From positions 1 to 42,470 of the IMG/VR virus record IMGVR_UViG_3300030732_000036: a stretch of DNA of 42,470 nt; one strand, given 5' to 3'. How positions within the stretch are numbered: position 1 is the stretch's first letter; each line of letters starts with the position of its first letter. The position numbers and the translations under genes were made by a program. Positions 1 through 42,470 of this stretch are shown piece by piece. Below the pieces are notes generated by a model. The model was given only the letters and a program-made list of their open reading frames with translations. It had not been told where the DNA came from and did no database searches. This stretch comes from a virus.

Positions 1-99
1 CCCAGAGGCCACACATTCTTCCGGGCGCGAATCGTTCGCAGTTGCATTGCGGGCTGCGCTCGCCGTTCGACCAACTGCTTGCAGCGCAGATGGTCAGGG
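1..99. repeat. terminal direct repeat, copy 1 (identical to 42372..42470)
   Basis: The first 99 nt (cccagaggccacacattcttcc...gcagatggtcaggg) recur base-for-base as the last 99 nt. An ORF reads through the junction, so this is a circular-assembly overlap or terminal redundancy. Confidence 0.95.
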
Positions 100-283
100 C
101 GCGGCAGTGGCCGCTATCGAATTCGCCCTGGAATCTGACGACGGCGATGGGTTCCTGCGCAACTGGTTCAATGGCGAGTTCGACATTTGCCGCGAGCACT
201 GGCCGGAAGCGCCAGAAGGCGTCTATATCGGCGCTGACCCGCTCTACAGACCTGCCGCCAAAGGTGCAGGCGGTCAGGGATGA
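1..283 (+). CDS. hypothetical protein, C-terminal part of a wrap-around ORF (N-terminal part is 41911..42470; 247 aa after circularisation)
   Basis: The frame of 41911..42470 is still open at the window end. After removing the 99-nt overlap it is in phase with the ORF ending at TGA 281..283 (461+283=744 nt). Confidence 0.6.
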   Translation, partial: PEATHSSGRESFAVALRAALAVRPTACSADGQGAAVAAIEFALESDDGDGFLRNWFNGEFDICREHWPEAPEGVYIGADPLYRPAAKGAGGQG

Positions 284-660
284 AAACGCTACGCGAAATC
301 CGCATGTGGCACTGGCGCCAGGTCGTGAACAGCCGCCAGCTCGAGCGCGACCACGAGGCCGGCCTGCAGGCGTGGGGCAACGTCCACTACAGCACCAGCA
401 GCATCGCCAGGCACAGGGCCGACGCCGACCGCCACCTGCGCGCGGTGCAGACGCTGAACGAGTTCGTGACTGGGGTGGCCGAGTACGATTGCATGGAGGC
501 CGATGGCCGAGACCCTGACGGCCTTGCGCGGCGGGCGCGCGGCGAACCGGTGGATGTCATTACGGTTAAAGGGTCTGGGCCCTTCATTGCGGCGCTGCGG
601 GCGAATGCGCCGAGCAAGCCCTTTGCGTCCGCTATCGTCGATGGCGGGGTTGATCCATGA
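280..660 (+). CDS. hypothetical early protein (126 aa)
   Basis: ATGA start/stop overlap with the upstream ORF, inside a same-strand coupled gene chain. No motif recognised. Confidence 0.6.
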   Translation: MKTLREIRMWHWRQVVNSRQLERDHEAGLQAWGNVHYSTSSIARHRADADRHLRAVQTLNEFVTGVAEYDCMEADGRDPDGLARRARGEPVDVITVKGSGPFIAALRANAPSKPFASAIVDGGVDP

Positions 661-857
661 GCGCCACCGGCGAAACGGGCATCGTGCAAACCACCACGTT
701 CACCTGCCAGGTGTGCGGCCACGTCGAGCAGACCGTGGAGGATGTGTCCCTGTACAGCGAGACTATCGTGATGTCGCCGAATGGCGGGTGGAATTTTGAC
801 TACGTGGAGATAGACGGGGTCGAAAAGTTCGTTTGCCTGAAGTGCATGCCGAAATAA
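657..857 (+). CDS. small zinc-ribbon-like protein (66 aa)
   Basis: ATGA overlap with the upstream gene. Two CxxC pairs (CQVCG ... CLKC). Last gene before the promoter/hairpin cassette. Confidence 0.6.
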   Translation: MSATGETGIVQTTTFTCQVCGHVEQTVEDVSLYSETIVMSPNGGWNFDYVEIDGVEKFVCLKCMPK

Positions 858-858
858 T

Positions 859-888
859 TTGTACAAATAAACCGGGCTCGGCTATACT
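859..888 (+). promoter_or_regulatory. sigma70-like promoter, rightward: TTGTAC-N18-TATACT, with the -35 inside palindrome TTTGTACAAA (858..867)
   Basis: Hexamers read directly in the 152-nt non-coding gap. Same palindrome-plus -10 module as at 5692-5720, 29435-29463 and 33069-33096. Confidence 0.45.
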
Positions 889-916
889 CATTTCCGCCAA
901 GCCTTATTTACCTAGT

Positions 917-1000
917 ATGCCCCCGTGGGGGCGCTCCCACCCGGTACTGGCCGGGAGGCTTGGCAGCCGGGAGCGCGCCCACGGGGGCATTTTCATTTCG
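917..1000 (+). terminator. structured hairpin S1: 22-bp stem (917-938 / 969-990, 21 of 22 paired), 30-nt loop with two mini-hairpins, then TTTCATTTC
   Basis: Pairing checked base by base; the only mismatch is G930/G977. A T-rich tract follows, and the GGAG RBS of the next gene comes directly after it. Confidence 0.5.
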
Positions 1001-1009
1001 GAGTGCCAA

Positions 1010-2194
1010 TTGCAATATAAAATTCTCCAAGGCGATTGCGTCGAAGCCATGCGCGCGATGCCTGATAACTCCTTCGACTCGATCGTGACCGACCCACCCT
1101 ATGAACTCGGGTTCATGGGTAAGGGCTGGGACAGTACCGGCATCGCCAATAGTGTGGAGATGTGGCGCGAGGCGCTGCGCGTGCTCAAGCCTGGCGGCCA
1201 CCTGCTGGCGTTCAGCGGCAGCCGCACCTATCACCGCATGACGTGTGCGATTGAGGATGCCGGGTTCGAGATCCGCGACCAGATCATGTGGGTCTACGGC
1301 TCGGGCTTCCCGAAGTCGCTGGACGTGAGCAAGGCAATCGACAAGGCGGCCGGCGCAGAGCGCGAGGTTGTTGGCACCAAGCTGGGGCTACCGGGCTACT
1401 CGCTTGCCGAGGACAAAGGGCGAAGCACTTACAGCGCTGAAGGGCGCAGCAGTGAGGTTGAGTGCGCAATCACCGCGCCAGCAACCGACGACGCCCGCCA
1501 GTGGTCCGGCTGGGGCACCGCCCTGAAGCCGGCGCACGAGCCTATCTGCGTGGCGCGCAAGCCGCTGGCCGGCACCGTGGCGGCGAACGTGCTGCAGTTC
1601 GGCACTGGGGCGATCAACATCGATCGGTGTCGAGTGCCTACCGATGGCGCTGATGCGCGAAACTGGTCTGGCGATCGTGGCCAGGTTGGCACTTCACGCA
1701 ATTCAGATTTTGCGTTGACGGCCGGCAGTGCTGCTGAACTCGGACGCTGGCCAGCCAACATCATCCACGATGGCAGCGACGAGGTGGTGGCGCACTTTCC
1801 GATCACGACTAGCGGCGCTGTAAAGCCCGGCACCTGTGCGGCTGCGGACGAGAACCGTCTAACCTTCGGGCAGTTTGACGGCTACGAAATGAAACCGCGT
1901 GAAAAAGACACCGGCAGCGCCGCTCGCTTCTTCTACTGCGCCAAGGCGAGCAAGAGCGACCGCGGCCCCGGCAATACTCACCCCACCGTCAAGCCGCTGG
2001 CGCTGATGCGCTACCTGCTGCGCCTGGTGACGCCGCCGGGTGGCCGTTCGCTCGATCCGTTCATGGGCAGCGGTACCACGATCGTGGCCGGCCTGCAAGA
2101 GGGCCTGTCCATGACGGGCATCGAGCTGCACGCCGAACATATCGAGATTGCGGACCGCCGCGCGGAAATCGAACTTATCGGAGACCTGCTGTGA
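1010..2194 (+). CDS. DNA methyltransferase, N6-adenine/N4-cytosine type (beta-class order: DPPY ... FxGxG)
   Basis: Motif IV is SIVTDPPY near the N-terminus and motif I is DPFMGSGTT near the C-terminus. TTG start at 1010 has GGAG 6 nt upstream and gives the typical N-terminus (M)QYKILQGDC. An in-frame ATG at 917 is an alternative start but lies inside the S1 stem. Confidence 0.85.
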   Translation: MQYKILQGDCVEAMRAMPDNSFDSIVTDPPYELGFMGKGWDSTGIANSVEMWREALRVLKPGGHLLAFSGSRTYHRMTCAIEDAGFEIRDQIMWVYGSGFPKSLDVSKAIDKAAGAEREVVGTKLGLPGYSLAEDKGRSTYSAEGRSSEVECAITAPATDDARQWSGWGTALKPAHEPICVARKPLAGTVAANVLQFGTGAINIDRCRVPTDGADARNWSGDRGQVGTSRNSDFALTAGSAAELGRWPANIIHDGSDEVVAHFPITTSGAVKPGTCAAADENRLTFGQFDGYEMKPREKDTGSAARFFYCAKASKSDRGPGNTHPTVKPLALMRYLLRLVTPPGGRSLDPFMGSGTTIVAGLQEGLSMTGIELHAEHIEIADRRAEIELIGDLL

Positions 2195-4302
2195 TGGCCA
2201 CGCCCGACACCCTCCCCGCCCTGCTCCCCGTCACCGTCGACGGCATCCCCGCCAGTATGCTCGACACCCCCCGCTGGGCGCCGTGGCGTGCGGTGTGGAA
2301 CGCCAAGAAGGAGAAATACGAGAAGATCCCCCACCGCGCCGACCGGGTGCAGTCCGGCCTGTCGAACAAGTCGAGCAAGGGCTGGTGCGCCTTCCATGTG
2401 GCCATGGCCGCCTACCTGAAGAATCCGGACCTGTTCGCCGGCGTGGGCTACCTGATGACCGGCGCGCACGATCTGGTGGCGGTGGACCTCGACCATTGCG
2501 TGCAGGACGGCGAGATCGCGCCGTGGGCGGCGGAGGTGGTGGCCAAGCTGGACAGCTACACCGAGGTCAGCCCGTCCGGCCGAGGCCTGCGGGTGATGAT
2601 CGAGGGGACCATCGAGCGGGACTGGACCAATCACGATGTGGGTATCGAGGTGTACGGCGGCGGCGACGCCCGCTTCGTCACCATCACCGGGGCCAGGCTG
2701 CCGGGCAGTCCGGGAACGGTGCGCCGGCCGCGCGGCGGGGCCATGGACGCGATCACCGCGCGCTACCGCAAGACCAAGACGGCGGCCGAGATCGAGGACC
2801 TCCACCTGCCGGCGCTGCTGGGGGCTGACGAACTGCCCGATATCAGCGAGCTGGAGATCCCGCCGCACGCGCGCAACTTCCTGATGGACGGCGCCGAGCC
2901 TGGCCGGGACCGTTCGCAAGCCCTGTTCGCCACCTCGATCGCGCTGCGCCAGTCCGGGCTCGAGCGGCAGGTGATCCTGTCCATACTGGAGGCGAACGAG
3001 CACGCCATGGAGGTGGCCATGGACCACCGGCGCCAGGATTACGACAAGGCCGTGCGCTACCTGTGGAAGGACCATTGCCAGGCCGGCGTGGCGCGGGCCG
3101 ATGGGCTCCGCCAGCTGTCCATGGACGAGTTCGACGAATTGGAGGCCCAGGAAGGGCCCGCCAAGGCCTCGCCGGTGGCGGCCGGGCAGAACGGGGTGGC
3201 TGACGACTTCGACGTGCTGGACGACGATTTTGCCGACCTGCTGGGCGTGGGCCCAAAAGTGGACCGGGCGCCGGTCAAGCTGCCGCGGTTCACCCCCTTG
3301 CCGCTGACCTCCTTCATGCACCGCAAGCCTGCGCGCTGGATCGTGCGCGGCGTGCTGCCGCAGGCGGGCCTGGTGTTGCTTTATGGCGACAGCGGGGCGG
3401 GCAAGACGTTCTTCGCGCTGGACCTGGTCGGCGCCGTGGCGCGCGGCATCGCCTGGCGCGGCCACACCGTGAGCAAAGGCCGGGTGGTCTATATCGTGGC
3501 CGAGGGCGCAACGGGCTTCCGCAATCGGGTGCTCGCCTATTGCGAGTTCAACGGCATCGAGCCGGCCGACCTCGACATTCTGGTCATCCCGGACGCACCC
3601 CAGCTGCTCGACAAGGCCCACATCAAGGAGCTGGTGCTGGCGATCAAGAAGGTCGGGCCCGTGGCGATCGTGGTGGTCGACACCTACGCCCGCGCCATGG
3701 CCGGCGCCAATGAGAACGACGCCAAGGATACGGGGCAGGCCGTTGCCCATTGCGACCTGATCCACCGCACCACCGGGGCGCTGGTGCTGCTGGTGCACCA
3801 CAGCGGCAAGGACGGCAGCCGAGGGGCGCGGGGCAGCGGGGCGCTTCGGGCGGCGGCAGACGCCGAGATTGAAGTGTTGCAATTACGCGACTACCGGGCC
3901 GCCACCGTCACCAAGATGAAGGATGGCGAGGACGGCAAGGAGTATGCGTTCAAGCTCAACGAAGTCACCATAGGGCTGGACGACGAGGGCGAGGCTATCA
4001 CCTCCTGCGTGGTCGAGGTCCGCGCCAGCGGGGCACCCGCCAAGGCCATGGAGAAGGTGCGCTTGACACCCGTGCAGCAGCTGGTGCTGAGGGCCTTTGA
4101 CACCGCCGCCGATCTGGGCGGCCAGGGCATGCACTATGCCGACATCAAGCAAGCCGTGGTCGACCAGATACCCCGCGATCTGGAGAAGAAAAAGGACAAT
4201 CGCCACCGCGATGTGGGCAATGCGATCGAGGCTTTGGTCGGTTATGGTTATCTAAATAGCATCGAAGGTGGCATGTTGGTACGTGCAGAAAATAACGTGT
4301 AG
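2194..4302 (+). CDS. bifunctional primase-polymerase (AEP/prim-pol N-terminus) fused to a RepA/DnaB-like (AAA_25-type) helicase
   Basis: N-terminal half has VAVDLDHC (DxD) and YTEVSPSGRGL motifs. C-terminal half has Walker A (GDSGAGKT), Walker B (IVVVDTYARAM) and LVHHSGKDGSRGARGS. ATG 2194 overlaps the upstream stop; GTG 2191 is an alternative start. Confidence 0.85.
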   Translation: MATPDTLPALLPVTVDGIPASMLDTPRWAPWRAVWNAKKEKYEKIPHRADRVQSGLSNKSSKGWCAFHVAMAAYLKNPDLFAGVGYLMTGAHDLVAVDLDHCVQDGEIAPWAAEVVAKLDSYTEVSPSGRGLRVMIEGTIERDWTNHDVGIEVYGGGDARFVTITGARLPGSPGTVRRPRGGAMDAITARYRKTKTAAEIEDLHLPALLGADELPDISELEIPPHARNFLMDGAEPGRDRSQALFATSIALRQSGLERQVILSILEANEHAMEVAMDHRRQDYDKAVRYLWKDHCQAGVARADGLRQLSMDEFDELEAQEGPAKASPVAAGQNGVADDFDVLDDDFADLLGVGPKVDRAPVKLPRFTPLPLTSFMHRKPARWIVRGVLPQAGLVLLYGDSGAGKTFFALDLVGAVARGIAWRGHTVSKGRVVYIVAEGATGFRNRVLAYCEFNGIEPADLDILVIPDAPQLLDKAHIKELVLAIKKVGPVAIVVVDTYARAMAGANENDAKDTGQAVAHCDLIHRTTGALVLLVHHSGKDGSRGARGSGALRAAADAEIEVLQLRDYRAATVTKMKDGEDGKEYAFKLNEVTIGLDDEGEAITSCVVEVRASGAPAKAMEKVRLTPVQQLVLRAFDTAADLGGQGMHYADIKQAVVDQIPRDLEKKKDNRHRDVGNAIEALVGYGYLNSIEGGMLVRAENNV

Positions 4303-4316
4303 GTAAAATTATGCAT

Positions 4317-4437
4317 GCTTCATTTGCTTCATTTGCTTCAAACTGCTTCATTTGAAGCAAATCACCCTTGCTTCATTTGCTTCACTCGCTTCACCCCTAA
4401 AGGGGTGATGAAGCGAAGTGAAGCAAAAAGGTGAAGC
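4317..4437. repeat. iteron array: 7 direct GCTTCA and 4 inverted TGAAGC copies; probable replication origin
   Basis: GCTTCA starts at 4317, 4326, 4335, 4345, 4370, 4379 and 4388. TGAAGC starts at 4353, 4409, 4419 and 4432. Spacing is 9-10 bp. Central palindrome is GCTTCACCCCTAAAGGGGTGATGAAGC. The array has AT-rich flanks and lies directly after the primase-helicase gene. Confidence 0.7.
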
Positions 4438-4475
4438 AGTACAGGGCGTGTAAATTTTTACAGATTGGAGTGGTC

Positions 4476-4814
4476 ATGACCTGGTCGGACGAATCAAGGC
4501 AATCGCGCGGTTACGACGCGGCGTGGGAGAAGGTCAGGGCCCGGGTGGTGGAGAGGGACAAAGGCCTGTGCCAGGCTTGCCTCGTGCATGACCGGGTGAG
4601 CATCGGGCAAGAGGTGGACCACAGGGTGCCCAAGGCCGAATGCGCTAAGCGCGGGTGGACCCGGGCCCAGACCGATGCCGAGTCGAACCTGTGGCTGCTG
4701 TGCAAGCCCTGCCACAAGGCCAAGACGGCGAGGGAGAACGGCCGGGTGCTGGTGCCCAAGGTCGCCTACGGGGTGGACGGATGGCCGCTTGACAACCCCG
4801 AAAGGCTGGTTTAG
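4476..4814 (+). CDS. HNH endonuclease (packaging-associated type)
   Basis: Motif pattern CQAC...EVDHRVP...NLWLLCKPCHKAKT. GGAG lies 5 nt upstream of ATG 4476. The longer ORF from 4431 would start inside the iterons. Confidence 0.85.
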   Translation: MTWSDESRQSRGYDAAWEKVRARVVERDKGLCQACLVHDRVSIGQEVDHRVPKAECAKRGWTRAQTDAESNLWLLCKPCHKAKTARENGRVLVPKVAYGVDGWPLDNPERLV

Positions 4815-4849
4815 GATTCGTCCTACTGGTGTGGTCGCATCGGTGGTGC

Positions 4850-4934
4850 AAGGGCTTTGCCTTGCGTTCTCAGACGGGAGACCGTTGGTTGCGACCACAA
4901 CCCGAGAACGTGAGGCAAAGCCCTTTTTCTATTT
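4850..4934 (+). terminator. structured hairpin S2: 22-bp stem (4850-4871 / 4904-4925), 32-nt loop with two mini-hairpins, then TTTTTCTATTT
   Basis: All 22 positions pair as plus-strand RNA; the two non-Watson-Crick positions are G-U wobbles. A U-tract follows immediately, then GGAG and ATG 4947. Confidence 0.6.
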
Positions 4935-4946
4935 CCGGAGCGAAAC

Positions 4947-5399
4947 ATGGACCGCATCATCGTCGTGACCACAACGCACGCCAGCACCGCCGACCAGCTC
5001 AACACGCTGCGCAAGCGCGTGATCGAGCAACTGCCGGCGACGGGCTATGTCGTCCTGGTCGTGCCAAACCACGTCGAGGTGCACGAGCTGGGCACGCGGC
5101 AGCAGCCCGAGCGGCATGGGCAGGCCGAAGTCGAACAGATGCTCGGCGAGCCGGGCACTGCGCCAGCGGCGCCGGACACCACGACCAGCCCATCGGGCAG
5201 CAAGGTCGAGCACGTCAGCGCGGAGGTGTTCGACGAACCAATCCGCTACGTGTGGCTGTCCCGGGAGGAAACGACCGATGACCAGCGCGCCATGGCGGTA
5301 GGCGTTGACACGATGCGCGTGCCGCCACGGTGGGCGATCTCGCTCGACCAGCTCACGCCCGACCAGGTGCTGTTCGCCCGTCCGATCTGCGAGCTGTGA
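4947..5399 (+). CDS. hypothetical protein (150 aa)
   Basis: GGAG lies 7 nt upstream of the ATG. GC-rich codon pattern typical of the genome. No motif recognised. Confidence 0.6.
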   Translation: MDRIIVVTTTHASTADQLNTLRKRVIEQLPATGYVVLVVPNHVEVHELGTRQQPERHGQAEVEQMLGEPGTAPAAPDTTTSPSGSKVEHVSAEVFDEPIRYVWLSREETTDDQRAMAVGVDTMRVPPRWAISLDQLTPDQVLFARPICEL

Positions 5400-5401
5400 C
5401 C

Positions 5402-5539
5402 ATGGCAAAGATGGACCTCACCAAATTCCTGGAAGCCGTTGGCGGCAAACCGCTGCCGCAATGGCAGCGCGACATGATCAACGCGCTGTGGGCTGCACGC
5501 GTCACGAAGGATCTGTGCGAAAAATTACGCAAGGGGTAG
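5402..5539 (+). CDS. hypothetical small protein (45 aa)
   Basis: The ATG lies 2 nt after the upstream stop. Weak RBS and short length. Confidence 0.35.
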   Translation: MAKMDLTKFLEAVGGKPLPQWQRDMINALWAARVTKDLCEKLRKG

Positions 5540-5691
5540 GGCGGGTCGAAACTTTAAAAGCTTGACTTTTGGAAGGACCGGCGCTAGCCTTCGATTTAAC
5601 GCAAAGGCATAATTTCTTGGGGAAACATTACTGAGATACAACACAATTCAGGGCAATCGGAGGGGTAGCGGGACCTACGAGCTACATGCAA

Positions 5692-5719
5692 ATTATAGCA
5701 CGAAACCGCATTTGTACAA
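5692..5719 (-). promoter_or_regulatory. leftward extended -10 promoter: TTGTAC-N16-(TGc)TATAAT, with the -35 inside palindrome TTTGTACAAA (5711..5720)
   Basis: Minus strand reads TTATTTGTACAAATGCGGTTTCGTGCTATAATTTGCATG. It points away from terS and against all flanking genes. Confidence 0.45.
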
Positions 5720-5726
5720 ATAATTT

Positions 5727-6215
5727 ATGACCACGAAAACCGCCCCCCGCAGAGCCCGATCCGACAGCGCCACCGCCGCGATAAACGCCGCAAAAAATGC
5801 CGCGCTTGGCGACCTTATGCCCCCCGAGCACGTAAAAATTTCCCCTGAAGTTCTGCCCGACTACATCGCCATCGTCCGCGCCCGCGCGCGCGACGAGTGG
5901 AGCGAACTGGACCTGATCGTCGCCGCCCAGCTGGCCGAGGTGATCGGGCAGCAGCGCGAGCAGACTGCGAAAATCACGCTCGAAGGCGACGTGGTGGAAA
6001 ACATGAAAGGCACCTTGGTTGCCAACCCCCGGGTGACGATTCTCGAACGCCTGGCCGGCCGACAAATGGCCTACATGCGCACGCTGCAGATGGGCGGCCG
6101 GGTGCCCGGCACCGCCGGCGACAAGCGCAAGAAGCAAGGCGCGCGGCAGCTTGAACGTGGCGCCCGCGCCGCGCACCAACAAGCCGCCGACGAAACCAAC
6201 AACCTGCTGGCGTAA
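5727..6215 (+). CDS. terS: terminase small subunit (P27-family-like)
   Basis: Lies immediately upstream of terL and is coupled to it by TAATG. Basic N- and C-termini. The call rests on position and loose similarity only. Confidence 0.6.
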   Translation: MTTKTAPRRARSDSATAAINAAKNAALGDLMPPEHVKISPEVLPDYIAIVRARARDEWSELDLIVAAQLAEVIGQQREQTAKITLEGDVVENMKGTLVANPRVTILERLAGRQMAYMRTLQMGGRVPGTAGDKRKKQGARQLERGARAAHQQAADETNNLLA

Positions 6216-7786
6216 TGGCCGCGCGAGCAAAAAAGCCGATGACCCGCGGCGAGCGGGTGATTGCGTTCATCGAAACCTACTGCATCGTGCCCGAGGGCGA
6301 CTTGATCGGCCAGCCGATGCGGCTCGAACCGTTCCAGCGCAAGTGGGTGCTGGAGGTGTACGACAACCCGCACGGCACCCACACCGCCGTGCTGTGCATC
6401 GGCCGCAAGAACGGCAAGACCGCGCTGATCGCGGCCCTTCTGCTGTGCCACATCGCCGGCCCCGAGGCGGTGCAGAATTCCCAGATCGTCAGCGGCGCCA
6501 TGTCCAAGGACCAGGCGGCCATCGTGTTCAAGCTGGCGCGCAAGATGGTCGAAATGTCCGGCGACCTGGCCGCCCGGGTGCGGGTGTTCCCCTCGGTGAA
6601 ATCCTTGCTCGGCCTGTCGAAGAACGTTGAGTACAACGCGCTGTCCGCCGAGGCGAAGACGAAGCACGGGCTCTCGCCGATCCTGGTGATCTTCGACGAG
6701 ATGGGCCAGGTGCGAGGGCCGATGAACGACTTCGTGACCGCGCTCGAGACCGCGCAAGGTGCGTATGACCACGCCCTGAAGTTCATCATCTCGACCCAAG
6801 CGCCGAGCGACGCCGACATGCTGTCCATCATCATCGACGCGCAGCTCGACCCGCTCAACACCCCGGACCCCCAGGTGGTGGTGCACCTCTACACCGCGCC
6901 GATGACGCGCAAGGGCCCGGACGGCAAGGACATCGAGATCCCTTTCGACGACGAGGACGGCATGCGCGCGGCGAACCCGGCGCTCGGGGTGTTCCGGTCC
7001 ATGAACGACCTGCGCAAGCTGTGCACGAAGGCCCACACCACGCCGTCGTTCGAGCCCGAGTTCCGGAACCTGAACCTGAACCAGCGGGTGGAGGCGGCGG
7101 CGCCGTTCGTGCCGCGGTCGGTGTGGATGGCGAACGGCGCCGACCCGGTGGCCAAGCCGCGCCCGCGCGTCTATGGCGGCCTGGACCTCTCGGCCGTCAA
7201 CGACTTGACCGCCCAAGTCCTGGTAGACGCCGACGACGGCAGCGTGTGGCCAACGTTCTGGTTGCCGGCGCACGGGCTCAAGGAGAAGGCGAAAGCGGAC
7301 AAAGTTCCCTATGACATTTGGGAGAAGCAAGGATTCTTGCAGACAACCCCCGGAAAAGCGATAGAATACGAGTTTATAGCCTTGCATTTGCGCAAAGTGT
7401 TCGACGAGAACGACGTGCAGCTGTTCGGTTTCGACCGTTACAACATGAAATTCCTGAAGCCTTGGCTCGCAAAAGCCGGGTTTAGCCAAGAGGAAATTGA
7501 CAAATTTGTTGAATTCGGGCAGGGTACGGCCAGCATGACCCCCGCCCTGCGCGACCTGGAGGTAAAATTGTTGAACGCACAACTTAAGCACGGCAACCAC
7601 CCTGTGCTCAACATGTGCGCAGCCAACGCCAAGGTGGTAGGCGACAGCGGCGCCCGCAAGTTCGACAAGCGCACCATCCGCGGTCGCATCGACGGTATGG
7701 TGGCCCTGGCCATCGCGGCGGGCGTGATGCCGCAGCCGGTCGAGGAAGAGTCCGGCACCCTTGAGGATTACCTGGCCACGGCATGA
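6215..7786 (+). CDS. terL: terminase large subunit
   Basis: Walker A-like motif CIGRKNGKT and Walker B-like motif ILVIFDEMG, followed by a C-terminal nuclease-type region. Sits directly upstream of the portal gene. Confidence 0.9.
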   Translation: MAARAKKPMTRGERVIAFIETYCIVPEGDLIGQPMRLEPFQRKWVLEVYDNPHGTHTAVLCIGRKNGKTALIAALLLCHIAGPEAVQNSQIVSGAMSKDQAAIVFKLARKMVEMSGDLAARVRVFPSVKSLLGLSKNVEYNALSAEAKTKHGLSPILVIFDEMGQVRGPMNDFVTALETAQGAYDHALKFIISTQAPSDADMLSIIIDAQLDPLNTPDPQVVVHLYTAPMTRKGPDGKDIEIPFDDEDGMRAANPALGVFRSMNDLRKLCTKAHTTPSFEPEFRNLNLNQRVEAAAPFVPRSVWMANGADPVAKPRPRVYGGLDLSAVNDLTAQVLVDADDGSVWPTFWLPAHGLKEKAKADKVPYDIWEKQGFLQTTPGKAIEYEFIALHLRKVFDENDVQLFGFDRYNMKFLKPWLAKAGFSQEEIDKFVEFGQGTASMTPALRDLEVKLLNAQLKHGNHPVLNMCAANAKVVGDSGARKFDKRTIRGRIDGMVALAIAAGVMPQPVEEESGTLEDYLATA

Positions 7787-9108
7787 AAAACAAGACCCTT
7801 ACCAGCCTCGCCAAGGGCATCTTCTTCTCCATTCGCGACGCGCTCGCGTACCGTCAGGCCGTTCACGACGCCAACAAGAATGTCACCATCAACACCGGTG
7901 ATAGTACCGCCAGCCGCGCGCCCGGCATTGATGTGGCTCTACAGCTGTCCACGGTGTGGGCGTGTGTGCGCCTGATCGCCGAGACCATATCCACGCTGCC
8001 CCTGTTCACCTACGAGACCGTGATGGTCGACGGCAAGCGCACCCGCCGCATCGCCGACGATATCCCCCTTTACTCCCTGCTGCACGACTCCCCGAACGCG
8101 GACATGACGGCCGTCGAGTTCTGGGAGGCGGTGCTGTCGGGCCTGCTGCTGTGGGGGAACGCCTACGTGCTCAAGACCTACGGCACCGGCGGTCGGCTGG
8201 TGGCGCTGACGCCGCTGAACCCCGGAGTGGTGACGCCGCGGCGCACACCAGGCGGGGCGATCGAGTACCTGTACGGCGACCGAACGGGACAAAAGATCTA
8301 CAGCGAGCGGGACATTTGGCATGTTAAGGGGTTCGGCACAAACGGGCTGTGCGGCCTGTCGCCGATCGGTGTGGGCTGGCGCTCGATGGCCGGTGCCGCC
8401 GCCGCCGAGGTGGCCAGCGCGAACACCTTCACCAGCGGCATGCGGGTGCAGGCGACCGTATCGGTCAAGGAGTACCTGAAGCCAGAGCAGCGCGAGCAGA
8501 TGAAAGAAAAGGTCATGGGCGCCGTGTTCGGTAACGCCCAGACCGGCCAGCTGCAGCTGCTCGAGGGCGGCGCCGAGATGAAGCAGCTATCCATCAACCC
8601 GGTGGACGCGCAAATGCTGGAAACGCGCCAGTACGGCGTCGAGGATCTGTGCCGCTGGTTCGGGGTGCCGCCGTCGATGATCGGCCACGGCACGGCCACC
8701 TCGAACTGGGGCACCGGGCGCGAACAGCAGAACATGGGTTTCGTACAGTACGTGCTGCGCGCCTACATGGTCCGCATCGAGCAGGGGATCAAGAAGTCCT
8801 TGATGACGCCGGCCGAGCGCCTGCGCTACTTCGCCGAATACAGCCTGGACGCGCTGCTGCGCGCCGACACCGAGACCCGGTTCAAGGTCTACGCCACCGC
8901 CACACAGAACGGGCTGAAGACCCGCAACGAGTGCCGCGCGTTGGAGAACGACCCACCGGTGCCGGGCGGCGATGAATTGACTGTACAAAGCAACCTCATC
9001 CCCCTTACACTGTTGGGCAAAATCACTAATACTGCCCAAACAGCAAAATCAGCCCTGCTCGATTGGCTGGGCCTCACCAAGAAGGATCACGATGGACTAC
9101 CTGACTAA
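7783..9108 (+). CDS. portal protein (HK97 family)
   Basis: ATGA coupling to terL. Portal signature LSTVWACVRLIAETISTLPL. Size of 441 aa fits. Confidence 0.9.
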   Translation: MKNKTLTSLAKGIFFSIRDALAYRQAVHDANKNVTINTGDSTASRAPGIDVALQLSTVWACVRLIAETISTLPLFTYETVMVDGKRTRRIADDIPLYSLLHDSPNADMTAVEFWEAVLSGLLLWGNAYVLKTYGTGGRLVALTPLNPGVVTPRRTPGGAIEYLYGDRTGQKIYSERDIWHVKGFGTNGLCGLSPIGVGWRSMAGAAAAEVASANTFTSGMRVQATVSVKEYLKPEQREQMKEKVMGAVFGNAQTGQLQLLEGGAEMKQLSINPVDAQMLETRQYGVEDLCRWFGVPPSMIGHGTATSNWGTGREQQNMGFVQYVLRAYMVRIEQGIKKSLMTPAERLRYFAEYSLDALLRADTETRFKVYATATQNGLKTRNECRALENDPPVPGGDELTVQSNLIPLTLLGKITNTAQTAKSALLDWLGLTKKDHDGLPD

Positions 9109-9757
9109 AGCGATCCCGCTGGAGATCAAGGCCCAAGGCGCTAACGGCACCTTCTCAGGGTATGGCTCGGTGTTCAACGTGCTGGACAAGGGCGGCGACA
9201 TCATCGTGCCGGGCGCCTTCACGGCCAGCCTGGCGCGCTGGAAGGCGTCGGGCCGCAACGTGCCCATGCTGTGGCAGCACGACACCGACGAGCCAATCGG
9301 GCACTGGCCTGAGCTGAAGGAAGACGACCACGGCCTGTTCGGCACCGACGCCCAGCTGTGGCTGGAGGACGCGCCGTATGCGCGCCTGGCGCAGAAGGGC
9401 ATGAGCACGAAGACGATCACCGGCCTGTCGATCGGCTACCGCGTCAAGCGCTTCTCGAAGGACACGGCGACCAGCGTCTATACGCTGCAGGAGCTGGATC
9501 TGGTCGAGATTTCGGTGGTCACGAACCCGATGAACGACCAGGCCCGCATCTCCGATGTGAAATCCATGATCGAGGCCGGCCGCTTGCCGAGCCTCCAAGA
9601 ATTTGAGCAGTTCCTGCGCGAGGCAGGCGGCTTCTCGAAATCGCAGGCCACCGCCATCGCCGGTAATGGTCTGTCGAAACTGCTGCACCGGGGTGAGCCT
9701 GGCGGCGACAATGGCGATATCCTGGCCGCGCTCAGCGGCTTCAAAATCACCCCATAA
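9092..9757 (+). CDS. prohead maturation protease (HK97 / S78-U35 type)
   Basis: Motif pattern FSGYGSVFNVLDKGGDIIVPGAF ... LWQHD...PIG ... SIGY. Lies between portal and capsid genes. Confidence 0.85.
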   Translation: MDYLTKAIPLEIKAQGANGTFSGYGSVFNVLDKGGDIIVPGAFTASLARWKASGRNVPMLWQHDTDEPIGHWPELKEDDHGLFGTDAQLWLEDAPYARLAQKGMSTKTITGLSIGYRVKRFSKDTATSVYTLQELDLVEISVVTNPMNDQARISDVKSMIEAGRLPSLQEFEQFLREAGGFSKSQATAIAGNGLSKLLHRGEPGGDNGDILAALSGFKITP

Positions 9758-9770
9758 AAGGAGTAACACC

Positions 9771-10952
9771 ATGCCACGCGACGACAACGACGCAACCGAA
9801 ATTAAAACCGAACTGGCCAAGATCGGCGATCAGGTCAAAGAATACGGCGAGAAAGCGCTGGCCGAAGCCAAGCGCGGTATCGCCATGACCGAGGCCGAGA
9901 AAGCCCGTGTTGACGAAATCCTGGTCAAGCAAGGCGAACTGCAGGCCGGCCTGACCGAGGTCGAGCAAAAGCTGGCACGCCAGGGCGAGCAGAACGACGC
10001 CCGTGTCAAATCGCTGGGCACCCAGGTGATCGAAAACGAGGCCTTCAAAAAGGCGCAATCCGCAGGCCAGCTGCGCCAGAAGGGCGGGCGCGTCACGGTG
10101 GAGATCAAGGCCATCGCCACGTCGACCTCGAACGTGGTCACCCCCGACTACCGCCCAGGCATCAACACGATTCCGAATCGCCGCCTGACGATCCGCGACC
10201 TGATTGCGCCAGGCCGCACCTCGTCGAACCTGGTGAACTACATCAAGGAAACCGGCTTCACCAACAACGCGGCACCGGTGGCCGAGGGTGCGCGCAAACC
10301 TGAATCGACCATCACCCACGCGCTGTCGAGCGCCGCGGTGAAAAAGCTGGCGCACTTCATGAAGGCCTCGACCGAGATCCTCGACGACCTGCCGGCGCTG
10401 ATGTCGCAGATCGACGCCCGCCTGGTCTACGGCCTGAAGCTGATCGAGGAAGGCCAGCTGCTCAAGGGTGCCGGCACCGGCAACAACCTGAACGGCATTT
10501 ACACCCAGGCCACCGCGTTCTCGGCGCCGATCGCCGTTACCTCGCCGACCAAGATCGATACGCTTCGCCTGATGCTGTTGCAAGCCGAGCTGGCCGAGTA
10601 CCCTTCGGACGGCATCGTACTGCACCCATCGGAATGGGCCACGATCGAGCTGCTGAAGGACACCACCGGCCGTTACCTGATCGGCAACCCACAGGGCAGC
10701 CTGTCGCCGACCCTGTGGGGCCGCCCGGTGGTCGAGACCCAGGCCATGACGGTCGACACCGCCCTGGTGGGTTCGTTCAAGCTGGCCGCGCAGATCTTCG
10801 ACCGCGAAGAAGCGTCGATCGTCATCGCGACCGAGAACGAAGACGATTTCGTCAACAACCTGATCACCATCCTGATCGAGGAGCGCCTGGCGCTGGCCGT
10901 GTACCGTCCTGAAGCCTTCATTAAGAACACCAACTTCGACGGCAGCGTGTAA
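9771..10952 (+). CDS. major capsid protein (HK97 fold family)
   Basis: AGGAG RBS. N-terminal coiled delta-like region, then RDLI..GRTSS..V.Y..E...N.A..VAEG..KPES typical of HK97-family capsids. The upstream extension from 9603 was rejected. Confidence 0.9.
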   Translation: MPRDDNDATEIKTELAKIGDQVKEYGEKALAEAKRGIAMTEAEKARVDEILVKQGELQAGLTEVEQKLARQGEQNDARVKSLGTQVIENEAFKKAQSAGQLRQKGGRVTVEIKAIATSTSNVVTPDYRPGINTIPNRRLTIRDLIAPGRTSSNLVNYIKETGFTNNAAPVAEGARKPESTITHALSSAAVKKLAHFMKASTEILDDLPALMSQIDARLVYGLKLIEEGQLLKGAGTGNNLNGIYTQATAFSAPIAVTSPTKIDTLRLMLLQAELAEYPSDGIVLHPSEWATIELLKDTTGRYLIGNPQGSLSPTLWGRPVVETQAMTVDTALVGSFKLAAQIFDREEASIVIATENEDDFVNNLITILIEERLALAVYRPEAFIKNTNFDGSV

Positions 10953-10959
10953 AACGGCG

Positions 10960-10979
10960 GGCGGCGCTTCGGCGCCGCC
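10960..10979 (+). terminator. GC hairpin with UUCG tetraloop after the capsid gene (partial terminator or mRNA stabiliser)
   Basis: GGCGGCGC-TTCG-GCGCCGCC lies 8 nt after the stop. Only TT follows, so termination is probably partial. Confidence 0.4.
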
Positions 10980-11002
10980 TTGCACACCCAAAGGACAGAA
11001 TC

Positions 11003-11242
11003 ATGAAAGTCAAAGCGAGAGCACTGGACACCTTCTTCGATGGTCGCCTGCACGCGGTCAAGGACGGCGTCTACACCATGAACAAGGGCAGCGCCGACGA
11101 GCTGGTGGCGGTGGGCCTGGTCGAGATTGTCGGCGATGCCGACGACGATGCTATCGACGACCTGGTCGACACCAAAATGGAACCGATCAGCCACAACAAA
11201 ATGGAGCCCGCGCCAAGGAACAAGGCCGGCGGCAAAAAGTAA
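11003..11242 (+). CDS. hypothetical small acidic/basic protein (79 aa)
   Basis: AGGA RBS. Acidic stretch followed by a duplicated KMEP motif and a Lys-rich tail. Confidence 0.55.
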   Translation: MKVKARALDTFFDGRLHAVKDGVYTMNKGSADELVAVGLVEIVGDADDDAIDDLVDTKMEPISHNKMEPAPRNKAGGKK

Positions 11243-11254
11243 AAGGAGCACGAC

Positions 11255-11722
11255 ATGGCAACAGGCAATATGAAGTGGTTCGCACAGGCGCTGCTCGATG
11301 GGTTCAAGAAACTGCACGACCTGAGCGCCGATGATATCCGTATGGGCATCGTGACTAACGCTGTGGTGCCGACGCTAGCCACGGCGGACCCGCGTTGGGG
11401 TGCCGGCGGCACCACCGATTTCTCGGCCAATCAAGTCCCTTTGGCGACCGGCTACGCAGGCCCTGTGGCGCTCGATAACGAGACATGGACCCTGGTGTCC
11501 AACGTGCCGACGCTGCGTGCCGATATTGAAGATATTCCGATGGACGCCAGTGGCTTCACCACCGGCGCCTATGGCATCATCTTCAACAACACGGACGCAG
11601 GCAAACGCTGCCTGGGCTTCGTCGAGATTTCGGCGGCGGGATCGGGCTCGAATGTCGGCGCGATCTTGCGTCTCGACTGGTCGGGTGCGAGCAACGACAT
11701 GTTCACCATCACCCAGGCGTAA
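11255..11722 (+). CDS. hypothetical structural-module protein (155 aa)
   Basis: AAGGAG RBS. Beta-rich composition, located in the head module. Function not recognised. Confidence 0.6.
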   Translation: MATGNMKWFAQALLDGFKKLHDLSADDIRMGIVTNAVVPTLATADPRWGAGGTTDFSANQVPLATGYAGPVALDNETWTLVSNVPTLRADIEDIPMDASGFTTGAYGIIFNNTDAGKRCLGFVEISAAGSGSNVGAILRLDWSGASNDMFTITQA

Positions 11723-11728
11723 GCACAC

Positions 11729-12817
11729 ATGGTCACGCCAACAAACGTCAGCTATTCGGCGGGCAGCGGCGAGACCATTTATGCGGGTCTCTTCGACCCC
11801 GGGGTGCAGCCGGCATGGCTGGCGGCGCACCCGGCGCTATTCGAGTGGTTCGAGATCCCCGGCACGTCCGGGGCGGATGGTGCGGCTGTTGACGCCTATT
11901 GCGGGATGGCTCTCAAACAGGCCACCGCCGAAATCATCGTCGCGCTGAGTGGCGGGCATCTGGATTCGTACGACAACCGGGTCAGCAGTATTTCCTTGCT
12001 GGATGACGCCCCAGCTTGGGTTCGCCGTCACGAGCCAACGCCAGCCGGGCAGGTTCTCGCCAACCAGTCATACAACGCGGACGGCCTGCCGGCATCGCGC
12101 CATACCCGGTATCAATGCATCTACGTGCCGCAACTGAACCGCTTAATCATGCTGGGGTCGCCGTCGCTATATGGCGGCAGCGTAGTGTCGTCTACGGAAT
12201 CGAACGGTTTCGACCTGGCGACGAATACATGGGATGCGGCAGGAACCTGGACACCAACGGCAAACGGCGGGTCATACGGGTCTGCCGTTGACGATCTTGG
12301 CAATATCTGGTTGCGTGGCGGTGGAAAATGGCTTCGTGAAACCGACACGATAGTGTCAACTGCTGTTGTTCGTGCGCCGAACATGTGGGACCCAGTGCGT
12401 CGGCATCTTTTCACTATGTACACCGGAGACGGGCAGGGCTTTGGAACTGACTTCGTGGCCAAGACCGTCCACGAGACGACGGGCGTCGGCACCAACATCA
12501 CGTTCAACGACAGCGCGGCGTACACCGAATTCCGAGCGCTGAGCCTTTCCTATTGTGCGATGACATACAACCCGCTGAACGGACGCTATCTCTATTATTT
12601 CGGCCAAGGTGCAAATCAGGGCGTGATTTACGAGGTAGCCCCGAACGACACGACCGTGTGGGACATGGCGAAGATCGTACAGGGCGCAGGAACCATCCTG
12701 CCTGTGGCGGCGCCTAGCGCGGGCATCCAGACCAAATTCCAATACGTCGCCGCGCTCAAAGGTATCGTGATGCTGGCGCGTAAGACATCGAACTTATACT
12801 TTATGCGACTGGAGTAA
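11729..12817 (+). CDS. beta-propeller-like (Kelch / galactose-oxidase-like) protein, function unknown
   Basis: 362-aa ORF with repeated G/W/Y-rich blade-like segments. Third codon positions look visibly less GC-rich than in flanking capsid genes. The fold call is tentative. Confidence 0.55.
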   Translation: MVTPTNVSYSAGSGETIYAGLFDPGVQPAWLAAHPALFEWFEIPGTSGADGAAVDAYCGMALKQATAEIIVALSGGHLDSYDNRVSSISLLDDAPAWVRRHEPTPAGQVLANQSYNADGLPASRHTRYQCIYVPQLNRLIMLGSPSLYGGSVVSSTESNGFDLATNTWDAAGTWTPTANGGSYGSAVDDLGNIWLRGGGKWLRETDTIVSTAVVRAPNMWDPVRRHLFTMYTGDGQGFGTDFVAKTVHETTGVGTNITFNDSAAYTEFRALSLSYCAMTYNPLNGRYLYYFGQGANQGVIYEVAPNDTTVWDMAKIVQGAGTILPVAAPSAGIQTKFQYVAALKGIVMLARKTSNLYFMRLE

Positions 12818-12820
12818 CAC

Positions 12821-13876
12821 ATGCCCGTTCAATCTGACGGAACCACAGGGTATCTCGAGCACCCCGATAAGATTGTCAGCGCCTACCCGATGTCACTAGC
12901 GGTATGGGGAACTCGCACCTCGTCGTCAGGCGATCAGTATTGGATCACTCAAGCTCAGTCCAACGGTGACCGATACGTCGGGGGCTACCAGAAAAGCGCA
13001 AGCGAAGCAAAGCTCGCGGTAATGCAAGAGCCCGGTTCGTCTCGCTCGGCGCAGAAATCGGGAGCCCCTAACGTCAGCTCAACCGTGCTGCAACTGATGG
13101 TGGTTGTTATCCACAGCAAGGACAGTCGGACTATTTATTTCGGTGACACGAACGGCGTCACCGACAATGCAACCGGTGTAAACGGCATTGCGAACCACAA
13201 CCTGTGCACGTTGGGCGCTCGGCACTACAACAGCGGAGCGGCGTCCCTATTCATCAAGGGGGCGCTGGCCGAAGCGCACTGGTATAACGTCGCGCTGACC
13301 CCCGCAGACGTCGGCAACATGATCGCCGATACGGTCAAGCCGGAAGCAATTTCAGGTTGGGTCGATGGTTGGATGCTGAAGGACTTCGAGGCCGACGGCA
13401 CGTACACCTCGATCGGCGGGACGCGCACCATGACCGCTGTTGGCGGTATCAGCGCATCGGCGCTGGCACATCCTATCAATCGGTCAAGCGGCGTCACCAC
13501 CATCAACTGCACCCCTGCCAACGCGGACGCGCAGGGTCTGACAGCGGCCGTCACGTCGGGCGGGGTGGTGGCGATCAGCTGCACGCCGGGGGCGGCCACC
13601 GCCGCCGGGGCGACCGCAGCGGTTAGGCGCTTGATCCATTCCGATTACGCCATCAATAACGCCGGCATCGCGCAGGCCAGCGCGGCGGTCCATTATTCGT
13701 GGTTCCCGGGCGGCCGTGTGGGGGCCCTGACCGGCATCACCCCAACAGAGGGCACCGCGACCTTGCAGGCGGACGGCAGCTTTAAAACGAATATCGACCT
13801 GGTCCCGGGCGCGCTGATGTACAGCGTTCTGGCGGGCTCCTACTTGGATGACGCGGTCTACTGGGAATTCTTCTAA
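12821..13876 (+). CDS. LamG / concanavalin-A-like lectin-fold protein with two C-terminal 24-aa Cys repeats
   Basis: GGAG RBS. Laminin_G_3-like end motif IKGALAEAHWYNVALTPADV. Repeats TTINCTPANADAQGLTAAVTSGGV and AISCTPGAATAAGATAAV lie at 13496-13624. Confidence 0.65.
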   Translation: MPVQSDGTTGYLEHPDKIVSAYPMSLAVWGTRTSSSGDQYWITQAQSNGDRYVGGYQKSASEAKLAVMQEPGSSRSAQKSGAPNVSSTVLQLMVVVIHSKDSRTIYFGDTNGVTDNATGVNGIANHNLCTLGARHYNSGAASLFIKGALAEAHWYNVALTPADVGNMIADTVKPEAISGWVDGWMLKDFEADGTYTSIGGTRTMTAVGGISASALAHPINRSSGVTTINCTPANADAQGLTAAVTSGGVVAISCTPGAATAAGATAAVRRLIHSDYAINNAGIAQASAAVHYSWFPGGRVGALTGITPTEGTATLQADGSFKTNIDLVPGALMYSVLAGSYLDDAVYWEFF

Positions 13877-15111
13877 TGCCTCTGCGGAACCTCAATCAGC
13901 GACTATCCCGTGGGCGGGTGCTCGACACCCCGCAATCGGGCCGCCTGGCGGAATTGTTCCCCTCGACGGGCGAACACGGCCCCGCATACCCTTACCCCAG
14001 CCTGGTGTTCCCTGCCGATACCGGCAAAGAGATCAGCGCCTATATCACCGTGCTGCCGGTCGGCCTGACGACCTTCGAAGCCGACAATCTGGGGCGCATG
14101 GTGGCGAGTGGCCCGGACGGCGTCTACACCTTCCAATTCCAGCTGGCGGCCAATGGTGTGGATGTCGGTGCTCCGGCGACGGGGACGCTGACCATTGGCG
14201 CTGCGGCACCGACCGTTATAAACTGCACCCCCGCCAACGCCGGTGCGGCGGGGCTCACGGCCGCCATCACAAACGGAGGCTTGACGACCATCTCGTGCAC
14301 CCCCGCCAATGCCGCCGCAGCAGGCGCGACGGCCACGGTCACGAACGGCGCGGTGAATACCGTGGCATGCACGCCCGCCGGTGCCGCAGCGGGCGGCCTG
14401 ACCGCAACGGTGACGTTCGGAGGGCTGACGACCGTTTCCTGCGCCCCCGCGGCCGCGCTCGCCGGGGGATTAACCGCCACGGTGACGAACGGGGCGGCCG
14501 TGATCGTCACCTGCACGCCGGCGAACGCGATTGCGGCCGGGCGTACCGCTATAATTTCTGGAGAAGACATGAGCGAACCGATCACCCTTGCCCGGGCTAA
14601 GGCTCACCTGCGGGTGGTCGTGAGCGATGACGACGACTACATATCCGACCTCATCGTGGCGGCCCGCCAGATGATCGAACAGCGCACCCAGCGCGCCATT
14701 GTGACCAGGACCGAGTCCCTCGCCTTCGACACCTTCCCTTCGGTCGTTCGGCTACCGTGGCCGCCGTTCTCCCAGATCCTCGAGATCAGCTATATCGACG
14801 AGAATGGCGCTTCTGCCACCCTGCCGCCGGAAAACTACGTCGTCAACGACTACGCCGAGCCCGCGAGGATGACGCGTGCCAGCGGCGCCACGTGGCCCAC
14901 CCACGCCGCGCAAGAGGCCGCCGTGGTGATCACCTATGAGACCGGGTACGCGGGCGCCAACGCCGTCCCCGTGCCGCTCAAACAGTGGATGCTGCTGGCA
15001 ATCGGCGCGATGTACGAGAATCGCGAGCAGTGCGCCGCCGGCGTGCAAATCTATTCGATCCCGGAGGACTTCATGGGCCTGCTGTGGCAACCCTACATGG
15101 TGTACATGTAA
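13876..15111 (+). CDS. Ig-like domain + 5 x 24-aa Cys repeats fused in frame to a gp6-like head-tail connector
   Basis: TAATG coupling to the upstream gene. Cys at residues 117, 141, 165, 189 and 213. The C-terminal 180 aa have the connector signature ITLARAKAHLRV..DDDDYISDLIVAARQMIEQ. Confidence 0.7.
   Translation: MPLRNLNQRLSRGRVLDTPQSGRLAELFPSTGEHGPAYPYPSLVFPADTGKEISAYITVLPVGLTTFEADNLGRMVASGPDGVYTFQFQLAANGVDVGAPATGTLTIGAAAPTVINCTPANAGAAGLTAAITNGGLTTISCTPANAAAAGATATVTNGAVNTVACTPAGAAAGGLTATVTFGGLTTVSCAPAAALAGGLTATVTNGAAVIVTCTPANAIAAGRTAIISGEDMSEPITLARAKAHLRVVVSDDDDYISDLIVAARQMIEQRTQRAIVTRTESLAFDTFPSVVRLPWPPFSQILEISYIDENGASATLPPENYVVNDYAEPARMTRASGATWPTHAAQEAAVVITYETGYAGANAVPVPLKQWMLLAIGAMYENREQCAAGVQIYSIPEDFMGLLWQPYMVYM
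14569..15111 (+). CDS. head-tail connector (gp6-like), possible independently initiated short isoform
   Basis: In-frame ATG 14569 is preceded by GGAGAAG. The resulting 180-aa product is a typical stand-alone connector in size and N-terminus. Confidence 0.55.
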   Translation: MSEPITLARAKAHLRVVVSDDDDYISDLIVAARQMIEQRTQRAIVTRTESLAFDTFPSVVRLPWPPFSQILEISYIDENGASATLPPENYVVNDYAEPARMTRASGATWPTHAAQEAAVVITYETGYAGANAVPVPLKQWMLLAIGAMYENREQCAAGVQIYSIPEDFMGLLWQPYMVYM

Positions 15112-15467
15112 TGCACGGCGGCCAACTTGACCGGCGCATCACGATTTGGCGCCCGACCGTCGTCGAAGACCCCGAGTATGGGCCGCAGCCAGGCGAGCGC
15201 GTGCCGGTCGCCACCCGCGTGCCGGCCCAGGTGCTGGATTCCCTGCCGAGCAAGAGCGAGAGCACGGAAGCGGGGGTCAAGGTGGCCGACAGGCCCGCGC
15301 GCGTGCGCATCCGCTACCTGCGCGGCATCACCTCGGACATGGAGATTACGCTGCACGACGGCCCGGACGCGAGCGGCGATGTGGAATTCAAGATCGTCGG
15401 CGGCCCTGCCGAAATAGGCCGGCGCGAGTGGACCGAATTTACAGTGACGCACTACTCGACACCATGA
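15111..15467 (+). CDS. head-tail joining / head-closure protein (SPP1 gp16-like)
   Basis: TAATG coupling. Motif pattern LDRRITIWRP......G......WA..RIRY. Expected position after the connector. Confidence 0.8.
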   Translation: MHGGQLDRRITIWRPTVVEDPEYGPQPGERVPVATRVPAQVLDSLPSKSESTEAGVKVADRPARVRIRYLRGITSDMEITLHDGPDASGDVEFKIVGGPAEIGRREWTEFTVTHYSTP

Positions 15468-16012
15468 ACAATCTGAACATCAAAGGCGGCCAGGAACTGG
15501 ACAAGCTGCTGCAGACGCTGCCGGCAAAGCTCGAGCGCAATATCCTGCGCTCGGCCCTCGCCGCCGGCGCGCGCGTCATCGCCAAGGAGGCCAAGGCCAA
15601 CGCGCCTGTCGGCCGGCCGTCGAACGTGGCGGCGTCGGAATACGGCGGCTACCCTGGCGCGCTGCGCGACAGCGTGCGGGTCACCACCGGCCGCACGAAG
15701 ACCGGCGGGGTGTACGCCAGCGTGAAGGCCGGCGGCAAGACGAAGAAGGGCGCGGACGTGTTCTATGCCCATATCGTCGAATACGGCGCCCGGCGCCACG
15801 TGATCAAGCCGCGGGCCAAGAAAGCACTGACGATCGGCGGGCGCTTCGTCGGCGGCGAGGTGGACCACCCCGGCGTGGCGCCGCGCCCGTTCATGCGCCC
15901 CGCGGTGGATGCCAGGCTGCCGCAGGCGCTGCTGGCCGTCACGGCGCAGATCCGAAAGCGCCTGGCCAAGGAAGGCATCGACGTGCCCGCACCGATCGAG
16001 GGTGACGCATGA
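15464..16012 (+). CDS. HK97 gp10-family tail-completion protein
   Basis: ATGA coupling. N-terminus G.ELDKLLQTLP......LRSAL.AGARVIAKEAKANAP is typical of the family. Confidence 0.8.
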   Translation: MNNLNIKGGQELDKLLQTLPAKLERNILRSALAAGARVIAKEAKANAPVGRPSNVAASEYGGYPGALRDSVRVTTGRTKTGGVYASVKAGGKTKKGADVFYAHIVEYGARRHVIKPRAKKALTIGGRFVGGEVDHPGVAPRPFMRPAVDARLPQALLAVTAQIRKRLAKEGIDVPAPIEGDA

Positions 16013-16419
16013 GCGCCGTTGCCATCATTCGCGCGCTGCTGGCGGCCAGCCCGGCGGTCACGGCCCTGGTGCCGGCGGCCCGGATCTTCGCAGGCATCGC
16101 GCCGCAGGGCACCGCCCTGCCCCTGATCAGCGTCACCGAGGTGAGCCACCGCGAGCTGGATACCGTCGCGCGGGCGAGCGAGCGCGTCACCGTCCGCGCC
16201 CGGGTGCAGGTCACGGTGTCTGCGGCGTCCTATATCAGCCAGAAAACCATCCTCAAGGAGGCCCGTCTCGGGCCTGGCGTCCACCGCGGGGTGGTGGTCG
16301 GTTTCGACGTAAAGGCGGTGCAGCCGGCGGAAGTCAGCCCGGACCTGAACCAGGGCGATGACAACGGAATTTTCGAGCAATCGCGCGATTTTATGGTCAC
16401 TTACGCGGAAGCAAGTTAG
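16009..16419 (+). CDS. tail terminator (DUF3168-like)
   Basis: ATGA coupling. Motif LLAASPAVTALVPAARIFAGIAPQGTALPLISV. Sits directly before the tail tube gene. Confidence 0.75.
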   Translation: MSAVAIIRALLAASPAVTALVPAARIFAGIAPQGTALPLISVTEVSHRELDTVARASERVTVRARVQVTVSAASYISQKTILKEARLGPGVHRGVVVGFDVKAVQPAEVSPDLNQGDDNGIFEQSRDFMVTYAEAS

Positions 16420-16485
16420 AATAAGCAACAGTTTTATCAGCCCGCCCGTGGGCGCCCTGCGCGCGGGCTCAATTAGGAGAAAATC

Positions 16486-16938
16486 ATGGCATGGGAAAGT
16501 GAAGATTTTGAAGTAGTCGCGGGCACCCGCCTGTTCGTCTCGGCAAGCGATGCGGCGACGGAAAACGTCGCGGGCTTCGAAGCCTTGACCTATTCCGAAG
16601 TGACCTTGACCCAGGTCGGCGCCGTCGAGGGTAAGGAGTGGTCCACCGCCACGCTGGCCGAGGTATCCAACCCTCACGACCGCGTCAAGAAGGCCGCCTA
16701 CACCTACCCGCAGGCCGAATTCGGCGTCACCTGGAAGCCCGCCGAAGCCGGCCAGGTGATCCTCGACGCCGCATCGAACAGCACCGACATCATCTCGTGC
16801 AAGGTCGAACGTCCGAACGGTCAACTGCTGTATTTCCGCGCCCAAGTGATGGCGTTCGCCGACAGCGGCGGCGGCAACACCGACGCCCTGACCGGCACGC
16901 TGACGCTGTTGCGCCAGTCCGAAGTCTTCAAGGACTAA
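16486..16938 (+). CDS. major tail (tube) protein
   Basis: AGGAG RBS. 150 aa, lying between the terminator protein and chaperone genes, with a hairpin after the stop. The call is mainly positional. Confidence 0.7.
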   Translation: MAWESEDFEVVAGTRLFVSASDAATENVAGFEALTYSEVTLTQVGAVEGKEWSTATLAEVSNPHDRVKKAAYTYPQAEFGVTWKPAEAGQVILDAASNSTDIISCKVERPNGQLLYFRAQVMAFADSGGGNTDALTGTLTLLRQSEVFKD

Positions 16939-17051
16939 GAATCCGGCCCGCGAGGGCCGCAACCTGGCACTGACCTGCCGCGTGTCGCCCTTCGAGAGGG
17001 CGCGCGCGGCGGGGAGGTGCTTTTACCTCCTCTCGATAAAGGGAAATCAAA

Positions 17052-17498
17052 ATGGCAAGCATCAAGAAATTGGCGATCATGTCGACCGGCGTTTTCCCCG
17101 TGCGCGACGCGCGCGGCGAAACGGCAGTCGGTGAAGACGGCACCCCGTGGACCATCACCCACCACAGCCCAGGGTCGAAGCAATTCCAAAAGGCCAAGCA
17201 CGCCTACGACGAGAAGCGCAGCAATTCTCTTTCCTCGTTGGTGACGGGCAAGGACAGCAAGCGCACCGCGGAAGACGAAGCGCGCGAGGTGGCCGAGTTC
17301 CTGGCCGCCGTCACCATCTCGTTCGACGGCTTCGACTACGAGGGCAAACGCGGGTACGAGGCGTACAAGGCCGCGTATATGGACCTGGAAATCGGCCACG
17401 TCGCGACCGATTTGAACAAATTCATGGGTGATCGGGGAAACTACTTGCCGCCCAAGCCGACCGACTCGTCGAGTACGTCCGACATGCCGCTTGGCTAA
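17052..17498 (+). CDS. tail assembly chaperone (G-like)
   Basis: Lies upstream of the tape measure gene. Contains slippery heptamer G GGA AAC 19 codons before its stop. Confidence 0.7.
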   Translation: MASIKKLAIMSTGVFPVRDARGETAVGEDGTPWTITHHSPGSKQFQKAKHAYDEKRSNSLSSLVTGKDSKRTAEDEAREVAEFLAAVTISFDGFDYEGKRGYEAYKAAYMDLEIGHVATDLNKFMGDRGNYLPPKPTDSSSTSDMPLG

Positions 17499-17905
17499 AC
17501 GCGGCGCCGATCCATCCGCCCCCGGTCAATCCGAAGGGCGGTAAATCAAGGCCCTCGCCGCCGGGTCGGTCGCGCCGCGAGGACTGCGAGTTTTACAAGA
17601 TAGACCCGGTAATGCCATCGCTCCCGGGAGGGCATTACCTGTTGGACTACCTGTTCGAGCTGGGGCCGACGAAAGGGGAGCACCCGCTGGATGGGTCCGA
17701 GCTGGTGGCGTGGGAGAGGTTGCTAGGGATCGAGTGGCAGCCGTACGAATCAAGGCTGCTGCTGCGGATGTCGCGGGCGTACCTGGCCGAGATGCACAAC
17801 GCCAGCAAGCCCGACGCACCGCCTCCCTGGGCGGCCTTTGCGCGGCCCTGGAAGTGGATCGAGCAGCAGAAAGGGGAGCGCCGCCTGGCGGCGTTCTTGA
17901 GGTAA
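17052..17905 (+). CDS. tail assembly chaperone G-T fusion (via -1 frameshift at 17435-17441)
   Basis: The T-part ORF (listed from ATG 17612) is in the -1 frame relative to G. It is continuously open back across the G stop. Confidence 0.6.
17435..17441 (+). promoter_or_regulatory. -1 programmed ribosomal frameshift site, G GGA AAC
   Basis: X XXY YYZ heptamer lies in the zero frame of the G ORF. I walked the -1 frame codon by codon and it is open from 17432 to 17905. Confidence 0.65.
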
Positions 17906-17953
17906 GACCGCAGGCCGTAAAGGCCTGCACCTACATAGAGGGCGGCGCCACGT

Positions 17954-20900
17954 ATGGTCAGCGACATTGAAATCCGGCTACGCGCAGACATCGCCCGCCT
18001 TCAGCAAGATATGGACCGGGCCCGCCAGGCGGTGGGCGGGGGGCTGGACAAGATCAATACCGCGGTCGGCAAAACCGCCGGCATGTTCGCAGGCCTGGCC
18101 GTCAGTGTCGGCGCGGTGTCGTTCGTCGCCTTCGTCAAGCAAAGCATCGACGCGGCCGACGCCCTCAACGACCTGAGCGCACGCACGAAGATCGCCGCTA
18201 CCGACCTGGCCGGGCTGGAGTTCGCCGCCAAGATGTCAGGGTCGACGCTGGAGGGTGCGGCCAACGCGGTCAGCAAACTCGCGGTGAACATGGGCAAGGA
18301 CGCCGAGAAATTCCGCGCCCTGGGCGTCACCGCCAAAGACCCGCTCGAGGCGTTTAAGCAGCTGGCCGAAGTCTTCAAAGACATTCAAGACCCGCAGCAG
18401 CGCGCCGCCTTCGGCGCGGCCGCGCTGGGCAAGAGCTGGGCCGAGGTGGCGCCGCTGCTCGACGAGGGCGCGGTGGGCATCGGGGCGATGGTCGACCGCG
18501 GCAAACAGCTTTCGGGCGTCACTGACCAGATGGTGAAGGATGCCGCAGCGTTCAATGACAAGCTCGACGAGATGGGGTTCGTTGTGCGCGGCGTCGGCAC
18601 GCGCCTGGCGGCCGATCTGCTGCCGATGCTAAATTTGCTGGTGGACGATCTGACCGCCACCGGGGACGCCACGGCGAAGGCCACCGCCGAATTCAGCCCC
18701 CTGGCCGAAATTTTCAGGGGCGTCGTGGTCCTCGGCGGCTATATCACCTACCGTTTCAAGGAGCTGGGCACAGAAATAGGCGTGGCCACCGCCCAGGTGG
18801 TGGGCCTTACCAGCGCAATGTATAGCTTCCTGACCCTTGATTTCGACGCGGGGGTGTCGAAGCTGCGAGGCACCAGCGCTGCGGCCGCGCTGTCCGCAAC
18901 CGAAGCCCGCAAGGCAAGCGACGACTTCGACGCGTGGCGCAAAAAGTGGGCGGAACTGGGCGCCACCGCCCGGACGGCCAGCACCGAGGTGGGGGACAGC
19001 GCCGAAGCGGCCGCCGCGCGCGCCGCTGCCGCCGCCAAGAAAGCGGCCGAATTCCTCAAGGCCGAAGAACTCGCCGCCGCGCGCAAGAAGGCGGCCGACG
19101 AGTCCGCGCGGGCGACCAAGAAAGAAGAGGACGCCTACCGGGGGCTGATCAGCTCGATCAAGGAAAAAATCAACGCCAACGAGATGGAGCTGGCGACGGG
19201 CGAACCGCTCACCGAAATGCAGAAAATGCGCCTCAAGCTGGACCAGGACATTGAGGACGGCACGCTGGCGCTGACCGCGGCCCACCTCGACGAAGTGCAG
19301 GCGCTGCTCGACATCCTGGACGCGTCCCAGCGCTACGCCGCGGGGGTGAAGAAGGTTGCAAAGGCCGTTGAGGACTTGGGCACCGAGCGCGAATCTGCGC
19401 TCAAGATCGCCACCAACGAAGCCGAGACGCAGGAACGTCTCGTTGCCGAGTTCGGTAAAACGAAATTGGCGATCGAGAAAGTTACGCTTGCGCGCATGGA
19501 GGAACGCCTGGCGCAGCGTGCTGCGCTCGAGCTGGACGAAAAGGAAGTGGAACAGCTGAACCGGCTGATCGAGGCCAAAACGCGCGCGGTCGCCGCCGGC
19601 AGCCAGCTGGAGGTGCTGGAGCAGCAGAAGAAAGCGACCGAAGAAGCGACCGAAGCGCACAGGGAAATGTGGGAGTCGATCGACCGTACAGCGCACGATA
19701 CCTTCGTCAGCATCATGAACGGGGGCAAGAACGCTGCGCAGCGCCTGAAAGACACCCTCAAGAACACCTTCTTCGATTGGCTGTATCAGCAGACGCTGAA
19801 GAAGTGGATCATCAATATCGGCACGGCCACGGATTCCGGCGGCCTGGTGTCGGGCATCGCTTCGATGTTCGGCGCCGGCGGCGCGACGGGCGGCAGCGGC
19901 GGCTTCATGGCCAACGCATCGACCTGGATCTCGGCAGGCAAGAGCATCTACCAGGGCTTCTCCACCGGCATCGCGGGCAGCCTCGGCGGCCTGGTGTCGA
20001 GCTTCGGCACCGCCATTGGTTCGTCCGCAGTCTCGGCGTTCGGCATGGGCATGTCCTCGCCAGCGGCCGCCGCAGTCGCTGCCGAACTGGCCGGCGGTGC
20101 AGCGGGCGCCACAGTCGGCGCCGCCGGCGCGGCCAGCGCGGGGGCGGGTGCCAGCGCTGCAGCCGCCGTGCCTATCGTCGGCTGGATTGCGGCGGCCATG
20201 ATCGCGGCGAACGCCGTCTATAAACAAGGGTGGGACGCACAGAACGGCACCATGAGCGCGACCGGCGAAGTGCTGGGCGCGCCCGGCCTGGTGGGAAATA
20301 AAATCCTGCAGGGCATCGGCATGAACAACACCATGGCCAATATGTTTTCGGGCGCCAGCGCGATCTCCACCCTGTTCGGCCGCCGCAACCCGCGCGTGAC
20401 CAGCCAGGGCCTGGAGGGTGCGCTCACCATGGACGGCTTCAGCGGGCAGACCTTCGCCAACATCGAGGAAAAAGGCGGCCTGTTCCGCAGCACCAAGCGC
20501 TACACCCAAACGGGTGCTCTCGGCACGGAGCAGGAAAAAGCGTTCGAAGACACGATGCAGGCCATCGCAACCTCCGTGAAGGTGTTCAGCGAGGTACTGG
20601 GGGTCGAGGCTGACGTGCTGGCCGGGTACAGCAAACAGATCAAGCTGGAGCTCACGAACGACGCCACCCAGAACCAGGCGATTATCTCGAAGATGCTCGG
20701 CGAGGTCGGGGACGAGCTCTCGATGCGCCTGATTCCGGGCCTGAACGCGCTGACCAAAGAAGGCGAGACATCGAGCACCGCGCTGCAGCGCCTGGTGGGG
20801 GACTACCAAGCCCTGGACGCGATCTTCGGCACGATCGGAACCACGTTCGGCGCGGTCGGCGTGGGCAGCCTGGAGGCGCGCGAGCGCTTGATCGAACTGG

Positions 20901-22504
20901 GCGGAGGGGTGCAGGCGCTGGCTGCCGGCGTCGACTCGTTCGCGCAGACCTTCCTCACCGAGGCCCAGCGCATGGCTCCGGTGCAGGCAGCGGTGGTCAA
21001 AGGCATGGCCGACATGAATCTGGCATGGGTGGACACCCGCGAAGAATTCGCGGCCGTAGTCCTCGGCCTGGACAAGACCACCGAGGCCGGCGCGAGGGAC
21101 TTCGTCTCCCTGATGGCGCTGCAAGAAGCCTTTGCCGCCGTCTATCCGGAGATCGAGAACACCACGGGCGCGCTCATGAGTTCGGCCGATGTGCTGCGCC
21201 AGCGCGCCGCCATCCTGAAAGAATTCGAGCAGGTTTACATGACGCAGGGCGAGATCGAGCGCGAGCAGATCGACGCCACCAATCTCGCCATCTATGACCT
21301 GCTGCAGACCCGCAAGGCCGAGAAGCAGGCGGCGGAAGACGCTGCGGTGGCAGCCAAGAACCTGGCCGAGGGTATGCGCGGCGCCGTGGCCGAATCGCTG
21401 TCCCACGTCGAAGACATGGTGCAGCAGCGGATGGCCACCGAGAAGGCCGCGTTCGATGACGTCATCGCAGGCATCAGCTCGAGCATGGAGCGCGTCAACG
21501 GGAGAATCAGCAAGCTGCGCGAGCTGGCCAGCGCGCTGGCAACGGCGGTCCCGGTGCAGCAGACCCAGCAGCAGGCCGCCGCCGTGCGCCAGCTGGCCGC
21601 CGCGCAGGTCGCCGCGGCGCTGGCCATCGCGCGCGCGTCGGGGGTGCTGCCGAGCGCGCAGAGCCTGGCCCCGAGCCTGAAGGCCCTCGGCGCCGGCGAC
21701 ACCGGGGAATTCGCCACCTTCCAAGAGTTCCAGCGCAGCCAGCTGCGCGCCGCGAACGACATCAACGCGCTGTCCCAGATGGCCGTCGGTCAGCTGTCGG
21801 TGGAAGAGAAAACGCTGAGGGTGTTGCAGGACCAGAAATACCAGGCCGAGGTAGCCTACAAAGACCAGATCGGGGTGCTGAACCTCATCTTGGACAACGC
21901 GCGTAAGCAGACCGAGGACGCACTCAAGGGCGCGAGGGTGCTGGCGGCCATCCCTACCGCCCTGCAGAACATCCCGGGGGCCCTGAACGAGCTTACGCGG
22001 ACCATCGTGGCCCTGCAGGTGATGACCCCGCCGCCCGCCGCTGGCGGCCCGGCAGCACCCCCAACAGGCACCTCGCCGCCGCCTACCGGGACAGTGGTGT
22101 TGGACCAGGCCCGCATGCTGAACGAAATCTACCGCGAGCTGCTGCGGCGCGACGCGGACGCCGGCGGCCTGGCGTATTACCTGGAAGAACTGAATTTGCG
22201 CGGCCAGTCTTTCGACCAGGTCCGCCAAAGCATCTTGAGCAGCCCGGAGTATAAGGCGCTGCAGCTGACCCAAACGACGGGCTTTGCCTCAGGGACACAA
22301 ACCAGTACAATGATGCAGGACAATAATGCGGCGTTGCTGGAAGAACTGCAGGCCCTGAACGAGCGGATGGCGAAAGTGCAAACCGAAATGGAAAAGACCG
22401 CGAAAAACACCGAACAATCGGCGCTGGCGGGTTCCCAGATGGCCGATCAATTCAATAACGTCTCGGCCGGCGGTAACGTGCTGCTGATGGAATCGGCGAA
22501 ATGA
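17954..22504 (+). CDS. tape measure protein (1516 aa) with C-terminal Pro-rich linker and DUF4214-like module
   Basis: Long coiled-coil-rich ORF after the chaperones. It has a Gly/Ala-rich hydrophobic core and a C-terminal LNEIYRELLRRDADAGGLAYYLEEL...SPEY segment. Confidence 0.9.
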   Translation: MVSDIEIRLRADIARLQQDMDRARQAVGGGLDKINTAVGKTAGMFAGLAVSVGAVSFVAFVKQSIDAADALNDLSARTKIAATDLAGLEFAAKMSGSTLEGAANAVSKLAVNMGKDAEKFRALGVTAKDPLEAFKQLAEVFKDIQDPQQRAAFGAAALGKSWAEVAPLLDEGAVGIGAMVDRGKQLSGVTDQMVKDAAAFNDKLDEMGFVVRGVGTRLAADLLPMLNLLVDDLTATGDATAKATAEFSPLAEIFRGVVVLGGYITYRFKELGTEIGVATAQVVGLTSAMYSFLTLDFDAGVSKLRGTSAAAALSATEARKASDDFDAWRKKWAELGATARTASTEVGDSAEAAAARAAAAAKKAAEFLKAEELAAARKKAADESARATKKEEDAYRGLISSIKEKINANEMELATGEPLTEMQKMRLKLDQDIEDGTLALTAAHLDEVQALLDILDASQRYAAGVKKVAKAVEDLGTERESALKIATNEAETQERLVAEFGKTKLAIEKVTLARMEERLAQRAALELDEKEVEQLNRLIEAKTRAVAAGSQLEVLEQQKKATEEATEAHREMWESIDRTAHDTFVSIMNGGKNAAQRLKDTLKNTFFDWLYQQTLKKWIINIGTATDSGGLVSGIASMFGAGGATGGSGGFMANASTWISAGKSIYQGFSTGIAGSLGGLVSSFGTAIGSSAVSAFGMGMSSPAAAAVAAELAGGAAGATVGAAGAASAGAGASAAAAVPIVGWIAAAMIAANAVYKQGWDAQNGTMSATGEVLGAPGLVGNKILQGIGMNNTMANMFSGASAISTLFGRRNPRVTSQGLEGALTMDGFSGQTFANIEEKGGLFRSTKRYTQTGALGTEQEKAFEDTMQAIATSVKVFSEVLGVEADVLAGYSKQIKLELTNDATQNQAIISKMLGEVGDELSMRLIPGLNALTKEGETSSTALQRLVGDYQALDAIFGTIGTTFGAVGVGSLEARERLIELGGGVQALAAGVDSFAQTFLTEAQRMAPVQAAVVKGMADMNLAWVDTREEFAAVVLGLDKTTEAGARDFVSLMALQEAFAAVYPEIENTTGALMSSADVLRQRAAILKEFEQVYMTQGEIEREQIDATNLAIYDLLQTRKAEKQAAEDAAVAAKNLAEGMRGAVAESLSHVEDMVQQRMATEKAAFDDVIAGISSSMERVNGRISKLRELASALATAVPVQQTQQQAAAVRQLAAAQVAAALAIARASGVLPSAQSLAPSLKALGAGDTGEFATFQEFQRSQLRAANDINALSQMAVGQLSVEEKTLRVLQDQKYQAEVAYKDQIGVLNLILDNARKQTEDALKGARVLAAIPTALQNIPGALNELTRTIVALQVMTPPPAAGGPAAPPTGTSPPPTGTVVLDQARMLNEIYRELLRRDADAGGLAYYLEELNLRGQSFDQVRQSILSSPEYKALQLTQTTGFASGTQTSTMMQDNNAALLEELQALNERMAKVQTEMEKTAKNTEQSALAGSQMADQFNNVSAGGNVLLMESAK

Positions 22505-23457
22505 CGATCGAAGCCACCGACAGCATCAACATCATGGCGCCGGTCACGATAACCGACGCCATGCTGACTGCCACCAATATCTCGCCGGAGGACTCCACGG
22601 GGCTGTGGTCCGGAGCCGCCACCTACGCCAAAGGCGAACGTCGGTATCTGGCCAGCACGCACCGGGTGTACGAGAACCTGCAGGACGGCAACACCAACAA
22701 AGACCCCAGTGTGCTGGCGAACCAGGTCAACGCGCAGGGTGAAGGCACCTGGTGGCAAGATGTCGGACCCACCAACCGGTGGGCGATGTTCGACACGATG
22801 GTGTCGACCCAATCGCAGCGCACCGGGTCGATCAGTTTCACCCTCACCCCGGGCGCTTTCAACGGCTTCGCGTTCTACGGCTTGGACGGGGACCACATAC
22901 ACGTCGTCGCCAAGACCGCGCCCGGCGGTTCGGTCTACTTCGAATACGATGAAGATCTTGAAGACTCGGCGCCGGCCGACTACTACGAGTATTTTTTCGA
23001 CCCATTCAAGCCGCAGACCCAGCTGATCCAAGTCGGGCTGCTGCCCTACGCCAGCGCGGAACTGACGGTCACGGTCACGAAGACGACGGGGGAAGCCAAG
23101 ATCGGTATGTTCGCTATCGGCCTCTTCAGCTCCGCCGGTGCGCCGCTGCGCGGGGCGGTCGCCGAGCCGCAAGATTTCAGCTACATATCGACGGATTCGT
23201 TCGGCGTGACCACCCTCAAGAAGCGGCACAACGCGACCGGCCTGGTCATCAGCGGCCAGCTCGATGTGGCCGACGCCAGTAGCACCCTCGACATCATTAA
23301 ACGCCTGCTGGGGGTGCCCTGCGTGGTGATCGGCAGCACGAAAGACCATTACCTTGGCTTAACGGCTTTCGGCCTGATCAGCGCCCGCGCGGTGTATGCA
23401 CCGGACAACAAGGTCGACGAAGTCACAATTAATTACACCGTGAAAGGGCTGGTCTGA
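22501..23457 (+). CDS. minor tail / distal tail protein candidate (318 aa)
   Basis: ATGA coupling to the tape measure gene. Functional call is positional only. Confidence 0.55.
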   Translation: MTIEATDSINIMAPVTITDAMLTATNISPEDSTGLWSGAATYAKGERRYLASTHRVYENLQDGNTNKDPSVLANQVNAQGEGTWWQDVGPTNRWAMFDTMVSTQSQRTGSISFTLTPGAFNGFAFYGLDGDHIHVVAKTAPGGSVYFEYDEDLEDSAPADYYEYFFDPFKPQTQLIQVGLLPYASAELTVTVTKTTGEAKIGMFAIGLFSSAGAPLRGAVAEPQDFSYISTDSFGVTTLKKRHNATGLVISGQLDVADASSTLDIIKRLLGVPCVVIGSTKDHYLGLTAFGLISARAVYAPDNKVDEVTINYTVKGLV

Positions 23458-25343
23458 TGCCTATCGAATCCCCACCGCCGATTACTCCGGTCCCGACCCC
23501 TGTTCCGCAACGGGGCGACCGCGCCACGTTCTCCGACCGGGTGGACGCCTATGTCACGTGGACGGAAGACGCGCCGCCCGAATTCGAGGCCCTGGCCGAT
23601 AACGTCGAGCACAATGCCAACGAGGCGTTGACCTATGCCACGAATTCGGCGGCCAGCGCCACGGCATCGGCGGGCAGCGCCACGGCCGCAGCAGGCAGCG
23701 CCACGGCAGCAGCCACCAGCGCCACGAACTCGGCGGCCAGCGCCACAGCGGCAGCAGCCAGCGCGGCCAGCGCGGCGGCGTTGGCGGGGGCCTTCGTCGG
23801 CACCAGCGCCTCGTCGCTGACGATCGGCACGGGCAACAAGACATTCGCCACCCAGGCCGGCGAGCAGTACACCGCCGGCATCACCATGACCGCGGTCAGC
23901 CAGGCCAACAACGCCAATTGGATGGCCGGCCAGGTGGTGAGCTACGATAGCGGCACCGGGGCGCTGGTGATCAACGTCAACGCCACCGGCGGCAGCGGCA
24001 CCTTCGCCGACTGGAACCTGTCACTGGCCGGCGTGCAGGGCCCGCAGGGCACGCCCGGCACCCTGAGCGGCACCGCTGTTGGCGCGATCAACCTGATCGA
24101 GGGCGCGGCGATCGCCACGGCCGCCACCCTGCCGCTGAACAACATCGACGGCAATTTCATGCACGCCACCGGCAACACCGGGTTTAATGCCACCAGCATC
24201 GCTCAGGGCGCCGAGCGTACCGTGGTGTTCGACGGCACCCCCTTGGCGACCCACGGCGCGAACCTGATCCTGCCGGGCGGCGCGAATATCCAGCTGGCCG
24301 CCGGCGACGTGATGAAGTTCATCGGCGAGGGCGCCGGCGTCACCCGGGTGGTGATGGTCACGCGCGCGGCCGCAGTGCCGAACGAAACCATCCCGCGCTC
24401 GGCGCGCACGGCCAATGTCGCGTTCACCGTCAACGACAGCGGGTATCTGATCGATGTCACCTCGGGCACCTTCACGCAAACGTTCGGCGCGGCGTCGACG
24501 CTGGGCGACGGGTGGCACGTGTGGATGAAGAACGCACCCACCGGGGGTGATGTCACCCTGGACCCGAACGCCTCCGAGACCATCGACGGCCTGACCAGCT
24601 TCGTGATGTACCCCGGCGAATTCCGCCTGGTCCAATGCGACGGCGCCGCGTTCCGCTCCTACGTGCTGAACCCGTTCAATCGCACTTTCGATTCCAGCGC
24701 CACGTTCGTCAAACCGCCCGGCTATCGATTCTTCGGCGGCAAGATCACGAACGGGGGCAACAGCGGCCGCAAGGGCGGGGGTGGCGGCTCGGTGATACCC
24801 GGCGGGGCGGGCGGCGGAACGTACCCGTTCCTGCTGGCTGCCGGGCTTTTCGGGGCCACCGAGGCTATCACCGTCGGCGCGGGCGCCGCAGGGCAGACGG
24901 CTGCAGCCACCGACGGCAACGTGGGTGGCGTGAGTTCAATTGGTTCTATCCTGGTCATGGCAGCATCGAACAATTACAAAACCGGGTCTGGCATATCGTC
25001 GGTCCAGGGGTCCAGCGGCGTTGCGGTGGGGTTCGAAGGGGCCGCAGGTAACACCACGAGTTCGGGCACCAGCGTATGGGGAGGTGCCGCGCCGTCAGGA
25101 AATGACGTGATCCCCAGCGGCAGCAGCGTCGAGGGGGGCGCGGCCGGCGGCAGCATCGCCACGGACGGAGTTACGCTGATCGCACCGGGCACATCGAAGT
25201 TCGCAGGGAACGGAGGTACCGCCCAGCTGACTTCAAGCGGCACTGCGGGCGTAGCGCCGGGCGGCGGCGGCGGGGCGACGGACACAGGGCCGTCATCAGG
25301 GCCCGGGGCATCGGGTCGGGTCCAAATTCACGGGGTGGCATAA
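23457..25343 (+). CDS. tail fibre / receptor-binding protein with Ala/Ser heptad region and Gly-rich C-terminal domain
   Basis: N-terminus PQRGDRATFSDRVDAY is followed by SAASATASAGSATAAAGSATAAATSA repeats. C-terminal region has GGKITNGGNSGRKGGGGGSVIPGGAGGG. Confidence 0.75.
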   Translation: MPIESPPPITPVPTPVPQRGDRATFSDRVDAYVTWTEDAPPEFEALADNVEHNANEALTYATNSAASATASAGSATAAAGSATAAATSATNSAASATAAAASAASAAALAGAFVGTSASSLTIGTGNKTFATQAGEQYTAGITMTAVSQANNANWMAGQVVSYDSGTGALVINVNATGGSGTFADWNLSLAGVQGPQGTPGTLSGTAVGAINLIEGAAIATAATLPLNNIDGNFMHATGNTGFNATSIAQGAERTVVFDGTPLATHGANLILPGGANIQLAAGDVMKFIGEGAGVTRVVMVTRAAAVPNETIPRSARTANVAFTVNDSGYLIDVTSGTFTQTFGAASTLGDGWHVWMKNAPTGGDVTLDPNASETIDGLTSFVMYPGEFRLVQCDGAAFRSYVLNPFNRTFDSSATFVKPPGYRFFGGKITNGGNSGRKGGGGGSVIPGGAGGGTYPFLLAAGLFGATEAITVGAGAAGQTAAATDGNVGGVSSIGSILVMAASNNYKTGSGISSVQGSSGVAVGFEGAAGNTTSSGTSVWGGAAPSGNDVIPSGSSVEGGAAGGSIATDGVTLIAPGTSKFAGNGGTAQLTSSGTAGVAPGGGGGATDTGPSSGPGASGRVQIHGVA

Positions 25344-25861
25344 TGCGCGCAGCACATATTCATAACGGAAAAGTCGCCAACATCGTCGAGGTGGAAAGCC
25401 TCGACTTCGCGGGCTTGCACCTGGTGGCCGATACCGACCTGTACGGGGGCGTTGCCAAGATCGGGGACAAGTGGGCGGGCGGCCGCTTCACCACCGAGGC
25501 GCCAGACGCGCAGGCCGCTTTTGCCGCCCAGGTCCAAGCCTACGATGCGGTGGTGCAAGCGCGCATCGACAGCGTGGCCCGCAGCTTCGGCTACGGGGAT
25601 CCGAACCAGCCCGAGGTGTCGCCGATCCTGCACGCCATCAGCTACGCCGAAGAGCCCGCCGTGCGCAAGTTCCAAGCCGAGGGCCGGGTGCTGCGCGCGT
25701 GGCGCTCGCACTACTGGGCGGCCTGCTGGCCGATCCTCGAAGACGTGCGCGCGGGTCGGCGCGCGGTCCCTACCCCGAATGCATTGCTGGTCGAGCTGGA
25801 CGCCATCGCGCCGGCGCCGACCGCTCAAGATGTTGCCGACGAGATCGCAACAATGCTGTAG
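25343..25861 (+). CDS. hypothetical protein after the fibre gene (possible fibre chaperone)
   Basis: TAATG coupling to the fibre gene. No motif recognised. Confidence 0.55.
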   Translation: MRAAHIHNGKVANIVEVESLDFAGLHLVADTDLYGGVAKIGDKWAGGRFTTEAPDAQAAFAAQVQAYDAVVQARIDSVARSFGYGDPNQPEVSPILHAISYAEEPAVRKFQAEGRVLRAWRSHYWAACWPILEDVRAGRRAVPTPNALLVELDAIAPAPTAQDVADEIATML

Positions 25862-25899
25862 AATCGCAACATTCCTTAACCTGCTTGAAGGAAACAATC

Positions 25900-26256
25900 A
25901 TGGCTGCTATCACCATCACCAAGCGCGCGGCGGCGCCGTTCCAAGTCACTGTAACCACCCTGACAGCGGCCGACACGCTGGCCTATGTCCCGAAAAAGAA
26001 TCAAGTCCTTGAGCTGCGCAATACCACCGCGTCGCCCGTCGTTGTCACCCTGGACGGCGACGCCGCCAGCGCGACGTTCCCGATACCAGGCACCGGCGGT
26101 ACCACGACGAACCTTTCCGGCGGCAAGGACATCACCGTTCCCGGCGTCATCGGCGCCACGATGGTTGTTCCGCTCGACTCGCTCACAAACTACCTGCAGG
26201 GCGCGGTCGCCGTCACCGGCGGCGTGGGCGTCACGGCGACGGTGCTGTCCGATTAA
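25900..26256 (+). CDS. hypothetical beta-rich protein (118 aa)
   Basis: GAAGGAA RBS. Thr/Val-rich, Ig-like composition. The upstream extension from 25471 was rejected. Confidence 0.55.
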   Translation: MAAITITKRAAAPFQVTVTTLTAADTLAYVPKKNQVLELRNTTASPVVVTLDGDAASATFPIPGTGGTTTNLSGGKDITVPGVIGATMVVPLDSLTNYLQGAVAVTGGVGVTATVLSD

Positions 26257-26285
26257 ATAAACCACCACCACCCACGGAGATCCAC

Positions 26286-26420
26286 ATGAAACGATTCAAA
26301 GTAGGCAACGGCAATCCGCCGCCACCCCCACCGGGCCCTGACAGCACCACGACGCCACCGCCGGATGCGGATAAAGTCGCACCGGAGGGTGAAGAGGATG
26401 CCGAGGGCGAAGGTTCGTAA
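26286..26420 (+). CDS. small Pro-rich acidic protein (44 aa)
   Basis: GGAG lies 6 nt upstream. Sequence is MKRFKVGNGNPPPPPPGPDSTTTPPPDADK.... TAATG coupling to the next gene. Below the ORF-track size cut-off. Confidence 0.4.
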   Translation: MKRFKVGNGNPPPPPPGPDSTTTPPPDADKVAPEGEEDAEGEGS

Positions 26421-26791
26421 TGGCATCCTATGCTGTCTTGCTGCTGATCGCTGTAGGCTTGAACCTGCGCGATCAGAGAATGCTAGCGCTGACCGCCCTG
26501 GTCGGTGTCGGTGTTTTTGCGCCTGTACCAGATGCTAATTTCTATCTGGTCTGCGCGCTCGGCGAGACGGCTATCACCCTCCTGGCGTTTCGGATCGCGG
26601 CGCCTGCATCGAAGTTGATCGGGCGAATCTCGGTGGTCCTGGTGGGTTGCCACGCGCTGGGCTACCTGCTCAACGGATACCCGCCTAGTAGCCCGTATCA
26701 CATCCTGGTGAAGCTGTGCGAGCACGCAGAGCTGTTGGCGTGCGTCCTGTTCTCGAACCCGTTCACGGAAAGGTTACGCAATGGGAGCTGA
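26420..26791 (+). CDS. holin candidate (multi-TMD membrane protein, 123 aa)
   Basis: Three to four hydrophobic segments. Lies upstream of the endolysin gene. Confidence 0.55.
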   Translation: MASYAVLLLIAVGLNLRDQRMLALTALVGVGVFAPVPDANFYLVCALGETAITLLAFRIAAPASKLIGRISVVLVGCHALGYLLNGYPPSSPYHILVKLCEHAELLACVLFSNPFTERLRNGS

Positions 26792-27122
26792 AGTCGAAAG
26801 CGCGGCCCGCTGGGCTGCTGTGCTGTTGGTGGGCATCCTGGGCTATTTCCTGCGCGACGCGCACCGTGATTTCAAAGCAGGCCTTGAGCGCAAGGCCGAT
26901 TTAAAAGCGCTGGACGACGCGTTCAGCGTCTACCGCAATGACATGCACGCCATGGAAGAACGGCACAAGGAAGAGACAGCGCGCCTAGAGCGCCAGTACG
27001 AGGTCCGGTTCTCCGGCGTGGTGGTGCAGTTCTCCGAACGCCTGAATGGCCTCGAGCGCAGCATGGGCGACAAAATGGATCTGATCCTAAATGTCGTCGA
27101 GCGGCGACACCCCAGGGGGTAG
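26781..27122 (+). CDS. N-terminal TMD + coiled-coil protein (i-spanin-like or holin/antiholin)
   Basis: TMD WAAVLLVGILGYFL is followed by a charged helical region. Overlaps the upstream gene by 11 nt. Confidence 0.5.
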   Translation: MGAEVESAARWAAVLLVGILGYFLRDAHRDFKAGLERKADLKALDDAFSVYRNDMHAMEERHKEETARLERQYEVRFSGVVVQFSERLNGLERSMGDKMDLILNVVERRHPRG

Positions 27123-27123
27123 C

Positions 27124-27615
27124 ATGAACGGATTCGAGCACGCATTCCGGGTACTGATCGGCCACGAGGGCGGGTACTCGAACCGCGACCCTGCCGCAGA
27201 TCCGGGCGGCGAGACCATGCACGGCATCACCGCGCGCGTAGCGCGGGCGTGGGGCTACAAGGGCGAAATGCGCCACCTGCCGCTGGCGACCGCGAAAGCC
27301 ATCGCCAAAAAAGAATACTGGGACCGGTATTCGTGCGACCAGCTGCCCCCGGCGATCGGGTTCCAGGTCTTCGACACGGCCTATCACGGCGGCCAACCGG
27401 TCAAATGGTTGCAGGAAGCGGTCGGCGTGGCCGCTGACGGCGTTATCGGCGCCAAGACGATTGCCGCAGTGCGCGCGGCCGACCCGCACCGCCTGGTGGC
27501 CCTATTCAACGCGCGCCGCCTGGTCTACCTCACCGGCCTGGCGAACTGGCCGCAGAATTCGAAGGGCTGGGCGCGGCGCATCGCCGCCAACTTGATGGAA
27601 GGGGTAGGGGCGTGA
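27124..27615 (+). CDS. endolysin, GH108 N-terminal domain + PG_binding_3-like C-terminus
   Basis: Motif HEGGYSNRDPAADPGGETMHGIT, then LQEAVGVAADGVIGAKTIAAV. The ATG lies 1 nt after the upstream stop. Confidence 0.85.
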   Translation: MNGFEHAFRVLIGHEGGYSNRDPAADPGGETMHGITARVARAWGYKGEMRHLPLATAKAIAKKEYWDRYSCDQLPPAIGFQVFDTAYHGGQPVKWLQEAVGVAADGVIGAKTIAAVRAADPHRLVALFNARRLVYLTGLANWPQNSKGWARRIAANLMEGVGA

Positions 27616-27896
27616 AAACAATTATCTTCATCGGCGCGTGCGGGGTGCTGGTCGGCTGCGCAGGCCTGCAGCAGGCTTTCCAGACCTACGGCGGGGTGGC
27701 CGTCACCAATGCGCGCGCCGCGAACGACACCCTGATCGAGGGCTACAAGGTCGGCATCTGCGCGCTGCCCTTCTCGGCCGTCATGCGTCACCCGGAGATG
27801 ATCCCGGCGATCGAGGCCCTGTGCCTGCCGCGGAGCGACGTGATCGGAGCCGAGCTGCTGCGCGCCGTGGAGCGCACGGCTGATCGGCCGCAATGA
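27612..27896 (+). CDS. lipoprotein (o-spanin candidate)
   Basis: GTGA coupling to the endolysin gene. Signal peptide with lipobox LVGC (MKTIIFIGACGVLVGC). Confidence 0.65.
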   Translation: MKTIIFIGACGVLVGCAGLQQAFQTYGGVAVTNARAANDTLIEGYKVGICALPFSAVMRHPEMIPAIEALCLPRSDVIGAELLRAVERTADRPQ

Positions 27897-28318
27897 GCGC
27901 CCGCCCGTATTTCGCGACCCAGCTGGCCGCGCGCTGGGTGAGCGAGAAGGGCCGCCGGCTGGTGGCGCCGCTGGTTTTCTACTCGGCCAAGTTTAACCGC
28001 ACGTTCACGGTGCCCGAGGGCTTCGAGACCGATTTCGCCAGCGTGCCGCGCCTGCCCTTCATCTACTGGCTGTTCGGCGGCGTGGCCGACGAGGCGGCCA
28101 CCCTGCATGATTATCTGTACACCGGGGTTGTTTCGCGCAAGGACGCCGACGCGATCTTCAGGGAGGCCATAGCGGTTTGCGGCACCCAGGGGTGGCGCGG
28201 CACCGCGATGTGGCTTGGGGTGCGCATCGGCGGGGGCTCGCACTACACGCCACCCGTGCCGGGCGCGGCGCCCGATGCGGTCGACCAGACCGAGCTGTCC
28301 GACGCCGCCAGCGGCTGA
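27893..28318 (+). CDS. DUF1353-like protein
   Basis: ATGA coupling. Motifs FETDFASVPR and TLHDYLY. Last plus-strand gene. Confidence 0.7.
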   Translation: MSARPYFATQLAARWVSEKGRRLVAPLVFYSAKFNRTFTVPEGFETDFASVPRLPFIYWLFGGVADEAATLHDYLYTGVVSRKDADAIFREAIAVCGTQGWRGTAMWLGVRIGGGSHYTPPVPGAAPDAVDQTELSDAASG

Positions 28319-28323
28319 TACGC

Positions 28324-28416
28324 CTACACCAGAACGGCCAGCACTGCGGCCACCAGCACCGCCCAGGTGACGGCAGGTTCGTTGCGCAAGAGCCATTTGA
28401 CGACACGAGCTTTCAT
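28324..28416 (-). CDS. possible 30-aa membrane peptide
   Basis: Sequence is MKARVVKWLLRNEPAVTWAVLVAAVLAVLV, with GAGAGG 6 nt upstream. It lies downstream of a terminator-like hairpin, so expression is doubtful. Confidence 0.3.
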   Translation of the reverse strand: MKARVVKWLLRNEPAVTWAVLVAAVLAVLV

Positions 28417-28440
28417 ATTCGACCTCTCGAGAGGAAAGAA

Positions 28441-28458
28441 GCCCCGCCGAAGCGGGGC
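28441..28458 (-). terminator. intrinsic terminator-like hairpin with UUCG loop
   Basis: Minus strand reads GCCCCGC-TTCG-GCGGGGC followed by TTCTTTCC. It lies 7 nt after the stop of the secreted-protein gene. Confidence 0.5.
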
Positions 28459-28464
28459 CGCCGG

Positions 28465-28884
28465 TTACTGCTTGGACATTTGCTTCAGCACGGAATGCAG
28501 CTGGCAGCCGTCATTCAGTGCCAGGCCGTAACTGTAGCTCAACACCGTTTGGCCCGAGTAGCATTGCGCGCTATCGTAGATCACCTGGAACCACCGTTGC
28601 GTGCCGGGCTGCTGCACCCAGTTGGTCGCGAAGTTCGGCACCGTCTTGAAGTTCGCGCACACGGCGCCGGCCGGGTCCACGTAGTATTTCAGGTCGGAAT
28701 CCACGCGGGTAGTGACCACCTGACCGGCCAGGCACTCGAAGCTGGCGGTGCGGTGCAGGGTGATGGCCAGTTGCGTGCCGCTCGGGGTGGTGACTTTCAG
28801 CGACTGCGGCAGATCCACGGCTTGGGCGGACAGGGCGAACATTGCGCAGGCGATGACGCAAGCGCGGGCAAAAAATTTCTTCAT
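28465..28884 (-). CDS. secreted / periplasmic protein with 4 mature Cys (moron-like)
   Basis: AAGGAGAA RBS. Signal peptide MKKFFARACVIACAMFALSAQA with an AQA-V cleavage site. No family recognised. Confidence 0.75.
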   Translation of the reverse strand: MKKFFARACVIACAMFALSAQAVDLPQSLKVTTPSGTQLAITLHRTASFECLAGQVVTTRVDSDLKYYVDPAGAVCANFKTVPNFATNWVQQPGTQRWFQVIYDSAQCYSGQTVLSYSYGLALNDGCQLHSVLKQMSKQ

Positions 28885-28974
28885 GGGTGATTCTCCTTTA
28901 GGTTATGAAAGGAAGCCTTTCACGGCCAAAGCCCGCTCGGGGCGGGCAAGGGTGGTGCTGTGAGCGGGCTTGTT

Positions 28975-29160
28975 TTAGGCTCGTGTGTAGCGGGCAATTG
29001 CCGATTTACCGAGTGTCGTTCTCGCGCAGTGACCGCAACGATTTTTCGATTTGGCGAACTCCACAGCGGAAACGGAAATCCCAGAAGTCACCGTTGTGCC
29101 GCGCCCGCATTGGGGCTGACCGCCAGGCTTTCCTGTCTTACTCAGGTGAAATGCAAACAT
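28975..29160 (-). CDS. small Cys-containing protein (61 aa)
   Basis: GGAGAAG lies 3 nt (ATC) upstream of the ATG. Contains C..R and CGHC motifs. Confidence 0.5.
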   Translation of the reverse strand: MFAFHLSKTGKPGGQPQCGRGTTVTSGISVSAVEFAKSKNRCGHCARTTLGKSAIARYTRA

Positions 29161-29197
29161 GATCTTCTCCAAATAGCCCCTTGCGGGGCGGTGGTTG

Positions 29198-29398
29198 TTA
29201 TGCGGCGCGCCGATTAAACAGAACCGTGGCAGCTTCCAGCGTCATGCCCTTTTCGACATAGCGCCAGGTTTTCGACATGCCGCCCTTGCAATGTGGCGCG
29301 TAGTTCTCGCACAGCTTGCACACGCCGAAGGTTTCGCCGTCCGCGATCAAGGCATATTTGATGCCGCGTTTGTTGGTGGCTGCCTTGATCGCTTTCAT
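29198..29398 (-). CDS. small Cys-containing protein (66 aa)
   Basis: AGGGGAAG RBS. Contains CKLC ... HC motif. First gene after the internal promoter at 29435-29462. Confidence 0.55.
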   Translation of the reverse strand: MKAIKAATNKRGIKYALIADGETFGVCKLCENYAPHCKGGMSKTWRYVEKGMTLEAATVLFNRRAA

Positions 29399-29434
29399 TT
29401 TCTTCCCCTTCGTAGTCGCGTTGTCGATGTAGGG

Positions 29435-29462
29435 ATAATAGCACAACCAAAAATTTGTACAA
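29435..29462 (-). promoter_or_regulatory. leftward extended -10 promoter: TTGTAC-N16-(TGc)TATTAT, overlapping near-palindrome TTTGTACAAG (29454..29463)
   Basis: Minus strand reads AGCTTGTACAAATTTTTGGTTGTGCTATTATCCC. It lies immediately after the SNF2 stop codon. Confidence 0.5.
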
Positions 29463-29465
29463 GCT

Positions 29466-30848
29466 TTATTTGTAACCGCGTACCTTCATCGCGTCCAACA
29501 GGATGTCCTGCACCGCGCGCTTGCTCTCCACCCGCTCCAGCACCATCTCGTCGACGGTGTCGCGCGCGATGATGTTGTAAATAAACATCGCCCGATCGTG
29601 GCCCGCCTGCATCTGCCGGGTGGGGCCGATCCGCTCGATGATCTGCAGCCTGTTTTCCAGGTTCCAGTCGTGTCCGAAGAACACCAGGATGTTCCCGCCA
29701 TCCTGCAGGTTCAGGCCGTGGCCTGCGCTGGCCGGGTGGGCGAACAGGACCGGGATTTTCCCGGCGTTCCAGTCGACGATGGTCTGCGGGTTCGCGTCGA
29801 GCTGGCGCCCCTTCGGGAACGCCTTCTTCAGCCTGGCCAAGTCCGACTTGAAATTGTACGCCACCAGCACCGGCATGCCCCCGGCTTCCTCGATGATGTC
29901 GTCGAGAGCGTCCAGCTTCGTGTCGTGGATGTCGCGCCACTCGGTGCCGCTCTCGCCCACGTAGGCCGCGCCGTTCGCGATCTGGAGGCATTTGACGGTG
30001 CGCGCGGCGGCGCCGAAGGCCTCCACCTGGTGCTCCTCCAGCTCCATGAACATGCGCTTCTCCATGTCCTCATACAGCGCGCGCGCCTTGGCCGGCAGGT
30101 CGACGTAGATGTTCGTGATGATCGGGTCGCGCAGGTCGAACCAGTCCTTCGCGTCGATAGTCAGGCAGAGGTCGCGTAGGGCGGCCTGTATCTGGCGCTG
30201 TGCGTGGTCCTTCGGCGTCACGCCGTAGCCGTCGTACGACTTCTCAAACCAGCGCTGGCGGAACCCGTCGTACGTCTTGCCCAGGCGCTGGCCTTTGTCG
30301 AGAAACCACATCTGGCCCCACAGGTCGGCCAGGCCATTGGGCGAGGGCGTGCCGGTCAGCTCGATGAACCGCTTTACCTCCGTGTGCGCCACCCGGTTAA
30401 GCGCCTTCGCGCGCGCGGTGCCCTGGCGCAGCCTGAAGCCCTTCAGCTTCGTGCTCTCGTCGCACACCACCGAGGCGAAGGGCCAGGCGCGTTTCTCGAA
30501 GTGCTCGACCAGCCAGGGCAACTGCTCGTAGTTGATCGTGCAGATGTTGGCGTCATAGCGCAGCGCGGCCAGGCGCTCCTTCTCGCTACCGACGATAGGC
30601 GAGATGGTCAGGTGGCGGAAGTTCGACCACTTGCGCACCTCGTCAGGCCAGGTGGACCGGGCCACCCGCAGCGGCGCCACGATCAGTGCCGGGCGGTCGT
30701 CGATCAGCTGCAGGGTGTCGAGGGTCGACAGCGTGCCGGCCGACTTGCCCATGCCCATCCCCGCCCAGGTCGCGCCGCGCGGCATGCCGAGCTGGTGATC
30801 GAGGATCAATTTTTGATAAGGCCGCGGGGTGAAGATGCGGCCGCTCAT
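29466..30848 (-). CDS. SNF2/DEAD-like helicase
   Basis: Motifs PRPYQ, GMGMGKS and VVCDEST, plus C-terminal helicase motifs (HPASAGHGLNLQ). ATGA coupling to the upstream gene. Confidence 0.85.
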   Translation of the reverse strand: MSGRIFTPRPYQKLILDHQLGMPRGATWAGMGMGKSAGTLSTLDTLQLIDDRPALIVAPLRVARSTWPDEVRKWSNFRHLTISPIVGSEKERLAALRYDANICTINYEQLPWLVEHFEKRAWPFASVVCDESTKLKGFRLRQGTARAKALNRVAHTEVKRFIELTGTPSPNGLADLWGQMWFLDKGQRLGKTYDGFRQRWFEKSYDGYGVTPKDHAQRQIQAALRDLCLTIDAKDWFDLRDPIITNIYVDLPAKARALYEDMEKRMFMELEEHQVEAFGAAARTVKCLQIANGAAYVGESGTEWRDIHDTKLDALDDIIEEAGGMPVLVAYNFKSDLARLKKAFPKGRQLDANPQTIVDWNAGKIPVLFAHPASAGHGLNLQDGGNILVFFGHDWNLENRLQIIERIGPTRQMQAGHDRAMFIYNIIARDTVDEMVLERVESKRAVQDILLDAMKVRGYK

Positions 30849-31093
30849 ACGCCGAAGCCCTTTAACAGGACTTCGCGGCGGATCTCTACCGGCACGAAAT
30901 TGAACGGGTGCGGATAGTTGTGCTGCAGCCGGCCGAGAACACATCGCGCATTGGGGTGGGCAAATACGGTCGCGCGCTCTATGTCGTCGGTCTCGTCCAC
31001 CCACGGCACGTCGTTACCCCATTTGTTTTGCACCCCCATGCGAAGAAAGGTGCCGTCCGCCTTCACGGCCACGAACGCCTGAGTTATTTTCAT
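30845..31093 (-). CDS. hypothetical protein (82 aa)
   Basis: Start ATG has GGCGGAAG upstream. Overlaps neighbours by 4 nt at both ends. Confidence 0.55.
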   Translation of the reverse strand: MKITQAFVAVKADGTFLRMGVQNKWGNDVPWVDETDDIERATVFAHPNARCVLGRLQHNYPHPFNFVPVEIRREVLLKGFGV

Positions 31094-31341
31094 ACTTCCG
31101 CCGATACATAACCGACGTTCGCGCCTTCCTGGGGCGCCGAGTCCGACAGCCAGCCGGCGCGCAGCGAGACCCCGTAAATCCACCAGCCTTTCGCGGTCCA
31201 CTTCTCCAGGATGGCCATGCCGCGCTGGAAGGGTATGCCTTGTTCGGCGCACACCACGTCAGCGAACGGGGCGCCGCCGTATTTGAATTTGCTTTTGTAG
31301 GCGCGCAGGGCGGCCATCAACTTGATTTCGTCAGCTTTCAT
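31090..31341 (-). CDS. hypothetical protein (83 aa)
   Basis: GGAGAGAAAA RBS before MKADEIKL. Coupled to neighbours on both sides. Confidence 0.55.
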   Translation of the reverse strand: MKADEIKLMAALRAYKSKFKYGGAPFADVVCAEQGIPFQRGMAILEKWTAKGWWIYGVSLRAGWLSDSAPQEGANVGYVSAEV

Positions 31342-31490
31342 TTTTCTCTCCATATTCCTCGGACTACTGCACCGCACAGGACACCACCGACCCAGCCGGC
31401 GACCCAGGCACGTTCAGGGGACGCGTGGGCGGCCAGGATGCTAACGGCGGCGATACCTACGGCAGCCAGCCCGTGCACGATCAAGCGCAT
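31338..31490 (-). CDS. small two-TMD membrane protein (50 aa)
   Basis: Sequence is MRLIVHGLAAVGIAAVSILAAHASPERAWVAGWVGGVLCGAVVRGIWREK. ATGA stop/start overlap with the next gene and 10-nt overlap with the previous one. Below the ORF-track cut-off. Confidence 0.45.
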   Translation of the reverse strand: MRLIVHGLAAVGIAAVSILAAHASPERAWVAGWVGGVLCGAVVRGIWREK

Positions 31491-31867
31491 GGCGGCACCT
31501 CGTCGACTTCATCACCGAAGGCAGCGCGCACGATGGCGCGGCACACCGCTACCAGCACGGTTTCCCCATAGACCTGGTCGCCGTCGCAGGGCTTGTCTTG
31601 ACTGCGGACATACCAGCCGCCACGGGGCCAGGTCGGGACCAATTCAGGGCGGTACTGTTCGATCAGCGGCCCGCACATCCGCCAGCTGGTGCTGTAGTCG
31701 ATGACGCCGACAGCCGTGGGGGCGCCGCCGAGGCGCTGGGCGACCAGTACGCAATGGTAATCGTCGGAGCGCTGCACCCGGCGGATCTCTAGCGATTCGG
31801 GTGGTACGCCCTCGGCGCGCGCGACCCAGTAGTCGAGGGCGGGGCCGATCAGGTTAGCGGTTTTCAT
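31481..31867 (-). CDS. DUF2591 / NinX-like protein
   Basis: The N-terminus MKTANLIGPALDYWVARAEG is typical of the family. ATGA coupling. Confidence 0.7.
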   Translation of the reverse strand: MKTANLIGPALDYWVARAEGVPPESLEIRRVQRSDDYHCVLVAQRLGGAPTAVGVIDYSTSWRMCGPLIEQYRPELVPTWPRGGWYVRSQDKPCDGDQVYGETVLVAVCRAIVRAAFGDEVDEVPPCA

Positions 31868-32109
31868 TTGACCACCTCGGAGACCCGCGCGGCCAGCATG
31901 GCATCAGCGATCTTGTACGCCTCTTCGGCGGCGTTCTCCGGGTATCGGAATTTCTCCACGCAACCCGGCAGTGCAGCCTTTGCGAAATCGTCGCGCAGAC
32001 CTGAGGGGTGGTTTGGAGAATTCAGCACGGCCAGCACCTCGGCGAGAGTCAGCCCGAAGTGTTCGGCCAGATGGTCGATTACTTCGGATTTGCTAAGTAT
32101 TCTTTTCAT
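31864..32109 (-). CDS. hypothetical protein (81 aa)
   Basis: ATGA coupling at both ends. Confidence 0.55.
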   Translation of the reverse strand: MKRILSKSEVIDHLAEHFGLTLAEVLAVLNSPNHPSGLRDDFAKAALPGCVEKFRYPENAAEEAYKIADAMLAARVSEVVK

Positions 32110-32423
32110 TTTAAAAGTTCCTCAATCTGTTCATAGGAATCGATCACCTCGACGCGCTGGCCCATCTTGCGCATGCGCGCGTGCTCGCGCAGCTGGTAGT
32201 CCTCGGGCTTCACACCGGGCGCCTTCAGTTCGACCCATACGGTGTTTCGCTCGTCGGCCACTTTGCCGTTAACCAAACGCGGGGACCGCGCGGGCAGCAT
32301 CACCACCCGATCAGGTGCGCCGCGCCGGCCGATCCATTTCACTTTGCGCACCTCGCCGCCTCGCTCCTTGACGCGCTGGACAAGGCGCTTTTCGATATCG
32401 CTCTCGCGCAGTGGGCGCTTCAT
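32106..32423 (-). CDS. VRR-NUC domain nuclease
   Basis: Motif pattern GAPDRVVMLP ... VWVELKAPGVKPEDYQLRE...G fits the PD...ExK...Q signature. Confidence 0.8.
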   Translation of the reverse strand: MKRPLRESDIEKRLVQRVKERGGEVRKVKWIGRRGAPDRVVMLPARSPRLVNGKVADERNTVWVELKAPGVKPEDYQLREHARMRKMGQRVEVIDSYEQIEELLK

Positions 32424-33034
32424 ACCAGATCGGCCAGATCGTCGACAGGCGCAGGGCTCTCGGCACCCCAGCGCACAAGGCCGGGGTCTGGGTGTTTATA
32501 GTCGAAAGCGCGCAGCGGCATGATCACGCCGACAAACTCGCCCTCACGCCCGATAATCTGCACCTGCGCCGCACCTTCGCCGTTGTGGCGAATGACCGGG
32601 TTGCTACGCACGCCCAGCGCCTTGGCAATCTTGCCGAACCGCGCCAGCAAGTTGAGCGAGAACTGGGCGGCTTCGCCGCTGTGCTGAGAGGGTATGATGC
32701 GGCGGTACGGTGGAAAAGTGCCGTCCACCGGGGCGAAGCTGATGCCGGCGAGTGACCATTTTCCGTTGTCGAACTCCAGCACCGCGGTGTTCCCGGGGCG
32801 CGATAGCACCAGCTTGATAGCCTCGCTCGGGATGATCACGTCGGGCAGTTCCTCCTGCACCCCAGACACCACGAGGTCGCGCAGCACAGCGGCACATTCG
32901 CCGTTGGTCGCTACGCAACGGGTCTCGGTGGCGCGCACCTCGACAAGCACCCCGTTCAGGTAGTAGCGCACGTCCCTGTCGCATGAACAGCAGGCCGCGG
33001 CGCGCAGGTGGGAGGTGTTGAGAGTGGCTTGCAT
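32420..33034 (-). CDS. short DnaN (beta sliding clamp)-like protein, 204 aa
   Basis: AGGAG RBS. Motifs RYYLNGVLVEV...CVATNG, VIIPSEAIKLV, DGTFPPYRRIIP and C-terminal VGVIMPLRA resemble DnaN domain II/III. The upstream extension to 33226 was rejected. Confidence 0.65.
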   Translation of the reverse strand: MQATLNTSHLRAAACCSCDRDVRYYLNGVLVEVRATETRCVATNGECAAVLRDLVVSGVQEELPDVIIPSEAIKLVLSRPGNTAVLEFDNGKWSLAGISFAPVDGTFPPYRRIIPSQHSGEAAQFSLNLLARFGKIAKALGVRSNPVIRHNGEGAAQVQIIGREGEFVGVIMPLRAFDYKHPDPGLVRWGAESPAPVDDLADLV

Positions 33035-33068
33035 CAGTTCTGCTCCTGTTTCGGGTATCGATGGGAGA

Positions 33069-33096
33069 ATAATAGCACAAATAAACAGTTGTACTA
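33069..33096 (-). promoter_or_regulatory. leftward extended -10 promoter: TAGTAC-N16-(TGc)TATTAT
   Basis: Minus strand reads GATTAGTACAACTGTTTATTTGTGCTATTATTCTCCC. The -35 overlaps the polA stop codon. Confidence 0.5.
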
Positions 33097-35553
33097 ATCT
33101 TTTTTGTAGCGATACGCCTCGAACCCGGCGGCGGCCAGCGGCATGTCCGGTGCCCACGGCGGCGGCGCACACAGCAGCGCGGCCAGGTGCTCGGCGTTGA
33201 ACTCGGGCCGGTCGGGCGCTTCGCACAAAACCTCGTCGTGAACTGTCAGGATAATTTCGTATCCGAGCGAGGGTGCGTCGTCCCCTTCACGTTCGAAATA
33301 CGTGGCGCCGTCCTCGAATTCCCCGTCGACGAAGTGGCCGCCGTGGATCGCAGGCATGTTGCACGCCATCACATCGCGCGCCACGGCCTGGCAGACGTTC
33401 TCGAAGAACTTGCCGCCGTACGAATCCAGCCGGGCCCACTTGCGGGTGTACTGGTTCTGGCCCATGTAGGTGATCTTGGTCCGGCCCAGATTCACCTGCT
33501 CGTCAACCTCCACCGCGTCGATATCGACGGTCTCGGCCATGTCCTTTTTCTTGCGCTTCTCGGGCTCCAGCCGAGGCGAGGGGTAGCACAGCGCGCGACC
33601 CGAGGGCAGGACGATGCGCAGCCAGGCACCGTCCCTGCGCACCTTCACCTTGCCGCACGGGATCGTCACGCCCGGGGTGCATATCGCCGCGCGCACCGCG
33701 CCGTCGAGTTCCTTCCAGTAGGCTTTGATGCTGGCGTGGCCGCTGCGCCAGCCTAGCTTGAACGACTCGCACACCAGCCAGGTTTTTTCCAGCAGACCCG
33801 ACTTCGCCACCGGATCGCGGCCGGCCTTGCGGTGCCACGCCAGCATGATGTTCGCCTGGCCCCACACCTCGCCCGGGATGAACTTGGCGGCGCGCTGGGC
33901 CATCTCGTCGAGGTCGATTCCGTAGTTCAAGGCGAAGGTGACGAACGCACCCACGCCGCCCTCGTAGCCCAGCGCCAGCTCCTGGACCTTGCCGATTTGC
34001 CGCTGGTCCTTCGTCACGTCCCCCGGCGCCACGTTGAACGACTTGCCATAGGACATCTTGTACAGGTCGTGCCCCTTGCGGACGGCCTCGCCCTTGGCGT
34101 CGACGGCCAGCTCGGGTGCCTTGTTGCGCCGGCACAGCGCGAAGTACTCCGGGCCGGTCAGCCACTTGCCGGCGGCGGTCTTCACCGTGTCGAACTCGGC
34201 GAAGGCCTTCAGCTTCCACGACTCGCCGGCCAGCCACGCCTGGTCGCGGCCCTCGATGTTCGACAGGTCGGCCACCACCAGCTTGCGCCCCGGCGGCGCG
34301 GCGATGCACCCCCTGATCGTCGAGCTGGTGGCGTGCATGACGTTGTCGAAGACCAGGTGCGCGAAGCCGCCCTTGATGGCCTTGATCGCCAGCTCGACCA
34401 GGGCGGAGGCCAGCAGTCCCCGGCTCGGCAAGTTCTGGGGCTGGAACATGCGCCCAGCCCACCGCCCAGTGCGCGCGGCGCCGTCGAACTGCAGCAGGCC
34501 GCGTAGCCGGCTGTCCGAGATGCTGGTGCAGCGCACCAGGGTGCGGTACTTGCTGGTGCTGGTGGTCGAGGCCTGCAACCGCACGCGCAGCAGTTCGCGC
34601 AAGCCCTCGGGCAGGTCCGGGTCGGCGATACGCCGCTCCAGGGTGGCCGATTGCATGTCGGGCAGGTCCACCCCGTACTCGGCCAGGATGTGATACAGCA
34701 GGGCGTCGCGCTTCGTCGCGCTCTCCACCTCGCCGACTGTCAGGGCGAAGGCCTGGTCCTGCAGGTCGGCCTGTGCCACGTCCACCGCGTTGATCGCGCA
34801 CTCGGCCAGCTCCAGGTCGATGAAGACGCCCCGATCGTTAATGCGCTGGTCGAGGTGCCACAGCGCCAGCTCGGGGCCGCGGTAGTTCCACATAGGCATG
34901 AGCTTGGACGCGGCGCGCATCGCCACGATGTCCTGGCCGGCGTAGATAAGGAATTGCCGCCACTCGGTCGGGTGGGTCTCGCGCGTGGCGCGGCCTGTCC
35001 ACTCGAGCGCGGCCAGCTCCTTGGCGGCCCTGTAGGCGGCGGGCTTCTCGCCGGCGGCCTTCTTCCGGAACTTGAACGCCTGCGGCTTGCAGAACAGTTG
35101 GATCAGCGCCTTGCCCGCCTTGTCCTTCGCCTTGTCGCTGTCCAGCTTCAGGGCCTCGCAAAGGGTCTCCAGCTTGCCCGGCAGGCCGTGGGCCAGCGCT
35201 TGGACCATCGTGTCGCGCCAGCGGTGCAGCGGGATGTCCAGACCGTGCTTGCGCTCGAGCGTGCGGTCGAAGCGGGAATTGTGGGCCCACACCTCGATAT
35301 CGTCGTCGGCCAGCGCGGCGTCGATGTCCAGGCCGACCATGATGTCGTGCGACTCGGGCAGCAGATCGTCGCCGACCAACAGCCATTCCTCGCCGCCCGG
35401 GGTGAGATCGCGCACCAGCACCGCGCCGTCGCCCAGCGCCAGTGCGCGGATCATGATCTCGGCCGCCGGGTCGTCGCTGTAGCGGTCAACGCCGCAGGTG
35501 ATGGGCGTGGCGGAGAAGGTCTCGGTGTCGAGCCAGAGGCGGGGCGCGGTCAC
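33094..35553 (-). CDS. family A DNA polymerase with 3'-5' exonuclease domain
   Basis: Exo I is LDTETF, Exo II is HNSRFD and Exo III is YAGQDIV. Pol motif A is VVADLSNIEGR, motif B is RQIGKVQELALGY and motif C is LTVHDEV. Confidence 0.92.
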   Translation of the reverse strand: MTAPRLWLDTETFSATPITCGVDRYSDDPAAEIMIRALALGDGAVLVRDLTPGGEEWLLVGDDLLPESHDIMVGLDIDAALADDDIEVWAHNSRFDRTLERKHGLDIPLHRWRDTMVQALAHGLPGKLETLCEALKLDSDKAKDKAGKALIQLFCKPQAFKFRKKAAGEKPAAYRAAKELAALEWTGRATRETHPTEWRQFLIYAGQDIVAMRAASKLMPMWNYRGPELALWHLDQRINDRGVFIDLELAECAINAVDVAQADLQDQAFALTVGEVESATKRDALLYHILAEYGVDLPDMQSATLERRIADPDLPEGLRELLRVRLQASTTSTSKYRTLVRCTSISDSRLRGLLQFDGAARTGRWAGRMFQPQNLPSRGLLASALVELAIKAIKGGFAHLVFDNVMHATSSTIRGCIAAPPGRKLVVADLSNIEGRDQAWLAGESWKLKAFAEFDTVKTAAGKWLTGPEYFALCRRNKAPELAVDAKGEAVRKGHDLYKMSYGKSFNVAPGDVTKDQRQIGKVQELALGYEGGVGAFVTFALNYGIDLDEMAQRAAKFIPGEVWGQANIMLAWHRKAGRDPVAKSGLLEKTWLVCESFKLGWRSGHASIKAYWKELDGAVRAAICTPGVTIPCGKVKVRRDGAWLRIVLPSGRALCYPSPRLEPEKRKKKDMAETVDIDAVEVDEQVNLGRTKITYMGQNQYTRKWARLDSYGGKFFENVCQAVARDVMACNMPAIHGGHFVDGEFEDGATYFEREGDDAPSLGYEIILTVHDEVLCEAPDRPEFNAEHLAALLCAPPPWAPDMPLAAAGFEAYRYKKD

Positions 35554-35816
35554 AGTTCGGCCTTTTCTTCTCGCGTCAGCGGGCGGATAGAGAGCATCAC
35601 GTAGCCTAGCAAAAGACCGTGCGCAGGCGTCGAGTAGATGTGCGTTATCACGCGCCGCAGGGACTTGCCGGTGCCTACTTCTCCCCGCATTTCGTTGAGC
35701 AGCAAGTGGTCGCCGACTTGGAAAGGCCGATCCGCCTTGCGCAGCTCGGCGCGCTTCAAGTTGTTCAGCACATCAGCGAAGAAGACGTGCGACAGTTTCA
35801 ATTCGTGCGTAGTCAT
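35550..35816 (-). CDS. ASCH / DUF3850-like protein
   Basis: Motif MTTHELKLSHVFFADVLNNLKRAELRKADRPFQVGDHLLL. An alternative GTG start lies at 35831. Confidence 0.7.
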   Translation of the reverse strand: MTTHELKLSHVFFADVLNNLKRAELRKADRPFQVGDHLLLNEMRGEVGTGKSLRRVITHIYSTPAHGLLLGYVMLSIRPLTREEKAEL

Positions 35817-35823
35817 ATGCTGA

Positions 35824-36099
35824 TCACTCACCCTTCCGTGGCGGCCAGTACGCCACCGGGATTTTCTGATAGTCCACCGCGTTGCCGTGGCCTTTCGCTA
35901 CCATCATCTTGCCGAAAATTTCTTGCGTGTTAGCTTGGGGGTACTTCCTCATAACCTTGGCGGATATGAGGCTGTACTCCACGAAGGCCAGCGCCCCACC
36001 GCGCGGGCCGATCAGCCAGAAGTAATCGAGCATGCAGACGTAGCCCTGGCGGGGTGTCGTTAATTCGGACAGCGGGATTTCTTCGAATCCGGTTCTCAT
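35824..36099 (-). CDS. hypothetical protein (91 aa)
   Basis: ATGA coupling to the upstream HNH gene. Confidence 0.5.
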
Positions 36100-36461
36100 A
36101 AAAGCTCCATTTGTTCAAAAGGCATGCCGGGCCAGTAGTGCGGCCCTTTCACGGCGTTCGCACGCCAGTGCAGGATTTGCAAATTCCACGGCACGTGCAG
36201 GCCGCAAACCGTCTTGCCGATCTTCGGCACGATGTGGTCGACCACGTAAAGCTCGCCGAACCACACCGACAGGCGCCGGGCCTTGGCGTAGACGATCGCG
36301 ATGGTGCGCAGGTCGGCCCAGGGCGGCGTAGCGCGCCTGGTCTGCGCCCGGTGCACGATCCCTTCCTTGCCTGGCGGGCGCGATAGCGGGCGTTTCAAGT
36401 TCGGCACGAACAGCGGGCCGACGTGGAAACCCTCGGGCAGGGGTAGCGGGTGCTGGGTCAC
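36096..36461 (-). CDS. HNH endonuclease (second copy, different family)
   Basis: Motif VVDHIVP...[23 protein letters not shown] start in a GTGA overlap. Confidence 0.7.
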
Positions 36462-36796
36462 AGCAAGTCCTTAAAGTCGTCCTCGATCACGTCGAAGTCG
36501 TCGATCAAAAAGAGCGCCACCACGCGCTGGCAGGTGGCGATGTCGAACATCTGCATGTGTGCCCGGTGCTTCGGGATGCCCAGCCGGCGCGCCAGCTCGC
36601 TATAGGCCGCGCTGCGTGTCATCTTCCCGGACTGCCACAGCGGGTCAAACGCGTTGTGCGCGGCGACGCGGGCGGCGGCCAGCGGGCTGCCCTTCAGGGC
36701 CGGCGTGCCGTGGTTCCTCCGCTCGGGGAACTCTTCGGAATACTGGCGGCCGCCGCCGTAGACTATCCAATCCTCGTTGTCTTCGAAGTAGCTCAC
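36458..36796 (-). CDS. hypothetical protein (112 aa), possibly DUF3268-like
   Basis: GTG start in a GTGA overlap with the small membrane ORF. Ends in the acidic tail DDFKDLL. Confidence 0.5.
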
Positions 36797-36936
36797 CTGG
36801 CACCCACGCAAACGAAGCTGATAACGCCCTTGACCAGCACGCCGCCGCGCTGGGTGCAGTCCTCTTCGACGGCGAAGATCGCCGCGACGATCAAAAAGGT
36901 CGCGACCACCAGCACCGCCAATACGATCATTCGCAT
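36793..36936 (-). CDS. small single-TMD membrane protein (47 aa)
   Basis: Sequence is [47 protein letters not shown]. It overlaps both neighbours. Below the ORF-track cut-off. Confidence 0.4.
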   Translation of the reverse strand: MRMIVLAVLVVATFLIVAAIFAVEEDCTQRGGVLVKGVISFVCVGAR

Positions 36937-37244
36937 GGCCAATACTCCTTCGGTATGTCTTCGTGCGCAACGCCACGGGCGCGCGCCTGGTTATAAAATC
37001 CGTGCGGGTGCTGATCGCAGTACGGGTGCGTGACCCGGTGCGGAAAGTGCTCACCCTTCGTCATGTCCGGGCCGCTGCAGTTGCACAGCCCGCGCTTGTT
37101 GTACGCCCGCTGCTCGATGCGCCAGCCCTTGCGGTGGCCGCACATCGGGCAGCGCGGCACCAGCTTGTAGTCGTCCGGGTGGGTCTTGCTCACCCGGCGG
37201 TGACGGCATGCCTTGTGGCGGCACCTAACCGACCATGTAGTCAC
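36927..37244 (-). CDS. Cys/His-rich zinc-finger-like protein (105 aa)
   Basis: GTGA coupling. Contains CRHKACRH, CPMCGH and CNC clusters. Confidence 0.55.
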   Translation of the reverse strand: MTTWSVRCRHKACRHRRVSKTHPDDYKLVPRCPMCGHRKGWRIEQRAYNKRGLCNCSGPDMTKGEHFPHRVTHPYCDQHPHGFYNQARARGVAHEDIPKEYWPCE

Positions 37245-37888
37245 CGAGGGGCCTCGAAACCGAATACCTCAACCTCTGCCCTACGCCGTGCCTGTGCGGC
37301 CTCCTCAACGGTAGCGAAGCTGCCTAGGTATCGCCGCACGCCTTCACGGTGCAGGTTGGCAATCGCCTTGCCTTTGCGGATAGTAACGCCGCGCTCCCCG
37401 GAAGCACCAGGTTGCCGTGCCGTATTGAAGCTCTGCACTGTCGGCGGTGCCCACCGACAATTGACTTTGCTATATCCGAGATGCCCCTTGATGCGGTCGA
37501 GGGTGAAGCCCTTAGGGCACGGCCCCATGTCGGTTAAGAAAACCCGATAGTCGCCCCACTCGGCGCACACTGAAATACTTTTATCGGTATAGTACGGTGC
37601 ACTATCGCGGGCAGGATTATTGCAGCGCGTGCGCATGTCGGACCATGCCCGGAATTCACGGGTTTTTGTCCCCGAGGCTGCGCCACCATGCACCAGCGCA
37701 ACGCGCGCCGATATCTCCTTCCAGCCCACACATCCGCAACTCAACGACCTGCCGCTGCGCATGTTCGAAATCGATACAACTTTCTCCACACCGCAAATAC
37801 AGCGGCACAAAAACCGGCTCTTTGGTAAGCGGCTTAGCAGCAACCAATCGCCGATTTTAGTCCCTACCAGTTTGAGAGCTGCAGTCAC
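37241..37888 (-). CDS. AP2-domain DNA-binding protein with degenerate HNH_3-like core (homing-endonuclease-like)
   Basis: GAAGGAAAG RBS and GTG start. Motif LDRIKGHLGYSKVNCRWAP, then AP2-like GVTIRKGKAIANLHREGVRRYLGSFATVEEAA. Visibly lower GC than neighbouring genes. Confidence 0.65.
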   Translation of the reverse strand: MTAALKLVGTKIGDWLLLSRLPKSRFLCRCICGVEKVVSISNMRSGRSLSCGCVGWKEISARVALVHGGAASGTKTREFRAWSDMRTRCNNPARDSAPYYTDKSISVCAEWGDYRVFLTDMGPCPKGFTLDRIKGHLGYSKVNCRWAPPTVQSFNTARQPGASGERGVTIRKGKAIANLHREGVRRYLGSFATVEEAAQARRRAEVEVFGFEAPR

Positions 37889-37908
37889 GTTCTTTCCTTC
37901 GAGGGGGT

Positions 37909-37926
37909 GGCCCGCCGAAGCGGGCC
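37909..37926 (-). terminator. GC hairpin with UUCG loop after the SSB gene (no U-tract)
   Basis: Minus strand reads GGCCCGC-TTCG-GCGGGCC. It is nearly the same hairpin as at 28441. Confidence 0.35.
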
Positions 37927-37935
37927 GGGTTGAAA

Positions 37936-38487
37936 TTACACCAGGTCGTCGTCTTCCGTGTCGGCACCCTCGCCGAGGTCGTCGAACTCGTCCTCGCTCG
38001 CGGCGCGGCCGCCGGCGAAGGCGTCACCGTCGCGGACGAACTGCACGCCGCCCAAGCTGGCCGACACGCCCACTCCGGTGTTGTCATAACAGAACAGCTC
38101 GATCGACGCATTGACGTAGCAGCCGGCGTACGGGCGGCCGTCCTCTTCGGCCAGGATCGATTTATCGCGGTCGATCACCAGGGGGCGGGTGCCGTTCTTG
38201 GCTGAGAGCGCCATCATGCCCTCGTAGCCGTCGTACGACTTGTTGTCGCCGTCCTGGTAGCAGAACTTATTCGGGTTGCCCCGGATCTGCTTGATGATCC
38301 CGGCGGCCTTGGCGCCGTGCTTGGCGGTCACGACTTCCAGAATCGCCGCTTCGATCATCTTGTGCTGCGCGCTGCCCTTCGGGATCAGGAACGTGGCTTT
38401 GAACTTCGGGTCATCGCCCGGCTTGAACGCTTCAGCCTTGAACAGGCCAGGGAACGACAGGCGTACGTCTTTCAGTTTGATGCTCAT
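37936..38487 (-). CDS. single-stranded DNA-binding protein (DUF2815-like) with acidic tail
   Basis: N-terminus IKLKDVRLSFPGLFKAEAF. C-terminus EDEFDDLGEGADTEDDDLV. Confidence 0.75.
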   Translation of the reverse strand: MSIKLKDVRLSFPGLFKAEAFKPGDDPKFKATFLIPKGSAQHKMIEAAILEVVTAKHGAKAAGIIKQIRGNPNKFCYQDGDNKSYDGYEGMMALSAKNGTRPLVIDRDKSILAEEDGRPYAGCYVNASIELFCYDNTGVGVSASLGGVQFVRDGDAFAGGRAASEDEFDDLGEGADTEDDDLV

Positions 38488-38503
38488 GATTTTCTCTTTC
38501 AGG

Positions 38504-39961
38504 TTAGACCAGGTCGCCGAAGTCTTCGGCGTCTGGCGTTTCGGGGATTACTTCGAACTCGTCGGACACCGGCTTGATGACCAGCGCGGGGCGCTTGTCA
38601 CTGGCCGGCGCCACCGAGGGCTTGCCGTCGCTGCGGGTGATCAGGCCCACGGCCTTGGTCCATTGCTTGTCGCCGATCAGCGGCTTGCCATCGACCAGGC
38701 GGACGTGCAGGGCTTCGGCCGTCGTCGGGCTGATCAGGGAGAAGTCGTACATATCCTCCTTTTTCAGCCTGAACGACTTGAGTAGCTTTTCGGCCTCGTC
38801 AGGGTCACGCCAGGCACGATTGCCTTGTTTGCCCTGCACCAGCTTGTAGCCCGGCACCGCAGCGCCATCGAGCAGCCTGCGCTCGACGCGCGCCCGCACC
38901 GCCTTGCACCAACCCTCGACCAGTTCGATCGAGTCCATCAGCACGGCCAGGTGCTCGTCGTCGGCTTGCACGATAGCTGCTTCGGCGCCGGCCAGCGCGG
39001 GCTGGAGGGTGGGCTTCTTGACGATGAAGCAGGACAGCCCGGGTTCGCCGGTGTCGCGCTGCATGAAGTCCACCGACTTGAGCGTCACGCCGTACGCAGC
39101 GGCAATGATCTTCTCGGCCTCGCCGATCGACACCGCCACTTCGCCCTTCTTCAGCTCGATCACTTTCTCCAGCACGTCGGGTGCTTCGATGTTCTCGAAG
39201 TCGCCGATGACGGTGGAGAGCACCTTGTCGCGCAGCGCAGGGCAGGTCGCCTTTGCTTTGCAGAAACGGCACTGGTCCTCGCCCGGGGTCAGGAACGTGG
39301 TGCCGCCGCAGTTGTCGACGATGGATAGCGCCGAGCGCGCGGCCTTGAGCGCCCGCTGCTCGAACTCGCGCAGGTGGGCCACGGAGCAGCGCCACTCGTC
39401 GACGTGGTTGAGTCGGGGTTGGTCAATCACCAGCTCGACCTCGTCGATGTCGTAGACGTGGGCGAACTCTTCCAGCGCGCCGAGGGCATAGAGCATGAGC
39501 TGTTCCGATTCTTCGGCGAACACCTGCACGCCCTTGCCGTACTTCAGATCCCGGATTCGCAAGATGCGTTTTGCCACCTTGATAAGGACCGTGTCGGAGG
39601 TGCCGAACTGGTCCGGGATCTCGCCGACGAAGAACGGCAAGCGCTGCTCGACCATGAGCACGTCGCCGTCCTCGACGTCGCGGCGCACGTTGTTCAGGTA
39701 CTTCTGAACCTCGCGCGCCATCTCGTCGGTGATGACCTCCGTTTTCTCGATGCCGTGGTCGGTGTAGGTGAGCGGCGCGCCCGCCCAGAAGGCGGTGTCG
39801 TGCTCGCCGTCCAAGCACTCGGCGGCCAGCGCGTGCGCCAGCGTGCCCTCTTCGGCGAAGCTGCTGGAGGTGTCCGGCAGCTTCGACTCGGCGGCCACCG
39901 ACCCGATGCAGCGCATCCAGCGGTGCGCCGACGAGGGCGATAGTTTGGCGTGCTCGGCCAT
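38504..39961 (-). CDS. DUF2800-like PD-(D/E)XK (Cas4/RecB-like) nuclease
   Basis: N-terminus [16 protein letters not shown]. Cys cluster [12 protein letters not shown]. Partnered with DUF2815-like SSB and PolA, as in known phage replication modules. Confidence 0.8.
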
Positions 39962-39963
39962 GA

Positions 39964-40326
39964 TTACGCGGTCAGTTCGATTTCTTCGATGCGCGCCAGC
40001 ACCGCCGCGTAGTCGTCGGCCTTGATCTCGCCGCCCTTGGTGGCGCCGAATTCCTTCATCAGGTCGATACCGGCCTGCTTACCGCTGGCCTTCATCAGCT
40101 TCGTGAGGGCGGGGGCGATGTCGCCATCGTAGGTCAGCGTGGGGGTCTTGACCTCTTCGACCTTGACCTTGGTGTCGGTCTTGGTCTTCGTGTCCGTCTT
40201 GGTCTTGACTTCGGGTTCCTGGGTTGCGGCACCTTGCGAAGCGGTGCGGCCGGCGGTCAGGGTGATGGCGGCGGCCAGCTCGCGGATAGCCGAGGCGTGT
40301 TCGTTGATTGCGATTTCGAGAGACAT
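39964..40326 (-). CDS. hypothetical protein with KTKTDT tandem repeat (120 aa); first gene of the leftward operon
   Basis: GAAGGAAA RBS. An 18-nt tandem duplication encodes [12 protein letters not shown]. Confidence 0.6.
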
Positions 40327-40368
40327 ATTGATTTCCTTCAGGTAGGTTATTGAGGTAGAACAATACGA

Positions 40369-40397
40369 ATCTTTGCACAACCGGAAGTTTGTTGCAA
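40369..40397 (-). promoter_or_regulatory. candidate leftward early promoter: TTGCAA-N17-(TGc)AAAGAT
   Basis: Shares the GGTTGTGC pre -10 block with the 29435 promoter. The -10 hexamer is weak. Confidence 0.25.
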
Positions 40398-40433
40398 GCA
40401 CTTTTTACTAATTATTTTTGTACGAAATTTTAC

Positions 40434-40462
40434 TTGTATATGTGGCGGCTTCTGTGCATAAT
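40434..40462 (+). promoter_or_regulatory. candidate rightward early promoter: TTGTAT-N17-CATAAT, flanked by TTTGTACGAA (40417-26) and TTTGTACAAA (40467-76)
   Basis: Hexamers read directly. The perfect palindrome sits at about +5 to +14, between the promoter and the GGAG RBS of the Cro-like gene. Confidence 0.4.
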
Positions 40463-40491
40463 CGCGTTTGTACAAATAACCGGAGAACATC

Positions 40492-40734
40492 ATGGCGAGG
40501 AAGAAAAAGGCGGCGAACGGCGTGTCGCTAGTCATTGAAAAGGCGAACCCCAAGACCCAGGCCCAGGTGGCGCTGGATATGGGCGTCACCCAGCAGGTGG
40601 TAAGCCATTGGCTGAAGGTGGGCTATATGCCCTTGATCCGGGCCCGCGACGCCGAGGCCCTGTATGGTGTGCCGCGGCGCAAGCTGGTCGACCCCAAGCT
40701 GCTGGGGATGCTCGACGACAAGGGGGCGCGGTGA
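40492..40734 (+). CDS. Cro / YdaS-like helix-turn-helix regulator
   Basis: GGAG RBS. HTH segment TQAQVALDMGVTQQVVSHWLKVGYMP. First gene of the rightward operon. Confidence 0.7.
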   Translation: MARKKKAANGVSLVIEKANPKTQAQVALDMGVTQQVVSHWLKVGYMPLIRARDAEALYGVPRRKLVDPKLLGMLDDKGAR

Positions 40735-41054
40735 GCCGCACCTGCTGCCTGTGCGGCGACCGGGTGGACCGGCCGGGGCTGACCACCTGCGACCGCTGCC
40801 TCGCCGCTGCCCGAGCTATCTTGCGTCCGGCACCGACCGCCGCGCAGCAGGCCCAGGAAGACGCCAAGATCTTTGGCGTCGGGTTCCTGTGCAACGGCAC
40901 GCGCTTGCACCCGCAGTCGGTGGTGATCGTGCGCGAACCCAAGCCGGCGCCGGAATCGTTCGCGCAGTTCTGGGCGCGCGAGGGTGCCCGCATCCGGAGC
41001 TTCGCCGACCTGAAAGACGCCGCCTATCTGGCGTGGACCGCTGCCCGCAAATAA
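40731..41054 (+). CDS. zinc-ribbon-like hypothetical protein (107 aa)
   Basis: GTG start in a GTGA overlap, with AAGGGGG RBS. Motif CCLCG...CDRC. Confidence 0.55.
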   Translation: MSRTCCLCGDRVDRPGLTTCDRCLAAARAILRPAPTAAQQAQEDAKIFGVGFLCNGTRLHPQSVVIVREPKPAPESFAQFWAREGARIRSFADLKDAAYLAWTAARK

Positions 41055-41069
41055 CTTAGGAGAAAAAGC

Positions 41070-41357
41070 ATGATCCGAATCCGCCTGTTCCTGTTCTACA
41101 CCGTCATGGCCTTCATCTCGGTGGTGCGCCCTGCCGAGGGTACACGCCTGGTCGACGACGCCACCGACTACCGCGACGCGCTGCGCCGCGACTACGCCAA
41201 AGGCCTGCTCGATCGGCGCACCGGCGAGCCGCGCCCTGTCAAGCCGTCCTCGGGGCCCAGCGACGCCACCGTGTGGGCGGGCCTGGGGCTGGCCCTCCTG
41301 GTGTGTGGCAGCTGGGCGGCGCTGCTGGTCTATCTGGCCGTACGGTGGTTCAAATGA
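41070..41357 (+). CDS. membrane protein (N- and C-terminal hydrophobic segments)
   Basis: AGGAG RBS. Hydrophobic segments are LFLFYTVMAFISVV and VWAGLGLALLVCGSWAALLVYLAV. Confidence 0.55.
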   Translation: MIRIRLFLFYTVMAFISVVRPAEGTRLVDDATDYRDALRRDYAKGLLDRRTGEPRPVKPSSGPSDATVWAGLGLALLVCGSWAALLVYLAVRWFK

Positions 41358-41677
41358 GCGCCGGCGTGTTCACCTGCACCCAGTGCTGCGCGGCCAGCCC
41401 GGAAGCCTGCAATAGGCCGGGCTGCCCGAGCGCGCACCCGGGCCTGATGCTACCGGTGCCGCCGACCATCCGCGCCGTTTTTGAATGCGAGTCGGAGGGC
41501 GTCGTCGGTATGCAATCCGCGTCGGTGAAGCGCGTGGACCGCCACGACGACGGCAGCTTCACGGTGGTGATCGACTATTGGCCGACGAAAGAGCAGCTCG
41601 ACGAACGGTGGAATGAGGGGCTGAACTACGCCATGGCCACCTCGGACGAATGGTGCAAGCCCAAAGGAGAATCGTGA
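41354..41677 (+). CDS. Cys-rich hypothetical protein (107 aa)
   Basis: ATGA coupling. Motif CTQCC....C....C near the N-terminus. Confidence 0.55.
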   Translation: MSAGVFTCTQCCAASPEACNRPGCPSAHPGLMLPVPPTIRAVFECESEGVVGMQSASVKRVDRHDDGSFTVVIDYWPTKEQLDERWNEGLNYAMATSDEWCKPKGES

Positions 41678-41907
41678 TGGTCCACCTGCTCCTAGTCATC
41701 TTCGCCCAGTACGGCCTGGCGGTCGTGCCGGTCGAGGCGAGCATACACGGCCCGTTCACGAAAGCCCGGTGCGCCGAGCTTGTGGTGTCGGAGTCGAAGA
41801 TTGTCCCCATGAAGGACGGCGACGACGCGCGATGGCAGTTCGCTGTCTGCATTGAGATGCAGTCCATCCCCGAGCCGCAGCCTATTACCGAACCCTGGAG
41901 GTATTGA
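41677..41907 (+). CDS. hypothetical protein with N-terminal hydrophobic segment (76 aa)
   Basis: AAAGGAGAA RBS. TGATG junction with the upstream gene. Confidence 0.5.
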   Translation: MVHLLLVIFAQYGLAVVPVEASIHGPFTKARCAELVVSESKIVPMKDGDDARWQFAVCIEMQSIPEPQPITEPWRY

Positions 41908-41910
41908 AAA

Positions 41911-42470
41911 ATGACAGACGGTGAGATTAACGAAATAACGATGGGCAAGCTCGGGAAGTGGCCGTCATTCGAGGCGCAGGCTTGGGCTTGCAGAGTGGCG
42001 CATGCGGTCCTCGCAGCGCAGCAAGACAGCGACTGCCGCAAGTATTGCCAGCGTGAAGCGGACCAGGCCGCCCGGCCTGCCGCTGCGGACGACCATCTGC
42101 CTAGCCCGACCGGCGAACAGCTTTACACGATGGTAACAAGCCGCTTCAAGTCGGGCAGCTTCCCCTGGGCGACGGTGGCGGAGAGCGGGAAGGAAGCCTG
42201 GAGCGCGGCGGCTGCTGAACTGGCGTTTGCGCCGGACACGATCATGGCGAAATATTCCCCGCGACCTGCCGCTGCGGACGCAGGCGGGCTGTTGGATGCT
42301 GACCTGTTCGAAGAAATGGTGGAGGAAGGCTACACAGCCTTTGCCGAGGACAGCACCGCCTGGCGCAGCGACCCAGAGGCCACACATTCTTCCGGGCGCG
42401 AATCGTTCGCAGTTGCATTGCGGGCTGCGCTCGCCGTTCGACCAACTGCTTGCAGCGCAGATGGTCAGGG
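41911..42470 (+). CDS. hypothetical protein, N-terminal part of a wrap-around ORF (continues at 1..283)
   Basis: GGAGG RBS. I translated the frame by hand to the window end and found no stop. Contains a duplicated RPAAAD motif. Confidence 0.6.
   Translation, partial: MTDGEINEITMGKLGKWPSFEAQAWACRVAHAVLAAQQDSDCRKYCQREADQAARPAAADDHLPSPTGEQLYTMVTSRFKSGSFPWATVAESGKEAWSAAAAELAFAPDTIMAKYSPRPAAADAGGLLDADLFEEMVEEGYTAFAEDSTAWRSDPEATHSSGRESFAVALRAALAVRPTACSADGQ
42372..42470. repeat. terminal direct repeat, copy 2 (identical to 1..99)
   Basis: See copy 1. Confidence 0.95.

Follow-up and report, generated by a model that had tools for sequence, protein, structure and literature searches.

The lambda PR'-qut-tR'/6S RNA unit combines a constitutive promoter with an intrinsic terminator about 100-200 nt further on, yields a short RNA unless termination is overridden, and heads a long operon. 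Control by Q requires, besides the Q protein itself, a Q-binding element in the DNA and a pause close to the promoter that depends on sigma (PMC12360218). Two elements of this general layout, here called E1 and E2, are present in the window, meaning the whole 42,470-nt stretch of virus DNA that was analysed, and E2, like the lambda unit, heads a long operon. They differ from the lambda unit in that a Q protein, a Q-binding element and a conserved pause were not detectable for either of them, in that E1 heads replication genes, and in that the conserved information lies in RNA structure.

Leader-derived same-strand antisense RNAs, namely CI of P4, c4 of P1/P7 (Rfam C4, RF01695) and CA of N15, are also relevant here. 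RNAs of the P4 CI/P1 c4 type lie between a promoter and the operon that is controlled, work by premature termination, and are enclosed by a stem whose apical loop is complementary to a segment a few tens of nucleotides upstream; in P4 the controlled operon includes the primase-helicase (alpha). E1 and E2 likewise have an apical loop that is complementary to an upstream segment of the same transcript. Unlike the C4-type RNAs, which have an RNase P-processed CCA end, they end in a U-tract with no CCA, and they have neither a covariance-model match nor a conserved target at the downstream ribosome-binding site (RBS). Furthermore, no lysogeny or immunity genes were found in the genome represented by the window.

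In phage HK022, the putL and putR elements, two per genome, lie just downstream of promoters and act as structured nascent RNA with no phage protein, each being about 70 nt long with two stem-loops; resistance to termination comes from binding of the RNA to the beta' zinc-binding domain of RNA polymerase (PMC9378689). E1 and E2 are similar in position and in copy number, with two per genome. However, put is not itself a terminator, whereas in E1 and E2 the two small hairpins sit inside a stem of 20-24 bp with a U-tract after it, and no sequence or structure match between put and E1 or E2 was established. A different parallel is offered by 'tug-of-war' riboswitches, in which a non-overlapping folded domain at the 5' edge of the terminator can suppress termination sterically (bioRxiv 10.64898/2026.06.17.733018); in E1, the linker complementary to the P2 loop lies right against the base of the stem. 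Those riboswitches are ligand aptamers upstream of ordinary terminators, whereas E1 and E2 have no aptamer-like conserved junction and their competing fold uses the terminator's own apical loops. Finally, a promoter-proximal terminator in the Gifsy-1 prophage gives both the short IsrK RNA, which acts in trans, and a read-through mRNA (PMC4825925). E1 and E2 resemble it in having a promoter-proximal terminator with a predicted short RNA and a read-through form. IsrK, however, affects how a downstream ORF is translated and has a link to the Q-like AntQ, whereas no homology to IsrK and no such downstream target were found for E1 or E2.

Architecture of the two leader elements

A preliminary description of this DNA had placed a promoter at 859-888, followed by a 22-bp stem with a T-tract, and this arrangement is indeed present, folds strongly and is conserved in relatives (Table 1). 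The promoter-then-terminator logic that it proposed also holds at the level of prediction, as an intrinsic-terminator-like structure lies about 100 nt on and would have to be bypassed for downstream expression. By contrast, the suggested scope of E1, the whole block from methyltransferase to lysis, is not supported: E1 heads replication genes, and the packaging, structural and lysis block has its own element, E2.

Table 1. Features of E1 and E2 and their leader-loop 'address' pairs (window coordinates).
Feature	Position	Strand	Sequence	Remarks
E1 promoter	859-888	+	TTGTAC-N18-TATACT	-35 at 859-864, -10 at 883-888; sigma-70-like
E1 5' segment (A)	896-903	+	GCCAAGCC	first 8 nt of predicted transcript; complementary to 957-964
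E1 linker (b)	912-916	+	CUAGU	CCAGU in relatives; adjoins stem base; complementary to P2 loop 946-950
E1 P1 5' arm	917-938	+		22-bp terminator stem
E1 P2 apical hairpin	940-955	+	CCCGG-UACUGG-CCGGG	from fold and alignment
E1 P3 apical hairpin	957-968	+	GGCU-UGGC-AGCC	A' = 957-964; P3 pairs covary
E1 P1 3' arm	969-990	+		from fold and inverted-repeat listing
E1 U-tract	990-999	+ only	TTTTCATTTC	T-tract kept in all homologs
Methyltransferase SD and start	1000-1012	+	GGAG; TTG	SD 1000-1003, start 1010; N6/N4 DNA methyltransferase
Operon downstream of E1	1010-4302	+		methyltransferase 1010-2194, primase-helicase 2191-4302
E2 promoter	4789-4817	+	TTGACA-17-TAGGAT	10/12; best sigma-70 match in genome
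E2 5' segment	4828-4839	+	GGUGUGGUCGCA	complementary to P3 (4887-4898)
E2 P1 5' arm	4850-4871	+		22 nt; inverted repeat
E2 P2 hairpin	4874-4885	+	ACGG-GAGA-CCGU	GNRA tetraloop; UUCG in L001
E2 P3 hairpin	4887-4902	+	GGUUG-CGACCA-CAACC	A' = 4890-4898
E2 P1 3' arm	4904-4925	+		from inverted repeat and fold
E2 U-tract, SD and start	4924-4949	+	TTTTTCTATTTCC; GGAG; ATG	SD 4937-4940, start 4947; 150-aa ORF
E1 address pair			GCCAAGYC/GRCUUGGC	
L023 second-copy address pair			GCCAGACCA/UGGUCUGGC	
Window E2 address pair			GUGGUCGCA/UGCGACCAC	
L001 E2 address pair			GGGCAAAC/GUUUGCCC	

Transcription from the E1 promoter is predicted to start at about 894-896, and from the E2 promoter at about 4824. A scan of positions 1-6000 returned two promoter matches only, those of E1 and E2, with 0.7 expected; in the consensus scan the E1 promoter is listed as TGTACA-17-TATACT (9/12). 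The two P1 arms of E1, 22 nt each, are 95% complementary and rank at the top among the inverted repeats listed for the 42.5-kb window. Folded as RNA, 885-1020 reaches -69.9 kcal/mol (z = -4.8), which none of 200 shuffles equalled. E1 has the G+C-rich stem and the U-tract directly after it on the transcribed strand that are expected of a canonical terminator, and on the minus strand no T-tract follows the stem. It is not a short simple hairpin, as the stem in this family is 20-24 bp long with a branched apex of about 30 nt. A simple terminator scan, which accepts stems of up to 20 pairs and loops of 3-8 nt, did not call the E1 stem, which is far beyond typical terminator length. The U-tract runs straight into the Shine-Dalgarno sequence (SD) and start codon of the methyltransferase. 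An ATG at 917 was considered as the start of a leader peptide or of an N-terminal extension of the methyltransferase and was rejected: it has no SD and is not conserved, relatives having AGTAAGC.

The apex of the E1 stem is a three-way junction with two small hairpins, P2 and P3. The 8-bp helix between A and A' is 99% paired across the alignment, with compensatory changes in 2 pairs, and the core GCCAA of A is invariant in 13 homologs. The A:A' duplex is worth -17 kcal/mol, compared with -3.3 for the P3 hairpin alone, and it is present in the minimum free energy fold of 12/12 transcripts correctly truncated before the 3' arm. This leader-loop pairing, 8-12 bp in length, is preserved with four different 'address' sequences (Table 1), for which the duplexes range from -11 to -21 kcal/mol and the P3 hairpins from 0 to -4. 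When leaders were shuffled, 0-79 of 2000 shuffles matched the observed leader-loop energy, so that each address is significant. Copies that share one genome carry non-cross-reacting addresses. The second contact in E1, between the linker and the P2 loop, comprises five pairs and is 98.5% paired, with one-sided changes only and no double compensatory changes. It is not seen in E2 and is a weaker feature than A:A'.

E2 (4789-4949) lies between an HNH gene and the packaging/structural block, and has the E1 architecture with a different sequence. Its -10 overlaps the HNH stop codon, its fold has z = -5.7, and the 150-aa ORF that follows it heads the terS/terL/structural block. The motif TTTC(N)ATTTC(N)GGAG at the tail of the element occurs at E1 and E2 only (0 expected). 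E2 is known from the window and one relative (L001) only, so that late expression in the phage group as a whole does not depend on it; no further E2 homologs were obtained from terS loci, from a collection scan with the 150-aa ORF or with a P1-arm DNA pattern. In L001 the promoter is kept as TTGACA-17-TAAGCT, the 5' segment and the loop have both been altered together relative to the window, and the P2 loop is exchanged between the GNRA (GAGA) and UNCG (UUCG) classes.

Conservation, family searches and gene context

Homologs of E1 were found as 13 distinct sequences in uncultured phage contigs of about 41-45 kb. RNAalifold applied to these gave 26 pairs, 16 of them with compensatory changes, and a count of pairs over the alignment found 98.4% of cells paired, compared with 84.8% in shuffles and 25-46% in slid controls; owing to the relatedness of the sequences, these cell counts overstate the number of independent events. 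In P1, 14 of the 17 modelled pairs covary and 100% of cells are paired. Arm sequence varies freely while pairing stays, with G-U pairs tolerated in the stems, and stem length is kept at about 20-24 bp, with linkers of 9-16 nt. Junction nucleotides vary in number and identity among E1 homologs. Loop sequences are conserved and stems variable, although conservation of the P2-P3 loops is partly built in because 8 of the 13 homologs were retrieved by a P2-P3 sequence pattern.

Every E1 homolog has a promoter of the form TTGnnn-17/19-TAnnnT whose -10 stops 6-7 nt short of the 5' segment, a distance that is constant within 1 nt. Judged from the alignment, promoter, stem and U-tract are conserved features and not products of chance. 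In at least seven relatives a canonical terminator lies just upstream of the promoter, and in relatives the U-tract is 3-20 nt from the SD/start of the next gene, which leaves no room for another promoter. As such, the promoter of the element is the only visible entry to the downstream operon.

Neither the whole window at the Rfam gathering threshold, nor E1 and E2 at E <= 10, nor four homologous loci at E <= 5 gave an Rfam family match; the permissive searches returned only sub-threshold matches to hairpins of the miRNA-precursor type. Similarly, megablast and blastn of the region, of E1, of an E1 homolog and of E2 gave no match among GenBank phages, and the primase reached at most 42% identity to cultured phage relatives by tblastn. 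The P2-P3 pattern occurs 22 times in 185,579 reference genomes; these occurrences were rejected as host or prophage copies and are attributed to chance, since all are without the 5' segment, the stem and the T-tract. The element family was thus not found in Rfam 15, in about 50,000 GenBank phage records or in 185,000 reference bacterial genomes. E1 and E2 represent a previously uncatalogued family of structured phage leader RNAs of about 100 nt. The RNA family is new, its kind of regulation is a known one, and its mechanism is a prediction. A riboswitch was considered and rejected, as there are no invariant junction or internal-loop nucleotides and no match to an Rfam class.

The methyltransferase that follows E1 matches Pfam PF01555 (E = 4e-29), and all E1 homologs with enough downstream sequence lie 0.2-1.6 kb upstream of a primase-helicase on the same strand. 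The operon after E2, with the packaging, structural and lysis genes, spans about 24 kb, and at least one more strong hairpin with a T-tract lies within it (16966-17021). The phage group has a DNA polymerase of its own but neither an RNA polymerase nor a recognisable antiterminator. Genes for an integrase, a repressor or partition were not found in the genome, and a search for tRNA and tmRNA genes found none.

Proposed control of operon entry and alternatives

Taken with these features, E1 and E2 could be paralogous, self-contained promoter-proximal attenuator cassettes with a leader-loop antitermination switch, a reading to which we give a probability of roughly 0.5. They would probably gate the replication and virion-gene operons by an RNA switch and not by a lambda Q-like protein. 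Each cassette would comprise a host-type sigma-70 promoter, a leader of about 100 nt with an intrinsic terminator, and the first SD and start codon of the operon. Most transcripts would end at the U-tract as an RNA of about 100 nt, and the downstream operon would be expressed by read-through only. According to the prediction, the A:A' helix pairs while the 3' arm of the stem has yet to be transcribed, and in E1 the second contact between linker and P2 loop may form too. With A:A' in place, the 5' arm would be held in a closed loop and a folded domain would sit at the base of the stem. The two-turn terminator helix should then be less able to close fully inside the RNA exit channel, a steric argument drawn from linkers of 9-16 nt and a stem of 20-24 bp. 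A:A' would then be a non-overlapping (steric or topological) antiterminator. A 2026 preprint reports that RNA structures directly upstream of intrinsic terminators generally suppress termination through steric competition in the exit channel (bioRxiv 10.64898/2026.06.17.733018).

Under the cassette model the level of read-through would be set by timely formation of A:A', and anything that occupies A or A' could be a modulator, for example accumulated terminated RNA in trans, a phage or host protein, or the speed of RNA polymerase. Transcription start, termination efficiency, read-through and the direction of the switch are all predictions. Moreover, A:A' and the full stem might be present together as a pseudoknot, in which case the pairing could contribute to stability or recognition and not to antitermination. 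A quite unlikely variant is an RNA-only antitermination device with a checkpoint, in which the leader-loop fold (A:A' with P2) would block the terminator helix sterically or topologically or bind RNA polymerase, the latter in the manner of put RNA. Polymerases with a folded leader would pass this terminator and perhaps later terminators, and the remaining transcripts would be discarded as RNA of about 100 nt.

Antitermination by a protein in the sense of lambda Q or N, with an early phage factor that modifies RNA polymerase at the promoter or on the leader so that it passes the built-in and the downstream terminators, and with the RNA features as its recognition site, would account for the promoter-then-terminator layout directly before long operons, for the further strong hairpin within the E2 operon of about 24 kb, and for conserved loops on variable stems, which suit protein recognition. 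We nevertheless consider it unlikely. The preliminary description had proposed Q-type late control, but no Q protein was found and the genes directly downstream of E1 are not late genes. The ORFs at 280-660 and 657-857, which it had named as candidate antiterminators, have no Pfam or PHROG match and no homolog in any element-bearing relative by tblastn; indeed, Pfam and PHROG searches placed none of the early-right ORFs in a Q, N or other antiterminator family. A -10-like TAGTAT at 912-917, a possible sigma-dependent pause in the window, is not conserved (relatives have CCAGTAAG), which leaves no conserved pause element in the initially transcribed region, and E1 homologs have no conserved DNA element between -35 and -10. 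The loop sequences of E1 and E2 differ so much that one loop-reading protein would not fit both, and a DNA-bound mechanism of the Q type leaves the covarying helix between 5' segment and loop unexplained. The conserved RNA structure, with its covarying stem and 5'-segment/loop pairing, points to an RNA-level switch over a DNA-bound Q protein, although a protein factor might still act on this RNA. A same-strand 'self-antisense' RNA, in which a terminated or processed product of about 100 nt accumulates and its exposed P3 loop pairs with nascent 5' segments in trans and causes termination, is rather doubtful. It would provide product feedback on the primase-helicase operon, comparable to copy-number attenuation of the pT181 type, with two orthogonal addresses. 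The complementary segment upstream in the same transcript, as in P4 seqA/seqB and P1 a1b1/a'b', the strict linkage of E1 to the primase-helicase operon with an iteron-like array just downstream, and the non-cross-reacting addresses of same-genome copies are all in its favour. As a precedent, the terminated leader RNA IsrK acts on the read-through version of itself (PMC4825925). Nevertheless, no match to Rfam C4 or another family was obtained even at E <= 10, and a c4-like second target at the downstream RBS was rejected, as A' against the 50 nt after the U-tract gave nothing above background (Fisher combined p = 0.52). Where c4/CI RNA matured by RNase P has a 3' CCA, the element ends in a U-tract; an immunity (lysogeny) context is lacking, since integrase, repressor and partition genes were looked for and not found; and with A and A' on one RNA, pairing in cis competes with action in trans.

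A constitutive role, in which a leaky terminator or insulator fixes low operon expression and the 5' structure protects the mRNA, is also rather doubtful. Base-pairing of the 5' end would prevent 5'-end-dependent decay, and the stem of two turns would be a possible RNase III site, as in T7 mRNAs. The 5' segment lies about 1-2 nt from the predicted start, and the 5' end would therefore be base-paired; the stem, at about 20-24 bp, has the size of an RNase III substrate, and there are no sensor-like conserved junction nucleotides. However, a simple 5' hairpin would be enough for protection, so a long-range pairing kept through four sequences suggests more than stability, and the position of the cassettes in front of the replication and virion operons speaks for control. 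It is highly improbable that the element works at the DNA level as a cruciform or as a palindrome bound by protein, such as an origin, packaging or recombination site. Its top rank among the inverted repeats listed for the genome and its position near replication genes would fit such a role. On the other hand, the stems tolerate G-U and not A-C, the T-tract and promoter have one orientation only, the tetraloop exchange is between GNRA and UNCG, and the arm sequence is free provided that pairing is kept. Furthermore, the separate iteron-like array at 4306-4437, near the primase-helicase, is a much better origin candidate than the E1 inverted repeat.

If the cassette works as proposed, it would show how entry to the replication and virion operons is controlled in uncultured phages of about 42 kb, by a compact, portable unit that holds promoter, leader RNA and terminator in one. 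Because pairing is kept through four different sequences, A:A' offers a clean mutable handle for studying a non-overlapping veto of an intrinsic terminator. The family also adds a new class of structured RNA, and its orthogonal addresses could serve as synthetic transcription-control parts. If the RNA-only device were true, two orthogonal copies would let such a phage time its replication and virion operons through nothing but the kinetics of RNA folding.

For the loops of E1 and E2, extra targets in the genome are about as frequent as chance would give. For E1, 9 were observed and 9.05 expected; for E2, 5 were observed and 1.8 expected, a count of 5 was reached by 4 of 100 shuffles, and the five include E2's own P3 and 5' segment together with an A'-like site nearby.

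A structured cassette ahead of the methyltransferase and primase-helicase genes

The preliminary description was correct in placing a promoter followed by a strong structured hairpin with a T-tract at 858-1012, as confirmed by the sequence, the inverted repeat and the RNA fold. The promoter of this cassette (E1, 859-1012, plus strand) is one of only two consensus-scan matches in the first 6 kb, the other belonging to a second copy (E2, 4789-4949, plus strand). Its long stem, P1, starts 28 nt 3' of the -10 hexamer and ranks highest among the inverted repeats listed for the window. The RNA fold (-69.9 kcal/mol, z = -4.8) is not a plain hairpin, as P1 is predicted to be topped by a three-way junction bearing two small hairpins, P2 and P3.

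Features of the two cassettes, their homologs and neighbouring genes (A, 5' segment of the predicted transcript; A', its partner in P3; L001 and L023, related phage contigs)
Feature	Position	Strand	Description
E1 promoter	859-864 / 883-888	+	TTGTAC, 18 nt, TATACT
E1 P1 arms	917-938 / 969-990	+	22-nt inverted repeat, 95% complementary
E1 P2 hairpin	940-955	+	RNA fold
E1 P3 hairpin	957-968	+	RNA fold
E1 tail	directly after stem	+	TTTTCATTTC
N6/N4 DNA methyltransferase start	1000-1003 / 1010	+	GGAG SD, then TTG start; Pfam E = 4e-29
Primase-helicase	2191-4302		downstream of methyltransferase
E2 promoter	4789-4817	+	TTGACA-17-TAGGAT; 10/12, best sigma-70 consensus match in genome
E2 P1	4850-4871 / 4904-4925	+	22 bp; fold z = -5.7
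E2 end	ATG at 4947	+	U-tract, GGAG, ATG
A/A', window E1			GCCAAGCC/GGCUUGGC
A/A', L001 E1			GCCAAACC/GGUUUGGC
A/A', most other E1 homologs			GCCAAGUC/GACUUGGC
A/A', L023 second copy			GCCAGACCA/UGGUCUGGC
A/A', window E2			GUGGUCGCA/UGCGACCAC
A/A', L001 E2			GGGCAAAC/GUUUGCCC
L023 first cassette	6789-6898		address GCCAAGUC; precedes HD-domain-like ORF and methyltransferase
L023 second cassette	8238-8338		address GCCAGACCA; precedes nuclease-like ORF

No nucleotide match to the region was found among GenBank phages. Primase homologs in IMG/VR yielded four contigs of ~41-42 kb (57-68% identity), a set unbiased with respect to the RNA, and in all four an E1 homolog precedes the primase. Further homologs were retrieved from IMG/VR and JGI metagenomes with a P2-P3 DNA pattern, which in 185,579 reference genomes gave chance matches only, lacking the rest of the element. 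The 13 distinct E1 sequences are related to each other, and eight were selected via P2-P3. Wherever a locus extends far enough, E1 precedes the primase-helicase gene by 0.2-1.6 kb on the same strand, with 0-2 genes, often a methyltransferase, in between. L023 holds a second, divergent E1-type copy (55 bits) 1.4 kb downstream of the first, and the differing 5'-segment and loop sequences of the two indicate more than one duplication or relocation of the cassette.

Conserved structure and pairing of the transcript 5' end

From the 13 related E1 sequences, eight of them chosen via P2-P3, RNAalifold predicted 26 pairs, 16 with compensatory changes. The specified structure has 98.4% of cells paired, compared with 84.8% in column shuffles (0/500 reach the observed value) and 25-46% in a slid-partner control, and P1 is 100% paired with both sides changed in 14 of 17 pairs. 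The stems contain G-U pairs, while the A-C mismatches needed by a minus-strand RNA hardly occur (two C-A cells, both in a single junction pair), and a T-tract follows the stem on the plus strand only. Furthermore, the P2 loop of E2 reads GAGA in the window and UUCG in its L001 counterpart, the two classic stable tetraloop types. Taken as a whole, pair conservation, G-U pairs, the T-tract and the tetraloop swap point to a plus-strand RNA rather than a DNA palindrome.

In every E1 homolog a conserved GCCAAG(Y)C starts 6-7 nt past the -10 hexamer, which puts it at the 5' end of the predicted transcript. This segment (A) is complementary to the 5' arm and loop of P3 (A'), and the resulting 8-bp helix is 99% paired across E1 with compensatory changes in two pairs. 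The divergent copies (L023 second copy and the E2 of the window and L001) keep the pairing through unrelated sequences, and between the two E2 copies the P1 arms are nearly identical while loop and 5' segment are altered together. Leader-to-apex duplexes outperformed shuffled leaders in 7/7 elements tested (0-79/2000 shuffles), with energies of -11 to -21 kcal/mol versus 0 to -4 for P3 alone, and transcripts cut before the P1 3' arm contained A:A' in the predicted MFE in all 12 correctly truncated cases. A second, weaker contact, specific to E1, pairs the P2 loop (AYUGG) with the linker CCAGU, which abuts the stem base (98.5% paired, with one-sided changes only). The unusual and testable feature of this element is that the 5' end of the transcript pairs, with covariation, with an apical loop of the terminator.

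Proposed attenuation and comparison with known systems

At least seven relatives have a canonical terminator (e.g. GCCCGCCGCGCGCGGGCTTTTT) just before the E1 promoter, and only 3-20 nt separate the U-tract from the SD or start of the next gene. Transcription of the primase operon must therefore start here and pass the terminator-like structure, a layout from which we infer with fair confidence that E1 acts as an attenuator. The A:A' helix, very stable in the models, would form first and close the P1 5' arm into a loop; in E1 alone, the folded domain would also be set right at the stem base. Completing a two-turn helix within a closed loop could be hard while RNA polymerase holds the 3' end, and the 9-16-nt linkers seem too short for comfortable coexistence of A:A' with a P1 of 20-24 bp. 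On these grounds a non-overlapping antiterminator, steric or topological, is proposed as the means of passage; it may be tuned by the short RNA, once accumulated, acting in trans, by a protein or by the speed of the polymerase. A recent preprint reports that structures lying directly upstream can suppress terminators sterically (bioRxiv 10.64898/2026.06.17.733018).

Lambda PR'-tR'-like control by Q had been suggested for the whole MTase-to-lysis block, with ORFs 280-660 and 657-857 as candidate antiterminators. The promoter-then-terminator logic holds, but the mechanism, proteins and scope do not. Judged against the requirements for Q (summarised in PMC12360218), no Q family protein is found among the early-right ORFs and the pause element is not conserved in homologs. 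Both ORFs lack family matches and have no homologs in any relative, and the scanned ORFs yielded no integrase, repressor, partition gene, RNA polymerase or antiterminator family. Gene content shows that E1 heads the methyltransferase and primase-helicase, not late genes; it is E2 that precedes the ORF heading the terS/terL/structural/lysis block. The element resembles P4 in having the complementary segment upstream and in its link to a primase-helicase operon; membership of the C4/CI family was rejected, with no covariance model match and no downstream RBS target, as was a riboswitch, the junctions being variable across E1 homologs. HK022 put is similar in copy number and promoter-proximal position but consists of two stem-loops without a terminator (PMC9378689). 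The element is a new structured-RNA family, to date seen only in contigs of uncultured phages, and falls within a known kind of regulator, the attenuator or leader RNA close to a promoter.

The second copy and genome layout

E2 shares with E1 the 22-bp stem, two apical hairpins, U-tract, GGAG and start codon, and the two are the sole sites of the tail motif TTTC(N)ATTTC(N)GGAG (0 expected). With a covariance model from E1 homologs, E2 scores 24 bits (E about 1e-4, model E-values being rough), and the L001 phage carries an E2 homolog. An HNH gene flanks E2 on one side and the 150-aa ORF that heads the terS/terL block on the other. The E1 and E2 tails (window, ...CATTTCGGAG and ...CTATTTCCGGAG, 990-1003 and 4924-4940; L001, ...TATTTTGGAG and ...CGTTTTGGAG, 2509-2522 and about 6776-6790) are more alike within each genome than to their orthologs, which hints that they are homogenised within a genome or that the junction of U-tract and SD is under a host-specific constraint. 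Fifteen nucleotides inside the 150-aa ORF, CGTCGTGACCACAAC (4961-4975, plus strand) resembles the E2 P3 loop region GCGACCACAAC and might offer the E2 5' segment another pairing partner; the likeness is about chance level and not conserved in L001. In the path of E2 read-through, within the long plus-strand operon and between two structural-gene ORFs, a further long hairpin at 16966-17021 (plus strand; 18 pairs, 16-nt apex, then TTTACCTCCTCT) is possibly an internal terminator or attenuator.

Bases 1-99 are repeated exactly at 42372-42470, which makes the window a complete circular assembly; the phage genome is 42,371 bp long, and a 247-aa ORF crosses the junction (41911 to 283). The minus strand encodes a helicase, RusA, DNA polymerase, HNH, Gp2.5-like SSB and exonuclease at about 29.4-40.4 kb. 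Transcription diverges near 40.4-40.5 kb, where an operon of small genes begins that runs rightward to 857. Its first gene encodes an 80-aa Cro/YdaS-like HTH protein (40492-40734, plus strand; weak Pfam matches) and faces a promoter-like site of opposite orientation (TATACA-18-AATAAT, 40440-40411, minus strand). Among the early-right proteins, this one alone is clearly conserved in the element-bearing relatives, its gene lying there about 1.3-2.3 kb before E1.

The primase-HNH intergenic region (4306-4437), which transcription from the E1 promoter would cross, holds an iteron-like array with 11 of the genome's 38 GCTTCA/TGAAGC hexamers, ordered as direct TTTGCTTCA repeats, a central CACCCCTAAAGGGGTG palindrome and inverted copies. 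The closest relative (L035, 3760-3905) has the same layout with another unit, TTGCCTTCCA, and centre, CCCCCTTTAGGGGG; the array is likely a replication origin, with a repeat that changes in step with the primase-helicase next to it. In five related contigs (L094, L095, L097, L100 and L102) terS lies 40-50 nt from the contig end (window equivalent about 5680), which suggests a cos-type physical genome end just upstream of terS, consistent with the HNH gene beside the terminase.

Follow-up and report, generated by a model that had tools for sequence, protein, structure and literature searches.

We propose that S1 and S2, two structured RNA elements in a phage genome, are cis-encoded leader riboregulators or attenuators that switch between a clamped and a terminator form, with S1 gating the replication operon and S2 the late operon; we assign this reading a probability of about 0.5. 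Their fold is kept by compensating mutations in related phages and is therefore regarded as a real, undescribed regulatory RNA. Both elements also show an 8-10-nt complementarity between the start of the predicted transcript and the second of the two inner hairpins.

Layout of the two elements

The window, i.e., the whole stretch of 42,470 nucleotides that was analyzed, holds a complete phage genome (42.4 kb) with S1 and S2 in non-coding gaps at the early/middle and middle/late module borders, respectively. A search of 50,697 phage records by megablast and tblastn returned no cultured close relative; TerL is ∼54% identical to that of PAJU2/16-3/HK97 and PolA ∼50% identical to that of BPP-1-like phages. 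The phage is a member of an uncultured group of HK97-like cos phages. Among ∼40 scanned ORFs, a subset of the genome (PHROGs, 10 of them also with Pfam), there was neither an integrase or repressor nor a family match to Q, N, or another antiterminator, and several small ORFs were without any match. With no lysogeny module found, the phage looks virulent. No tRNA or tmRNA was found. Downstream of S1 lie an N6/N4 DNA methylase gene (TTG start) and then a primase/helicase gene; downstream of S2 follow an ORF of 150 amino acids (ATG), a probable cos gap, terS, terL, and portal. An iteron array is situated between the two elements.

The best two sigma70-like sites of bases 1-20000 sit directly 5' of S1 and S2, at a promoter-to-element distance of 30-35 nt in both cases. 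That of S2 scores 10/12 and is the top match of the sigma70 promoter scan in this range. These promoters, and the complementarity between leader and loop, are new relative to an earlier reading of the same DNA from its letters (hereafter the sequence-only reading). The parts of S1 are:

859..888, +, sigma70-type promoter (TTGTAC-N18-TATACT; read by the scan as TGTACA-N17-TATACT)
896..903, +, leader strand A1 (GCCAAGCC), at or beside the predicted RNA 5' end, complementary to 957-964 (PK1)
912..917, +, leader strand B1 (CTAGTA), complementary to the loop of P2, 945-950 (PK2), and adjoining the first base of P1
917-990, +, whole element, an outer stem enclosing two hairpins
917..938, +, 5' arm of the outer stem P1 (RNAfold, covariation)
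940..955, +, hairpin P2 (CCCGG-TACTGG-CCGGG), stem invariant and loop conserved
957..968, +, hairpin P3 (GGCT-TGGC-AGCC), its 5' arm and loop being the partner of strand A1
969..990, +, 3' arm of P1 (RNAfold, covariation)
990..1012, +, tail with U-tract TTTTCATTTC, SD GGAG at 1000-1003, spacer TGCCAA, and TTG at 1010

Those of S2 are:

4789..4817, +, sigma70-type promoter (TTGACA-N17-TAGGAT), within the 3' end of the HNH gene
4830..4839, +, leader strand (TGTGGTCGCA), matching the loop region of P3 (4890-4899) by complementarity
4850-4925, +, whole element, an outer stem enclosing two hairpins
4850..4871, +, 5' arm of the outer stem P1 (RNAfold, comparison with relative L001)
4873..4886, +, hairpin P2 (GACGG-GAGA-CCGTT; RNAfold)
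4887..4902, +, hairpin P3 (GGTTG-CGACCA-CAACC; RNAfold, comparison with L001)
4904..4925, +, 3' arm of P1 (RNAfold)
4924..4949, +, tail with U-tract TTTTTCTATTTCC, SD GGAG at 4937-4940, and ATG at 4947

The sequence-only reading had predicted a three-way junction with two mini-hairpins for each element, and both folds were confirmed by sequence and RNAfold. Its outer stem of 22 bp holds for S2 (22 pairs including two tandem G·U, with a 32-nt interior), whereas the 22-nt arms of S1 form 21 pairs and a single G·G mismatch around a 30-nt interior. The minimum free energy is -66.6 kcal/mol for S1 (z = -5.9) and -62.1 kcal/mol for S2 (z = -7.8), and 0/200 shuffles of either element were equally stable. 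The near-identical tails it described have the expected six-nucleotide spacer in S1 (TTTCATTTC-GGAG-TGCCAA-TTG), while the spacer of S2 counts six nucleotides (CGAAAC) and not seven (TTTTTCTATTTCC-GGAG-CGAAAC-ATG). The S1 spacer TGCCAA could pair with TTGGCA in the P3 loop, a weakly supported match. Sequestration of the SD by the S2 leader (4835-4843 with 4936-4944) was dropped as a candidate, because this fold is present in the window only and is not kept in L001.

In both elements P1 runs directly into its U-tract, with the 7-9 U-rich nucleotides typical of a terminator. Neither has the 5-14-bp stem and 3-8-nt loop of a simple terminator hairpin, and a consensus terminator scan missed them because a stem of 20-23 bp closes a three-way junction of 29-35 nt. 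S1 and S2 are the top two short-range inverted repeats of the whole window, in which no third copy of the element was found. When both strands of ∼1.1 Mb of viral loci were scanned for T-tract-anchored stems enclosing exactly two hairpins, the only finds were S1, S2, their homologues, one more family, and two false positives. Neither the window nor nine relatives contain an Rfam match at the gathering threshold, and E-value searches of Rfam with each element gave generic miRNA-hairpin noise only.

Conservation and covariation in related phages

S1 has 13 distinct homologues, all in uncultured relatives. In an 11-member alignment, from which the S1 covariation figures are taken (13 distinct members in total), 100% of the P1 cells are paired, with compensatory changes in 14/18 aligned pairs; over the whole structure, 99% of the cells are paired and 17 pairs show changes on both sides. 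These covariation values were reached by 0/500 shuffles, and structures slid by 1-3 columns gave 31-47% pairing only. The wobble cells of the S1 family comprise 11 G·U and 0 A·C, and those of S2 are two G·U in the window and one in its homologue, in each case on the + strand only; the claim that the non-canonical pairs of S2 are G-U as plus-strand RNA is borne out. A structure selected at the RNA level had also been proposed, and this is supported by relatives that keep S1 with other arm sequences and by compensatory changes in relatives of both elements. Under a covariance model of S1, S2 scores 18.7 bits and its reverse strand 15.2 bits; the elements are therefore alike in architecture without detectable sequence ancestry, in line with the earlier view that they are not a recent duplication.

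A promoter match of the form TTGnnn-N17/18-TAnnnT is found in 13/13 S1 homologues, its -10 element ending 6-7 nt before the leader motif GCCAA, and the spacing from promoter to leader is constant across all homologues. The U-tract is likewise kept in 13/13, in the S2 of L001, and in L298, a third, sequence-unrelated family that has the same design, including a 9-nt match between leader and loop. P1 stays within 20-23 bp (about two helical turns) across members and has a weak spot 12-15 bp from its base, formed by G·G in the window, by a 2x2 internal loop in members of the L002 type, and by G·U in both L001 and L004. Some S1 members carry -10-like linkers (TATAAT in L183, TAGAAT in L282), which are not general; a sigma70 pause element was considered. 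Relatives also have an ordinary small terminator just 5' of the S1 promoter, which argues that S1 is more than an operon-end terminator. S1 is missing from some relatives, and those with S1 have different upstream ORFs, so that no shared protein beside S1 emerges as a regulator. A metagenome scan returned 120 matches, of which only three were new true members (L183, L212, and L218). On genome contigs the S1 core pattern likewise matched 120 times, and none of these matches passed the full-motif filter; all are therefore attributed to chance, and no host was identified.

S2 is known from two phage genomes, the window and L001, the latter being the only contig matched in a DNA pattern search for further copies. 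Between the two, P1 differs by two compensatory pairs and one change from G·U to G-C. In L001, a UUCG loop replaces GAGA in P2 and TTTGCC replaces CGACCA in the P3 loop, and the leader is re-matched (TGGGCAAACA with TGTTTGCCCA). The alignment of the 150-amino-acid protein matches L001 and L002 only, with no other database homologue; a second contig encoding it is identical. The S2 promoter is kept both in L001 (TTGACA-17-TAAGCT) and in L002, which lacks S2 (TTGACG-17-TAGGAT). The sequence-only reading would have been contradicted by related phages that lack the elements; S1 has its 13 homologues, whereas S2 recurs in L001 alone, and other relatives have the same late promoter and downstream gene but no S2. 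Since S1, too, is missing from some relatives, both elements are dispensable modules. The motif set comprises 13 S1 members, two S2 members, and one L298-type member.

Two further candidates were set aside. A riboswitch is unlikely; the interiors of S1, S2, and L298 have no common conserved core. A packaging RNA like the pRNA of phi29 was ruled out because the phage packages by terminase and S1 is distant from cos.

Leader-loop pairing and the proposed switch

PK1 is paired in 100% of 11 sequences of the S1 family, with two compensatory columns, and leader shuffles give p ∼4e-4 for the match; alignment columns 73/74 covary with the leader as well as with the 3' arm of P3. The variable pair of PK2 occurs in G-C, G·U, and A-U states, and L275 shows a compensatory 1-nt insertion (CCAATTA with TAATTGG). 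For S2, the complementarity of leader and P3 has a shuffle p of ∼1e-3. S2 and L298 have PK1 only. In the predicted folds of nascent transcripts ending before the 3' arm of P1, the leader is always paired with P3, and the predicted fold of full-length transcripts is the terminator. Changing strand A1 from GCCAAGCC to GCCTTGCC is an example of a variant that would break PK1.

In the mechanism we propose, each element would be a short transcription unit of its own, made up of a host-type promoter, a structured leader of ∼100 nt, and the operon. In form T, P1 (20-22 bp) would close over P2 and P3 with the U-tract directly after it, as an intrinsic terminator; termination there would release an RNA of ∼100 nt and keep RNA polymerase out of the operon. 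In form C, the clamp, the first bases of the transcript would pair with the loop and arm of P3 and, in S1, also with the P2 loop. The clamp helix could form ∼25 nt before the 3' arm of P1 exists, and we infer that it delays or prevents completion of the P1 base at the U-tract, the presumed outcome being read-through by the polymerase. S1 would then gate the methylase-primase/helicase-HNH operon, and S2 the late operon, which runs from the 150-amino-acid ORF across cos to the terminase, head, tail, and lysis genes. Whatever occupies the leader or the loop would set the ratio of termination to read-through; the input might be a protein of the phage or the host, or else S RNA in free form that acts in trans, in the way that the CI RNA of P4 targets its own leader. 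Should the clamp win the kinetic race every time, the terminator would have no part to play unless regulated. A terminator/antiterminator-like function had been among the possibilities named from the sequence, and the layout and the modeled folds are consistent with it. A preprint describes suppression of intrinsic termination by upstream RNA structure as a general effect (bioRxiv 10.64898/2026.06.17.733018).

The clamp pairs with neither arm of P1, and any antagonism between clamp and P1 would therefore depend on geometry. PK2 adjoins the base of P1 and has its partner at the junction, at the top of the stem and about 60 A distant; for this reason PK2 and P1 are expected to be mutually exclusive. 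The linker of PK1 is only 9-14 nt, against a stem of 20-23 bp. Mutual exclusion of PK1 and P1 is uncertain, and in S2 and L298 the two might coexist as one compact fold.

In known transcription attenuators and riboswitch expression platforms (among them antisense-controlled, pT181-type attenuation and 'tug-of-war' riboswitches), as in S1 and S2, two conserved alternative pairings lie 5' of a U-tract, and the earlier-transcribed pairing forms first, as it does in the predicted folds of S1 and S2. Unlike in these systems, the competing helix overlaps neither terminator arm and clamps the interior of the terminator to the 5' end, and there was no sign of a ligand-binding core, a leader peptide, or an antisense promoter.

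Known systems and alternative explanations

The closest known architecture, one that the sequence-only reading did not name, is the C4/CI antisense RNA family, and by analogy S1 and S2 appear to be built like the P1 c4 and P4 CI antisense RNAs. C4 RNAs (P1/P7 c4, P4 CI) likewise occupy an operon leader behind a constitutive promoter. They share with S1, S2, and L298 an outer stem that is long (the Rfam consensus has 17 bp) and surrounds two adjacent hairpins, as well as a second-hairpin loop complementary to an upstream site of the same transcript. P4 CI has CCUGUGAA as this loop and UUCACAGG as the upstream site (seqA), and the loop finds a further match at the RBS of the next gene. The P4 operon under CI contains a primase gene, as does the S1 operon. 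The two leader segments for two loops in S1 resemble a1/b1-a'/b' of P1 c4. Differences are equally clear. The stem of S1 and S2 measures 20-23 bp instead of 17 bp and leads straight into a U-tract, which would fuse a terminator to the RNA; their leader site lies 9-14 nt 5' of the stem at the very 5' end, whereas seqA of P4 is >100 nt away and the terminator is separate. A CCA-like 3' context for RNase P is absent, the downstream RBS site is inconsistent, and, unlike in the C4 hosts, no lysogeny module was found in the scanned ORFs.

S1 and S2 could themselves be C4/CI-type antisense RNA genes, with a terminated product of ∼100 nt that functions in trans and a cis leader copy that is a decoy or folding aid. 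The exposed loops of P3 (and P2) would then pair with the leader, and sometimes the RBS/start region, of other transcripts and force termination or block translation, as negative feedback. The long stem, the two hairpins, and the complementarity of loop to leader and to RBS speak for this, as does the best match of the S1 model in the P4 immunity region, which is the CI RNA, at 8.1 bits only. The window, L023, L275, and L282 have, at the RBS/start, a site of the GCCA(A) type with complementarity to the loop of P3 (6-8 nt, p 0.006-0.05 each); the match in L001 is 5 nt and not significant, and about half of the S1 members (L002, L212, L218, and L026) lack such a site, as does S2. Moreover, the C4 covariance model has no match to S1 or S2 even at E ≤ 10 (201-nt searches), and neither element reaches the gathering score of RF01695 (C4, clan CL00128) of 45 bits, compared with 74.9 bits for the P4 CI control. 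The U-tract stands where the 3' CCA context of an RNase P-type product would be, a trans-target search found no other complementary sites above chance in the genome, and the loops would be contested by the leader of the RNA itself. Finally, a phage of virulent look, with no integrase or repressor found in the scanned ORFs, makes an immunity role unlikely. On balance we judge this explanation rather unlikely.

Slightly less credence is given to plain promoter-proximal terminators that need a phage protein antiterminator, like lambda PR'-tR' with Q, in which the leader-loop pairing would only stabilize the RNA by protecting its 5' end. Textbook accounts of lambda late control provide the comparison: like PR'-6S RNA-tR', S2 combines a strong, constitutive-looking host-type promoter with a short, terminator-shaped leader ahead of late genes across cos. 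The U-tracts are conserved, and PK1 starts at or within a few nucleotides of the predicted 5' end, where pairing would shield an RNA from 5'-end-dependent decay (RNase E/RppH). The scanned ORFs, however, contain no Q-, N-, or other antiterminator-like protein, the ORFs 5' of S1 are not conserved among relatives sharing S1, and relatives have ordinary small terminators elsewhere. Unlike in lambda, the terminator is branched and has a leader-loop pairing, and a leader of this design stands before the replication operon as well (S1). Plain terminators leave unexplained why both inner loops covary with the leader and why PK2 adjoins P1.

Cleavage by RNase III is improbable as the main function. 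The two-turn P1 duplex would be cut, freeing the leader or leaving a protective hairpin, and S1 and S2 resemble the RNase III sites of T7 early mRNA and the lambda N leader in being a duplex of about two turns that lies in the 5' leader of a phage transcript and is weakened near its center. P1 is held at 20-23 bp, which is long for a terminator and lies within the dsRNA length of at least ∼20 bp associated with the enzyme, and its weak spot falls 12-15 bp from the base. The three-way junction on top distinguishes S1 and S2 from these sites, and processing or mRNA stability leaves the U-tract, the coupling to a promoter, and the leader-loop covariation unexplained; it is compatible with attenuation rather than an alternative to it.

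The put sites of HK022, cis-acting antiterminator RNAs that need no protein and make RNA polymerase resistant to terminators, are two adjacent stem-loops with no enclosing stem or U-tract, and they act on downstream terminators. Compared by architecture alone, they share with S1 and S2 the two copies per genome just 3' of promoters, a common shape with different sequence, and a role at the RNA level. A put-like element, as suggested in the sequence-only reading, is nevertheless not supported, because S1 and S2 are terminator-shaped, with an enclosing 22-bp P1 and a U-tract.

A DNA-level element (cruciform, origin, or cos/terminase-binding site) or a chance palindrome is highly improbable: S2 is close to the probable cos region and the iteron array lies between S1 and S2, but S1 is far from cos, the contig ends of relatives map 3' of the 150-amino-acid ORF and not at S2, the wobbles are all G·T on the + strand with 0 A·C, every member has a promoter 5' and a T-tract 3' on the same strand, and the folding z-scores are those of markedly stable structures.

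Starting from the attenuator reading, a bolder proposal groups S1, S2, and L298 as a so far undescribed class of self-contained RNA switch, in which the 5' end clamps a branched terminator and the terminated ∼100-nt RNAs close the gate in trans in C4/CI style. The 5' end would mechanically or topologically veto stem completion at the U-tract while overlapping neither terminator arm. This proposal is tentative, and we consider it doubtful as a whole.

The elements define a new RNA motif with well-supported structures, fit for modeling, searching, and simple in vitro transcription assays. Antitermination by a non-overlapping helix is currently explored with synthetic 'tug-of-war' riboswitches; if the switch proposed here is true, S1 and S2 would be a natural case of it. 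A branched antisense RNA of the C4/CI kind, the leader that it targets, and a terminator, which are separate in known systems, would be fused in one compact device, and the C4/CI principle would no longer be confined to temperate P1/P4-type elements but would reach a lytic-looking phage and RNAs that escape detection by the Rfam model. The middle and late operons of an uncultured group of HK97-like cos phages would then be gated by an RNA device, and a virulent phage would time its replication and late operons protein-free.

Genomic setting and structure of S1 and S2

The window, a JGI sequence, is a complete metagenomic phage genome of about 42.37 kb, assembled as a circle, with a 99-bp direct terminal repeat (1-99 and 42372-42470). 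A second sample holds a 3.2-kb fragment identical to it, and no close cultured phage was found. Among the ORFs scanned, no integrase, repressor, phage RNA polymerase or antiterminator families were detected. The features bearing on S1 and S2, two branched, terminator-shaped leader RNA elements, are as follows.

Features of the window around S1 and S2
Ahead of the methylase, + strand: small early ORFs of unknown function
860-888: sigma70-type promoter of S1, TGTACA-17-TATACT
917-990, + strand: S1
1010-2194, + strand: N6/N4 DNA methylase
2191-4302, + strand: primase/helicase
4431-4814, + strand: HNH endonuclease
4789-4817: sigma70-type promoter of S2, TTGACA-17-TAGGAT
4850-4925, + strand: S2
4947-5399, + strand: 150-aa ORF, after the HNH endonuclease
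Beyond the 150-aa ORF, + strand: terS, HK97-like terL, portal, head, tail and lysis genes
Minus strand: T7-like replication set (PolA, helicase, exonuclease, gp2.5-type SSB, endonuclease VII)

The twin elements described in the sequence-only reading were confirmed, and their positions proved exact on sequence checking and folding. In S1, the outer stem P1 (917-938/969-990) has 21 pairs, interrupted by a single G·G mismatch, and its 30-nt interior carries two hairpins, termed P2 and P3; in S2, P1 (4850-4871/4904-4925) has 22 pairs, of which two are tandem G·U, and its interior of 32 nt again carries two hairpins. The two are the top short-range inverted repeats of the genome, with folding z scores of −5.9 (S1) and −7.8 (S2) and 0 of 200 shuffles as stable. 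The T-tract and GGAG tails also agree with the description, apart from the S2 spacer, where GGAG and ATG are 6 nt apart rather than 7. A generic scan of viral loci totalling about 1.1 Mb, both strands included, looked for a stem of 14 bp or more with exactly two hairpins inside it and a T-tract after it; apart from two false positives, it returned S1, S2, their homologues and one further family, and nothing else.

Within the first 20 kb, the two best matches to a sigma70-type promoter, missed in the earlier reading, directly precede S1 and S2, and each element is thus a promoter-proximal leader. Could S1 simply end the upstream operon? Ordinary small terminators, each a GC-hairpin with a T-tract, lie just 5' of the S1 promoter in related phage contigs (L003 ~4640-4670, L024/L278, L004 3152-3200 and L276 3283-3315), which argues against this as the sole role of so elaborate a fold.

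An AT-rich gap precedes terS (~5540-5726). In four relatives (L001, L002, L004 and L355) the contig ends lie in the interval from the 150-aa ORF/HNH to terS, that of L355 at about window position 5578, which suggests that the physical genome end (cos) lies within this gap; late transcription from the S2 promoter would therefore have to cross cos. Between HNH and terS, L003 carries a collagen-like Gly-X-Y repeat ORF (8177-8500), which the window lacks there. The gap between primase/helicase and HNH (4306-4440) holds a dense iteron array, a candidate replication origin or operator, with at least seven copies of TGCTTCA and at least five of the inverted TGAAGCA. Other short repeats occupy this position in relatives (TGCTTCA at L003 7192-7300, GTACACAC at L002 7122-7236 and a CCTTCC type at L001 7137-7239).

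Conservation in related uncultured phages

Searches of loci anchored on primase/helicase and on HNH, together with two DNA-pattern scans, yielded 13 distinct S1 homologues, all in contigs of uncultured 40-47-kb phages. Despite differing outer-stem sequences, each folds on its own into the three-way junction. In a gap-free MAFFT alignment of the closest subgroup (six sequences), 100% of cells are paired and six stem pairs have changed on both sides. A structural alignment of 11 sequences has 99% of cells paired, with compensatory changes in 14 of the 18 P1 pairs and two of the four P3 pairs; 0 of 500 shuffles come up to these figures, and pairing falls to 31-47% when the partners are shifted by 1-3 columns. 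The model used to fit this larger alignment came from the subgroup, which biases the alignment toward the structure, but the independent single-sequence folds and the MAFFT subgroup alignment give the same picture. All standard non-Watson-Crick pairs are + strand G·U (11, versus 0 A·C), so the paired molecule is the + strand, most simply RNA. The compensatory changes and the strand-specific G·U thus essentially support the earlier proposal of a structure selected at the RNA level. The primase operon is present without an S1-like element in L276 and L279.

The gene after S1 varies: an N6/N4 methylase in the window, a cytosine-C5 methyltransferase-like gene with an ENV-type motif in L001 (3520-5000), and different again in L003, L023 and L026. 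S1 therefore tracks the operon start and not a particular gene. The 5' arm of S1 P1 (917-938) is self-palindromic (CCCCCGTGGGGG), as it is in L001 and, as CCCTAGGG, in L183, so that each arm could fold into a small hairpin before P1 closes; this property is not kept across the family.

For S2 the evidence comprises two sequences, the counterpart being in L001, whose primase is 68% identical. Between them, P1 differs by two compensatory pairs and one change from G·U to G-C, the P2 tetraloop is GAGA in the window and UUCG in L001, and the six-base P3 loop is wholly different (CGACCA versus UUUGCC). L002 keeps the late promoter and the 150-aa ORF homologue, with an unstructured leader (z = +0.5) in place of S2, and L003 also lacks S2. 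A third, unrelated sequence of the same design occupies the S1-equivalent position in a more distant phage (L298, 2640-2795), 3.3 kb upstream of HNH. It has a promoter (TTGATC-17-TACAAT), a P1 of ~23 bp followed by a U-tract (folding z = −6.8), and a leader, TGTGGAGGC, complementary to its P3 loop, GCCUCCACA. The P3 loop CCUCCA resembles an anti-Shine-Dalgarno sequence. The S1 covariance model scores S2 at 18.7 bits, versus 15.2 bits on the reverse strand; the two share a design without demonstrable common ancestry, in keeping with the view that they are not a recent duplication.

Leader-loop pairing and a possible switch

In both elements the predicted transcript begins with bases that are complementary to part of the second inner hairpin, a feature that had also been missed: GCCAAGCC (896-903) matches GGCTTGGC (957-964) in S1, and TGTGGTCGCA (4830-4839) matches TGCGACCACA (4890-4899) in S2 (p ~4e-4 to 5e-3 for each match on leader shuffling). 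This pairing of the 5' leader with the P3 region, PK1 (GCCAARYC with G-R-Y-TTGGC in S1), is Watson-Crick in 11 of 11 aligned S1 members, with two columns changed on both sides; in L275 and L282 it comprises 5+5 and 5+3 bp around a bulge. The L001 S2 leader is re-matched to its new P3 loop over 10 nt. A second pairing in S1, PK2, forms between the P2 loop and the six leader bases immediately ahead of P1. Its variable pair is G-C in the window and L001, G·U in most members and A-U in L275 and L282, and in L275 an extra base on one side of PK2 is matched by an extra base on the other (CCAATTA with TAATTGG). The P3 5' arm thus changes in concert with the leader and also with its own 3' arm; as read from the alignments, this double covariation is the signature of alternative pairings.

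Two further matches in S2 are not conserved in L001: a leader segment, TCGCATCGG (4835-4843), can pair at 8 of 9 positions with the Shine-Dalgarno region CCGGAGCGA (4936-4944), and the first codons of the 150-aa ORF (4966-4974) contain a sense-orientation copy of the P3 loop sequence GACCACAAC.

When the RNA is cut just before the P1 3' arm, the predicted nascent folds always have the leader closed onto the P3 region, whereas the full-length RNA is predicted to form P1, P2 and P3. Leader-interior duplexes amount to −19 to −28 kcal/mol. In S1, PK2 ends on the first base of P1 and its partner lies at the junction, some 20 bp away, so that on geometric grounds PK2 and a complete P1 would exclude each other; for PK1, the linker of 9-14 nt is at best barely enough to span the 20-23-bp helix. 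Together, these features suggest two functional forms, one clamped by the leader early in transcription and the other a terminator, in which the last pairs beside the U-tract would close only if the clamp yields. The clamp would allow read-through into the operon, and anything occupying the leader or the loops would favour termination. Termination at the U-tract, a mutual exclusion of PK1 and P1, the direction in which the clamp acts and the existence of a regulatory input are inferences. A recent preprint reports experimental support for the general notion that intrinsic termination can be suppressed by RNA structure close by (bioRxiv 10.64898/2026.06.17.733018). A switch between leader clamp and terminator, possibly with feedback in trans by the terminated RNA, is plausible on these models.

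Relation to known leader RNAs

No Rfam family matches S1 or S2. Phages P4 and HK022 were run through the same library as a positive control, and the P4 CI RNA matched the C4 antisense RNA family (RF01695) at 74.9 bits. The C4 consensus has a 17-bp outer stem around two adjacent hairpins, and in P4 the second loop, CCUGUGAA, has two complementary sites, UUCACAGG farther upstream in its own leader and UUCACAGGA, which overlaps the RBS that follows. The logic of stem, two hairpins and a loop complementary to the upstream leader is that of S1, S2 and L298; within the P4 immunity region the S1 model scores the CI RNA itself highest, although 8.1 bits is not significant. However, the S elements do not match the C4 model, their terminator is fused to the outer stem, the site in their leader is right at the 5' end and separated from the stem by 9-14 nt, they lack a CCA-type RNase P context, and no lysogeny genes were found in the window phage. 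They are therefore classed as a new variant that would work like the C4/CI class, and not as members of it.

A downstream site at the start region, complementary to the S1 P3 loop over 6-8 nt, is present in the window, L023, L275 and L282; that in L001 (5 nt) is not significant, and L002, L212, L218 and L026 have none. These sites are of a GCCA(A) type at the RBS or start codon (TGCCAA at window 1004-1009, GCCAAACC in L282, ATCGCCA in L275 and TGCCAAG in L023), missing in about half of the S1 family, and by analogy may be a seqC/a2-like translational target. The placement of S2 ahead of late genes read across cos resembles lambda PR'-tR', and no Q-like gene was found among the window ORFs scanned; HK022 put differs in architecture.

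On the comparative sequence evidence, S1 and S2 are real, selected, + strand RNA structures. They represent an undescribed motif class, consisting of a promoter, a 5' leader, a branched, terminator-shaped stem with leader-complementary loops, a U-tract and an RBS, located at the early/middle and middle/late borders in a group of uncultured phages.

Follow-up and report, generated by a model that had tools for sequence, protein, structure and literature searches.

An HK97-type cos site and a private insertion with a putative operator-controlled leftward promoter upstream of terS in an uncultured phage genome

Experimentally defined genome ends are available for Escherichia phage HK97 and for Rhizobium phage 16-3, whose cos sites have 3' overhangs and whose terminases are assisted by HNH. 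Both phages share the order HNH, cos, terS, terL, and portal, a G-rich tract upstream of cos and a left end with a ATTTAACGC box. The mature left end is situated 49 nt before terS in HK97 and 45 nt before terS in 16-3. Also common to both is a binding site for the small terminase TerS; it spans +15 to +29, includes C:G at +21 and an A/T tract, and is read by Arg/Asp residues. In HK97 this is the minimal TerS site; it needs the A/T tract, its essential C:G pair at +21 is read by Arg128, and T16 is read by Arg7 (Chechik et al.; PMC11331095).

Noncoding RNAs from promoters set against the direction of the late genes have been observed experimentally in Pseudomonas phage PAK_P3 and, with the oop and paQ RNAs, in lambda. 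The early antisense RNAs of PAK_P3 run over late/structural genes and have been proposed to suppress leaky late expression at the early stage of infection (PMC4933390). Two further kinds of element are relevant for comparison, namely the Cro/CI operators OR and OL of the lambdoid phages, which are short inverted repeats reiterated at promoters, and the phage morons, which consist of promoter, gene, and terminator.

Here we describe the gap in front of terS in the IMG/VR virus record IMGVR_UViG_3300030732_000036. The window denotes the whole stretch of DNA that was analysed, 42,470 nt in length. Its nucleotides 1–99 are identical to nucleotides 42372–42470, indicating a circular assembly with a terminal overlap of 99 nt and hence a complete unique genome of about 42,371 bp (GC 64%) with an arbitrary start point. 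In a circular assembly cos should lie at an internal position. The gap is flanked by packaging genes of the HK97/Hendrixvirinae type, with HNH on one side and terS, terL, and portal on the other side; terL resembles HK97 and 16-3 at the DNA level. In contrast to HK97 and 16-3, two additional open reading frames, 4947–5399 (ORF150) and 5402–5539 (ORF45), are located between HNH and cos, and the predicted cut is 139 nt instead of 45–49 nt away from terS because of a 90-nt insertion. In our preferred reading, to which we assign a probability of roughly 0.6, the gap consists of an HK97-type cos site followed by a private insertion with an operator-controlled leftward promoter, which would direct a noncoding antisense RNA across cos. 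This is tidy phage biology and not a new kind of element. The coordinates of the features are listed in Table 1.

Table 1. Features of the cos–terS gap and related sites in the window
Feature	Position	Strand	Sequence	Remarks
HNH endonuclease gene	4431-4814			Pfam HNH at 4e-8
G-rich tract upstream of cos	5533..5548	+	GGGGTAGGGCGGGTCG	covers the last bases of ORF 5402-5539
Predicted 9-nt 3' cohesive end	5579..5587		CGGCGCTAG	predicted nicks: top strand 5587/5588, bottom strand 5578/5579; from homology
Conserved left-end box	5588..5601	+	CCTTCGATTTAACG	predicted first bases of the mature genome
Predicted TerS-binding site	5602..5616	+	CAAAGGCATAATTTC	+15 to +29 from the predicted cut
Lineage-specific insertion, 90 nt	5637..5726			separates the cos/TerS box from the terS ATG; from alignment with L133/L136
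Extended -10	5692..5700	-	TGCTATAAT	predicted start near 5685, leftward
Perfect 12-bp palindrome, putative operator	5710..5721		ATTTGTACAAAT	core TTTGTACAAA at 5711-5720
terS (Hendrixvirinae-type small terminase)	5727..6215	+		PHROG 5601 at 3.6e-31; homologues carry PF26841
s1	858..888	+	TTTGTACAAA (TTGTAC), then N18, TATACT	
s2 (site in the cos–terS gap)	5692..5719	-	TTGTAC-N16-TGcTATAAT	
s3	29435..29463	-	TTGTAC-N16-TGcTATTAT	
Divergent early control region	40411..40476			s4' and s4
Candidate Cro-like HTH regulator, 80 aa	40492..40734	+		directly after s4; proposed to bind the palindrome

The cos site and the TerS-binding site

A cos site had been expected in this neighborhood by the sequence-only reading, and it was indeed found within the gap: by alignment to relatives and to the ends of HK97 and 16-3, positions 5533–5636 comprise a cos site of the HK97 type. 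Relatives of TerS were drawn from IMG/VR, the JGI metagenomes, and NCBI, and the ends of their contigs took the place of end mapping. Relatives with physical contig ends at this site can be aligned to 5533–5636 base for base. At least eight independent contigs of relatives begin exactly at the aligned CCT, 46–49 nt before terS; the contigs starting at CCTCTTTT(C/T)AA or CCTTCTTTTTAACG are L005, L006, L008, L011, L013, L031, L033, L042, and L135. The contigs of other relatives read through the cut sequence. A relative contig of 42.5 kb has both ends, with the start CCTCTTTTCAAACTC and the finish ...GGTAAGGAC, and a second relative contig stops at this same base. Three read-through contigs contain GGTAAGGAC-CGYGCCGAG-CCTCTTTTC, whereas the 9 nt CGYGCCGAG are missing between the two ends of the 42.5-kb contig. 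The missing nucleotides can be explained by end repair, which removes a 3' overhang, and we infer from this a 3' polarity of the cohesive end. In HK97 and 16-3 10-nt 3' overhangs are found at the aligned place; as judged from the relatives only, the overhang would be 9 nt long here. One relative contig of 42 kb (L134) starts 13 nt before the cut with GGACCGCGACTAG and not at CCT. This end may be an assembly wrap-around and not a physical end.

In the window the base-for-base alignment with the relatives yields the order ...GGAAGGAC (up to 5578), CGGCGCTAG (5579–5587), and CCTTCGATTTAACGC (from 5588). L133, the Massilia and Variovorax prophages, HK97, and 16-3 all have the G-rich tract at an equal distance upstream of the cut. 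The left-end box CCTTCGATTTAACG is identical in the Massilia prophages and aligns with the left end of HK97, GTTTGAATTTAACG. Moreover, the ATTTAACGC box and the GC-rich overhang of the window align with the experimentally defined termini of HK97 and 16-3, and the cohesive end of 16-3, CCGGCGTCGG, resembles the GC-rich CGGCGCTAG. The cut positions were carried over from relatives with 52–80% terS identity, and the exact positions given for this phage are predicted on that basis. By this approach cos, the predicted cohesive end, and the predicted TerS docking site were located by sequence alone in an uncultured high-GC lineage of HK97-like phages, and the use of contig ends for placing cos can be repeated on other genomes.

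In the predicted TerS-binding site of the window, position +21 is C and positions +22 to +28 read ATAATTT, and the residues R7, D9, E126, and R128 of HK97 TerS align with R11, D13, D132, and R134 of the window TerS. That terS has no Shine–Dalgarno (SD) sequence, as pointed out before, is true and applies to the whole family. The relatives keep the motif AACATT(C/A)C 5–12 nt before the terS ATG, with no SD. In the window this motif is found at 5625–5632, where it has been left 90 nt upstream by the insertion. By eye, a 14-codon upstream ORF (MQIIARNRICTNNL, 5686–5730, plus strand) was noticed within the insertion, the TGA of which overlaps the terS ATG (ATGA). This overlap could provide translational coupling of the SD-less terS; the small ORF itself lacks a good SD and could also be due to chance.

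The insertion and the leftward promoter motif

The 90 nt in front of terS are missing from every relative found, which are about 30 in number. The distance between the predicted left end and the terS ATG is 26–49 nt in 28 relatives as compared to 139 nt in the window. The closest relative, L133/L136, has a TerS with 80% identity and is syntenic (primase, HNH, ORF135, gap, terS); it tracks window positions 5530–5636 almost base for base and then continues directly with ATG, leaving a clean 90-nt gap in the alignment. Scans of IMG/VR, metagenomes, and GTDB with TerS did not reveal a relative with more than 80% identity, and neither did a search of 5.8 billion proteins with TerS. The insertion itself had no match in phage records using megablast and blastn. 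The sequence-only reading had named absence of the motif from related genomes as an argument against itself. The whole 90-nt segment with the promoter motif is absent from all relatives, including the syntenic one with 80% identity.

At the same place between cos and terS a small ORF of about 60 aa is present in L029 (2781–3003), L007, and L012. Because some relatives carry small ORFs there, the cos–terS spacer is a recurrent insertion spot in this phage group. In this respect the insertion resembles the phage morons, with which it also has in common that it is lineage specific and brings a putative promoter of its own in between two conserved features. In contrast to the morons it contains neither a gene nor a terminator, only a putative operator and promoter.

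Several searches for the origin and the content of the insertion can be reported briefly. The exact 14-mer ATTTGTACAAATAA is common to the insertion and to the site at 858. Scanning IMG/VR with this 14-mer operator gave scattered chance matches and no contig with the same geometry. An 18-mer from the promoter matched the IMG/VR contigs L015–L018, but these belong to an unrelated family and the number of matches is about the chance expectation, and this lead was discarded. In the four contigs the shared sequence (GGTTTCGTGCTATAAT / ATTATAGCACGAAACCGCCC) is a TGCTATAAT promoter that precedes a minus-strand gene of their own by about 60 nt. Upon inspection by eye no acceptable -10 for a plus-strand promoter or for a leaderless start of terS was seen in the insertion.

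The promoter motif TTGTAC-N16-TGcTATAAT is present on the minus strand at 5692–5719, just as it had been described. The reverse complement of this stretch reads TTGTAC-AAATGCGGTTTCGTGC-TATAAT with a spacer of 16 nt, and the motif falls into the extended -10 class because TGC directly precedes the -10. It had been called the best -10 hexamer in the genome. This description is correct insofar as the motif is the best extended -10 and the sole TGnTATAAT, but the hexamer TATAAT is not unique and occurs twice (5692–5697, minus strand; 14550–14555, plus strand) with 1.8 occurrences expected. TGNTATAAT has one occurrence in the 42.5-kb window as compared to 0.10 expected, and at least one occurrence was found in 9 of 100 shuffles. 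The -35 TTGTAC agrees with TTGACA at three of six positions and is not close to this sequence, which is the sigma-70 consensus; for this reason the promoter was not listed by the consensus scan. An extended -10 can make up for a poor -35. Nevertheless, by itself the motif is only marginally above chance. The leftward promoter gains credibility because two other palindromes of the genome belong to putative promoters with an equivalent geometry, and an SD and an ATG follow exactly downstream of one of these. We consider the leftward promoter together with its operator to be real and probably functional.

With regard to the leftward transcript, the earlier reading had counted no ORF of more than 10 codons ahead of the antisense part, and we likewise found no plausible minus-strand ORF downstream. 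The minus-strand ORFs are shadow frames under ORF150, and a coding reading of the minus strand was rejected on these grounds. The plus-strand ORF 4947–5399 has a syntenic counterpart in L133 (36% identity, E = 4e-24), and its GC3 is 0.87 as compared to 0.70 in the antisense frame. No relatives of ORF150 were found in IMG/VR. Judged by conservation and codon usage this plus-strand ORF is real. Any leftward transcript would be noncoding and, as anticipated, antisense to ORFs 5402–5539 and 4947–5399. A discrete minus-strand RNA of 100–150 nt had also been proposed, and for this species we obtained no support. A search for a minus-strand terminator in 5400–5690 gave none, the predicted folds of both strands of the gap were no better than shuffles (z -0.72 and -0.2), and Rfam (gathering and permissive thresholds) and ARAGORN found no RNA family and no tRNA in the gap. 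Since there is no terminator, significant fold, or Rfam match, no discrete RNA product is defined.

The predicted promoter resembles those of the PAK_P3 antisense RNAs and of the lambda oop and paQ RNAs in being set against the late-gene direction and in yielding a noncoding RNA. Whereas the RNAs of PAK_P3 and lambda have been observed, the RNA considered here is a prediction. Unlike these examples, the promoter is located in the cos–terS spacer and would transcribe across cos, and its product is not bounded by a terminator.

The palindrome family and a candidate regulator

The sequence TTTGTACAAA at 5711–5720 ends 6 nt before the terS ATG (5727), and the TTGTAC on the minus strand of the palindrome (5719–5714) serves as the putative -35. 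Allowing at most one mismatch, TTTGTACAAA has seven matches in the genome with 0.18 expected; for TTGTACAAATA six matches were found with 0.04 expected. Five copies of the palindrome are situated in AT-rich intergenic DNA (858, 5711, 29454, 40417, and 40467), and each of the five falls on a core element of a promoter: the -35 in three cases, a spacer in one, and a start site in one. TTGTAC-N15-19-TAnnnT was found only at three palindromes (s1, s2, and s3). A -10 matching in at least five of six positions lies 16–18 nt away at three of the five sites, a number that was reached in 0 of 20000 flank shuffles.

The surroundings of the sites differ. Site s1 directly follows a stop codon; downstream of it come a Y-shaped hairpin and the genes for the methylase and the primase. 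The hairpin (917–995, plus strand) is very stable (-69.5 kcal/mol, z -5.4), lies about 20 nt past the predicted s1 start, ahead of the methylase gene, and is succeeded by UUUUCAUUU. The combination of the s1 promoter with an immediate terminator-like structure recalls the lambdoid PR'-tR' antitermination units or a small-RNA gene of about 100 nt. Site s3 takes up the gap of 67 nt behind the SNF2 helicase gene, and 30 nt further on the SD GAAGGGGAAG-N5-ATG of a 66-aa ORF (29201–29398) is found, as in a textbook promoter. In the divergent early control region the s4' palindrome (40417–40426) lies in the spacer of the leftward early promoter TATACA-N18-AATAAT and the s4 palindrome (40467–40476) at the start site of the rightward early promoter TTGTAT-N17-CATAAT. 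The two divergent early promoters are placed back to back (40411–40463) and have one -35 region in common, as TTGTAT at 40435–40440 is TATACA on the other strand.

One of the options raised by the sequence-only reading was that the palindrome is a protein-binding site. This option was strengthened considerably, as the palindrome is over-represented and every intergenic copy is on a promoter element. Its distribution makes protein binding at the palindrome very likely, and we regard it as a putative operator, and the composite of palindrome and -10 is, as far as the sequence can tell, a real and reused unit. Because of its position on core promoter elements the palindrome reads as the operator of a repressor.

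The logic is similar to that of the lambdoid OR and OL operators inasmuch as the repeat always coincides with the -35, spacer, or start site of a promoter and two copies are found in a divergent control region beside a small HTH gene. Unlike the lambdoid operators, which are tripartite, the sites are scattered with one per promoter, and one of the promoters presumed to be regulated points away from any gene. A further difference is that the genome looks virulent. This view is based on its own DNA polymerase, exonuclease, and Gp2.5-like SSB, together with the failure to see an integrase or CI among the proteins scanned. The genes named belong to a minus-strand replication operon, which starts at 40326 and also encodes a RusA-like resolvase and the SNF2 helicase. 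The earlier statement that more than 15 kb on both sides of the gap are plus-strand has to be corrected for the left side, where the plus-strand run is only about 7.7 kb long.

The product of 40492–40734 may be the regulator. It has weak matches to PHROG 638 and 35 (E about 8e-4), Pfam HTH_3 (0.01), and YdaS (0.02), and matches to Cro proteins of the PDB are sub-threshold (E 0.3–0.5). The AlphaFold model from the single sequence has a pLDDT of 55, and a search for homologues of the protein returned none. With these weak similarities the 80-aa protein is the best candidate for the regulator, and a candidate only. The five-site operator regulon provides a handle on this unannotated regulator.

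Readings of the insertion

In our preferred reading the insertion would have added another copy of the phage's own 10–12-bp operator palindrome ATTTGTACAAAT and joined it at promoter spacing to the minus-strand extended -10. The resulting host sigma-70 promoter would be active early and would be shut off as the phage regulator accumulates. This mode of working is the most likely one since the same operator is found on all five promoter-like sites including the divergent early pair. Transcription would start near 5685 and proceed leftward through the TerS site and cos; the RNA would then run antisense into ORF 5402–5539, ORF 4947–5399, and the HNH gene, noncoding and with no defined end. The likeliest effect would be to hinder transcription of the early operon from continuing rightward too soon into the genes for packaging and structure, by collision of polymerases or by antisense pairing; such a role has been proposed for the early antisense RNAs of PAK_P3. 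In this scheme the firing of the promoter, the nature of its regulator, and when and why the transcript is made are all predicted. Besides the poor -35, the lack of a terminator and of a significant fold, and the weak similarities of the candidate regulator, two points speak against it. The insertion is not conserved in any relative and could be recent and neutral, and a repressor that acts on rightward early promoters too would leave the drive of the late genes unexplained. The putatively regulated, outward-facing promoter offers a cheap and testable example of how antisense RNA or collision may exert control where the early genes of a virulent siphovirus meet the late ones. If the promoter is inactive or dispensable, an ordinary cos site and an insertion scar are left.

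We considered several alternatives. First, only the palindrome could matter: a regulator bound to an operator 6 nt before terS would act as a roadblock or timer of rightward transcription into the structural genes, and the -10 would be incidental. The strong over-representation of the palindrome family, its abutting on the terS ATG, and the s4 copy, which is directly upstream of the start of a plus-strand gene and has no minus-strand promoter, would fit this view. An incidental -10 is, however, difficult to reconcile with the good -10 elements at 16–18 nt from three of the five palindromes (0 of 20000 shuffles) and with the -10 of s2 being the best of the set and the sole TGnTATAAT in the genome, and we regard a pure roadblock as unlikely.

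Second, the insertion could be a neutral scar of illegitimate recombination or an unpurged moron reduced to its promoter, in which case the promoter may fire without consequence. The insertion is unique to this genome, the unrelated small ORFs at the same spot in L029, L007, and L012 suggest that insertions are tolerated there, and its left edge ATACAACAC is weakly similar to the start of terS, ATGACCACG, as in a junction duplication. Random filler would nevertheless hardly be expected to contain an exact 14-nt copy of the genome's operator (ATTTGTACAAATAA) in promoter geometry, and we rate this explanation as improbable, somewhat below the roadblock.

Third, the insertion might be an auxiliary packaging signal, that is, a second TerS-binding or cosB-like element aiding the primary site. 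In lambda a cosB of about 190 bp is situated between cosN and Nu1, which can be counted in favor of such an element. By eye, CGAAACCGCATTTGT (5701–5715) agrees with the HK97 TerS site CTAACCCGATTTTTT in 10 of 15 positions including the key C, and AGGGGTAG from the G-tract of cos recurs at 5661. The agreement of CGAAACCGCATTTGT with the window's own TerS box is, however, only 7 of 15, and about 30 relatives package without such an element. A cosB of the lambda type, with several TerS sites and IHF, is not found either: the gap contains no match to the IHF consensus WATCAANNNNTTR, and when the insertion was examined as a degenerate tandem copy of cos, only AGGGGTAG was common to both and the local alignment with the cos segment had p = 0.35, so that the tandem copy was rejected. 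We regard an auxiliary signal as very improbable.

Fourth, the position of the promoter, about 100 bp inward of the left cohesive end, could be purposeful: its output would signal which state the genome is in and would gate terminase at cos. On freshly injected linear DNA only a run-off RNA of about 98 nt would be made, ending at the cos end; after ligation of cos or in concatemers a long antisense RNA would be made and polymerase would be swept through the TerS docking and nick sites; later the phage regulator would silence transcription across cos and thereby time the engagement of terminase. If true, this would amount to direct transcriptional control of packaging initiation, which to our knowledge has not been described for cos phages. 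It is the only reading that would raise the interest of the finding. Transcription across cos as a packaging gate is possible but unsupported, and we give such a purpose a very small chance.

Least probable of all is the model put forward by the sequence-only reading, in which the leftward promoter interferes with a weak rightward late promoter TTGACT-N17-TAGCCT (5562–5590, plus strand): the sequence is present, its TTGACT matches the -35 consensus in five of six positions and is conserved in L133, but only there, whereas TAGCCT spans the predicted cut 5587/5588, GAGCCT or something else stands at this place in more distant relatives, the consensus scan did not report the pair, and the conservation is explained by the cos nick flank, so that no interference with such a promoter needs to be invoked. 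Promoter-like matches near terS in phages of this kind can simply be cos.

Two further observations concern the DNA to the left of the gap. The AT-rich gap between primase and HNH (4303–4430) contains an array of GCTTCA (TGAAGC) with about eight direct and four inverted repeats; L136 has another repeat, CTTTACAT, in the equivalent place. The repeats at 4303–4430 look like origin iterons or sites for a regulator. Between HNH and ORF150 a second Y-shaped terminator-like structure with a U-run was identified (4850–4926, plus strand, z -5.8). Its architecture is kept in the 80% relative (L136, 4230–4330) despite base changes, with GGGAGACCG, GGTTGC, and ACAACC conserved. The structure possibly represents an RNA element that has been conserved, or a terminator within the packaging operon.

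Follow-up and report, generated by a model that had tools for sequence, protein, structure and literature searches.

Accessory adhesion devices determine the host range of phages and the reversible contact with which adsorption begins. To our knowledge, siphophages that infect Gram-negative hosts are known to carry such devices almost only at the tail tip. Phage structural proteins can also acquire extra binding domains, such as Ig-like domains, which are added by alternative translation. Among the closest described systems to the locus studied here is the neck passage structure (NPS, or collar-whisker) of lactococcal 936 and P335 siphophages such as TP901-1, a dispensable accessory fibre at the head-tail junction (PMC6669499). 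It consists of one protein of 500-900 aa, in which an N-terminal ring domain, a BppU-like beta-sandwich, is followed by a trimeric coiled coil and, at the C-terminus, by a carbohydrate-binding module (CBM), and its distal modules, exchangeable carbohydrate-binding or beta-helix units, are thought to help adsorption by avidity (PMC6669499). The whiskers of T4 made of fibritin and the neck fibres of the Anabaena myophage A-1(L) also emanate from the neck below the portal (PMC10966104).

In this study, we analysed a window of 42,470 nucleotides, the whole of the virus record IMGVR_UViG_3300030732_000036, from an uncultivated long-tailed phage (siphophage). Between the major capsid protein (MCP) gene and a gp6-like head-tail adaptor domain it carries a 3.5-kb block, in which we recognise, with a probability of about 0.6, a horizontally acquired accessory fibre cassette that putatively builds whiskers on the phage neck. 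The NPS, which the initial annotation had named as a conceptual analogue, is a fair comparison (PMC6669499): like the NPS, the cassette would provide an accessory fibre of the head-tail junction with exchangeable heads. Unlike the NPS, the cassette comprises four genes (A to D), has beta-strand repeats and no coiled coil, and is anchored by direct fusion to the gp6-like adaptor. Its polarity is reversed, with the binding domain at the N-terminus and the anchor at the C-terminus. The proteins of the window showed no similarity to the NPS in PHROG, Pfam and NCBIfam searches, and the best reading of the sequences is a neck-fibre cassette that would be built from unrelated and unannotated families. 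There was likewise no homology to T4 fibritin or the A-1(L) neck fibres; these belong to myophages and are unrelated proteins on dedicated collar or neck rings. T4 Hoc combines Ig-like domains with a capsid-binding domain at the hexamer centres, and neither Hoc nor decoration families gave a profile match to the window proteins in Pfam or PHROG. T7 10A/10B and the lactococcal tail-protein extension TpeX (PMC6669499) are core virion proteins made with and without an added surface module, which is thus displayed on a subset of copies. We propose a comparable arrangement here, with a long form from position 13876 and a short form from an internal ATG at 14569, but the extension would be N-terminal and depend on two initiation sites, whereas those of 10A/10B and TpeX are C-terminal and arise by frameshifting.

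Gene order and composition of the block

The adaptor gene of Burkholderia phage KS9 directly follows its MCP gene, with nothing between, and the block in the window is therefore an insertion relative to the standard order. Downstream of the MCP gene (~9768-10952, Pfam profile PF05065), all ORFs of the block lie on the same strand:

11003-11242, plus strand: orphan ORF of 79 aa with an acidic centre and a Lys-rich tail, preceded by an AAGGA Shine-Dalgarno sequence
11255-11722, plus strand: A, 155 aa, opens the cassette; its fold resembles N-terminal domains of fibre proteins from phages
11729-12817, plus strand: B, 362 aa, Kelch-type beta-propeller with GGH and DGxPxSRH motifs
12821-13876, plus strand: C, 351 aa, LamG/ConA-like head, two 24-aa repeats and a conserved C-terminal domain
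~12836-13312, plus strand: LamG head of C
13508-13630, plus strand: repeats of C
~13610-13873, plus strand: C-terminal domain of C
13876-14214, plus strand: D N-domain, a conserved beta-sandwich at the N-terminus of a 411-aa ORF
14224-14568, plus strand: D stalk, five 24-aa repeats (CTPANAxAAGLTAxVTNGxxxxIS), the last copy truncated
14560-14571, plus strand: internal GGAG Shine-Dalgarno sequence and ATG (14569), where the adaptor domain begins, with an ATGA motif kept; read from the sequence
14569-15111, plus strand: gp6-like head-tail adaptor domain (Ad1), which completes the 411-aa ORF at its C-terminus

The accessory block described in the initial annotation is thus present, but of its five coding units only four (79, 155, 362 and 351 aa) are ORFs; the fifth has no stop codon of its own. 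Translational coupling through TAATG or short gaps holds within the block, with gaps of 12, 6 and 3 nt and a TAATG overlap between C and D, but not at its upstream edge, where 50 nt containing a GC hairpin separate the MCP gene from the 79-aa ORF. A second TAATG joins the adaptor to the following Phage_HCP head-closure gene. No sigma-70 promoter-like site and no terminator-like site on the plus strand was found in positions 9500-16000, and terminator-like sites were no commoner than in shuffled sequences. The lower GC content noted for the central genes was confirmed at third codon positions: GC3 is 0.756 for A, 0.697 for B and 0.684 for the LamG part of C, compared with 0.82-0.89 in the terminase, portal, MCP, adaptor and tail genes. 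Our analysis supports the view of the block as an acquired accessory cluster of binding-type modules within the structural operon.

D is an N-terminal extension of the head-tail adaptor

The separate 231-aa protein that had been proposed for positions 13876-14568 does not exist as such in the window, where no in-frame stop codon occurs until 15109-15111. This part is therefore the N-terminal extension of a 411-aa ORF, of which D forms residues 1-231 and the adaptor the C-terminal 180 aa. The adaptor domain matches PF05135 (37.4 bits, cut-off 21.2, E 3.5e-9), TIGR02215 (81.5 bits, cut-off 39, E 6e-23, residues 233-390) and phrog_442 (E 2e-25). When the complete ORF was compared with 50,697 phage records by tblastn, only the adaptor part gave matches and the N-terminal part of D none; D also had no match in Pfam (including the Ig families), PHROGs or NCBIfam.

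The initial annotation had read D as an Ig-like region followed by repeats. The repeats are present, with a period of 72 nt (24 aa), and their copies share 64-70% DNA identity; TRF called no tandem DNA repeats, the repeats being kept at the protein level only. The Ig assignment is not established. AlphaFold predicts a confident beta-sandwich for residues ~15-110 (pLDDT ~90), whose best Foldseek matches in the PDB, to cadherin, invasin, SraP and PKD domains, were not significant (E 0.1-1, probability <=0.63). The stalk repeats are modelled as short beta-strands with a pLDDT of ~63.

Since D and the head-tail adaptor share one reading frame, the neck is the best-supported location for its display. 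Translated as an extension of the adaptor, the beta-sandwich and the five beta-repeats would become part of the dodecameric ring that lies below the portal. The internal Shine-Dalgarno sequence and ATG probably also give rise to plain adaptor, so that the ring would have a mixed stoichiometry. Of the head- or neck-displayed adhesins suggested before, those of the neck are favoured, and nothing points to display on the capsid in the manner of Hoc.

Could the fusion be an assembly or sequencing artefact, with D in reality a separate protein of 231 aa? It was seen in the window in a single metagenomic contig, and a 1-nt error within 14555-14569 would give a separate D that stops at the kept ATGA; stop codons in the +1 frame lie at 14552 and 14570. 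In the closest relative, L007 (= L019/L020), D and the adaptor are separate genes whose stop and start overlap as ATGA, and the adaptor of L007, like that of KS9, has the usual stand-alone form (typically ~100-190 aa), unlike the 411-aa ORF here. Against an artefact, the divergent relative P0282 (L017/L018), 26% identical, has an equivalent D-adaptor fusion in two independent assemblies, and fusions of Gp77, SU10-adaptor and Mu gp36 domains to the D family are also frequent. Moreover, the D of the window lacks a basic tail of ~30 aa that is present in all separate close relatives, which fits a deletion that made the fusion and not a point error. We consider an artefact unlikely.

Recurrence of the cassette and partners of the D family

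The four cassette gene families, all unannotated, recur together. We found the A-B-C-D cassette with unrelated head modules in L003 and L006, and also in the close relative L007, in L011 and in L013. An MCP gene precedes the genes in the window and at six or more IMG/VR loci; in L011 the cassette directly follows a gpJ-like tail fibre gene and precedes the lysis genes, a side-tail-fibre position, and in L013 it is a stand-alone operon. The cassette is thus mobile, and its position between capsid and connector, from which the initial annotation had argued, is not in itself diagnostic.

The D N-domain was found in 479 representative proteins (E<=1e-3), mostly at the N-terminus and sometimes in 2-3 tandem copies. 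Among 147 representatives of the family searched against Pfam, those with a recognisable virion part as partner carry it at the C-terminus of D, and all of these partners are neck proteins, from five families: Gp77 (seven proteins), Mu_Gp36 (two), SU10_adaptor, Tail_completion_gp17 (SPP1 gp17-type) and Phage_connect_1 (gp6-like). Some family members have Ig-like or FN3 surface domains instead. Gp77 of the Ralstonia podophage GP4 (PF23148, PDB 8jou chain D) is a fibre-tail adaptor, and Gp77-like domains are fused to D or encoded just after it in these seven proteins as well as in L003, L006, L013 and nine IMG/VR loci, which links the D family to a protein that ties fibres to the adaptor region. 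The domain was clear in P0181 (E 5e-12), while the L003 and L006 ORFs had E ~1e-4, below the cut-off; the 873-aa protein of L003 and P0241 retrieved nothing in a sequence search of the PDB. Gp77 was absent from the window proteins by Pfam, and the window has the gp6-like adaptor in its place; GP4 also differs as a podophage, in which neck and tail coincide. An Ad1-type or Gp77-type domain was fused to or beside D in 17 of 50 IMG/VR loci, and additional Pfam neighbours were DnaT_2, SU10 adaptor, HCP, gpZ and P22 gp10-type proteins. At roughly every second IMG/VR locus, a portal, terminase, capsid or lysis gene came next and not a neck gene.

These data also bear on where in the virion the proteins may sit. 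The cassette could instead encode a side tail fibre at the tail tip or baseplate, as lambda Stf, in which case its capsid-side position and the in-frame junction with the adaptor would be accidental products of recombination and only the internally initiated adaptor functional. The L011 arrangement would suit such a fibre, as would the good Shine-Dalgarno sequence and ATG ahead of the adaptor domain and the resemblance of A to the N-termini of proteins labelled tail or tail-collar fibre. The tail tip of the window phage is minimal, and extra receptor-binding proteins would thus be useful there. However, the 147 D-family representatives include no baseplate-protein fusion partner as against five families of neck proteins, and the fusion in L017/L018 has no internal Met or start codon. 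The same conserved parts also occur in phages with unrelated tails, for which a common docking site at the tail tip is unlikely. We regard a side tail fibre as quite improbable.

A placement of the proteins on the capsid shell instead of the neck, as head fibres or decorations of the Hoc, phi29 or 7-7-1 kind, would agree with the genes following the MCP gene and with the fold of A, one of whose best matches is a structural protein from Agrobacterium phage 7-7-1; this phage has capsid fibres of unknown composition (PMC12796354). Yet the cassette moves among unrelated capsid types and also occupies tail-fibre and stand-alone positions, none of the 147 D-family representatives is fused to or linked with a capsid or decoration protein, and D is fused to the adaptor. 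We give display on the shell very little credence.

C and its relation to D

C had been described as a LamG/ConA-like protein, and its residues 6-164 indeed match positions 1-150 of the 151 of Laminin_G_3 (PF13385) above the Pfam cut-off (40.6 bits versus 27.6, E 3.6e-10). The relatives in L007, L008 and L009 bear the same weak LamG mark in Pfam, and tblastn of C against the 50,697 phage records gave no match. L006, L007, L011, L013, L015 and L017 share the conserved C-terminal domain of C. An automatic tally places it directly ahead of the D N-domain in 13 further IMG/VR loci, to which L019/L020 are added, for which the adjacency was read from the coordinates.

The 24-aa repeats of C (two copies at 72-nt spacing) are of the same type as the five in D. 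Across seven loci, in which three unrelated repeat types occur, the C repeats were closest to the D repeats of their own genome in six, and only 2 of 5040 permutations reached the observed score. Gene conversion was considered as the source of this likeness and ruled out, synonymous sites being saturated: where C and D repeats use identical four-fold codons, no more than 26-44% of the third bases are the same, and recent conversion is therefore not the cause. Such co-variation of short repeats of two proteins within a genome would be a clean, testable signal of a protein-protein interface. We propose that C docks on D, given that its C-terminal domain is always encoded directly before the D N-domain and that the repeats of both co-vary.

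A, B and a possible role outside the virion

A has more than 200 homologues with 52-66% identity, all of them unannotated. Its AlphaFold model (pLDDT 92) matched in BFVD a 'structural protein' of the Agrobacterium phages Atu_ph07 and 7-7-1 (E 3.5e-6 to 1e-4, TM 0.63-0.74), followed by many proteins labelled 'tail (collar) fiber'. Structure prediction likens A to fibre N-termini. No significant structural match for A was found in the PDB by Foldseek, nor any match of its profile to PDB sequences or in Pfam, PHROGs and NCBIfam, and only two uncultured P22-like phages among the 50,697 records were matched by tblastn. When genome contigs were scanned with the alignment of A, none of the 600 pattern matches was confirmed. 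Homology of A to phrog_644 (a 136-aa protein of L015) is weakly supported (hhalign probability 24%), and a relation to the 165-aa protein of L003 (phrog_13135) was rejected.

The beta-propeller assignment for B was borne out by profile comparison with the PDB, in which the family profile (22 sequences) matched the designed Kelch protein SAKe (E 1e-10, five stretches) and Keap1/KLHL20 (~1e-6). B itself had no match in Pfam at E<=0.1, nor in PHROGs or NCBIfam; its relative P0018 showed a weak Kelch_3 match. The family is rare, with only 20 relatives among 5.8 billion proteins, and B was found neither by exact look-up in public assemblies nor, used alone, in an IMG/VR scan. The GGH and DGxPxSRH motifs are invariant in the family, and to judge from these His, Asp, Arg and Ser residues B could be catalytic rather than lectin-like.

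These properties raise the alternative of a moron outside the virion, encoding soluble lectins or enzymes that are made late and are released by lysis or act on the host envelope, where they would, for example, bind or modify capsule or exopolysaccharide. Bacterial relatives of B carry signal peptides or a T9SS sorting domain and are secreted proteins, and in some relatives a large enzyme-like domain of unknown kind is attached; the GC3 below that of the core genes and an O-acyltransferase moron in the same slot of L017 also speak for this. On the other hand, the genes are tightly coupled within the morphogenesis operon, many lineages have fusions of D with neck proteins, the fold of A matches virion fibre proteins, and C and D are built with stalk-like repeats, as fibres typically are. 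A moron thus seems distinctly improbable.

We favour a fibre on the neck, and suggest that A, by its fibre-like fold, and the propeller B would join the same assembly as C and D. The exchangeable distal LamG and Kelch heads would reversibly bind cell-surface polysaccharide and raise adsorption; the putative carbohydrate ligand follows from the fold class only. Such a device would be ancillary to the receptor-binding protein of the tail tip.

A possible mobile neck-fibre system

More tentatively, the recurrence of the cassette may reflect a neck-fibre system of Gram-negative-type phages that has not been described before, is self-contained and moves horizontally, with a conserved hub, swappable heads and swappable D anchors. 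The hub would consist of A, an N-terminal peptide of the second-gene protein, the C-terminal domain of C and the D N-domain, and the heads exchanged on it would be Kelch, BNR, LamG or beta-helix modules. The C-terminal anchor of D would be swapped among at least five families of neck proteins and so fit whichever neck is present. The repeats of C and D would co-evolve because the two proteins make up one hetero-oligomeric stalk.

If this is true, siphophages would gain a second, head-proximal receptor-binding organelle. A mobile cassette with lectin-type neck heads, re-anchored whenever its small adaptor domain is exchanged, would open a new route of host-range evolution, and it would serve as an engineering scaffold for display on phage necks. 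Four unannotated protein families, among them A with more than 200 members and the D N-domain with ~480 representative clusters, receive names and testable roles.

The 79-aa ORF

The small ORF at the upstream edge of the block retrieved no match in Pfam, PHROG and NCBIfam or, by tblastn, in the 50,697 phage records, and did not significantly resemble the small ORFs that occupy this position in L003, L007 and L017. It is outside the conserved cassette. Its composition (15 D+E, 12 K+R) agrees with the acidic, Lys-rich protein described before, and its GC3 is 0.80.

An accessory cassette between the capsid and adaptor genes

The window, a whole JGI metagenome contig of 42,470 bp, looks like a nearly complete siphophage genome. 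One arm encodes the small and large terminase subunits, portal, protease, HK97-type major capsid protein (MCP), neck proteins, a 150-aa tail tube protein, a 1516-aa tape measure, a short tail tip and an endolysin. The other is the replication arm (DNA polymerase, helicase, primase, exonuclease and methyltransferase). A tRNA search of the window found none. The tail tip (22501-25861) comprises a 318-aa protein (phrog_6278, unknown function), a 628-aa protein with only weak tail-fibre PHROG matches and a 172-aa ORF, and the lysis genes lie 3' of it (endolysin, 27091-27615). Opposite the MCP, tape-measure and terminase genes lie very long antisense ORFs at 9747-10991 (-) (414 aa), 18629-22273 (-) (1214 aa) and 6071-7600 (-) (509 aa), respectively. 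Such ORFs commonly arise as artefacts at high GC, which is probably the case here (genome GC 64%; coding-strand GC at third codon positions (GC3) ~0.85).

Genes from the MCP to the gp6-like head-tail adaptor, all on the same strand
about 9768-10952, HK97-type MCP
11003-11242, 79-aa ORF
11255-11722, A, 155 aa
11729-12817, B, 362 aa
12821-13876, C, 351 aa
13876-15111, D::adaptor ORF, 411 aa
14569-15111, gp6-like head-tail adaptor domain within the 411-aa ORF

Burkholderia phage KS9 shares the order of neck and tail genes, with only ~50 nt from its MCP gene to its adaptor gene. Hence, the block is an insertion relative to the standard arrangement. The accessory cluster described in the initial annotation is real, and recurs as a cassette of unannotated families. 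GC3 is 0.756 in A, 0.697 in B and 0.684 in the LamG part of C, versus 0.82-0.89 in the terminase, portal, MCP, adaptor and tail genes, which bears out the lower GC noticed earlier in the central genes and fits their later acquisition. The 79-aa ORF is an orphan, with no match in Pfam, PHROG or a search of phage records. Intergenic gaps within the block are 12, 6 and 3 nt, and TAATG overlaps connect C to D and the adaptor to the head-closure gene. The sole longer gap, 50 nt between the MCP gene and the 79-aa ORF, holds a GC-rich hairpin without U-tract directly 3' of the MCP stop (GGCGGCGC-UUCG-GCGCCGCC, 10957-10983; dG -24 kcal/mol, z -2.0). It may lower expression of the accessory genes, either by attenuation or through mRNA stability.

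Domains of the cassette proteins

C contains a Laminin_G_3 domain above the Pfam cut-off, as expected from the LamG-type fold first proposed for it, followed by two 24-aa repeats and an 88-aa C-terminal domain. The propeller-like assignment of B also held: a profile of its 22-member family matched Kelch propellers in the PDB (E 1e-10 to 1e-6). This family is very rare (20 proteins in 5.8 billion), with invariant GGH and DGxPxSRH motifs, and some of its bacterial members carry signal peptides or T9SS sorting domains. The conserved motif and the secreted relatives would suit a soluble, late-expressed lectin or enzyme encoded by a moron.

A has more than 200 homologues (52-66% identity), all unannotated. 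Its AlphaFold model (pLDDT 92) had no counterpart in the PDB. In BFVD it matched a 7-7-1 'structural protein' and an Atu_ph07 protein (E about 1e-5); ranked after these were many proteins with tail-fibre or tail-collar-fibre annotations. We tentatively read the modelled A as resembling the N-terminal module of such fibre proteins, which may be the part that aligns. For D, AlphaFold predicted a confident beta-sandwich as the N-domain and, with modest confidence, short beta-strands in the repeats. The repeats of the proposed 'Ig-like plus repeat' protein stand; the Ig/cadherin-like PDB matches of its N-domain fell short of significance.

Recurrence, domain exchange and shared repeats

Using tblastn and context look-ups, we located A-B-C-D, its gene order unchanged, in several different surroundings.

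Comparison loci with the cassette
L007 (closest relative), between MCP and adaptor
L006, different head module with a DUF4055 portal
L011 (105-kb NCBI contig), after an 1817-aa gpJ-like fibre and before lysis genes
L013, cassette variant with opposite-strand genes on both flanks

The position in L011 and the fold of A would both suit a side-fibre module at the tail tip. Globular parts are swapped among variants: a BNR_4 propeller replaces Kelch in L015, a large unknown domain is joined to D or B parts in L003 and L017, and L013 has a 'mini-C' without LamG and an additional protein without family match that by eye resembles a right-handed beta-helix. Constant parts are A, the C-terminal domain of C and the N-domain of D (these two always back to back), and a ~20-aa N-terminal motif of the second gene product, M-x-T-P-x-N-V-x-Y-S-x-x-S-G-x-x-I-x-x-G (window 11729-11790; L006 8796; L011 8476; L013 1464; L015 901). 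This motif, which precedes a variable globular domain (Kelch, BNR_4 or unknown), might serve for docking. Protein A is also found with B, C and D absent, in further phages (L001 7001-7459; L002 7001-7498; L010 8001-8471; L012 8001-8462), P22-like podophages among them, where its gene adjoins portal, adaptor or 'tail fiber' genes. Other unannotated proteins then come next, and A is far more conserved than any neighbour.

C and D of one genome share the same kind of repeat, of which there are three, mutually unrelated.

Repeat kinds
24 aa, 'CTPANAxAAGLTAxVTNG...', window, L006, L007, L011 and L013
about 15 aa, 'SVSSDLAATYxI', L003 and D of L017
about 20 aa, 'GISSAEAFGxAxLT', L015

When 16-aa windows of C were scored against D at seven loci, the D of the same genome was the best match in six. 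The observed diagonal sum was reached by 2 of 5040 permutations (2 of 120 within the first repeat class). Where the C and D repeats share a four-fold degenerate residue, only 26-44% of third bases agreed (DNA identity 48-72%), which rules out recent gene conversion and argues that selection on the protein upholds the similarity. A shared stalk, partner or assembly requirement could lie behind this co-variation.

Fusion of D to the adaptor and a possible neck fibre

The separate 231-aa fifth unit of the initial annotation has no stop codon; its frame stays open from 13876 to a TAA at 15109-15111. The resulting 411-aa ORF joins D (residues 1-231) to the adaptor (PF05135; TIGR02215 on residues 233-390), and a GGAG lies 5 nt upstream of the adaptor start ATG at 14569. 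L007, which is identical to L019/L020, encodes D separately, as a 230-aa product with a basic tail, '...VYARAPSGSGYSPRRNEASSRPAAIQRNNR', at its end. The window D lacks this tail, and the ATGA motif kept in the window is in L007 the D-stop/adaptor-start overlap. In the simplest history, a deletion took out tail and stop, fusing D to the adaptor, with the internal start still permitting a plain adaptor. A 1-nt assembly error within 14555-14569 would mimic the fusion, which in the window rests on a single contig.

The D N-domain family comprises 479 representative clusters. The domain is usually N-terminal, at times in 2-3 tandem copies; behind it come stalks of short repeats, which differ greatly among members, and C-termini that vary as well. 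Pfam recognised eleven families in 147 representatives, and the partners that are virion parts all belong to the head-tail interface: Gp77 (n=7), Mu Gp36 (n=2), and SU10 adaptor, SPP1 gp17-type tail completion and gp6-like connector (n=1 each). The others were YmgL and surface domains of Ig-like or FN3 type (Bact_surface_Ig-like, fn3, Ig_3, Big_9 and a DSCAM-type FN3). P0282, the gp6-like case, has the architecture of the window ORF (26% identity) without a Met at the junction; two assemblies, each from a different sample, contain it, with an HK97-type MCP gene on one side and a head-closure gene on the other. Among 50 IMG/VR loci with a complete D gene, a Gp77-type domain was fused to D in three, and an adaptor gene of the window's type (Ad1) or a Gp77-type gene lay immediately downstream in 14. 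Further neighbours by Pfam were DnaT_2-type connector, SU10 adaptor, head-closure, gpZ and P22 gp10-type genes. In the remaining loci portal, terminase, protease-capsid or lysis genes, which are module boundaries, came next.

Mainly because of these 'Rosetta stone' fusions, we favour a D that would be anchored at the neck by its C-terminus, with the N-domain distal. On the fusion data we likewise favour the neck over the still plausible alternatives of a tail-tip side fibre, a moron, capsid fibres or an assembly artefact at the junction. Long-form D would enter the adaptor dodecamer as an N-terminal whisker, and plain adaptor from the internal start would dilute the ring. C would join via its C-terminal domain and/or repeats; A, with its fibre-base-like fold, and B, docking by its N-terminal motif, would complete a segmented or branched fibre whose LamG and Kelch heads could bind surface glycans.

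The cassette would belong to the ancillary virion adhesins, a known functional kind, with a new architecture and anchoring solution. Its closest known counterpart is the lactococcal neck passage structure, a dispensable collar-whisker with exchangeable CBMs and weak host-cell binding (PMC6669499). Unlike the putative cassette fibre, that structure consists of one coiled-coil protein and has the reverse polarity, and the cassette proteins have no detectable similarity to it. Through Gp77, which acts as fibre-tail adaptor in podophage GP4, the D family is linked to the attachment of fibres in the adaptor region; a fibre set of unusual complexity is described for GP4 (bioRxiv 10.64898/2026.04.10.717836). 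Among myophages, T4 and A-1(L) also have neck fibres (PMC10966104).

Additional observations

The D-family C-termini (P0146-P0295) fall into a few recurrent classes, 'LPISLGxTLDGxLIIL', 'ARAPSGSGY...RPxAIQRNxR', 'LSQADIDAIAAAIWAHP' and 'IPVNVKxVNG..GxGTxxNPWxP', which may be alternative non-covalent anchors. In the assemblies with the P0282 fusion, an Acyl_transf_3 (O-acyltransferase-like) gene (L017 2320-3375 and L018 826-1941, minus strand) occupies the MCP-to-adaptor slot beside a cassette variant, on the opposite strand; accessory genes seem to gather in this slot. A ~660-aa domain without Pfam, PHROG or PDB match, which may be an enzyme such as a depolymerase, is fused to Kelch in the homologues P0007 and P0018 and in a 1072-aa protein of L017 (3571-6789), or to a D-like domain and repeats in L003 (11668-14289).

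Follow-up and report, generated by a model that had tools for sequence, protein, structure and literature searches.

A phage head–tail adaptor encoded in one frame with a repeat-bearing arm, a probable neck appendage

Introduction

Can an appendage of the phage neck be part of the head–tail adaptor polypeptide itself? Neck collars and whiskers are now visible in many phage cryo-EM maps, and descriptions treat them as separate proteins. The question is raised by the DNA of an uncultured tailed phage, of which we analysed a stretch of 42,470 nt (hereafter, the window). In a first-pass annotation made from the sequence alone, a 24-aa repeat with a single Cys was noted in two adjacent genes, here termed ORF1 and ORF2, and the repeats of ORF2 were proposed to run in frame into a gp6-like connector. 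We examined both proposals by computational analysis, together with the place of ORF1 and ORF2 in the virion.

Organization of the locus

Along the window, the genes lie in the order portal, protease, capsid, a four-gene cassette, ORF2, PF05521, PF04883, PF11367 and tail tube (Table 1). The region had no Megablast match among GenBank phages, and among the cultured phages of INPHARED none was found with the N-terminal arm of ORF2 (residues 1–231). Within the cassette, p362 gave no match in Pfam, PHROG, NCBIfam or PDB, and its gene is syntenic in five other loci (L002, L004, L007, L023 and L034). The LamG domain of ORF1 was identified as PF13385 at residues 6–164 (40.6 bits; cutoff, 27.6), and ORF1 had no PDB sequence match. 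Its C-terminal domain, Cdom (residues 273–351), is conserved, and in many loci the N-domain gene follows it directly.

Table 1. Coordinates of the features analysed in the window
Feature	Positions	Strand	Description
Source DNA	1..42,470		IMG/VR virus record IMGVR_UViG_3300030732_000036; uncultured tailed phage
p155	11255..11722	+	155 aa, highly conserved; opens the cassette of four genes that separates capsid from adaptor
p362	11729..12817	+	362-aa cassette protein, family not known
ORF1	12821..13876	+	351 aa: LamG, then 2 repeats, then C-terminal domain (Cdom)
ORF1 repeat units (n=2; Cys230, Cys254)	13499..13642	+	Units 13499–13570 and 13571–13642; second partial
TAATG stop/start overlap of ORF1 and ORF2	13873..13878	+	No SD motif upstream of the ORF2 start
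ORF2	13876..15111	+	411 aa, 42.4 kDa: N-domain, 5 repeats and head–tail adaptor in one frame
ORF2 N-domain (residues 1–113)	13876..14214	+	Beta-rich; conserved start MxLRNLNQ..RGR
ORF2 repeat units (n=5; Cys117, 141, 165, 189, 213)	14215..14574	+	Last unit overlaps the junction
Candidate internal RBS and start codon, GGAGAAGAC-ATG, Met232	14560..14571	+	At the junction of repeats and adaptor
gp6-type (Ad1) adaptor domain (residues 232–411), 20.1 kDa	14569..15108	+	PF05135, TIGR02215, phrog_442
Head completion protein	15111..15467	+	PF05521 at 49.9 bits; TAATG overlap with ORF2

A protein-level repeat shared by two adjacent genes

The repeat is common to both genes as first described, with two copies in ORF1 and five copies in ORF2. 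The Cys residues are spaced by exactly 24 residues in each protein, and a profile built from the five ORF2 units alone recovered ORF1 at E=4e-12 among the 603 six-frame segments of the window, in which no other segment scored better than E=0.4. The second ORF1 unit fitted the repeat over approximately 17 residues only (i-E 5e-3). At the level of DNA, Tandem Repeats Finder reported no repeat, and a DNA-level repeat search detected only copies of 62–70%. The units are 44–68% identical in DNA, with a longest exact in-register shared run of 14 nt, and the longest DNA match was 14 nt among the repeats within ORF2 and 20 nt between ORF1 and ORF2. The repeat is a feature of the protein and not of the DNA. 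The idea that 72-nt DNA repeats form an active substrate for recombination is not supported, since the identity between units is too low, and recombination between repeats is unlikely now because the shared runs are so short.

Searches of 1.84 billion proteins found the repeat in approximately 90 clusters. Residues 114–231 of ORF2 had no match in Pfam-A, NCBIfam or PDB sequences, and the repeat region of 86 repeat-bearing proteins had none in Pfam-A or NCBIfam, in agreement with the initial impression that the repeat belongs to no described family. Among the PHROGs, only the adaptor family phrog_442 reached into the repeat region, through the N-terminal part of its profile. Curated family libraries lack the repeat family as well as the N-domain and p155. 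A locus search with a 48-aa repeat profile returned one locus.

Repeat proteins usually consist of a globular N-terminal head, the repeats and a variable C-terminal anchor. The domain partners of the family are LamG (14 proteins), SASA esterase (2), GDSL (1) and Gp77 (5), a set typical of fibres. Copy number, for which a comparison among relatives had been suggested, does vary, with about 2 to about 34 single units, equivalent to 1–17 matched double units of 48 residues. Small residues are conserved at 93–99% (A9, A11, G13 and A16), and the Cys position is occupied by Cys in 45–53%, Ala in 32–36% and Thr in 8–13% of the repeats. With Ala or Thr in its place in about half of the family, a disulfide function of this lone Cys, raised at the outset, is not supported.

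ORF2 continues from the repeats into a gp6-type adaptor

The C-terminal part of ORF2 matched PF05135 (37.4 bits; cutoff, 21.2), TIGR02215 (phiE125 gp8 family; 81.5 bits; cutoff, 39) and phrog_442 (E=2e-26), and its gene comes after that for the capsid and before those for head completion. With scores above the curated cutoffs, the repeats are read through, without a stop, into a genuine gp6-type adaptor, as had been proposed. The mean pLDDT of the AF2 model of full ORF2 was 53, with values of 74–89 in the adaptor core (approximately residues 281–360), lower values at both ends of the adaptor and approximately 40 in the repeats. Because confidence in the arm was too low for a fold search, the search against PDB is informative for the adaptor only. 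In Foldseek, the nearest solved structures were adaptor chains of RcGTA (6TOA, 6TE8 and, among the further RcGTA chains, 6TBA; E=1–3e-4, target-normalised TM 0.48–0.52), and other matches included the T5 adaptor (9ILP), 8HQO and the DT57C and Milano necks. The C-terminus of ORF2 is free and conserved (LLWQPYMVYM).

In HMM matches, fold and gene position, the C-terminal 180 residues therefore resemble the Ad1 adaptors of the HK97 gp6 and SPP1 gp15 type. These are typically of 100–190 aa, whereas ORF2 adds an N-terminal arm of 231 residues. Cultured phages matched the adaptor part only, at identities of 38% or less, and the other N-terminal extensions of adaptors that we found were shorter or unrelated (P0009 and P0010, 40 aa; P0006, 130 aa; and the profile of phrog_442 itself). 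The N-domain, earlier labelled 'Ig-like', was predicted by AF2 to contain strands (pLDDT approximately 30–66), but residues 1–113 had no match, Ig-like or other, in Pfam, NCBIfam or PHROG. The N-domain family comprises at least 15 clusters; an alignment of 12 of its sequences was highly diverse. No sequence similarity was detected between the arm and solved collar, rope or whisker proteins among PDB sequences.

The fusion is conserved

Could the single frame be an artefact of sequencing or assembly, with two genes run together because a stop codon was lost or a frameshift error introduced? The arm and the adaptor are indeed separate genes in some relatives, which is the pattern that the first-pass annotation had named as pointing to such an error. 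However, a contig from another JGI sample (L106) is identical over 1808 nt and encodes an identical ORF2 protein, and three diverged relatives from three other datasets (P0002, P0003 and P0004; 41–47% identity, 95–100% coverage, syntenic loci) encode the N-domain, repeats and adaptor in a single frame, as in the window. MAG contigs point to betaproteobacterial hosts. In each of the three segments of ORF2, the frame with the highest GC3 is its own (0.77, 0.79 and 0.86). In addition, the split relatives have another adaptor subtype, and the split forms are no sign of an assembly error because the fused form recurs independently. These results indicate that the in-frame fusion is real and conserved, and we rejected the artefact, which is extremely improbable. 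Programmed frameshifting or fusion through an overlap was likewise considered for the split relatives and discarded: no frameshift signal was found in L004, in which the two genes share a plain ATGA overlap, or in L032, in which a terminator-like hairpin lies between them.

The arm is linked to several neck anchors

In L004, L103 and L104, the arm is encoded by a gene of its own, which adjoins that of the adaptor. Fusions of the arm to PF23148, the Gp77 collar domain of GP4, occur elsewhere (L014 ORF, 53.7 bits; P0021, 46.6; P0057, 46.1; cutoff, 27); the arm–Gp77 gene of L014 is directly upstream of the adaptor gene, and some homologous arms are followed by a separate Gp77 gene. In L009, a protein with LamG and nine repeats is fused to the lambda-W-like joining domain NF047331 (50.4 bits; cutoff, 33), and this fusion occupies the position of W between terminase and portal. 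The arm appears to have been exchanged among three unrelated neck anchors, namely, the gp6-type adaptor, the lambda-W-type joining protein and the Gp77 collar domain.

Because these alternative fusions link the arm to other neck-anchoring domains, we place it at the neck, and an appendage of the neck, as first suggested, is the most plausible reading of gene fusions and gene order. ORF1 and ORF2 thus probably build fibres at the phage neck.

A model of the neck appendage

With moderate confidence, we favour a model in which ORF2 is a portal-binding Ad1 adaptor with a built-in neck appendage and ORF1 is the partner of its arm. The C-terminal 180 residues of ORF2 would assemble into a dodecameric ring, as is usual for adaptors, their C-terminal tail would stay free and grip the portal clip, and the N-terminus would face outward, bearing the 231-residue arm. 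This arm would be a stalk of five 24-residue beta-strand repeats with the beta-rich N-domain at its tip. ORF1, with its LamG lectin-like domain, two matching repeats and small C-terminal domain, would join the arm either by co-folding of its repeat segment with the matching one in ORF2 or by docking of its C-terminal domain on the N-domain. The outcome would be neck fibres showing LamG domains, probably for the reversible binding of host surface glycans. Both the co-assembly of ORF1 with ORF2 and the glycan-binding role are what we infer from the domains and repeats described here. An extra short adaptor starting at Met232 is possible, but the model does not need one.

An N-terminal arm agrees with published neck structures: adaptors attach to the portal via their C-terminal tail (PMC12407722), and in Bas63, residue 2 of the adaptor contacts an external 12-fold Ig-like collar, whose N-terminal 'rope' bears the whiskers (PMC12609058).

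Alternative roles of the junction and the repeats

The existence of two isoforms, in which a start at Met232 gives a plain adaptor of 20 kDa in addition to the armed form of 42 kDa and mixed dodecamers set the number of fibres, can coexist with the model above, and we consider it quite possible, if short of probable. The calculated products are 42.4 kDa (full ORF2) and 20.1 kDa (from Met232), compared with the earlier estimates of about 44 and about 20 kDa. The motif GGAG-N5-ATG lies exactly at the domain boundary, two residues ahead of the conserved EPITL motif and next to residue 233, at which the alignment to TIGR02215 starts, while ORF2 itself lacks an SD at its own start and relies on the TAATG overlap with ORF1. 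A 20-kb stretch has six GGAG-N5-7-ATG sites on its + strand: four mark true gene starts, the ORF2 junction is another, and the remaining site, at 15073, is internal to the adaptor domain and surely non-functional, which weakens the argument from the motif. At the junction of L001, GGAG-N5-TTG stands in the same position, made from different codons, but start codon and SD motif are both missing from the junctions of L002 and L003, which keep the fusion; the fused architecture can therefore do without a short isoform, and the motif could be a relic of gene fusion. The internal start proposed at 14569 is plausible, but of the three fused relatives only L001 has a counterpart. The further proposal of mixed 12-mers found no support. 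Twelve-armed collars are known (Bas63, PMC12609058), so that steric grounds do not call for mixing, and twelve arms on one neck are sterically possible.

In 11 of 15 loci, the spacer of the N-domain gene had its top score against the upstream gene from the same genome, and these own-genome matches include five unrelated repeat types (L001, L002, L003, L097 and L101). DNA matches between the two genes were only 13–36 nt in 11 of 12 loci, the exception being L097 (41 nt at 90%). Since DNA matches are short while the peptides stay matched, the match is held at the protein level, and recent gene conversion was rejected for most loci. Between lineages, the repeat type is replaceable, and the N-domain and adaptor persist. 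The variation of repeat type between phages, yet its matching between adjacent genes, suggests co-assembly or a partner in common. The repeats may serve as a matching code, in which the adaptor arm and LamG protein, perhaps together with p155, would join by pairing lineage-specific beta-repeat segments; this proposal is tentative and has perhaps a minor chance of being correct. If it were true, the pairing of fibre proteins with necks would be set by the repeat type, and swapped repeat types would re-wire the virion appendages. The matching repeats could also stem from old duplication and concerted evolution, not physical pairing, with the repeats as a plain spacer, that is, a self-contained stalk (e.g. 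a small beta-solenoid) setting the length of the arm. The wide range of copy number (about 2 to about 34 units), the exchange of repeat type around a constant N-domain and adaptor, and the L097 match agree with such a spacer, but the peptides stay matched in 11 of 12 loci despite the short DNA matches, whereas independent spacers would be expected to diverge as quickly as between phages. We therefore regard this explanation as unlikely, though worth keeping in mind. Another reading is beads on a rope, each repeat docking a third protein that threads onto ORF1 and ORF2, as do the whisker dimers on the collar 'rope' of Bas63 and Fiber-1 of GP4 on its rope. The best candidate is p155, which has more than 211 homologues at 52–66% identity and occurred in all GNAxAxG-type repeat loci examined, in HK97-like, lambda-like (L009) and GP4-like (L007) contexts, and undetectable where the repeat type differs (L001–L003, hhalign probability <1%; L097 and L101). 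That AF2 gave low confidence for the repeats in isolation is compatible with folding on binding, and the Gp77 domains tie the gene family to the GP4/Bas63 system (PMC12609058). On the other hand, few independent lineages lie behind the co-occurrence, and the conserved small residues A9, A11, G13 and A16 resemble a self-packing fold more than a peptide ligand. Moreover, p155 has no Pfam family or PDB sequence match, and its confident AF2 model (pLDDT 92) matched no PDB fold at E<=1e-3, GP4 Fiber-1 and the Bas63 whisker included, so that homology to these whiskers is unsupported; in BFVD, it matched a structural protein of Agrobacterium phage 7-7-1 and N-terminal parts of tail-collar fibre proteins. 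Docking of a third protein on each repeat is accordingly doubtful in our estimate.

Comparison with known neck structures

The model of an adaptor with a built-in appendage has close parallels in the myophage Bas63 and the podophage GP4, in which 12-fold appendages sit on the adaptor or head-completion ring and additional subunits are borne by an N-terminal extension (PMC12609058). The likeness extends to the arm homologues that are fused to Gp77 or followed by separate Gp77 genes. In contrast to GP4 and Bas63, the arm in the window is covalently part of the adaptor. A Pfam scan did not find PF23148 in ORF2 or the neighbouring products, and no whisker or Fiber-1 homologue was found nearby, with p155, p362 and ORF1 lacking a PDB sequence match and p155 a fold match.

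The Ig-domain collar of the Thermus phage P74-26, the fibritin whiskers of T4, gp40 of XM1 and the neck passage structures of lactococcal phages are likewise accessory neck structures, and glycan-binding modules are present in some of them (PMC12407722, PMC10491603, PMC6669499). All are separate proteins, bound to the neck non-covalently or by disulfides, and fusion to the adaptor is not reported for them (PMC12407722, PMC10491603, PMC6669499). The LamG and repeat arm of L009, on the N-terminus of an unrelated portal-proximal protein of the lambda gpW type, parallels the design of ORF2, but its anchor family and phage type differ from those of the window, in which NF047331 is absent.

Significance

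In the phage analysed here, the appendage would belong to the adaptor polypeptide itself. The occurrence of the arm on three unrelated neck anchors offers a sequence-based route to neck appendage genes of uncultured phages. The matching of repeats at the protein level, seen with five or more repeat types, hints at a rule of assembly from repeat to repeat, and this hint is testable. Should such a rule hold, it would aid the annotation of a large block of genes of unknown function between capsid and adaptor, and likewise the engineering of virion appendages.

Genome organization

The window is a genome of roughly 42 kb and about 64% GC from an uncultured tailed phage, for which megablast against GenBank phages returned no match. 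MAG contigs carrying p155, the first gene of the cassette between the capsid and adaptor genes, were labelled mostly Betaproteobacteria or Burkholderiaceae, a weak hint to the host. For the capsid gene, the most likely start is ATG 9771, preceded by AGGAGTAACACC directly past the protease stop, and not TTG 9603 as in the ORF list. An SD–ATG at 11003 may mark a small gene missing from that list, which would lie, as it does in relatives, between the capsid gene and p155. TAATG stop–start overlaps join ORF1 to ORF2 and ORF2 to the head-completion gene, suggesting translational coupling of the three genes.

Features of the window in gene order
Feature	Position	Strand	Remark
Methyltransferase, primase-helicase		+	
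Terminase, small and large subunits		+	
Portal	7783-9108	+	
Prohead protease, HK97-type major capsid protein		+	
Motif at likely capsid gene start	9759-9773		
SD-ATG of putative small gene	10992-11005		
Four-gene cassette		+	one LamG domain as sole known family
p155, first cassette gene	11255-11722	+	155 aa
p362, cassette gene	11729-12817	+	362 aa
ORF1	12821-13876	+	351 aa
TAATG, ORF1/ORF2	13873-13878		
ORF2	13876-15111	+	411 aa
Internal SD-ATG of ORF2	14560-14571		
TAATG, ORF2/head-completion gene	15108-15113		
Adaptor, head-completion, HK97 gp10-like, tail-completion, tail tube, tape measure, distal tail proteins		+	

Fusion of a repeat-bearing arm to the adaptor

The ORF2 protein consists of an N-domain and five repeat units, which run on without a stop into a domain matching PF05135, TIGR02215 and phrog_442; the model of this domain was similar to the adaptors of RcGTA, T5, DT57C and Milano. 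A second JGI contig encodes the exact 411-aa protein (1808 nt identical), and three homologues from three other datasets (P0002, P0003 and P0004) showed 41–47% identity to ORF2 over 95–100% of the length, the same N-domain–repeats–adaptor layout and syntenic loci. Together with GC3, which was maximal in the ORF2 frame across all three segments, these results agree with the in-frame fusion described in the first-pass annotation: the joining of the 231-residue arm to the adaptor is real.

The 24-aa single-Cys repeat also occurs in the adjacent ORF1, as that annotation had stated. Its Cys residues keep a strict period of 24, at positions 230 and 254 of ORF1, where the second unit is partial, and 117, 141, 165, 189 and 213 of ORF2, and a profile of the five ORF2 units recovered ORF1 (E=4e-12) and beyond it no segment better than E=0.4 among 603 six-frame segments of the window. 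At the DNA level, the repeat was undetected by Tandem Repeats Finder, and the units were 44–68% identical and shared no exact run longer than 14 bases, which weakens the suggestion that they serve as a recombination substrate. The repeat is a protein-level feature.

The repeat family

A search of 1.84 billion representative proteins with a profile of the window repeats gave 90 clusters (E<=1e-3), and the family must be larger since this narrow profile missed related arrays, among them those in L035, L042, L056 and L073. The proteins usually comprise a globular N-terminal domain, about 2 to 34 units and a very variable C-terminal segment, with LamG (14), Gp77 (5), SASA esterase (2) and GDSL (1) as Pfam partners. 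No Pfam model, NCBIfam model or PDB sequence covered the repeat region, in line with its first description as no known family; in PHROGs, overlap was confined to the N-terminal part of the phrog_442 profile. Across 361 repeat instances, A9, A11, G13 and A16 were invariant (93–99%), while the 'Cys' position held Cys in 45–53%, Ala in 32–36% and Thr in 8–13%, suggesting a small buried residue and not an obligate disulfide partner, so that the proposed disulfide role lost ground. The AF2 model of ORF2 (11 sequences; mean pLDDT 53) predicted two short strands per unit, at pLDDT about 40 in the repeats.

Many repeat-bearing proteins, including P0019, P0023, P0028, P0031, P0035, P0061, P0063, P0066 and P0105, close with a charged stretch of helical appearance, after which come acidic residues and a hydrophobic C-terminus (for example ...EDEDEELLWLML, ...DEEDVEILLMSL and ...DDDVLALLLM), a recurring putative anchor motif.

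Probable location of the arm at the neck

The N-domain, with the motif MxLRNLNQ..RGR.., is a family of its own that occurred in four arrangements: as a gene by itself that has a short basic tail and adjoins the adaptor gene (L004-type loci, with an ATGA overlap, L103 and L104); joined to the GP4 Gp77 fiber-tail-adaptor domain (46–54 bits, cutoff 27), once in a gene immediately upstream of that for the adaptor; with separate Gp77-like genes after it (L007 and L102); and joined to the gp6-type adaptor (L001–L003, the loci of the fused relatives, and the window). In addition, P0011 consists of LamG and nine repeats ending in a lambda-W-like head-tail joining domain, and its gene occupies the W position, with terminase on one side and portal on the other. 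Three unrelated portal-proximal neck proteins thus carry an arm of the same architecture, in which repeats follow a globular head, and this is the chief reason for placing the arm at the neck. Published structures fit this reading: adaptors grip the portal through their C-terminal tail (PMC12407722), and in Bas63, adaptor residue 2 touches an Ig-like collar, 12-fold and external, which bears whiskers on its N-terminal rope and is a homologue of GP4 Gp77 together with the rope of the latter (PMC12609058). These observations support the ORF2 arm as a neck appendage, a known kind of structure that here takes a new form, built into the adaptor polypeptide. Of the earlier proposal of neck fibres or whiskers, the appendage is supported; the 'Ig-like' label for ORF2 is unproven.

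In stand-alone arms (L004 5518-6210, L034, L035 and L103), the C-terminus is formed by a conserved [VI]Y[AIT]RAP[SA]G.G motif and an Arg/Pro-rich basic tail, which may be a non-covalent neck anchor, replaced in the window by the adaptor fusion. An N-terminally extended adaptor, P0006, lies on a phage contig (L010, NCBI GCA_030979865.1) and was deposited under Acer saccharum (sugar maple) as a plant protein, probably through bacterial or phage contamination of the assembly; its extension is similar, by eye only, to the Gp77-like gene of L007. The large terminase of L009 (899-2985), of lambda type, seems to be divided in two: a 521-aa ORF is overlapped by one of 183 aa that carries the GpA nuclease domain. 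This could reflect a frameshift or sequencing error.

The p155 protein is very conserved, with more than 211 homologues (52–66% identity). Its gene accompanies repeat genes of the GNAxAxG type in three settings, HK97-like, lambda-like and GP4-like, and was undetectable at loci with other repeat types. The appendage may include p155 as a third component. Its sequence matched no Pfam, PHROG or PDB entry. The confident p155 model (pLDDT 92) resembles the predicted structures of two kinds of protein: a structural protein from phage 7-7-1, and tail-collar fibre proteins in their N-terminal parts. A PDB fold search gave no match, and homology to the Bas63/GP4 whisker was not supported. For the conserved product of the next cassette gene, p362, neither a family nor a PDB match was found.

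Candidate internal start and matched repeat types

The first-pass annotation had also proposed a second, short adaptor isoform from Met232. The motif GGAGAAGAC-ATG is well placed, with Met232 two residues ahead of EPITL and the TIGR02215 alignment starting at residue 233; four of six such SD–start motifs in 20 kb were true gene starts, the start of ORF2 itself overlaps the ORF1 stop and is devoid of an SD motif, and GGAG-N5-TTG is found at this position in L001. However, L002 and L003 have no such motif at the junction, and twelve-armed collars exist. We rate a functional short isoform at somewhat below an even chance. It is unneeded for the model of an adaptor with a built-in neck appendage and ORF1 as its partner.

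The spacers of the fused relatives carry repeat types unlike that of the window (14-aa xDLxxxYxV units in L001, EPNDxVSV in L002 and YTExSDT in L003), and in each locus the immediately upstream gene has the same type as the spacer, as was likewise the case for L097 (ATFAVTTADTVFSGG) and L101 (ASLTTSIxLAA). Scores were compared in a 15 x 15 matrix, and the spacer of the N-domain gene scored best against the upstream gene of its own genome in 11 of 15 loci; for the non-GNA types, the own-genome margin was more than two-fold in three of five loci and about 1.5–1.7-fold in L002 and L003. Old duplication followed by concerted evolution is a possible source of such matches. The DNA runs shared by the two genes were 13–20 nt in all loci but one, and from these short runs beside matched peptides it follows that the match is kept at the protein level. 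Repeat-type matching between partner genes is a new, still unexplained finding, and it points to co-assembly of the two products or to a common partner. In most loci, the C-terminal domain of the upstream gene adjoins the N-domain at the gene boundary, an arrangement that would suit a complex in which the two proteins lie end to end or side by side.

Follow-up and report, generated by a model that had tools for sequence, protein, structure and literature searches.

A co-varying acidic C-terminal peptide on DNA-metabolism proteins of a phage and its relatives: a probable docking motif

Introduction

In bacteriophage T7 the acidic tails at the C-termini of gp2.5, a protein that binds single-stranded DNA (SSB), and of the helicase-primase gp4 bind to basic patches on the DNA polymerase gp5, and the gp2.5 tail is required for stimulation of the gp6 exonuclease. 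Two other groups of recruiting peptides are comparable: the acidic, hydrophobic-ended C-terminus of bacterial SSB (SSB-Ct, ...DDDIPF), and the sliding-clamp motifs (QL[SD]LF, the PCNA PIP box and the T4 gp45 tails of gp43, gp33 and gp55), which are short, often C-terminal, and attached to DNA enzymes of unrelated kinds, methyltransferases and nucleases among them, with many clients sharing one receptor. A phage module, duf2800-gp2.5-polA, has been described with respect to its gene context alone (PMC8093625); neither that paper nor the other literature searched was found to mention tails that are shared or that co-vary.

The window, i.e., the whole stretch of 42,470 nucleotides of phage DNA analyzed here (IMG/VR record IMGVR_UViG_3300030732_000036), keeps the usual order of this module, with a DUF2800 nuclease, a DUF2815 SSB and a family A polymerase, all on the minus strand; the same order is found in 38 of 44 related loci. 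The first two members form a pair with similar tails. A preliminary description of this DNA had pointed to five proteins with acidic C-termini ending in D-L-(V/L), and had likened them to the tails of gp2.5 and gp4 that dock on gp5, an analogy that is sound. We establish that the motif exists, is enriched, conserved and disordered, co-varies within genomes and does not depend on the host.

The system may be viewed as a broader form of the T7 acidic-tail principle. As in T7, the SSB has the gp2.5/Enc34-type fold and a disordered acidic tail with a hydrophobic end, and a family A polymerase is encoded in the same module; the T7 tail is needed, besides, to stimulate an exonuclease. Unlike those of T7, the tips are aliphatic (V or L) rather than a terminal Phe, which is found instead in an upstream unit, and the helicase-primase has a motif of the same kind in a linker, not at the end. 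There appear to be at least six clients in this genome compared to two in T7, and the receptor is a candidate one; in relatives the small terminase subunit, methyltransferases and a nuclease would be further clients, and between lineages the tips drift in step.

The proximal phage motif, D-E-F-D-D-(I/L), resembles the bacterial D-F-D-D-D-I. The polarity, however, is reversed: in bacteria one SSB tail serves many pockets, whereas in this phage the tail is borne by many proteins and a single pocket is implied. The SSB fold families also differ, and a hub of the SSB-Ct kind, in which the SSB alone has the tail, does not describe this genome, where at least five protein families beyond SSB carry it. 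The sliding-clamp motifs differ in sequence pattern, and in this phage the clamp-like protein would belong among the clients.

Five C-terminal tails in one genome

All five C-termini of the preliminary description are present in the sequence: that of the exonuclease (Table 1), ...ADTEDDDLV in the SSB, ...PAPVDDLADLV in the clamp-like protein, ...IEDDFKDLL in a DUF3268-like protein of 112 amino acids, and the weakly acidic ...IELIGDLL of a DNA methyltransferase. Asp occupies position -3 in each. Domain and structure matches agree with the identities given earlier for the DUF2800 nuclease, SSB, clamp-like protein and methyltransferase. In a hand-curated list of 54 predicted proteins, the D-L-(V/L) terminus was found on five against 0.04 expected (binomial P ~8e-10), whether the expectation was derived from composition or from how often DL[VL] occurs internally (10 in 12,921 positions). 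No further protein of the list ends in DL[VL], as had also been claimed, the nearest ends being ...ERLV, ...KGLV and ...MELL.

The codons of the tails vary (GTC/GTG/GTA, CTG/TTG, GAC/GAT, TAA/TGA). The repeat therefore sits in the protein and not in the DNA, and a DNA-level signal at gene ends is ruled out. Since the pattern was defined after the data were seen, chance had to be weighed, together with the composition bias of a 64% G+C genome and gene conversion between short DNA repeats. In a look-elsewhere simulation, which counted any residue-residue-class tripeptide with at least five recurrences at random internal positions, five recurrences were reached in 1 of 20,000 trials. This result, a P of ~1e-9, the differences among tail codons and the recurrence of the pattern in more than 180 loci refute these explanations, to which we assign a negligible probability.

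Table 1. Positions of the tail-bearing genes, their tails and the candidate receptor genes in the window.
Feature	Position	Strand	Remarks
DUF2800 / PD-(D/E)XK exonuclease gene, putative client	38504..39961	-	E 2e-93
Exonuclease tail, aa 459-485	38507..38587	-	two motif copies, DEFEVI and EDFGDLV-COOH
SSB gene, gp2.5-type (Enc34/DUF2815), putative client and candidate receptor	37936..38487	-	PF10991, E 2e-38
SSB tail, aa 161-183, RAASEDEFDDLGEGADTEDDDLV	37939..38007	-	proximal motif DEFDDL and tip DDLV-COOH
Clamp-like (DnaN-like) gene, putative client	32420..33034	-	204 aa; true ATG start at 33034
Clamp-like protein tail, AESPAPVDDLADLV	32423..32464	-	pLDDT 51-60
DUF3268-like 112-aa protein gene, putative client	36458..36796	-	E 1e-17
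DUF3268-like protein tail	36461..36514	-	18 aa, two motif copies; Pfam envelope ends at aa 94
N6/N4 DNA methyltransferase gene, putative client	1010..2194	+	N6_N4 methyltransferase, E 4e-29; exact start codon uncertain
Methyltransferase tail, DRRAEIELIGDLL	2153..2191	+	394 aa in all, Pfam envelope to aa 381
Primase-helicase gene (prim-pol and AAA_25 helicase), putative client via linker	2191..4302	+	
Primase-helicase inter-domain linker, DEFDEL...DDFDVLDDDFADL	3124..3240	+	three internal motif copies
Family A DNA polymerase PolA, first-choice candidate receptor (inferred)	33094..35553	-	conserved duf2800-gp2.5-polA module
SNF2-family helicase, alternative candidate receptor (inferred)	29466..30851	-	core shared with BPP-1 and BcepC6B
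VRR-NUC-like nuclease, weak candidate receptor	32106..32423	-	core gene, 37/44 related loci

The tails are disordered extensions beyond the catalytic domains; they fall outside the Pfam envelopes and have low pLDDT in the SSB and the clamp-like protein. In the exonuclease the tail follows a DUF2800 envelope of aa 4-458, and orthologues share the pattern [AT]ADEFADV..x..EDLV. The SSB matches PDB entries 4klk, 5odj and 4jg2 and has the gp2.5-type OB-fold. Its AlphaFold2 model has a mean pLDDT of 90.7; within the tail, aa 161-170 form a short helix with pLDDT ~79, and aa 177-183 fall below 50. The last 20 residues carry a net charge of -11, and F168, a Phe 15 residues upstream of the terminus, is invariant in 74 homologues.

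The clamp-like protein matches residues 140-271 of the E. coli beta clamp (phmmer, E 1e-8), and its best 50 Foldseek matches are all beta clamps (E ~1e-9, probability 1.00). The fold corresponds to domain II and part of domain III; at 204 aa compared to ~366 aa for three-domain DnaN, target-normalized TM-scores are ~0.38. Homologues were detected in only 11 of the 44 related loci of the first set. Most homologues of the family end in ...WGAERAK with no tail. The extension recurs in only three others, and the tail in this family is a sporadic addition of 10-15 aa.

A longer motif with internal copies

The D-L-(V/L) end, present on five proteins as first described, forms just the tip of a motif that is longer and in many cases bipartite, acidic-acidic-Phe-x-(D/V)-aliphatic. 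The Phe motif has 10 matches in the window against 0.58 expected, a count reached in 0 of 5,000 shuffles, and eight of the ten fall in four DNA-metabolism proteins. Copies of the motif are also found in the inter-domain linker of the primase-helicase, and the same linker bears it in 24 of 27 primase homologues of related loci; in BcepC6B (..SDLA) and in locus L054 (..DEDW) the primase motif is C-terminal. The internal copies favor docking over a function that needs the chain terminus. The prim-pol/helicase had been named earlier as a possible hub. Its three linker copies mark it as a putative client instead, and it is non-homologous between this phage and BPP-1, yet both use DLV.

The same internal copies bear on the idea that the tails are C-terminal degradation tags, read by host ClpXP, ClpAP, Lon or an adaptor and leading to joint turnover. 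A functionally mixed client list would suit such tags, as would tips with small or aliphatic ends (DLV, DLA, DFA, LAG) and the ...LAA or ...AA ends of some distant clamp-like homologues. A motif internal to the primase linker would not, and Asp at -3 in a strongly acidic context is unlike the ssrA-like LAA class. Moreover, bulk SSB is needed throughout replication, two prophages of one host strain have different tips, and tips match within genomes more tightly than a degenerate degron requires. We regard degradation tags as very improbable.

Conservation and covariation in related phages

A megablast search of the region against GenBank phages gave no match; relatives surfaced by distant blastn only. 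In BPP-1 the exonuclease ends in EDLV, the SSB in ADLV and the methyltransferase in ADLI, and across 44 IMG/VR loci almost every exonuclease and SSB has DLV, or something near it, as its terminus. The tails are thus conserved in orthologues in BPP-1, in these loci and in the wider set below, and the proposal of the preliminary description withstands the refuting condition it had named first, tails that are not conserved in orthologues.

The wider set comprised 188 loci with both an exonuclease and an SSB, or 125 unique tail pairs. In permutation tests, which ignore phylogeny, the last two residues were identical in 53 exonuclease/SSB pairs against 17.3 expected with shuffled pairing (0 of 10,000 shuffles), and the matching persisted when SSBs ending in DLV were removed (29 vs 6.2). 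Independent co-switches number about ten, not dozens, because related genomes inherit both tails together. There are at least ten matched tip variants, including DLV, ESLI, DLAG, EGLV, DM(I/V), EF(A/V) and (D/E)W. Matched SSB/exonuclease states include AESLI/AESLI, NLAG/DLAG, EGLV/EGLV, DMI/DMV and EFA/EFV, and further EDFA/EDFA, QDW/KEW, AMT/SMT and DLVGEAA/DLTGEAA. The tip drifts between lineages rather than staying fixed. Synonymous codons differ within and between genomes, by which gene conversion behind the matching tips is ruled out.

Other proteins follow the local tip. Methyltransferases elsewhere end in ADLI, GDLI, ADMI or GDLA, small terminase subunits in DLAG, DGLV or DLV, and in locus L054 four proteins have (D/E)W ends: the SSB and exonuclease, together with a Prim-Pol/VapE primase and an HNH nuclease. 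Tail carriers in relatives also include several methyltransferase families, a PAPS-reductase-like enzyme and HNH nucleases. A code limited to the replisome, as first proposed, is thus too narrow, given its presence on these enzymes and on the small terminase subunit. The underlying idea of a shared docking peptide gains support from tails that are conserved, co-vary within genomes and are appended to otherwise tail-less families. In APSE-2, Xfas53 and Acinetobacter phages and prophages the SSB and exonuclease ends are unmatched, and a distant clade ends in ...EEDDF.

Covariation also bears on whether a shared partner is needed at all. Each acidic tail could fold back onto its own protein's DNA-binding surface as a DNA mimic and autoinhibitor, the likeness arising from common physical needs. 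Every client binds DNA, Enc34 ORF6 minus its tail binds dsDNA, and in T7 gp2.5 the tail competes with ssDNA for the protein's own cleft (Marintcheva 2008). Tails that co-evolve with their own folds alone would not be expected to co-vary at the tip between unrelated proteins, and in the SSB and the clamp-like protein the tip is predicted to be free. This explanation we consider to have very little probability.

Where the receptor may lie

In one Castellaniella strain a single contig harbors two prophages whose codes differ (EFA/EFV in one, DLV/GLV/GLV in the other), and DLV is found in phages whose hosts are alpha-, beta- or deltaproteobacteria or Verrucomicrobia. Tip variation is independent of the host. 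The window and BPP-1 share only a methyltransferase (weakly), an endolysin, SNF2, VRR-NUC, PolA, the SSB, the exonuclease and one small protein. Given the two codes in one strain and this sole common core, the receptor is probably phage-encoded and within the exo-SSB-PolA-VRR-NUC-SNF2 core.

These findings weigh against binding of the tails to the host beta sliding clamp or to the phage's own clamp-like protein. Clamps do work through peptide motifs at the C-termini of many DNA enzymes, there is a DnaN-like gene in the phage, and D-L-V is loosely like the end of QL[SD]LF. However, the five tails have neither the Gln nor the L-x-L-F spacing, and a different protein of the same operon (36096-36461) carries a canonical ...EQMELL, with QLEMF, QLDMF, QLELF and QLRLL in homologues; a genuine clamp motif is therefore spelled differently in this phage. 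The clamp-like protein would be one of the clients, and its homologues were detected in a minority of the related loci, as noted above; the pocket of the host clamp is strongly conserved, yet a single strain has different tips. On the canonical motif and these differing tips the host clamp was set aside as receptor, and clamp binding of either kind is extremely unlikely.

PolA is a first guess, made by the precedent of T7 gp5. It never carries the tail. PolA had no PDB sequence match at E up to 0.1, which left no template for placing the basic patch of T7 on it. The terminase subunit and the methyltransferases are not obvious polymerase partners.

The SSB OB-fold is a second guess. AlphaFold2 placement of the proximal SSB motif and the crystal contacts of DUF2815 proteins suggest that the SSB may itself receive part of the tail, which could pack on the concave beta-sheet of a neighbor in cooperative filaments, with the other proteins mimicking it so as to join SSB-coated ssDNA; such an SSB hub would have the opposite polarity to bacterial SSB-Ct. 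According to PMC5686142, C-termini sit in a neighbor's beta-sheet in the crystals of Enc34 ORF6, both DUF2815 proteins and T7 gp2.5, and the contact in Enc34 ORF6 buries 842 A2. The 4klk chain ends in ...SDFGDL, equivalent to the proximal motif, which in the AlphaFold2 model lies on the SSB core at the pLDDT given above. The SSB also belongs to the conserved core, and an exonuclease with an annealing-type SSB is a natural pair. Against this, the co-varying tip is disordered in the model, the last 11 residues are invisible in the Enc34 crystal, the SSB has no conserved cluster of basic residues, and docking of a terminase or methyltransferase on SSB has no clear rationale. No SSB core column usable as a tracker of tip class was found among 191 sequences, a test confounded by shared ancestry. 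Overall, the SSB is unlikely to be the shared receptor.

Of the remaining core proteins, VRR-NUC bears a DDFEVVK tail in loci L029 and L030 and is more likely a client. Counts of conserved basic clusters, a weak hint, were three in PolA, one each in SNF2 and VRR-NUC, and none in the SSB or exonuclease. A search of PolA, SNF2, VRR-NUC, SSB and exonuclease for columns kept in DLV genomes and changed in LAG, GLV, F and M lineages, confounded by ancestry in that the LAG and M lineages are sisters, favored no protein.

Proposed mechanism and its implications

We consider it likely that the tails are one short linear docking motif that tethers DNA enzymes to a common core-encoded receptor, with PolA as first choice; both the binding and the binding partner are what we infer. 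The unit would be acidic-acidic-(F or aliphatic)-x-D-(L/I/V/M)-aliphatic, one or two per disordered acidic extension, with the last unit forming the end of the protein (...D-L-V/L-COOH). Clients in this phage would be the recombination exonuclease and the SSB, the primase-helicase by way of its linker, the methyltransferase, the clamp-like protein and the small DUF3268 protein; relatives would add the small terminase subunit and other enzymes that modify or cut DNA. All would then work on nascent DNA or at the replication fork, and would compete for, or hand over, one receptor site, for which the first choice, on the precedent of T7 gp5, would be a basic surface on the family A polymerase. In the SSB tail the proximal Phe unit probably packs on an SSB OB-fold as well, its own or its neighbor's.

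More speculatively, the widespread duf2800-gp2.5-polA module might operate by a private, evolvable peptide code. One phage receptor, probably the polymerase, could then serve as a clamp-independent tool-belt that recruits proteins of recombination, priming, DNA methylation and packaging initiation by interchangeable C-terminal tips. Lineage-specific drift of the tips could stop co-resident phages from exploiting or poisoning one another's replisomes, and packaging and methylation could be physically coupled to the fork.

If the tails dock on one receptor, they would form a compact and experimentally accessible network of many clients and one receptor in a phage, and the natural tip variants would be a ready mutational series for mapping the interface. 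A role would be provided for the ends of the poorly characterized DUF2800, DUF2815, DUF3268 and truncated DnaN-like families, and unannotated replisome-associated proteins would be predictable from their last five residues alone. Such docking would account for why the genes for exonuclease, SSB and polymerase stay together, hint that replication, DNA methylation and the initiation of packaging are physically linked, and offer orthogonal peptide/receptor pairs for engineering.

With respect to packaging, the window's own small terminase subunit has no tail. Among its tail-less homologues two are found without the module and two with it, and the module accompanies each of the nine tail-bearing copies whose flanks are complete, which is the expected trend in small numbers.

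Acidic tails on five proteins of DNA metabolism

The phage genome (42.5 kb, 64% G+C) encodes five proteins with an acidic C-terminal tail whose tip is D-L-(V/L) (see table). In the translated window all five C-termini read as in the preliminary description, and Pfam and PHROG bore out the identities of the DUF2800/PD-(D/E)XK nuclease (the exonuclease below), the Enc34-type gp2.5-like SSB and the N6/N4 methyltransferase, and phmmer/Foldseek that of the clamp-like protein. The fifth, of 112 aa, is DUF3268-like according to Pfam, with support from PHROG. That no other protein ends this way held among the 54 curated genes, in which DL[VL] stands at the C-terminus of these five alone. Chance was rejected as the cause of the tips, since only 0.04 such ends were expected (binomial P ~8e-10) and in a look-elsewhere simulation 1 of 20,000 trials gave five recurrences. 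The codons of the tails differ from gene to gene; the signal therefore lies at the protein level, which rules out a DNA-level signal at gene ends.

Features of the window discussed in the text (gene starts are approximate)
Feature	Position	Strand	Remarks
Methyltransferase	1010-2194	+	tail-bearing
Primase-helicase	2191-4302	+	
HNH endonuclease gene 2	4431-4814	+	upstream of terminase genes; C-terminus ...ERLV
1516-aa ORF	17954-22504		
SNF2 helicase	29466-30851	-	
VRR-NUC-like nuclease	32106-32423	-	
DnaN-like (clamp-like) protein	32420-33034	-	204 aa; directly downstream of PolA; tail-bearing
PolA	33094-35553	-	819 aa (688 aa in BPP-1)
121-aa protein	36096-36461	-	
112-aa protein	36458-36796	-	start position uncertain; tail-bearing
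Cysteine-rich protein	36927-37244	-	105 aa; just upstream of the 112-aa gene
HNH endonuclease gene 1	37241-37888	-	215 aa; between the SSB gene and a downstream zinc-ribbon gene
SSB	37936-38487	-	tail-bearing
Exonuclease	38504-39961	-	tail-bearing

In each of the five proteins the Pfam envelope stops short of the tail. The tails are predicted to be disordered, with AlphaFold2 pLDDT values below 50 for SSB residues 177-183 and of 51-60 for the tail of the clamp-like protein. Most homologues of the latter end at ...WGAERAK without a tail, and only four, the window protein included, have an extension of 10-15 residues ending in DLV or DLA; the tail is thus an add-on. Judged from the sequences, DL(V/L) is the last part of a longer motif of the form acidic-acidic-(F/aliphatic)-x-D-(L/I/V/M)-aliphatic, which is frequently doubled, as in the SSB (...EDEFDDL...DDDLV), the exonuclease (...DEFEVI...EDFGDLV) and the 112-aa protein. 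The Phe form of the motif has 10 matches in the proteome compared to 0.58 expected, a number reached in none of 5,000 shuffles. Three of the 10 fall in the primase-helicase, all within the linker that joins its prim-pol domain to its helicase domain (aa 312-350), and this linker bears the motif in 24 of 27 primase homologues from related loci.

Conservation in related phages

Comparison of the C-termini of orthologues, as proposed in the preliminary description, found the tails kept in Bordetella phage BPP-1, Burkholderia phage BcepC6B and nearly all of 44 IMG/VR loci, whose ORFs were taken from stop to stop and assigned by BLAST. In nearly all of the latter the exonuclease ends ...DEFADV-x(3-6)-EDLV and the SSB ...DEFDDI-x(6)-DDLV. 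DL[VIL] terminates 86 of the 9,685 ORFs in the 44 loci; 71 of these are homologues of the exonuclease, SSB, methyltransferase or clamp-like protein, and the remainder belong mostly to one family of small terminase subunits (Pfam Sf6_terminase). About 36 of the 46 copies in a scan seeded with the small terminase subunit end ...D-x-(S/C/T)-D-L-(V/I/L/A).

The BPP-1 exonuclease, SSB and methyltransferase end ...VEDLV, ...AADLV and ...VADLI, respectively. By their C-termini, four more BPP-1 proteins may be clients, i.e. tail-bearing partners of a proposed common receptor: the small early proteins Bbp41 (...LDDFEAV) and Bbp44 (...IDDFEVVA), the 68-aa Bbp15 (...SGGDLV), whose gene lies among structural genes, and the small terminase subunit Bbp26 (...DDDPAAGLV). 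In BcepC6B, ...SDLA terminates both exonuclease and primase. An alternative-frame ORF of this phage (record positions 31489-32482), overlapping the methyltransferase gene gp33, ends ...DDGADLA, in agreement with these two ...SDLA tips and unlike annotated gp33 (...GDYELC); a frameshift close to the record's 3' end may lie behind it, or mere coincidence in a G+C-rich genome.

Covariation of tips within genomes

Among close homologues the SSB tip varies (DLV, DFA, DLA, (D/S)LAG, DVI, ALV and others), and the exonuclease tip tracks the variant SSB tip of the same genome. Matched SSB/exonuclease tips include NLAG/DLAG, EGLV/EGLV, DMI/DMV, (V/I)F(N/S)/(M/I)F(S/A), EFA/EFV, DLL/DLL, QDW/KEW, EAMT/ESMT and DLVGEAA/DLTGEAA, together with AESLI/AESLI in several Enterobacterales prophages and Yersinia phage YeP4, and VEDFA/SEDFA in Cupriavidus. 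From 188 pooled loci 125 unique tail pairs were obtained. Both proteins have the same final two residues in 53 pairs compared to 17.3 expected when the pairings are shuffled (0 of 10,000 shuffles; shared ancestry ignored), and in 29 of 94 compared to 6.2 when SSBs ending in DLV are left out (again 0 of 10,000, shared ancestry ignored). Conservatively counted, there are about ten independent matched states. Some branches lack matching SSB/exonuclease tips: APSE-2, Xfas53 and the Acinetobacter phages and prophages.

Other proteins follow the local variant. In the LAG lineage the tip of the small terminase subunit is DLAG, and in the GLV lineage it is DGLV; methyltransferases have ADMI in the DM(I/V) genome and GDLA beside an NDLA exonuclease, and a PAPS-reductase-like enzyme of a DLI genome ends in ...YDLI. 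In a distant AT-rich relative (L054/L092; IMGVR_UViG_3300022745_000116), (D/E)W ends the SSB, the exonuclease, the Prim-Pol/VapE primase and an HNH nuclease. The linker of this primase also contains ...NDFDDGGEVI... and ...DDAAVDW. Since matching tips of one genome are written with different synonymous codons, gene conversion is not the cause. Intramolecular DNA mimicry by each tail would agree with T7 and Enc34 biochemistry, but gives no reason to expect that unrelated proteins co-vary.

A replication module in a mosaic genome

No GenBank phage matched the window region by megablast, and distant blastn gave ~70% nucleotide identity to BPP-1 and BcepC6B in the polymerase/exonuclease/SSB region only. 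Compared protein by protein, the window and BPP-1 have in common a weak methyltransferase match, the endolysin, SNF2 helicase, VRR-NUC-like nuclease, PolA, SSB, exonuclease and one small protein. For the primase gene of the window, and for its genes for terminase, portal, capsid and tail, BLASTP gave no match at E < 1e-4 in BPP-1 or BcepC6B. By these comparisons the window is strongly mosaic, with only a replication/recombination core and the endolysin in common with BPP-1. The genes duf2800-gp2.5-polA form a known phage module (PMC8093625), and since the replication set is common to both phages while structural and terminase genes are unrelated, the module sits here in a different virion and packaging chassis.

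Where the receptor may lie

The prim-pol/helicase had been suggested as a hub, but the primase is unrelated between the window and BPP-1, though both use DLV. As the exo-SSB-PolA-VRR-NUC-SNF2 core alone is common to the two, neither the primase nor the large terminase subunit would be the common receptor. Castellaniella sp. FW104-7C03 has two prophages of the module family (L209 and L241) ~130 kb apart on contig NZ_JBELOK010000005.1, one with the tips EFA/EFV and the other with DLV/GLV/GLV, a natural test pair for the specificity of the tip code. DLV itself is found in phages of alpha-, beta- and deltaproteobacteria and Verrucomicrobia. Two codes in one host strain, and one code across host groups, argue against a host receptor. 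A C-terminal degron would suit the mixed client list, but is at odds with motif copies inside the primase linker, with Asp at -3 and with two codes in one host.

We infer that the receptor lies within the core, and PolA is the favoured candidate. By analogy, the tails of gp2.5 and gp4 in T7 bind two basic patches of gp5, front and TBD. The module is always inherited with PolA, which is itself never tail-bearing and has three conserved basic clusters compared to none in the SSB and none in the exonuclease; the one clade in which a weakly family-B-like polymerase replaces PolA has a T7-like SSB tip, ...EEDDF. PolA scores 27.4 bits against Pfam DNA_pol_A, under the 34.3-bit threshold, and PDB sequences gave no match at E up to 0.1. 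It belongs to a divergent lineage of family A polymerases that has extra segments, among them a stretch with KRKKK.

The main alternative is the SSB OB-fold. In crystals of Enc34 ORF6, two DUF2815 proteins and T7 gp2.5, the C-termini are seated in the beta-sheet of the molecule next to them (PMC5686142), and in the AlphaFold2 model the proximal unit, DEFDDL, rests on the core of the SSB (pLDDT ~79); the tip that co-varies, however, stays free in this model. The two parts of the tail may thus have separate functions, the proximal unit contacting the SSB and the tip the common receptor.

The docking-tail principle is already known from T7, in which acidic tails with a hydrophobic end, common to the SSB and helicase-primase, are read by the polymerase. 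The principle also resembles PIP-box or clamp-motif logic, and is the inverse of bacterial SSB-Ct logic. Different here are the aliphatic tip, which is Phe in T7, some copies within a linker rather than at the terminus, a far larger client set with a recombination nuclease, methyltransferases and the small terminase subunit among its members, and tips that drift in step between lineages. No description of the tail system was found in the searchable literature, coverage of which is incomplete.

Clamp-related and neighbouring proteins

The textbook beta-clamp motif is QL[SD]LF. The 121-aa protein (phrog_26577, with a weak EndoVII-like match) ends ...MPFEQMELL (last residues at 36099-36125), BcepC6B gp34 ends ...FEQMELL and other homologues end ...PEQLEMFDGPEQLRLL, ...PEQLDMFDEVLP and ...PDQLELFTQPEQLRLI, with the pentapeptides QLEMF...QLRLL, QLDMF and QLELF...QLRLI. 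On sequence grounds the canonical beta-clamp-binding pentapeptide occurs once or twice at the C-terminus of this family, so that the protein is a likely clamp-tethered nuclease, and the motif would be a second, distinct C-terminal docking motif of the operon. The phage would then spell its clamp motif otherwise than the DLV tail. This, with the two codes in one Castellaniella strain, argues against binding of the tails to the host beta clamp.

The DnaN-like protein matches E. coli beta residues 140-271 (E 1e-8), and the best 50 Foldseek matches of its AlphaFold2 model (pLDDT 92) in the PDB are all beta clamps. Its predicted fold is beta-clamp domain II with part of domain III, a fragment that would include the peptide-binding pocket region of DnaN. 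The label 'RusA-like Holliday junction resolvase', given to the family in PHROG and in an NCBI record for Ralstonia phage Anchaing, seems to be a misannotation.

Pfam describes DUF3268 as a 'zinc-finger-containing domain'; the match of the 112-aa protein is confined to its C-terminal half (profile positions 56-116 of 121). One HNH gene adjoins the terminase genes; the 215-aa HNH gene may encode a homing endonuclease, as homologues occur in just 4 of the 44 related loci. The cysteine-rich protein is conserved above the level of the SSB, with 69-82% identity in 5 loci.
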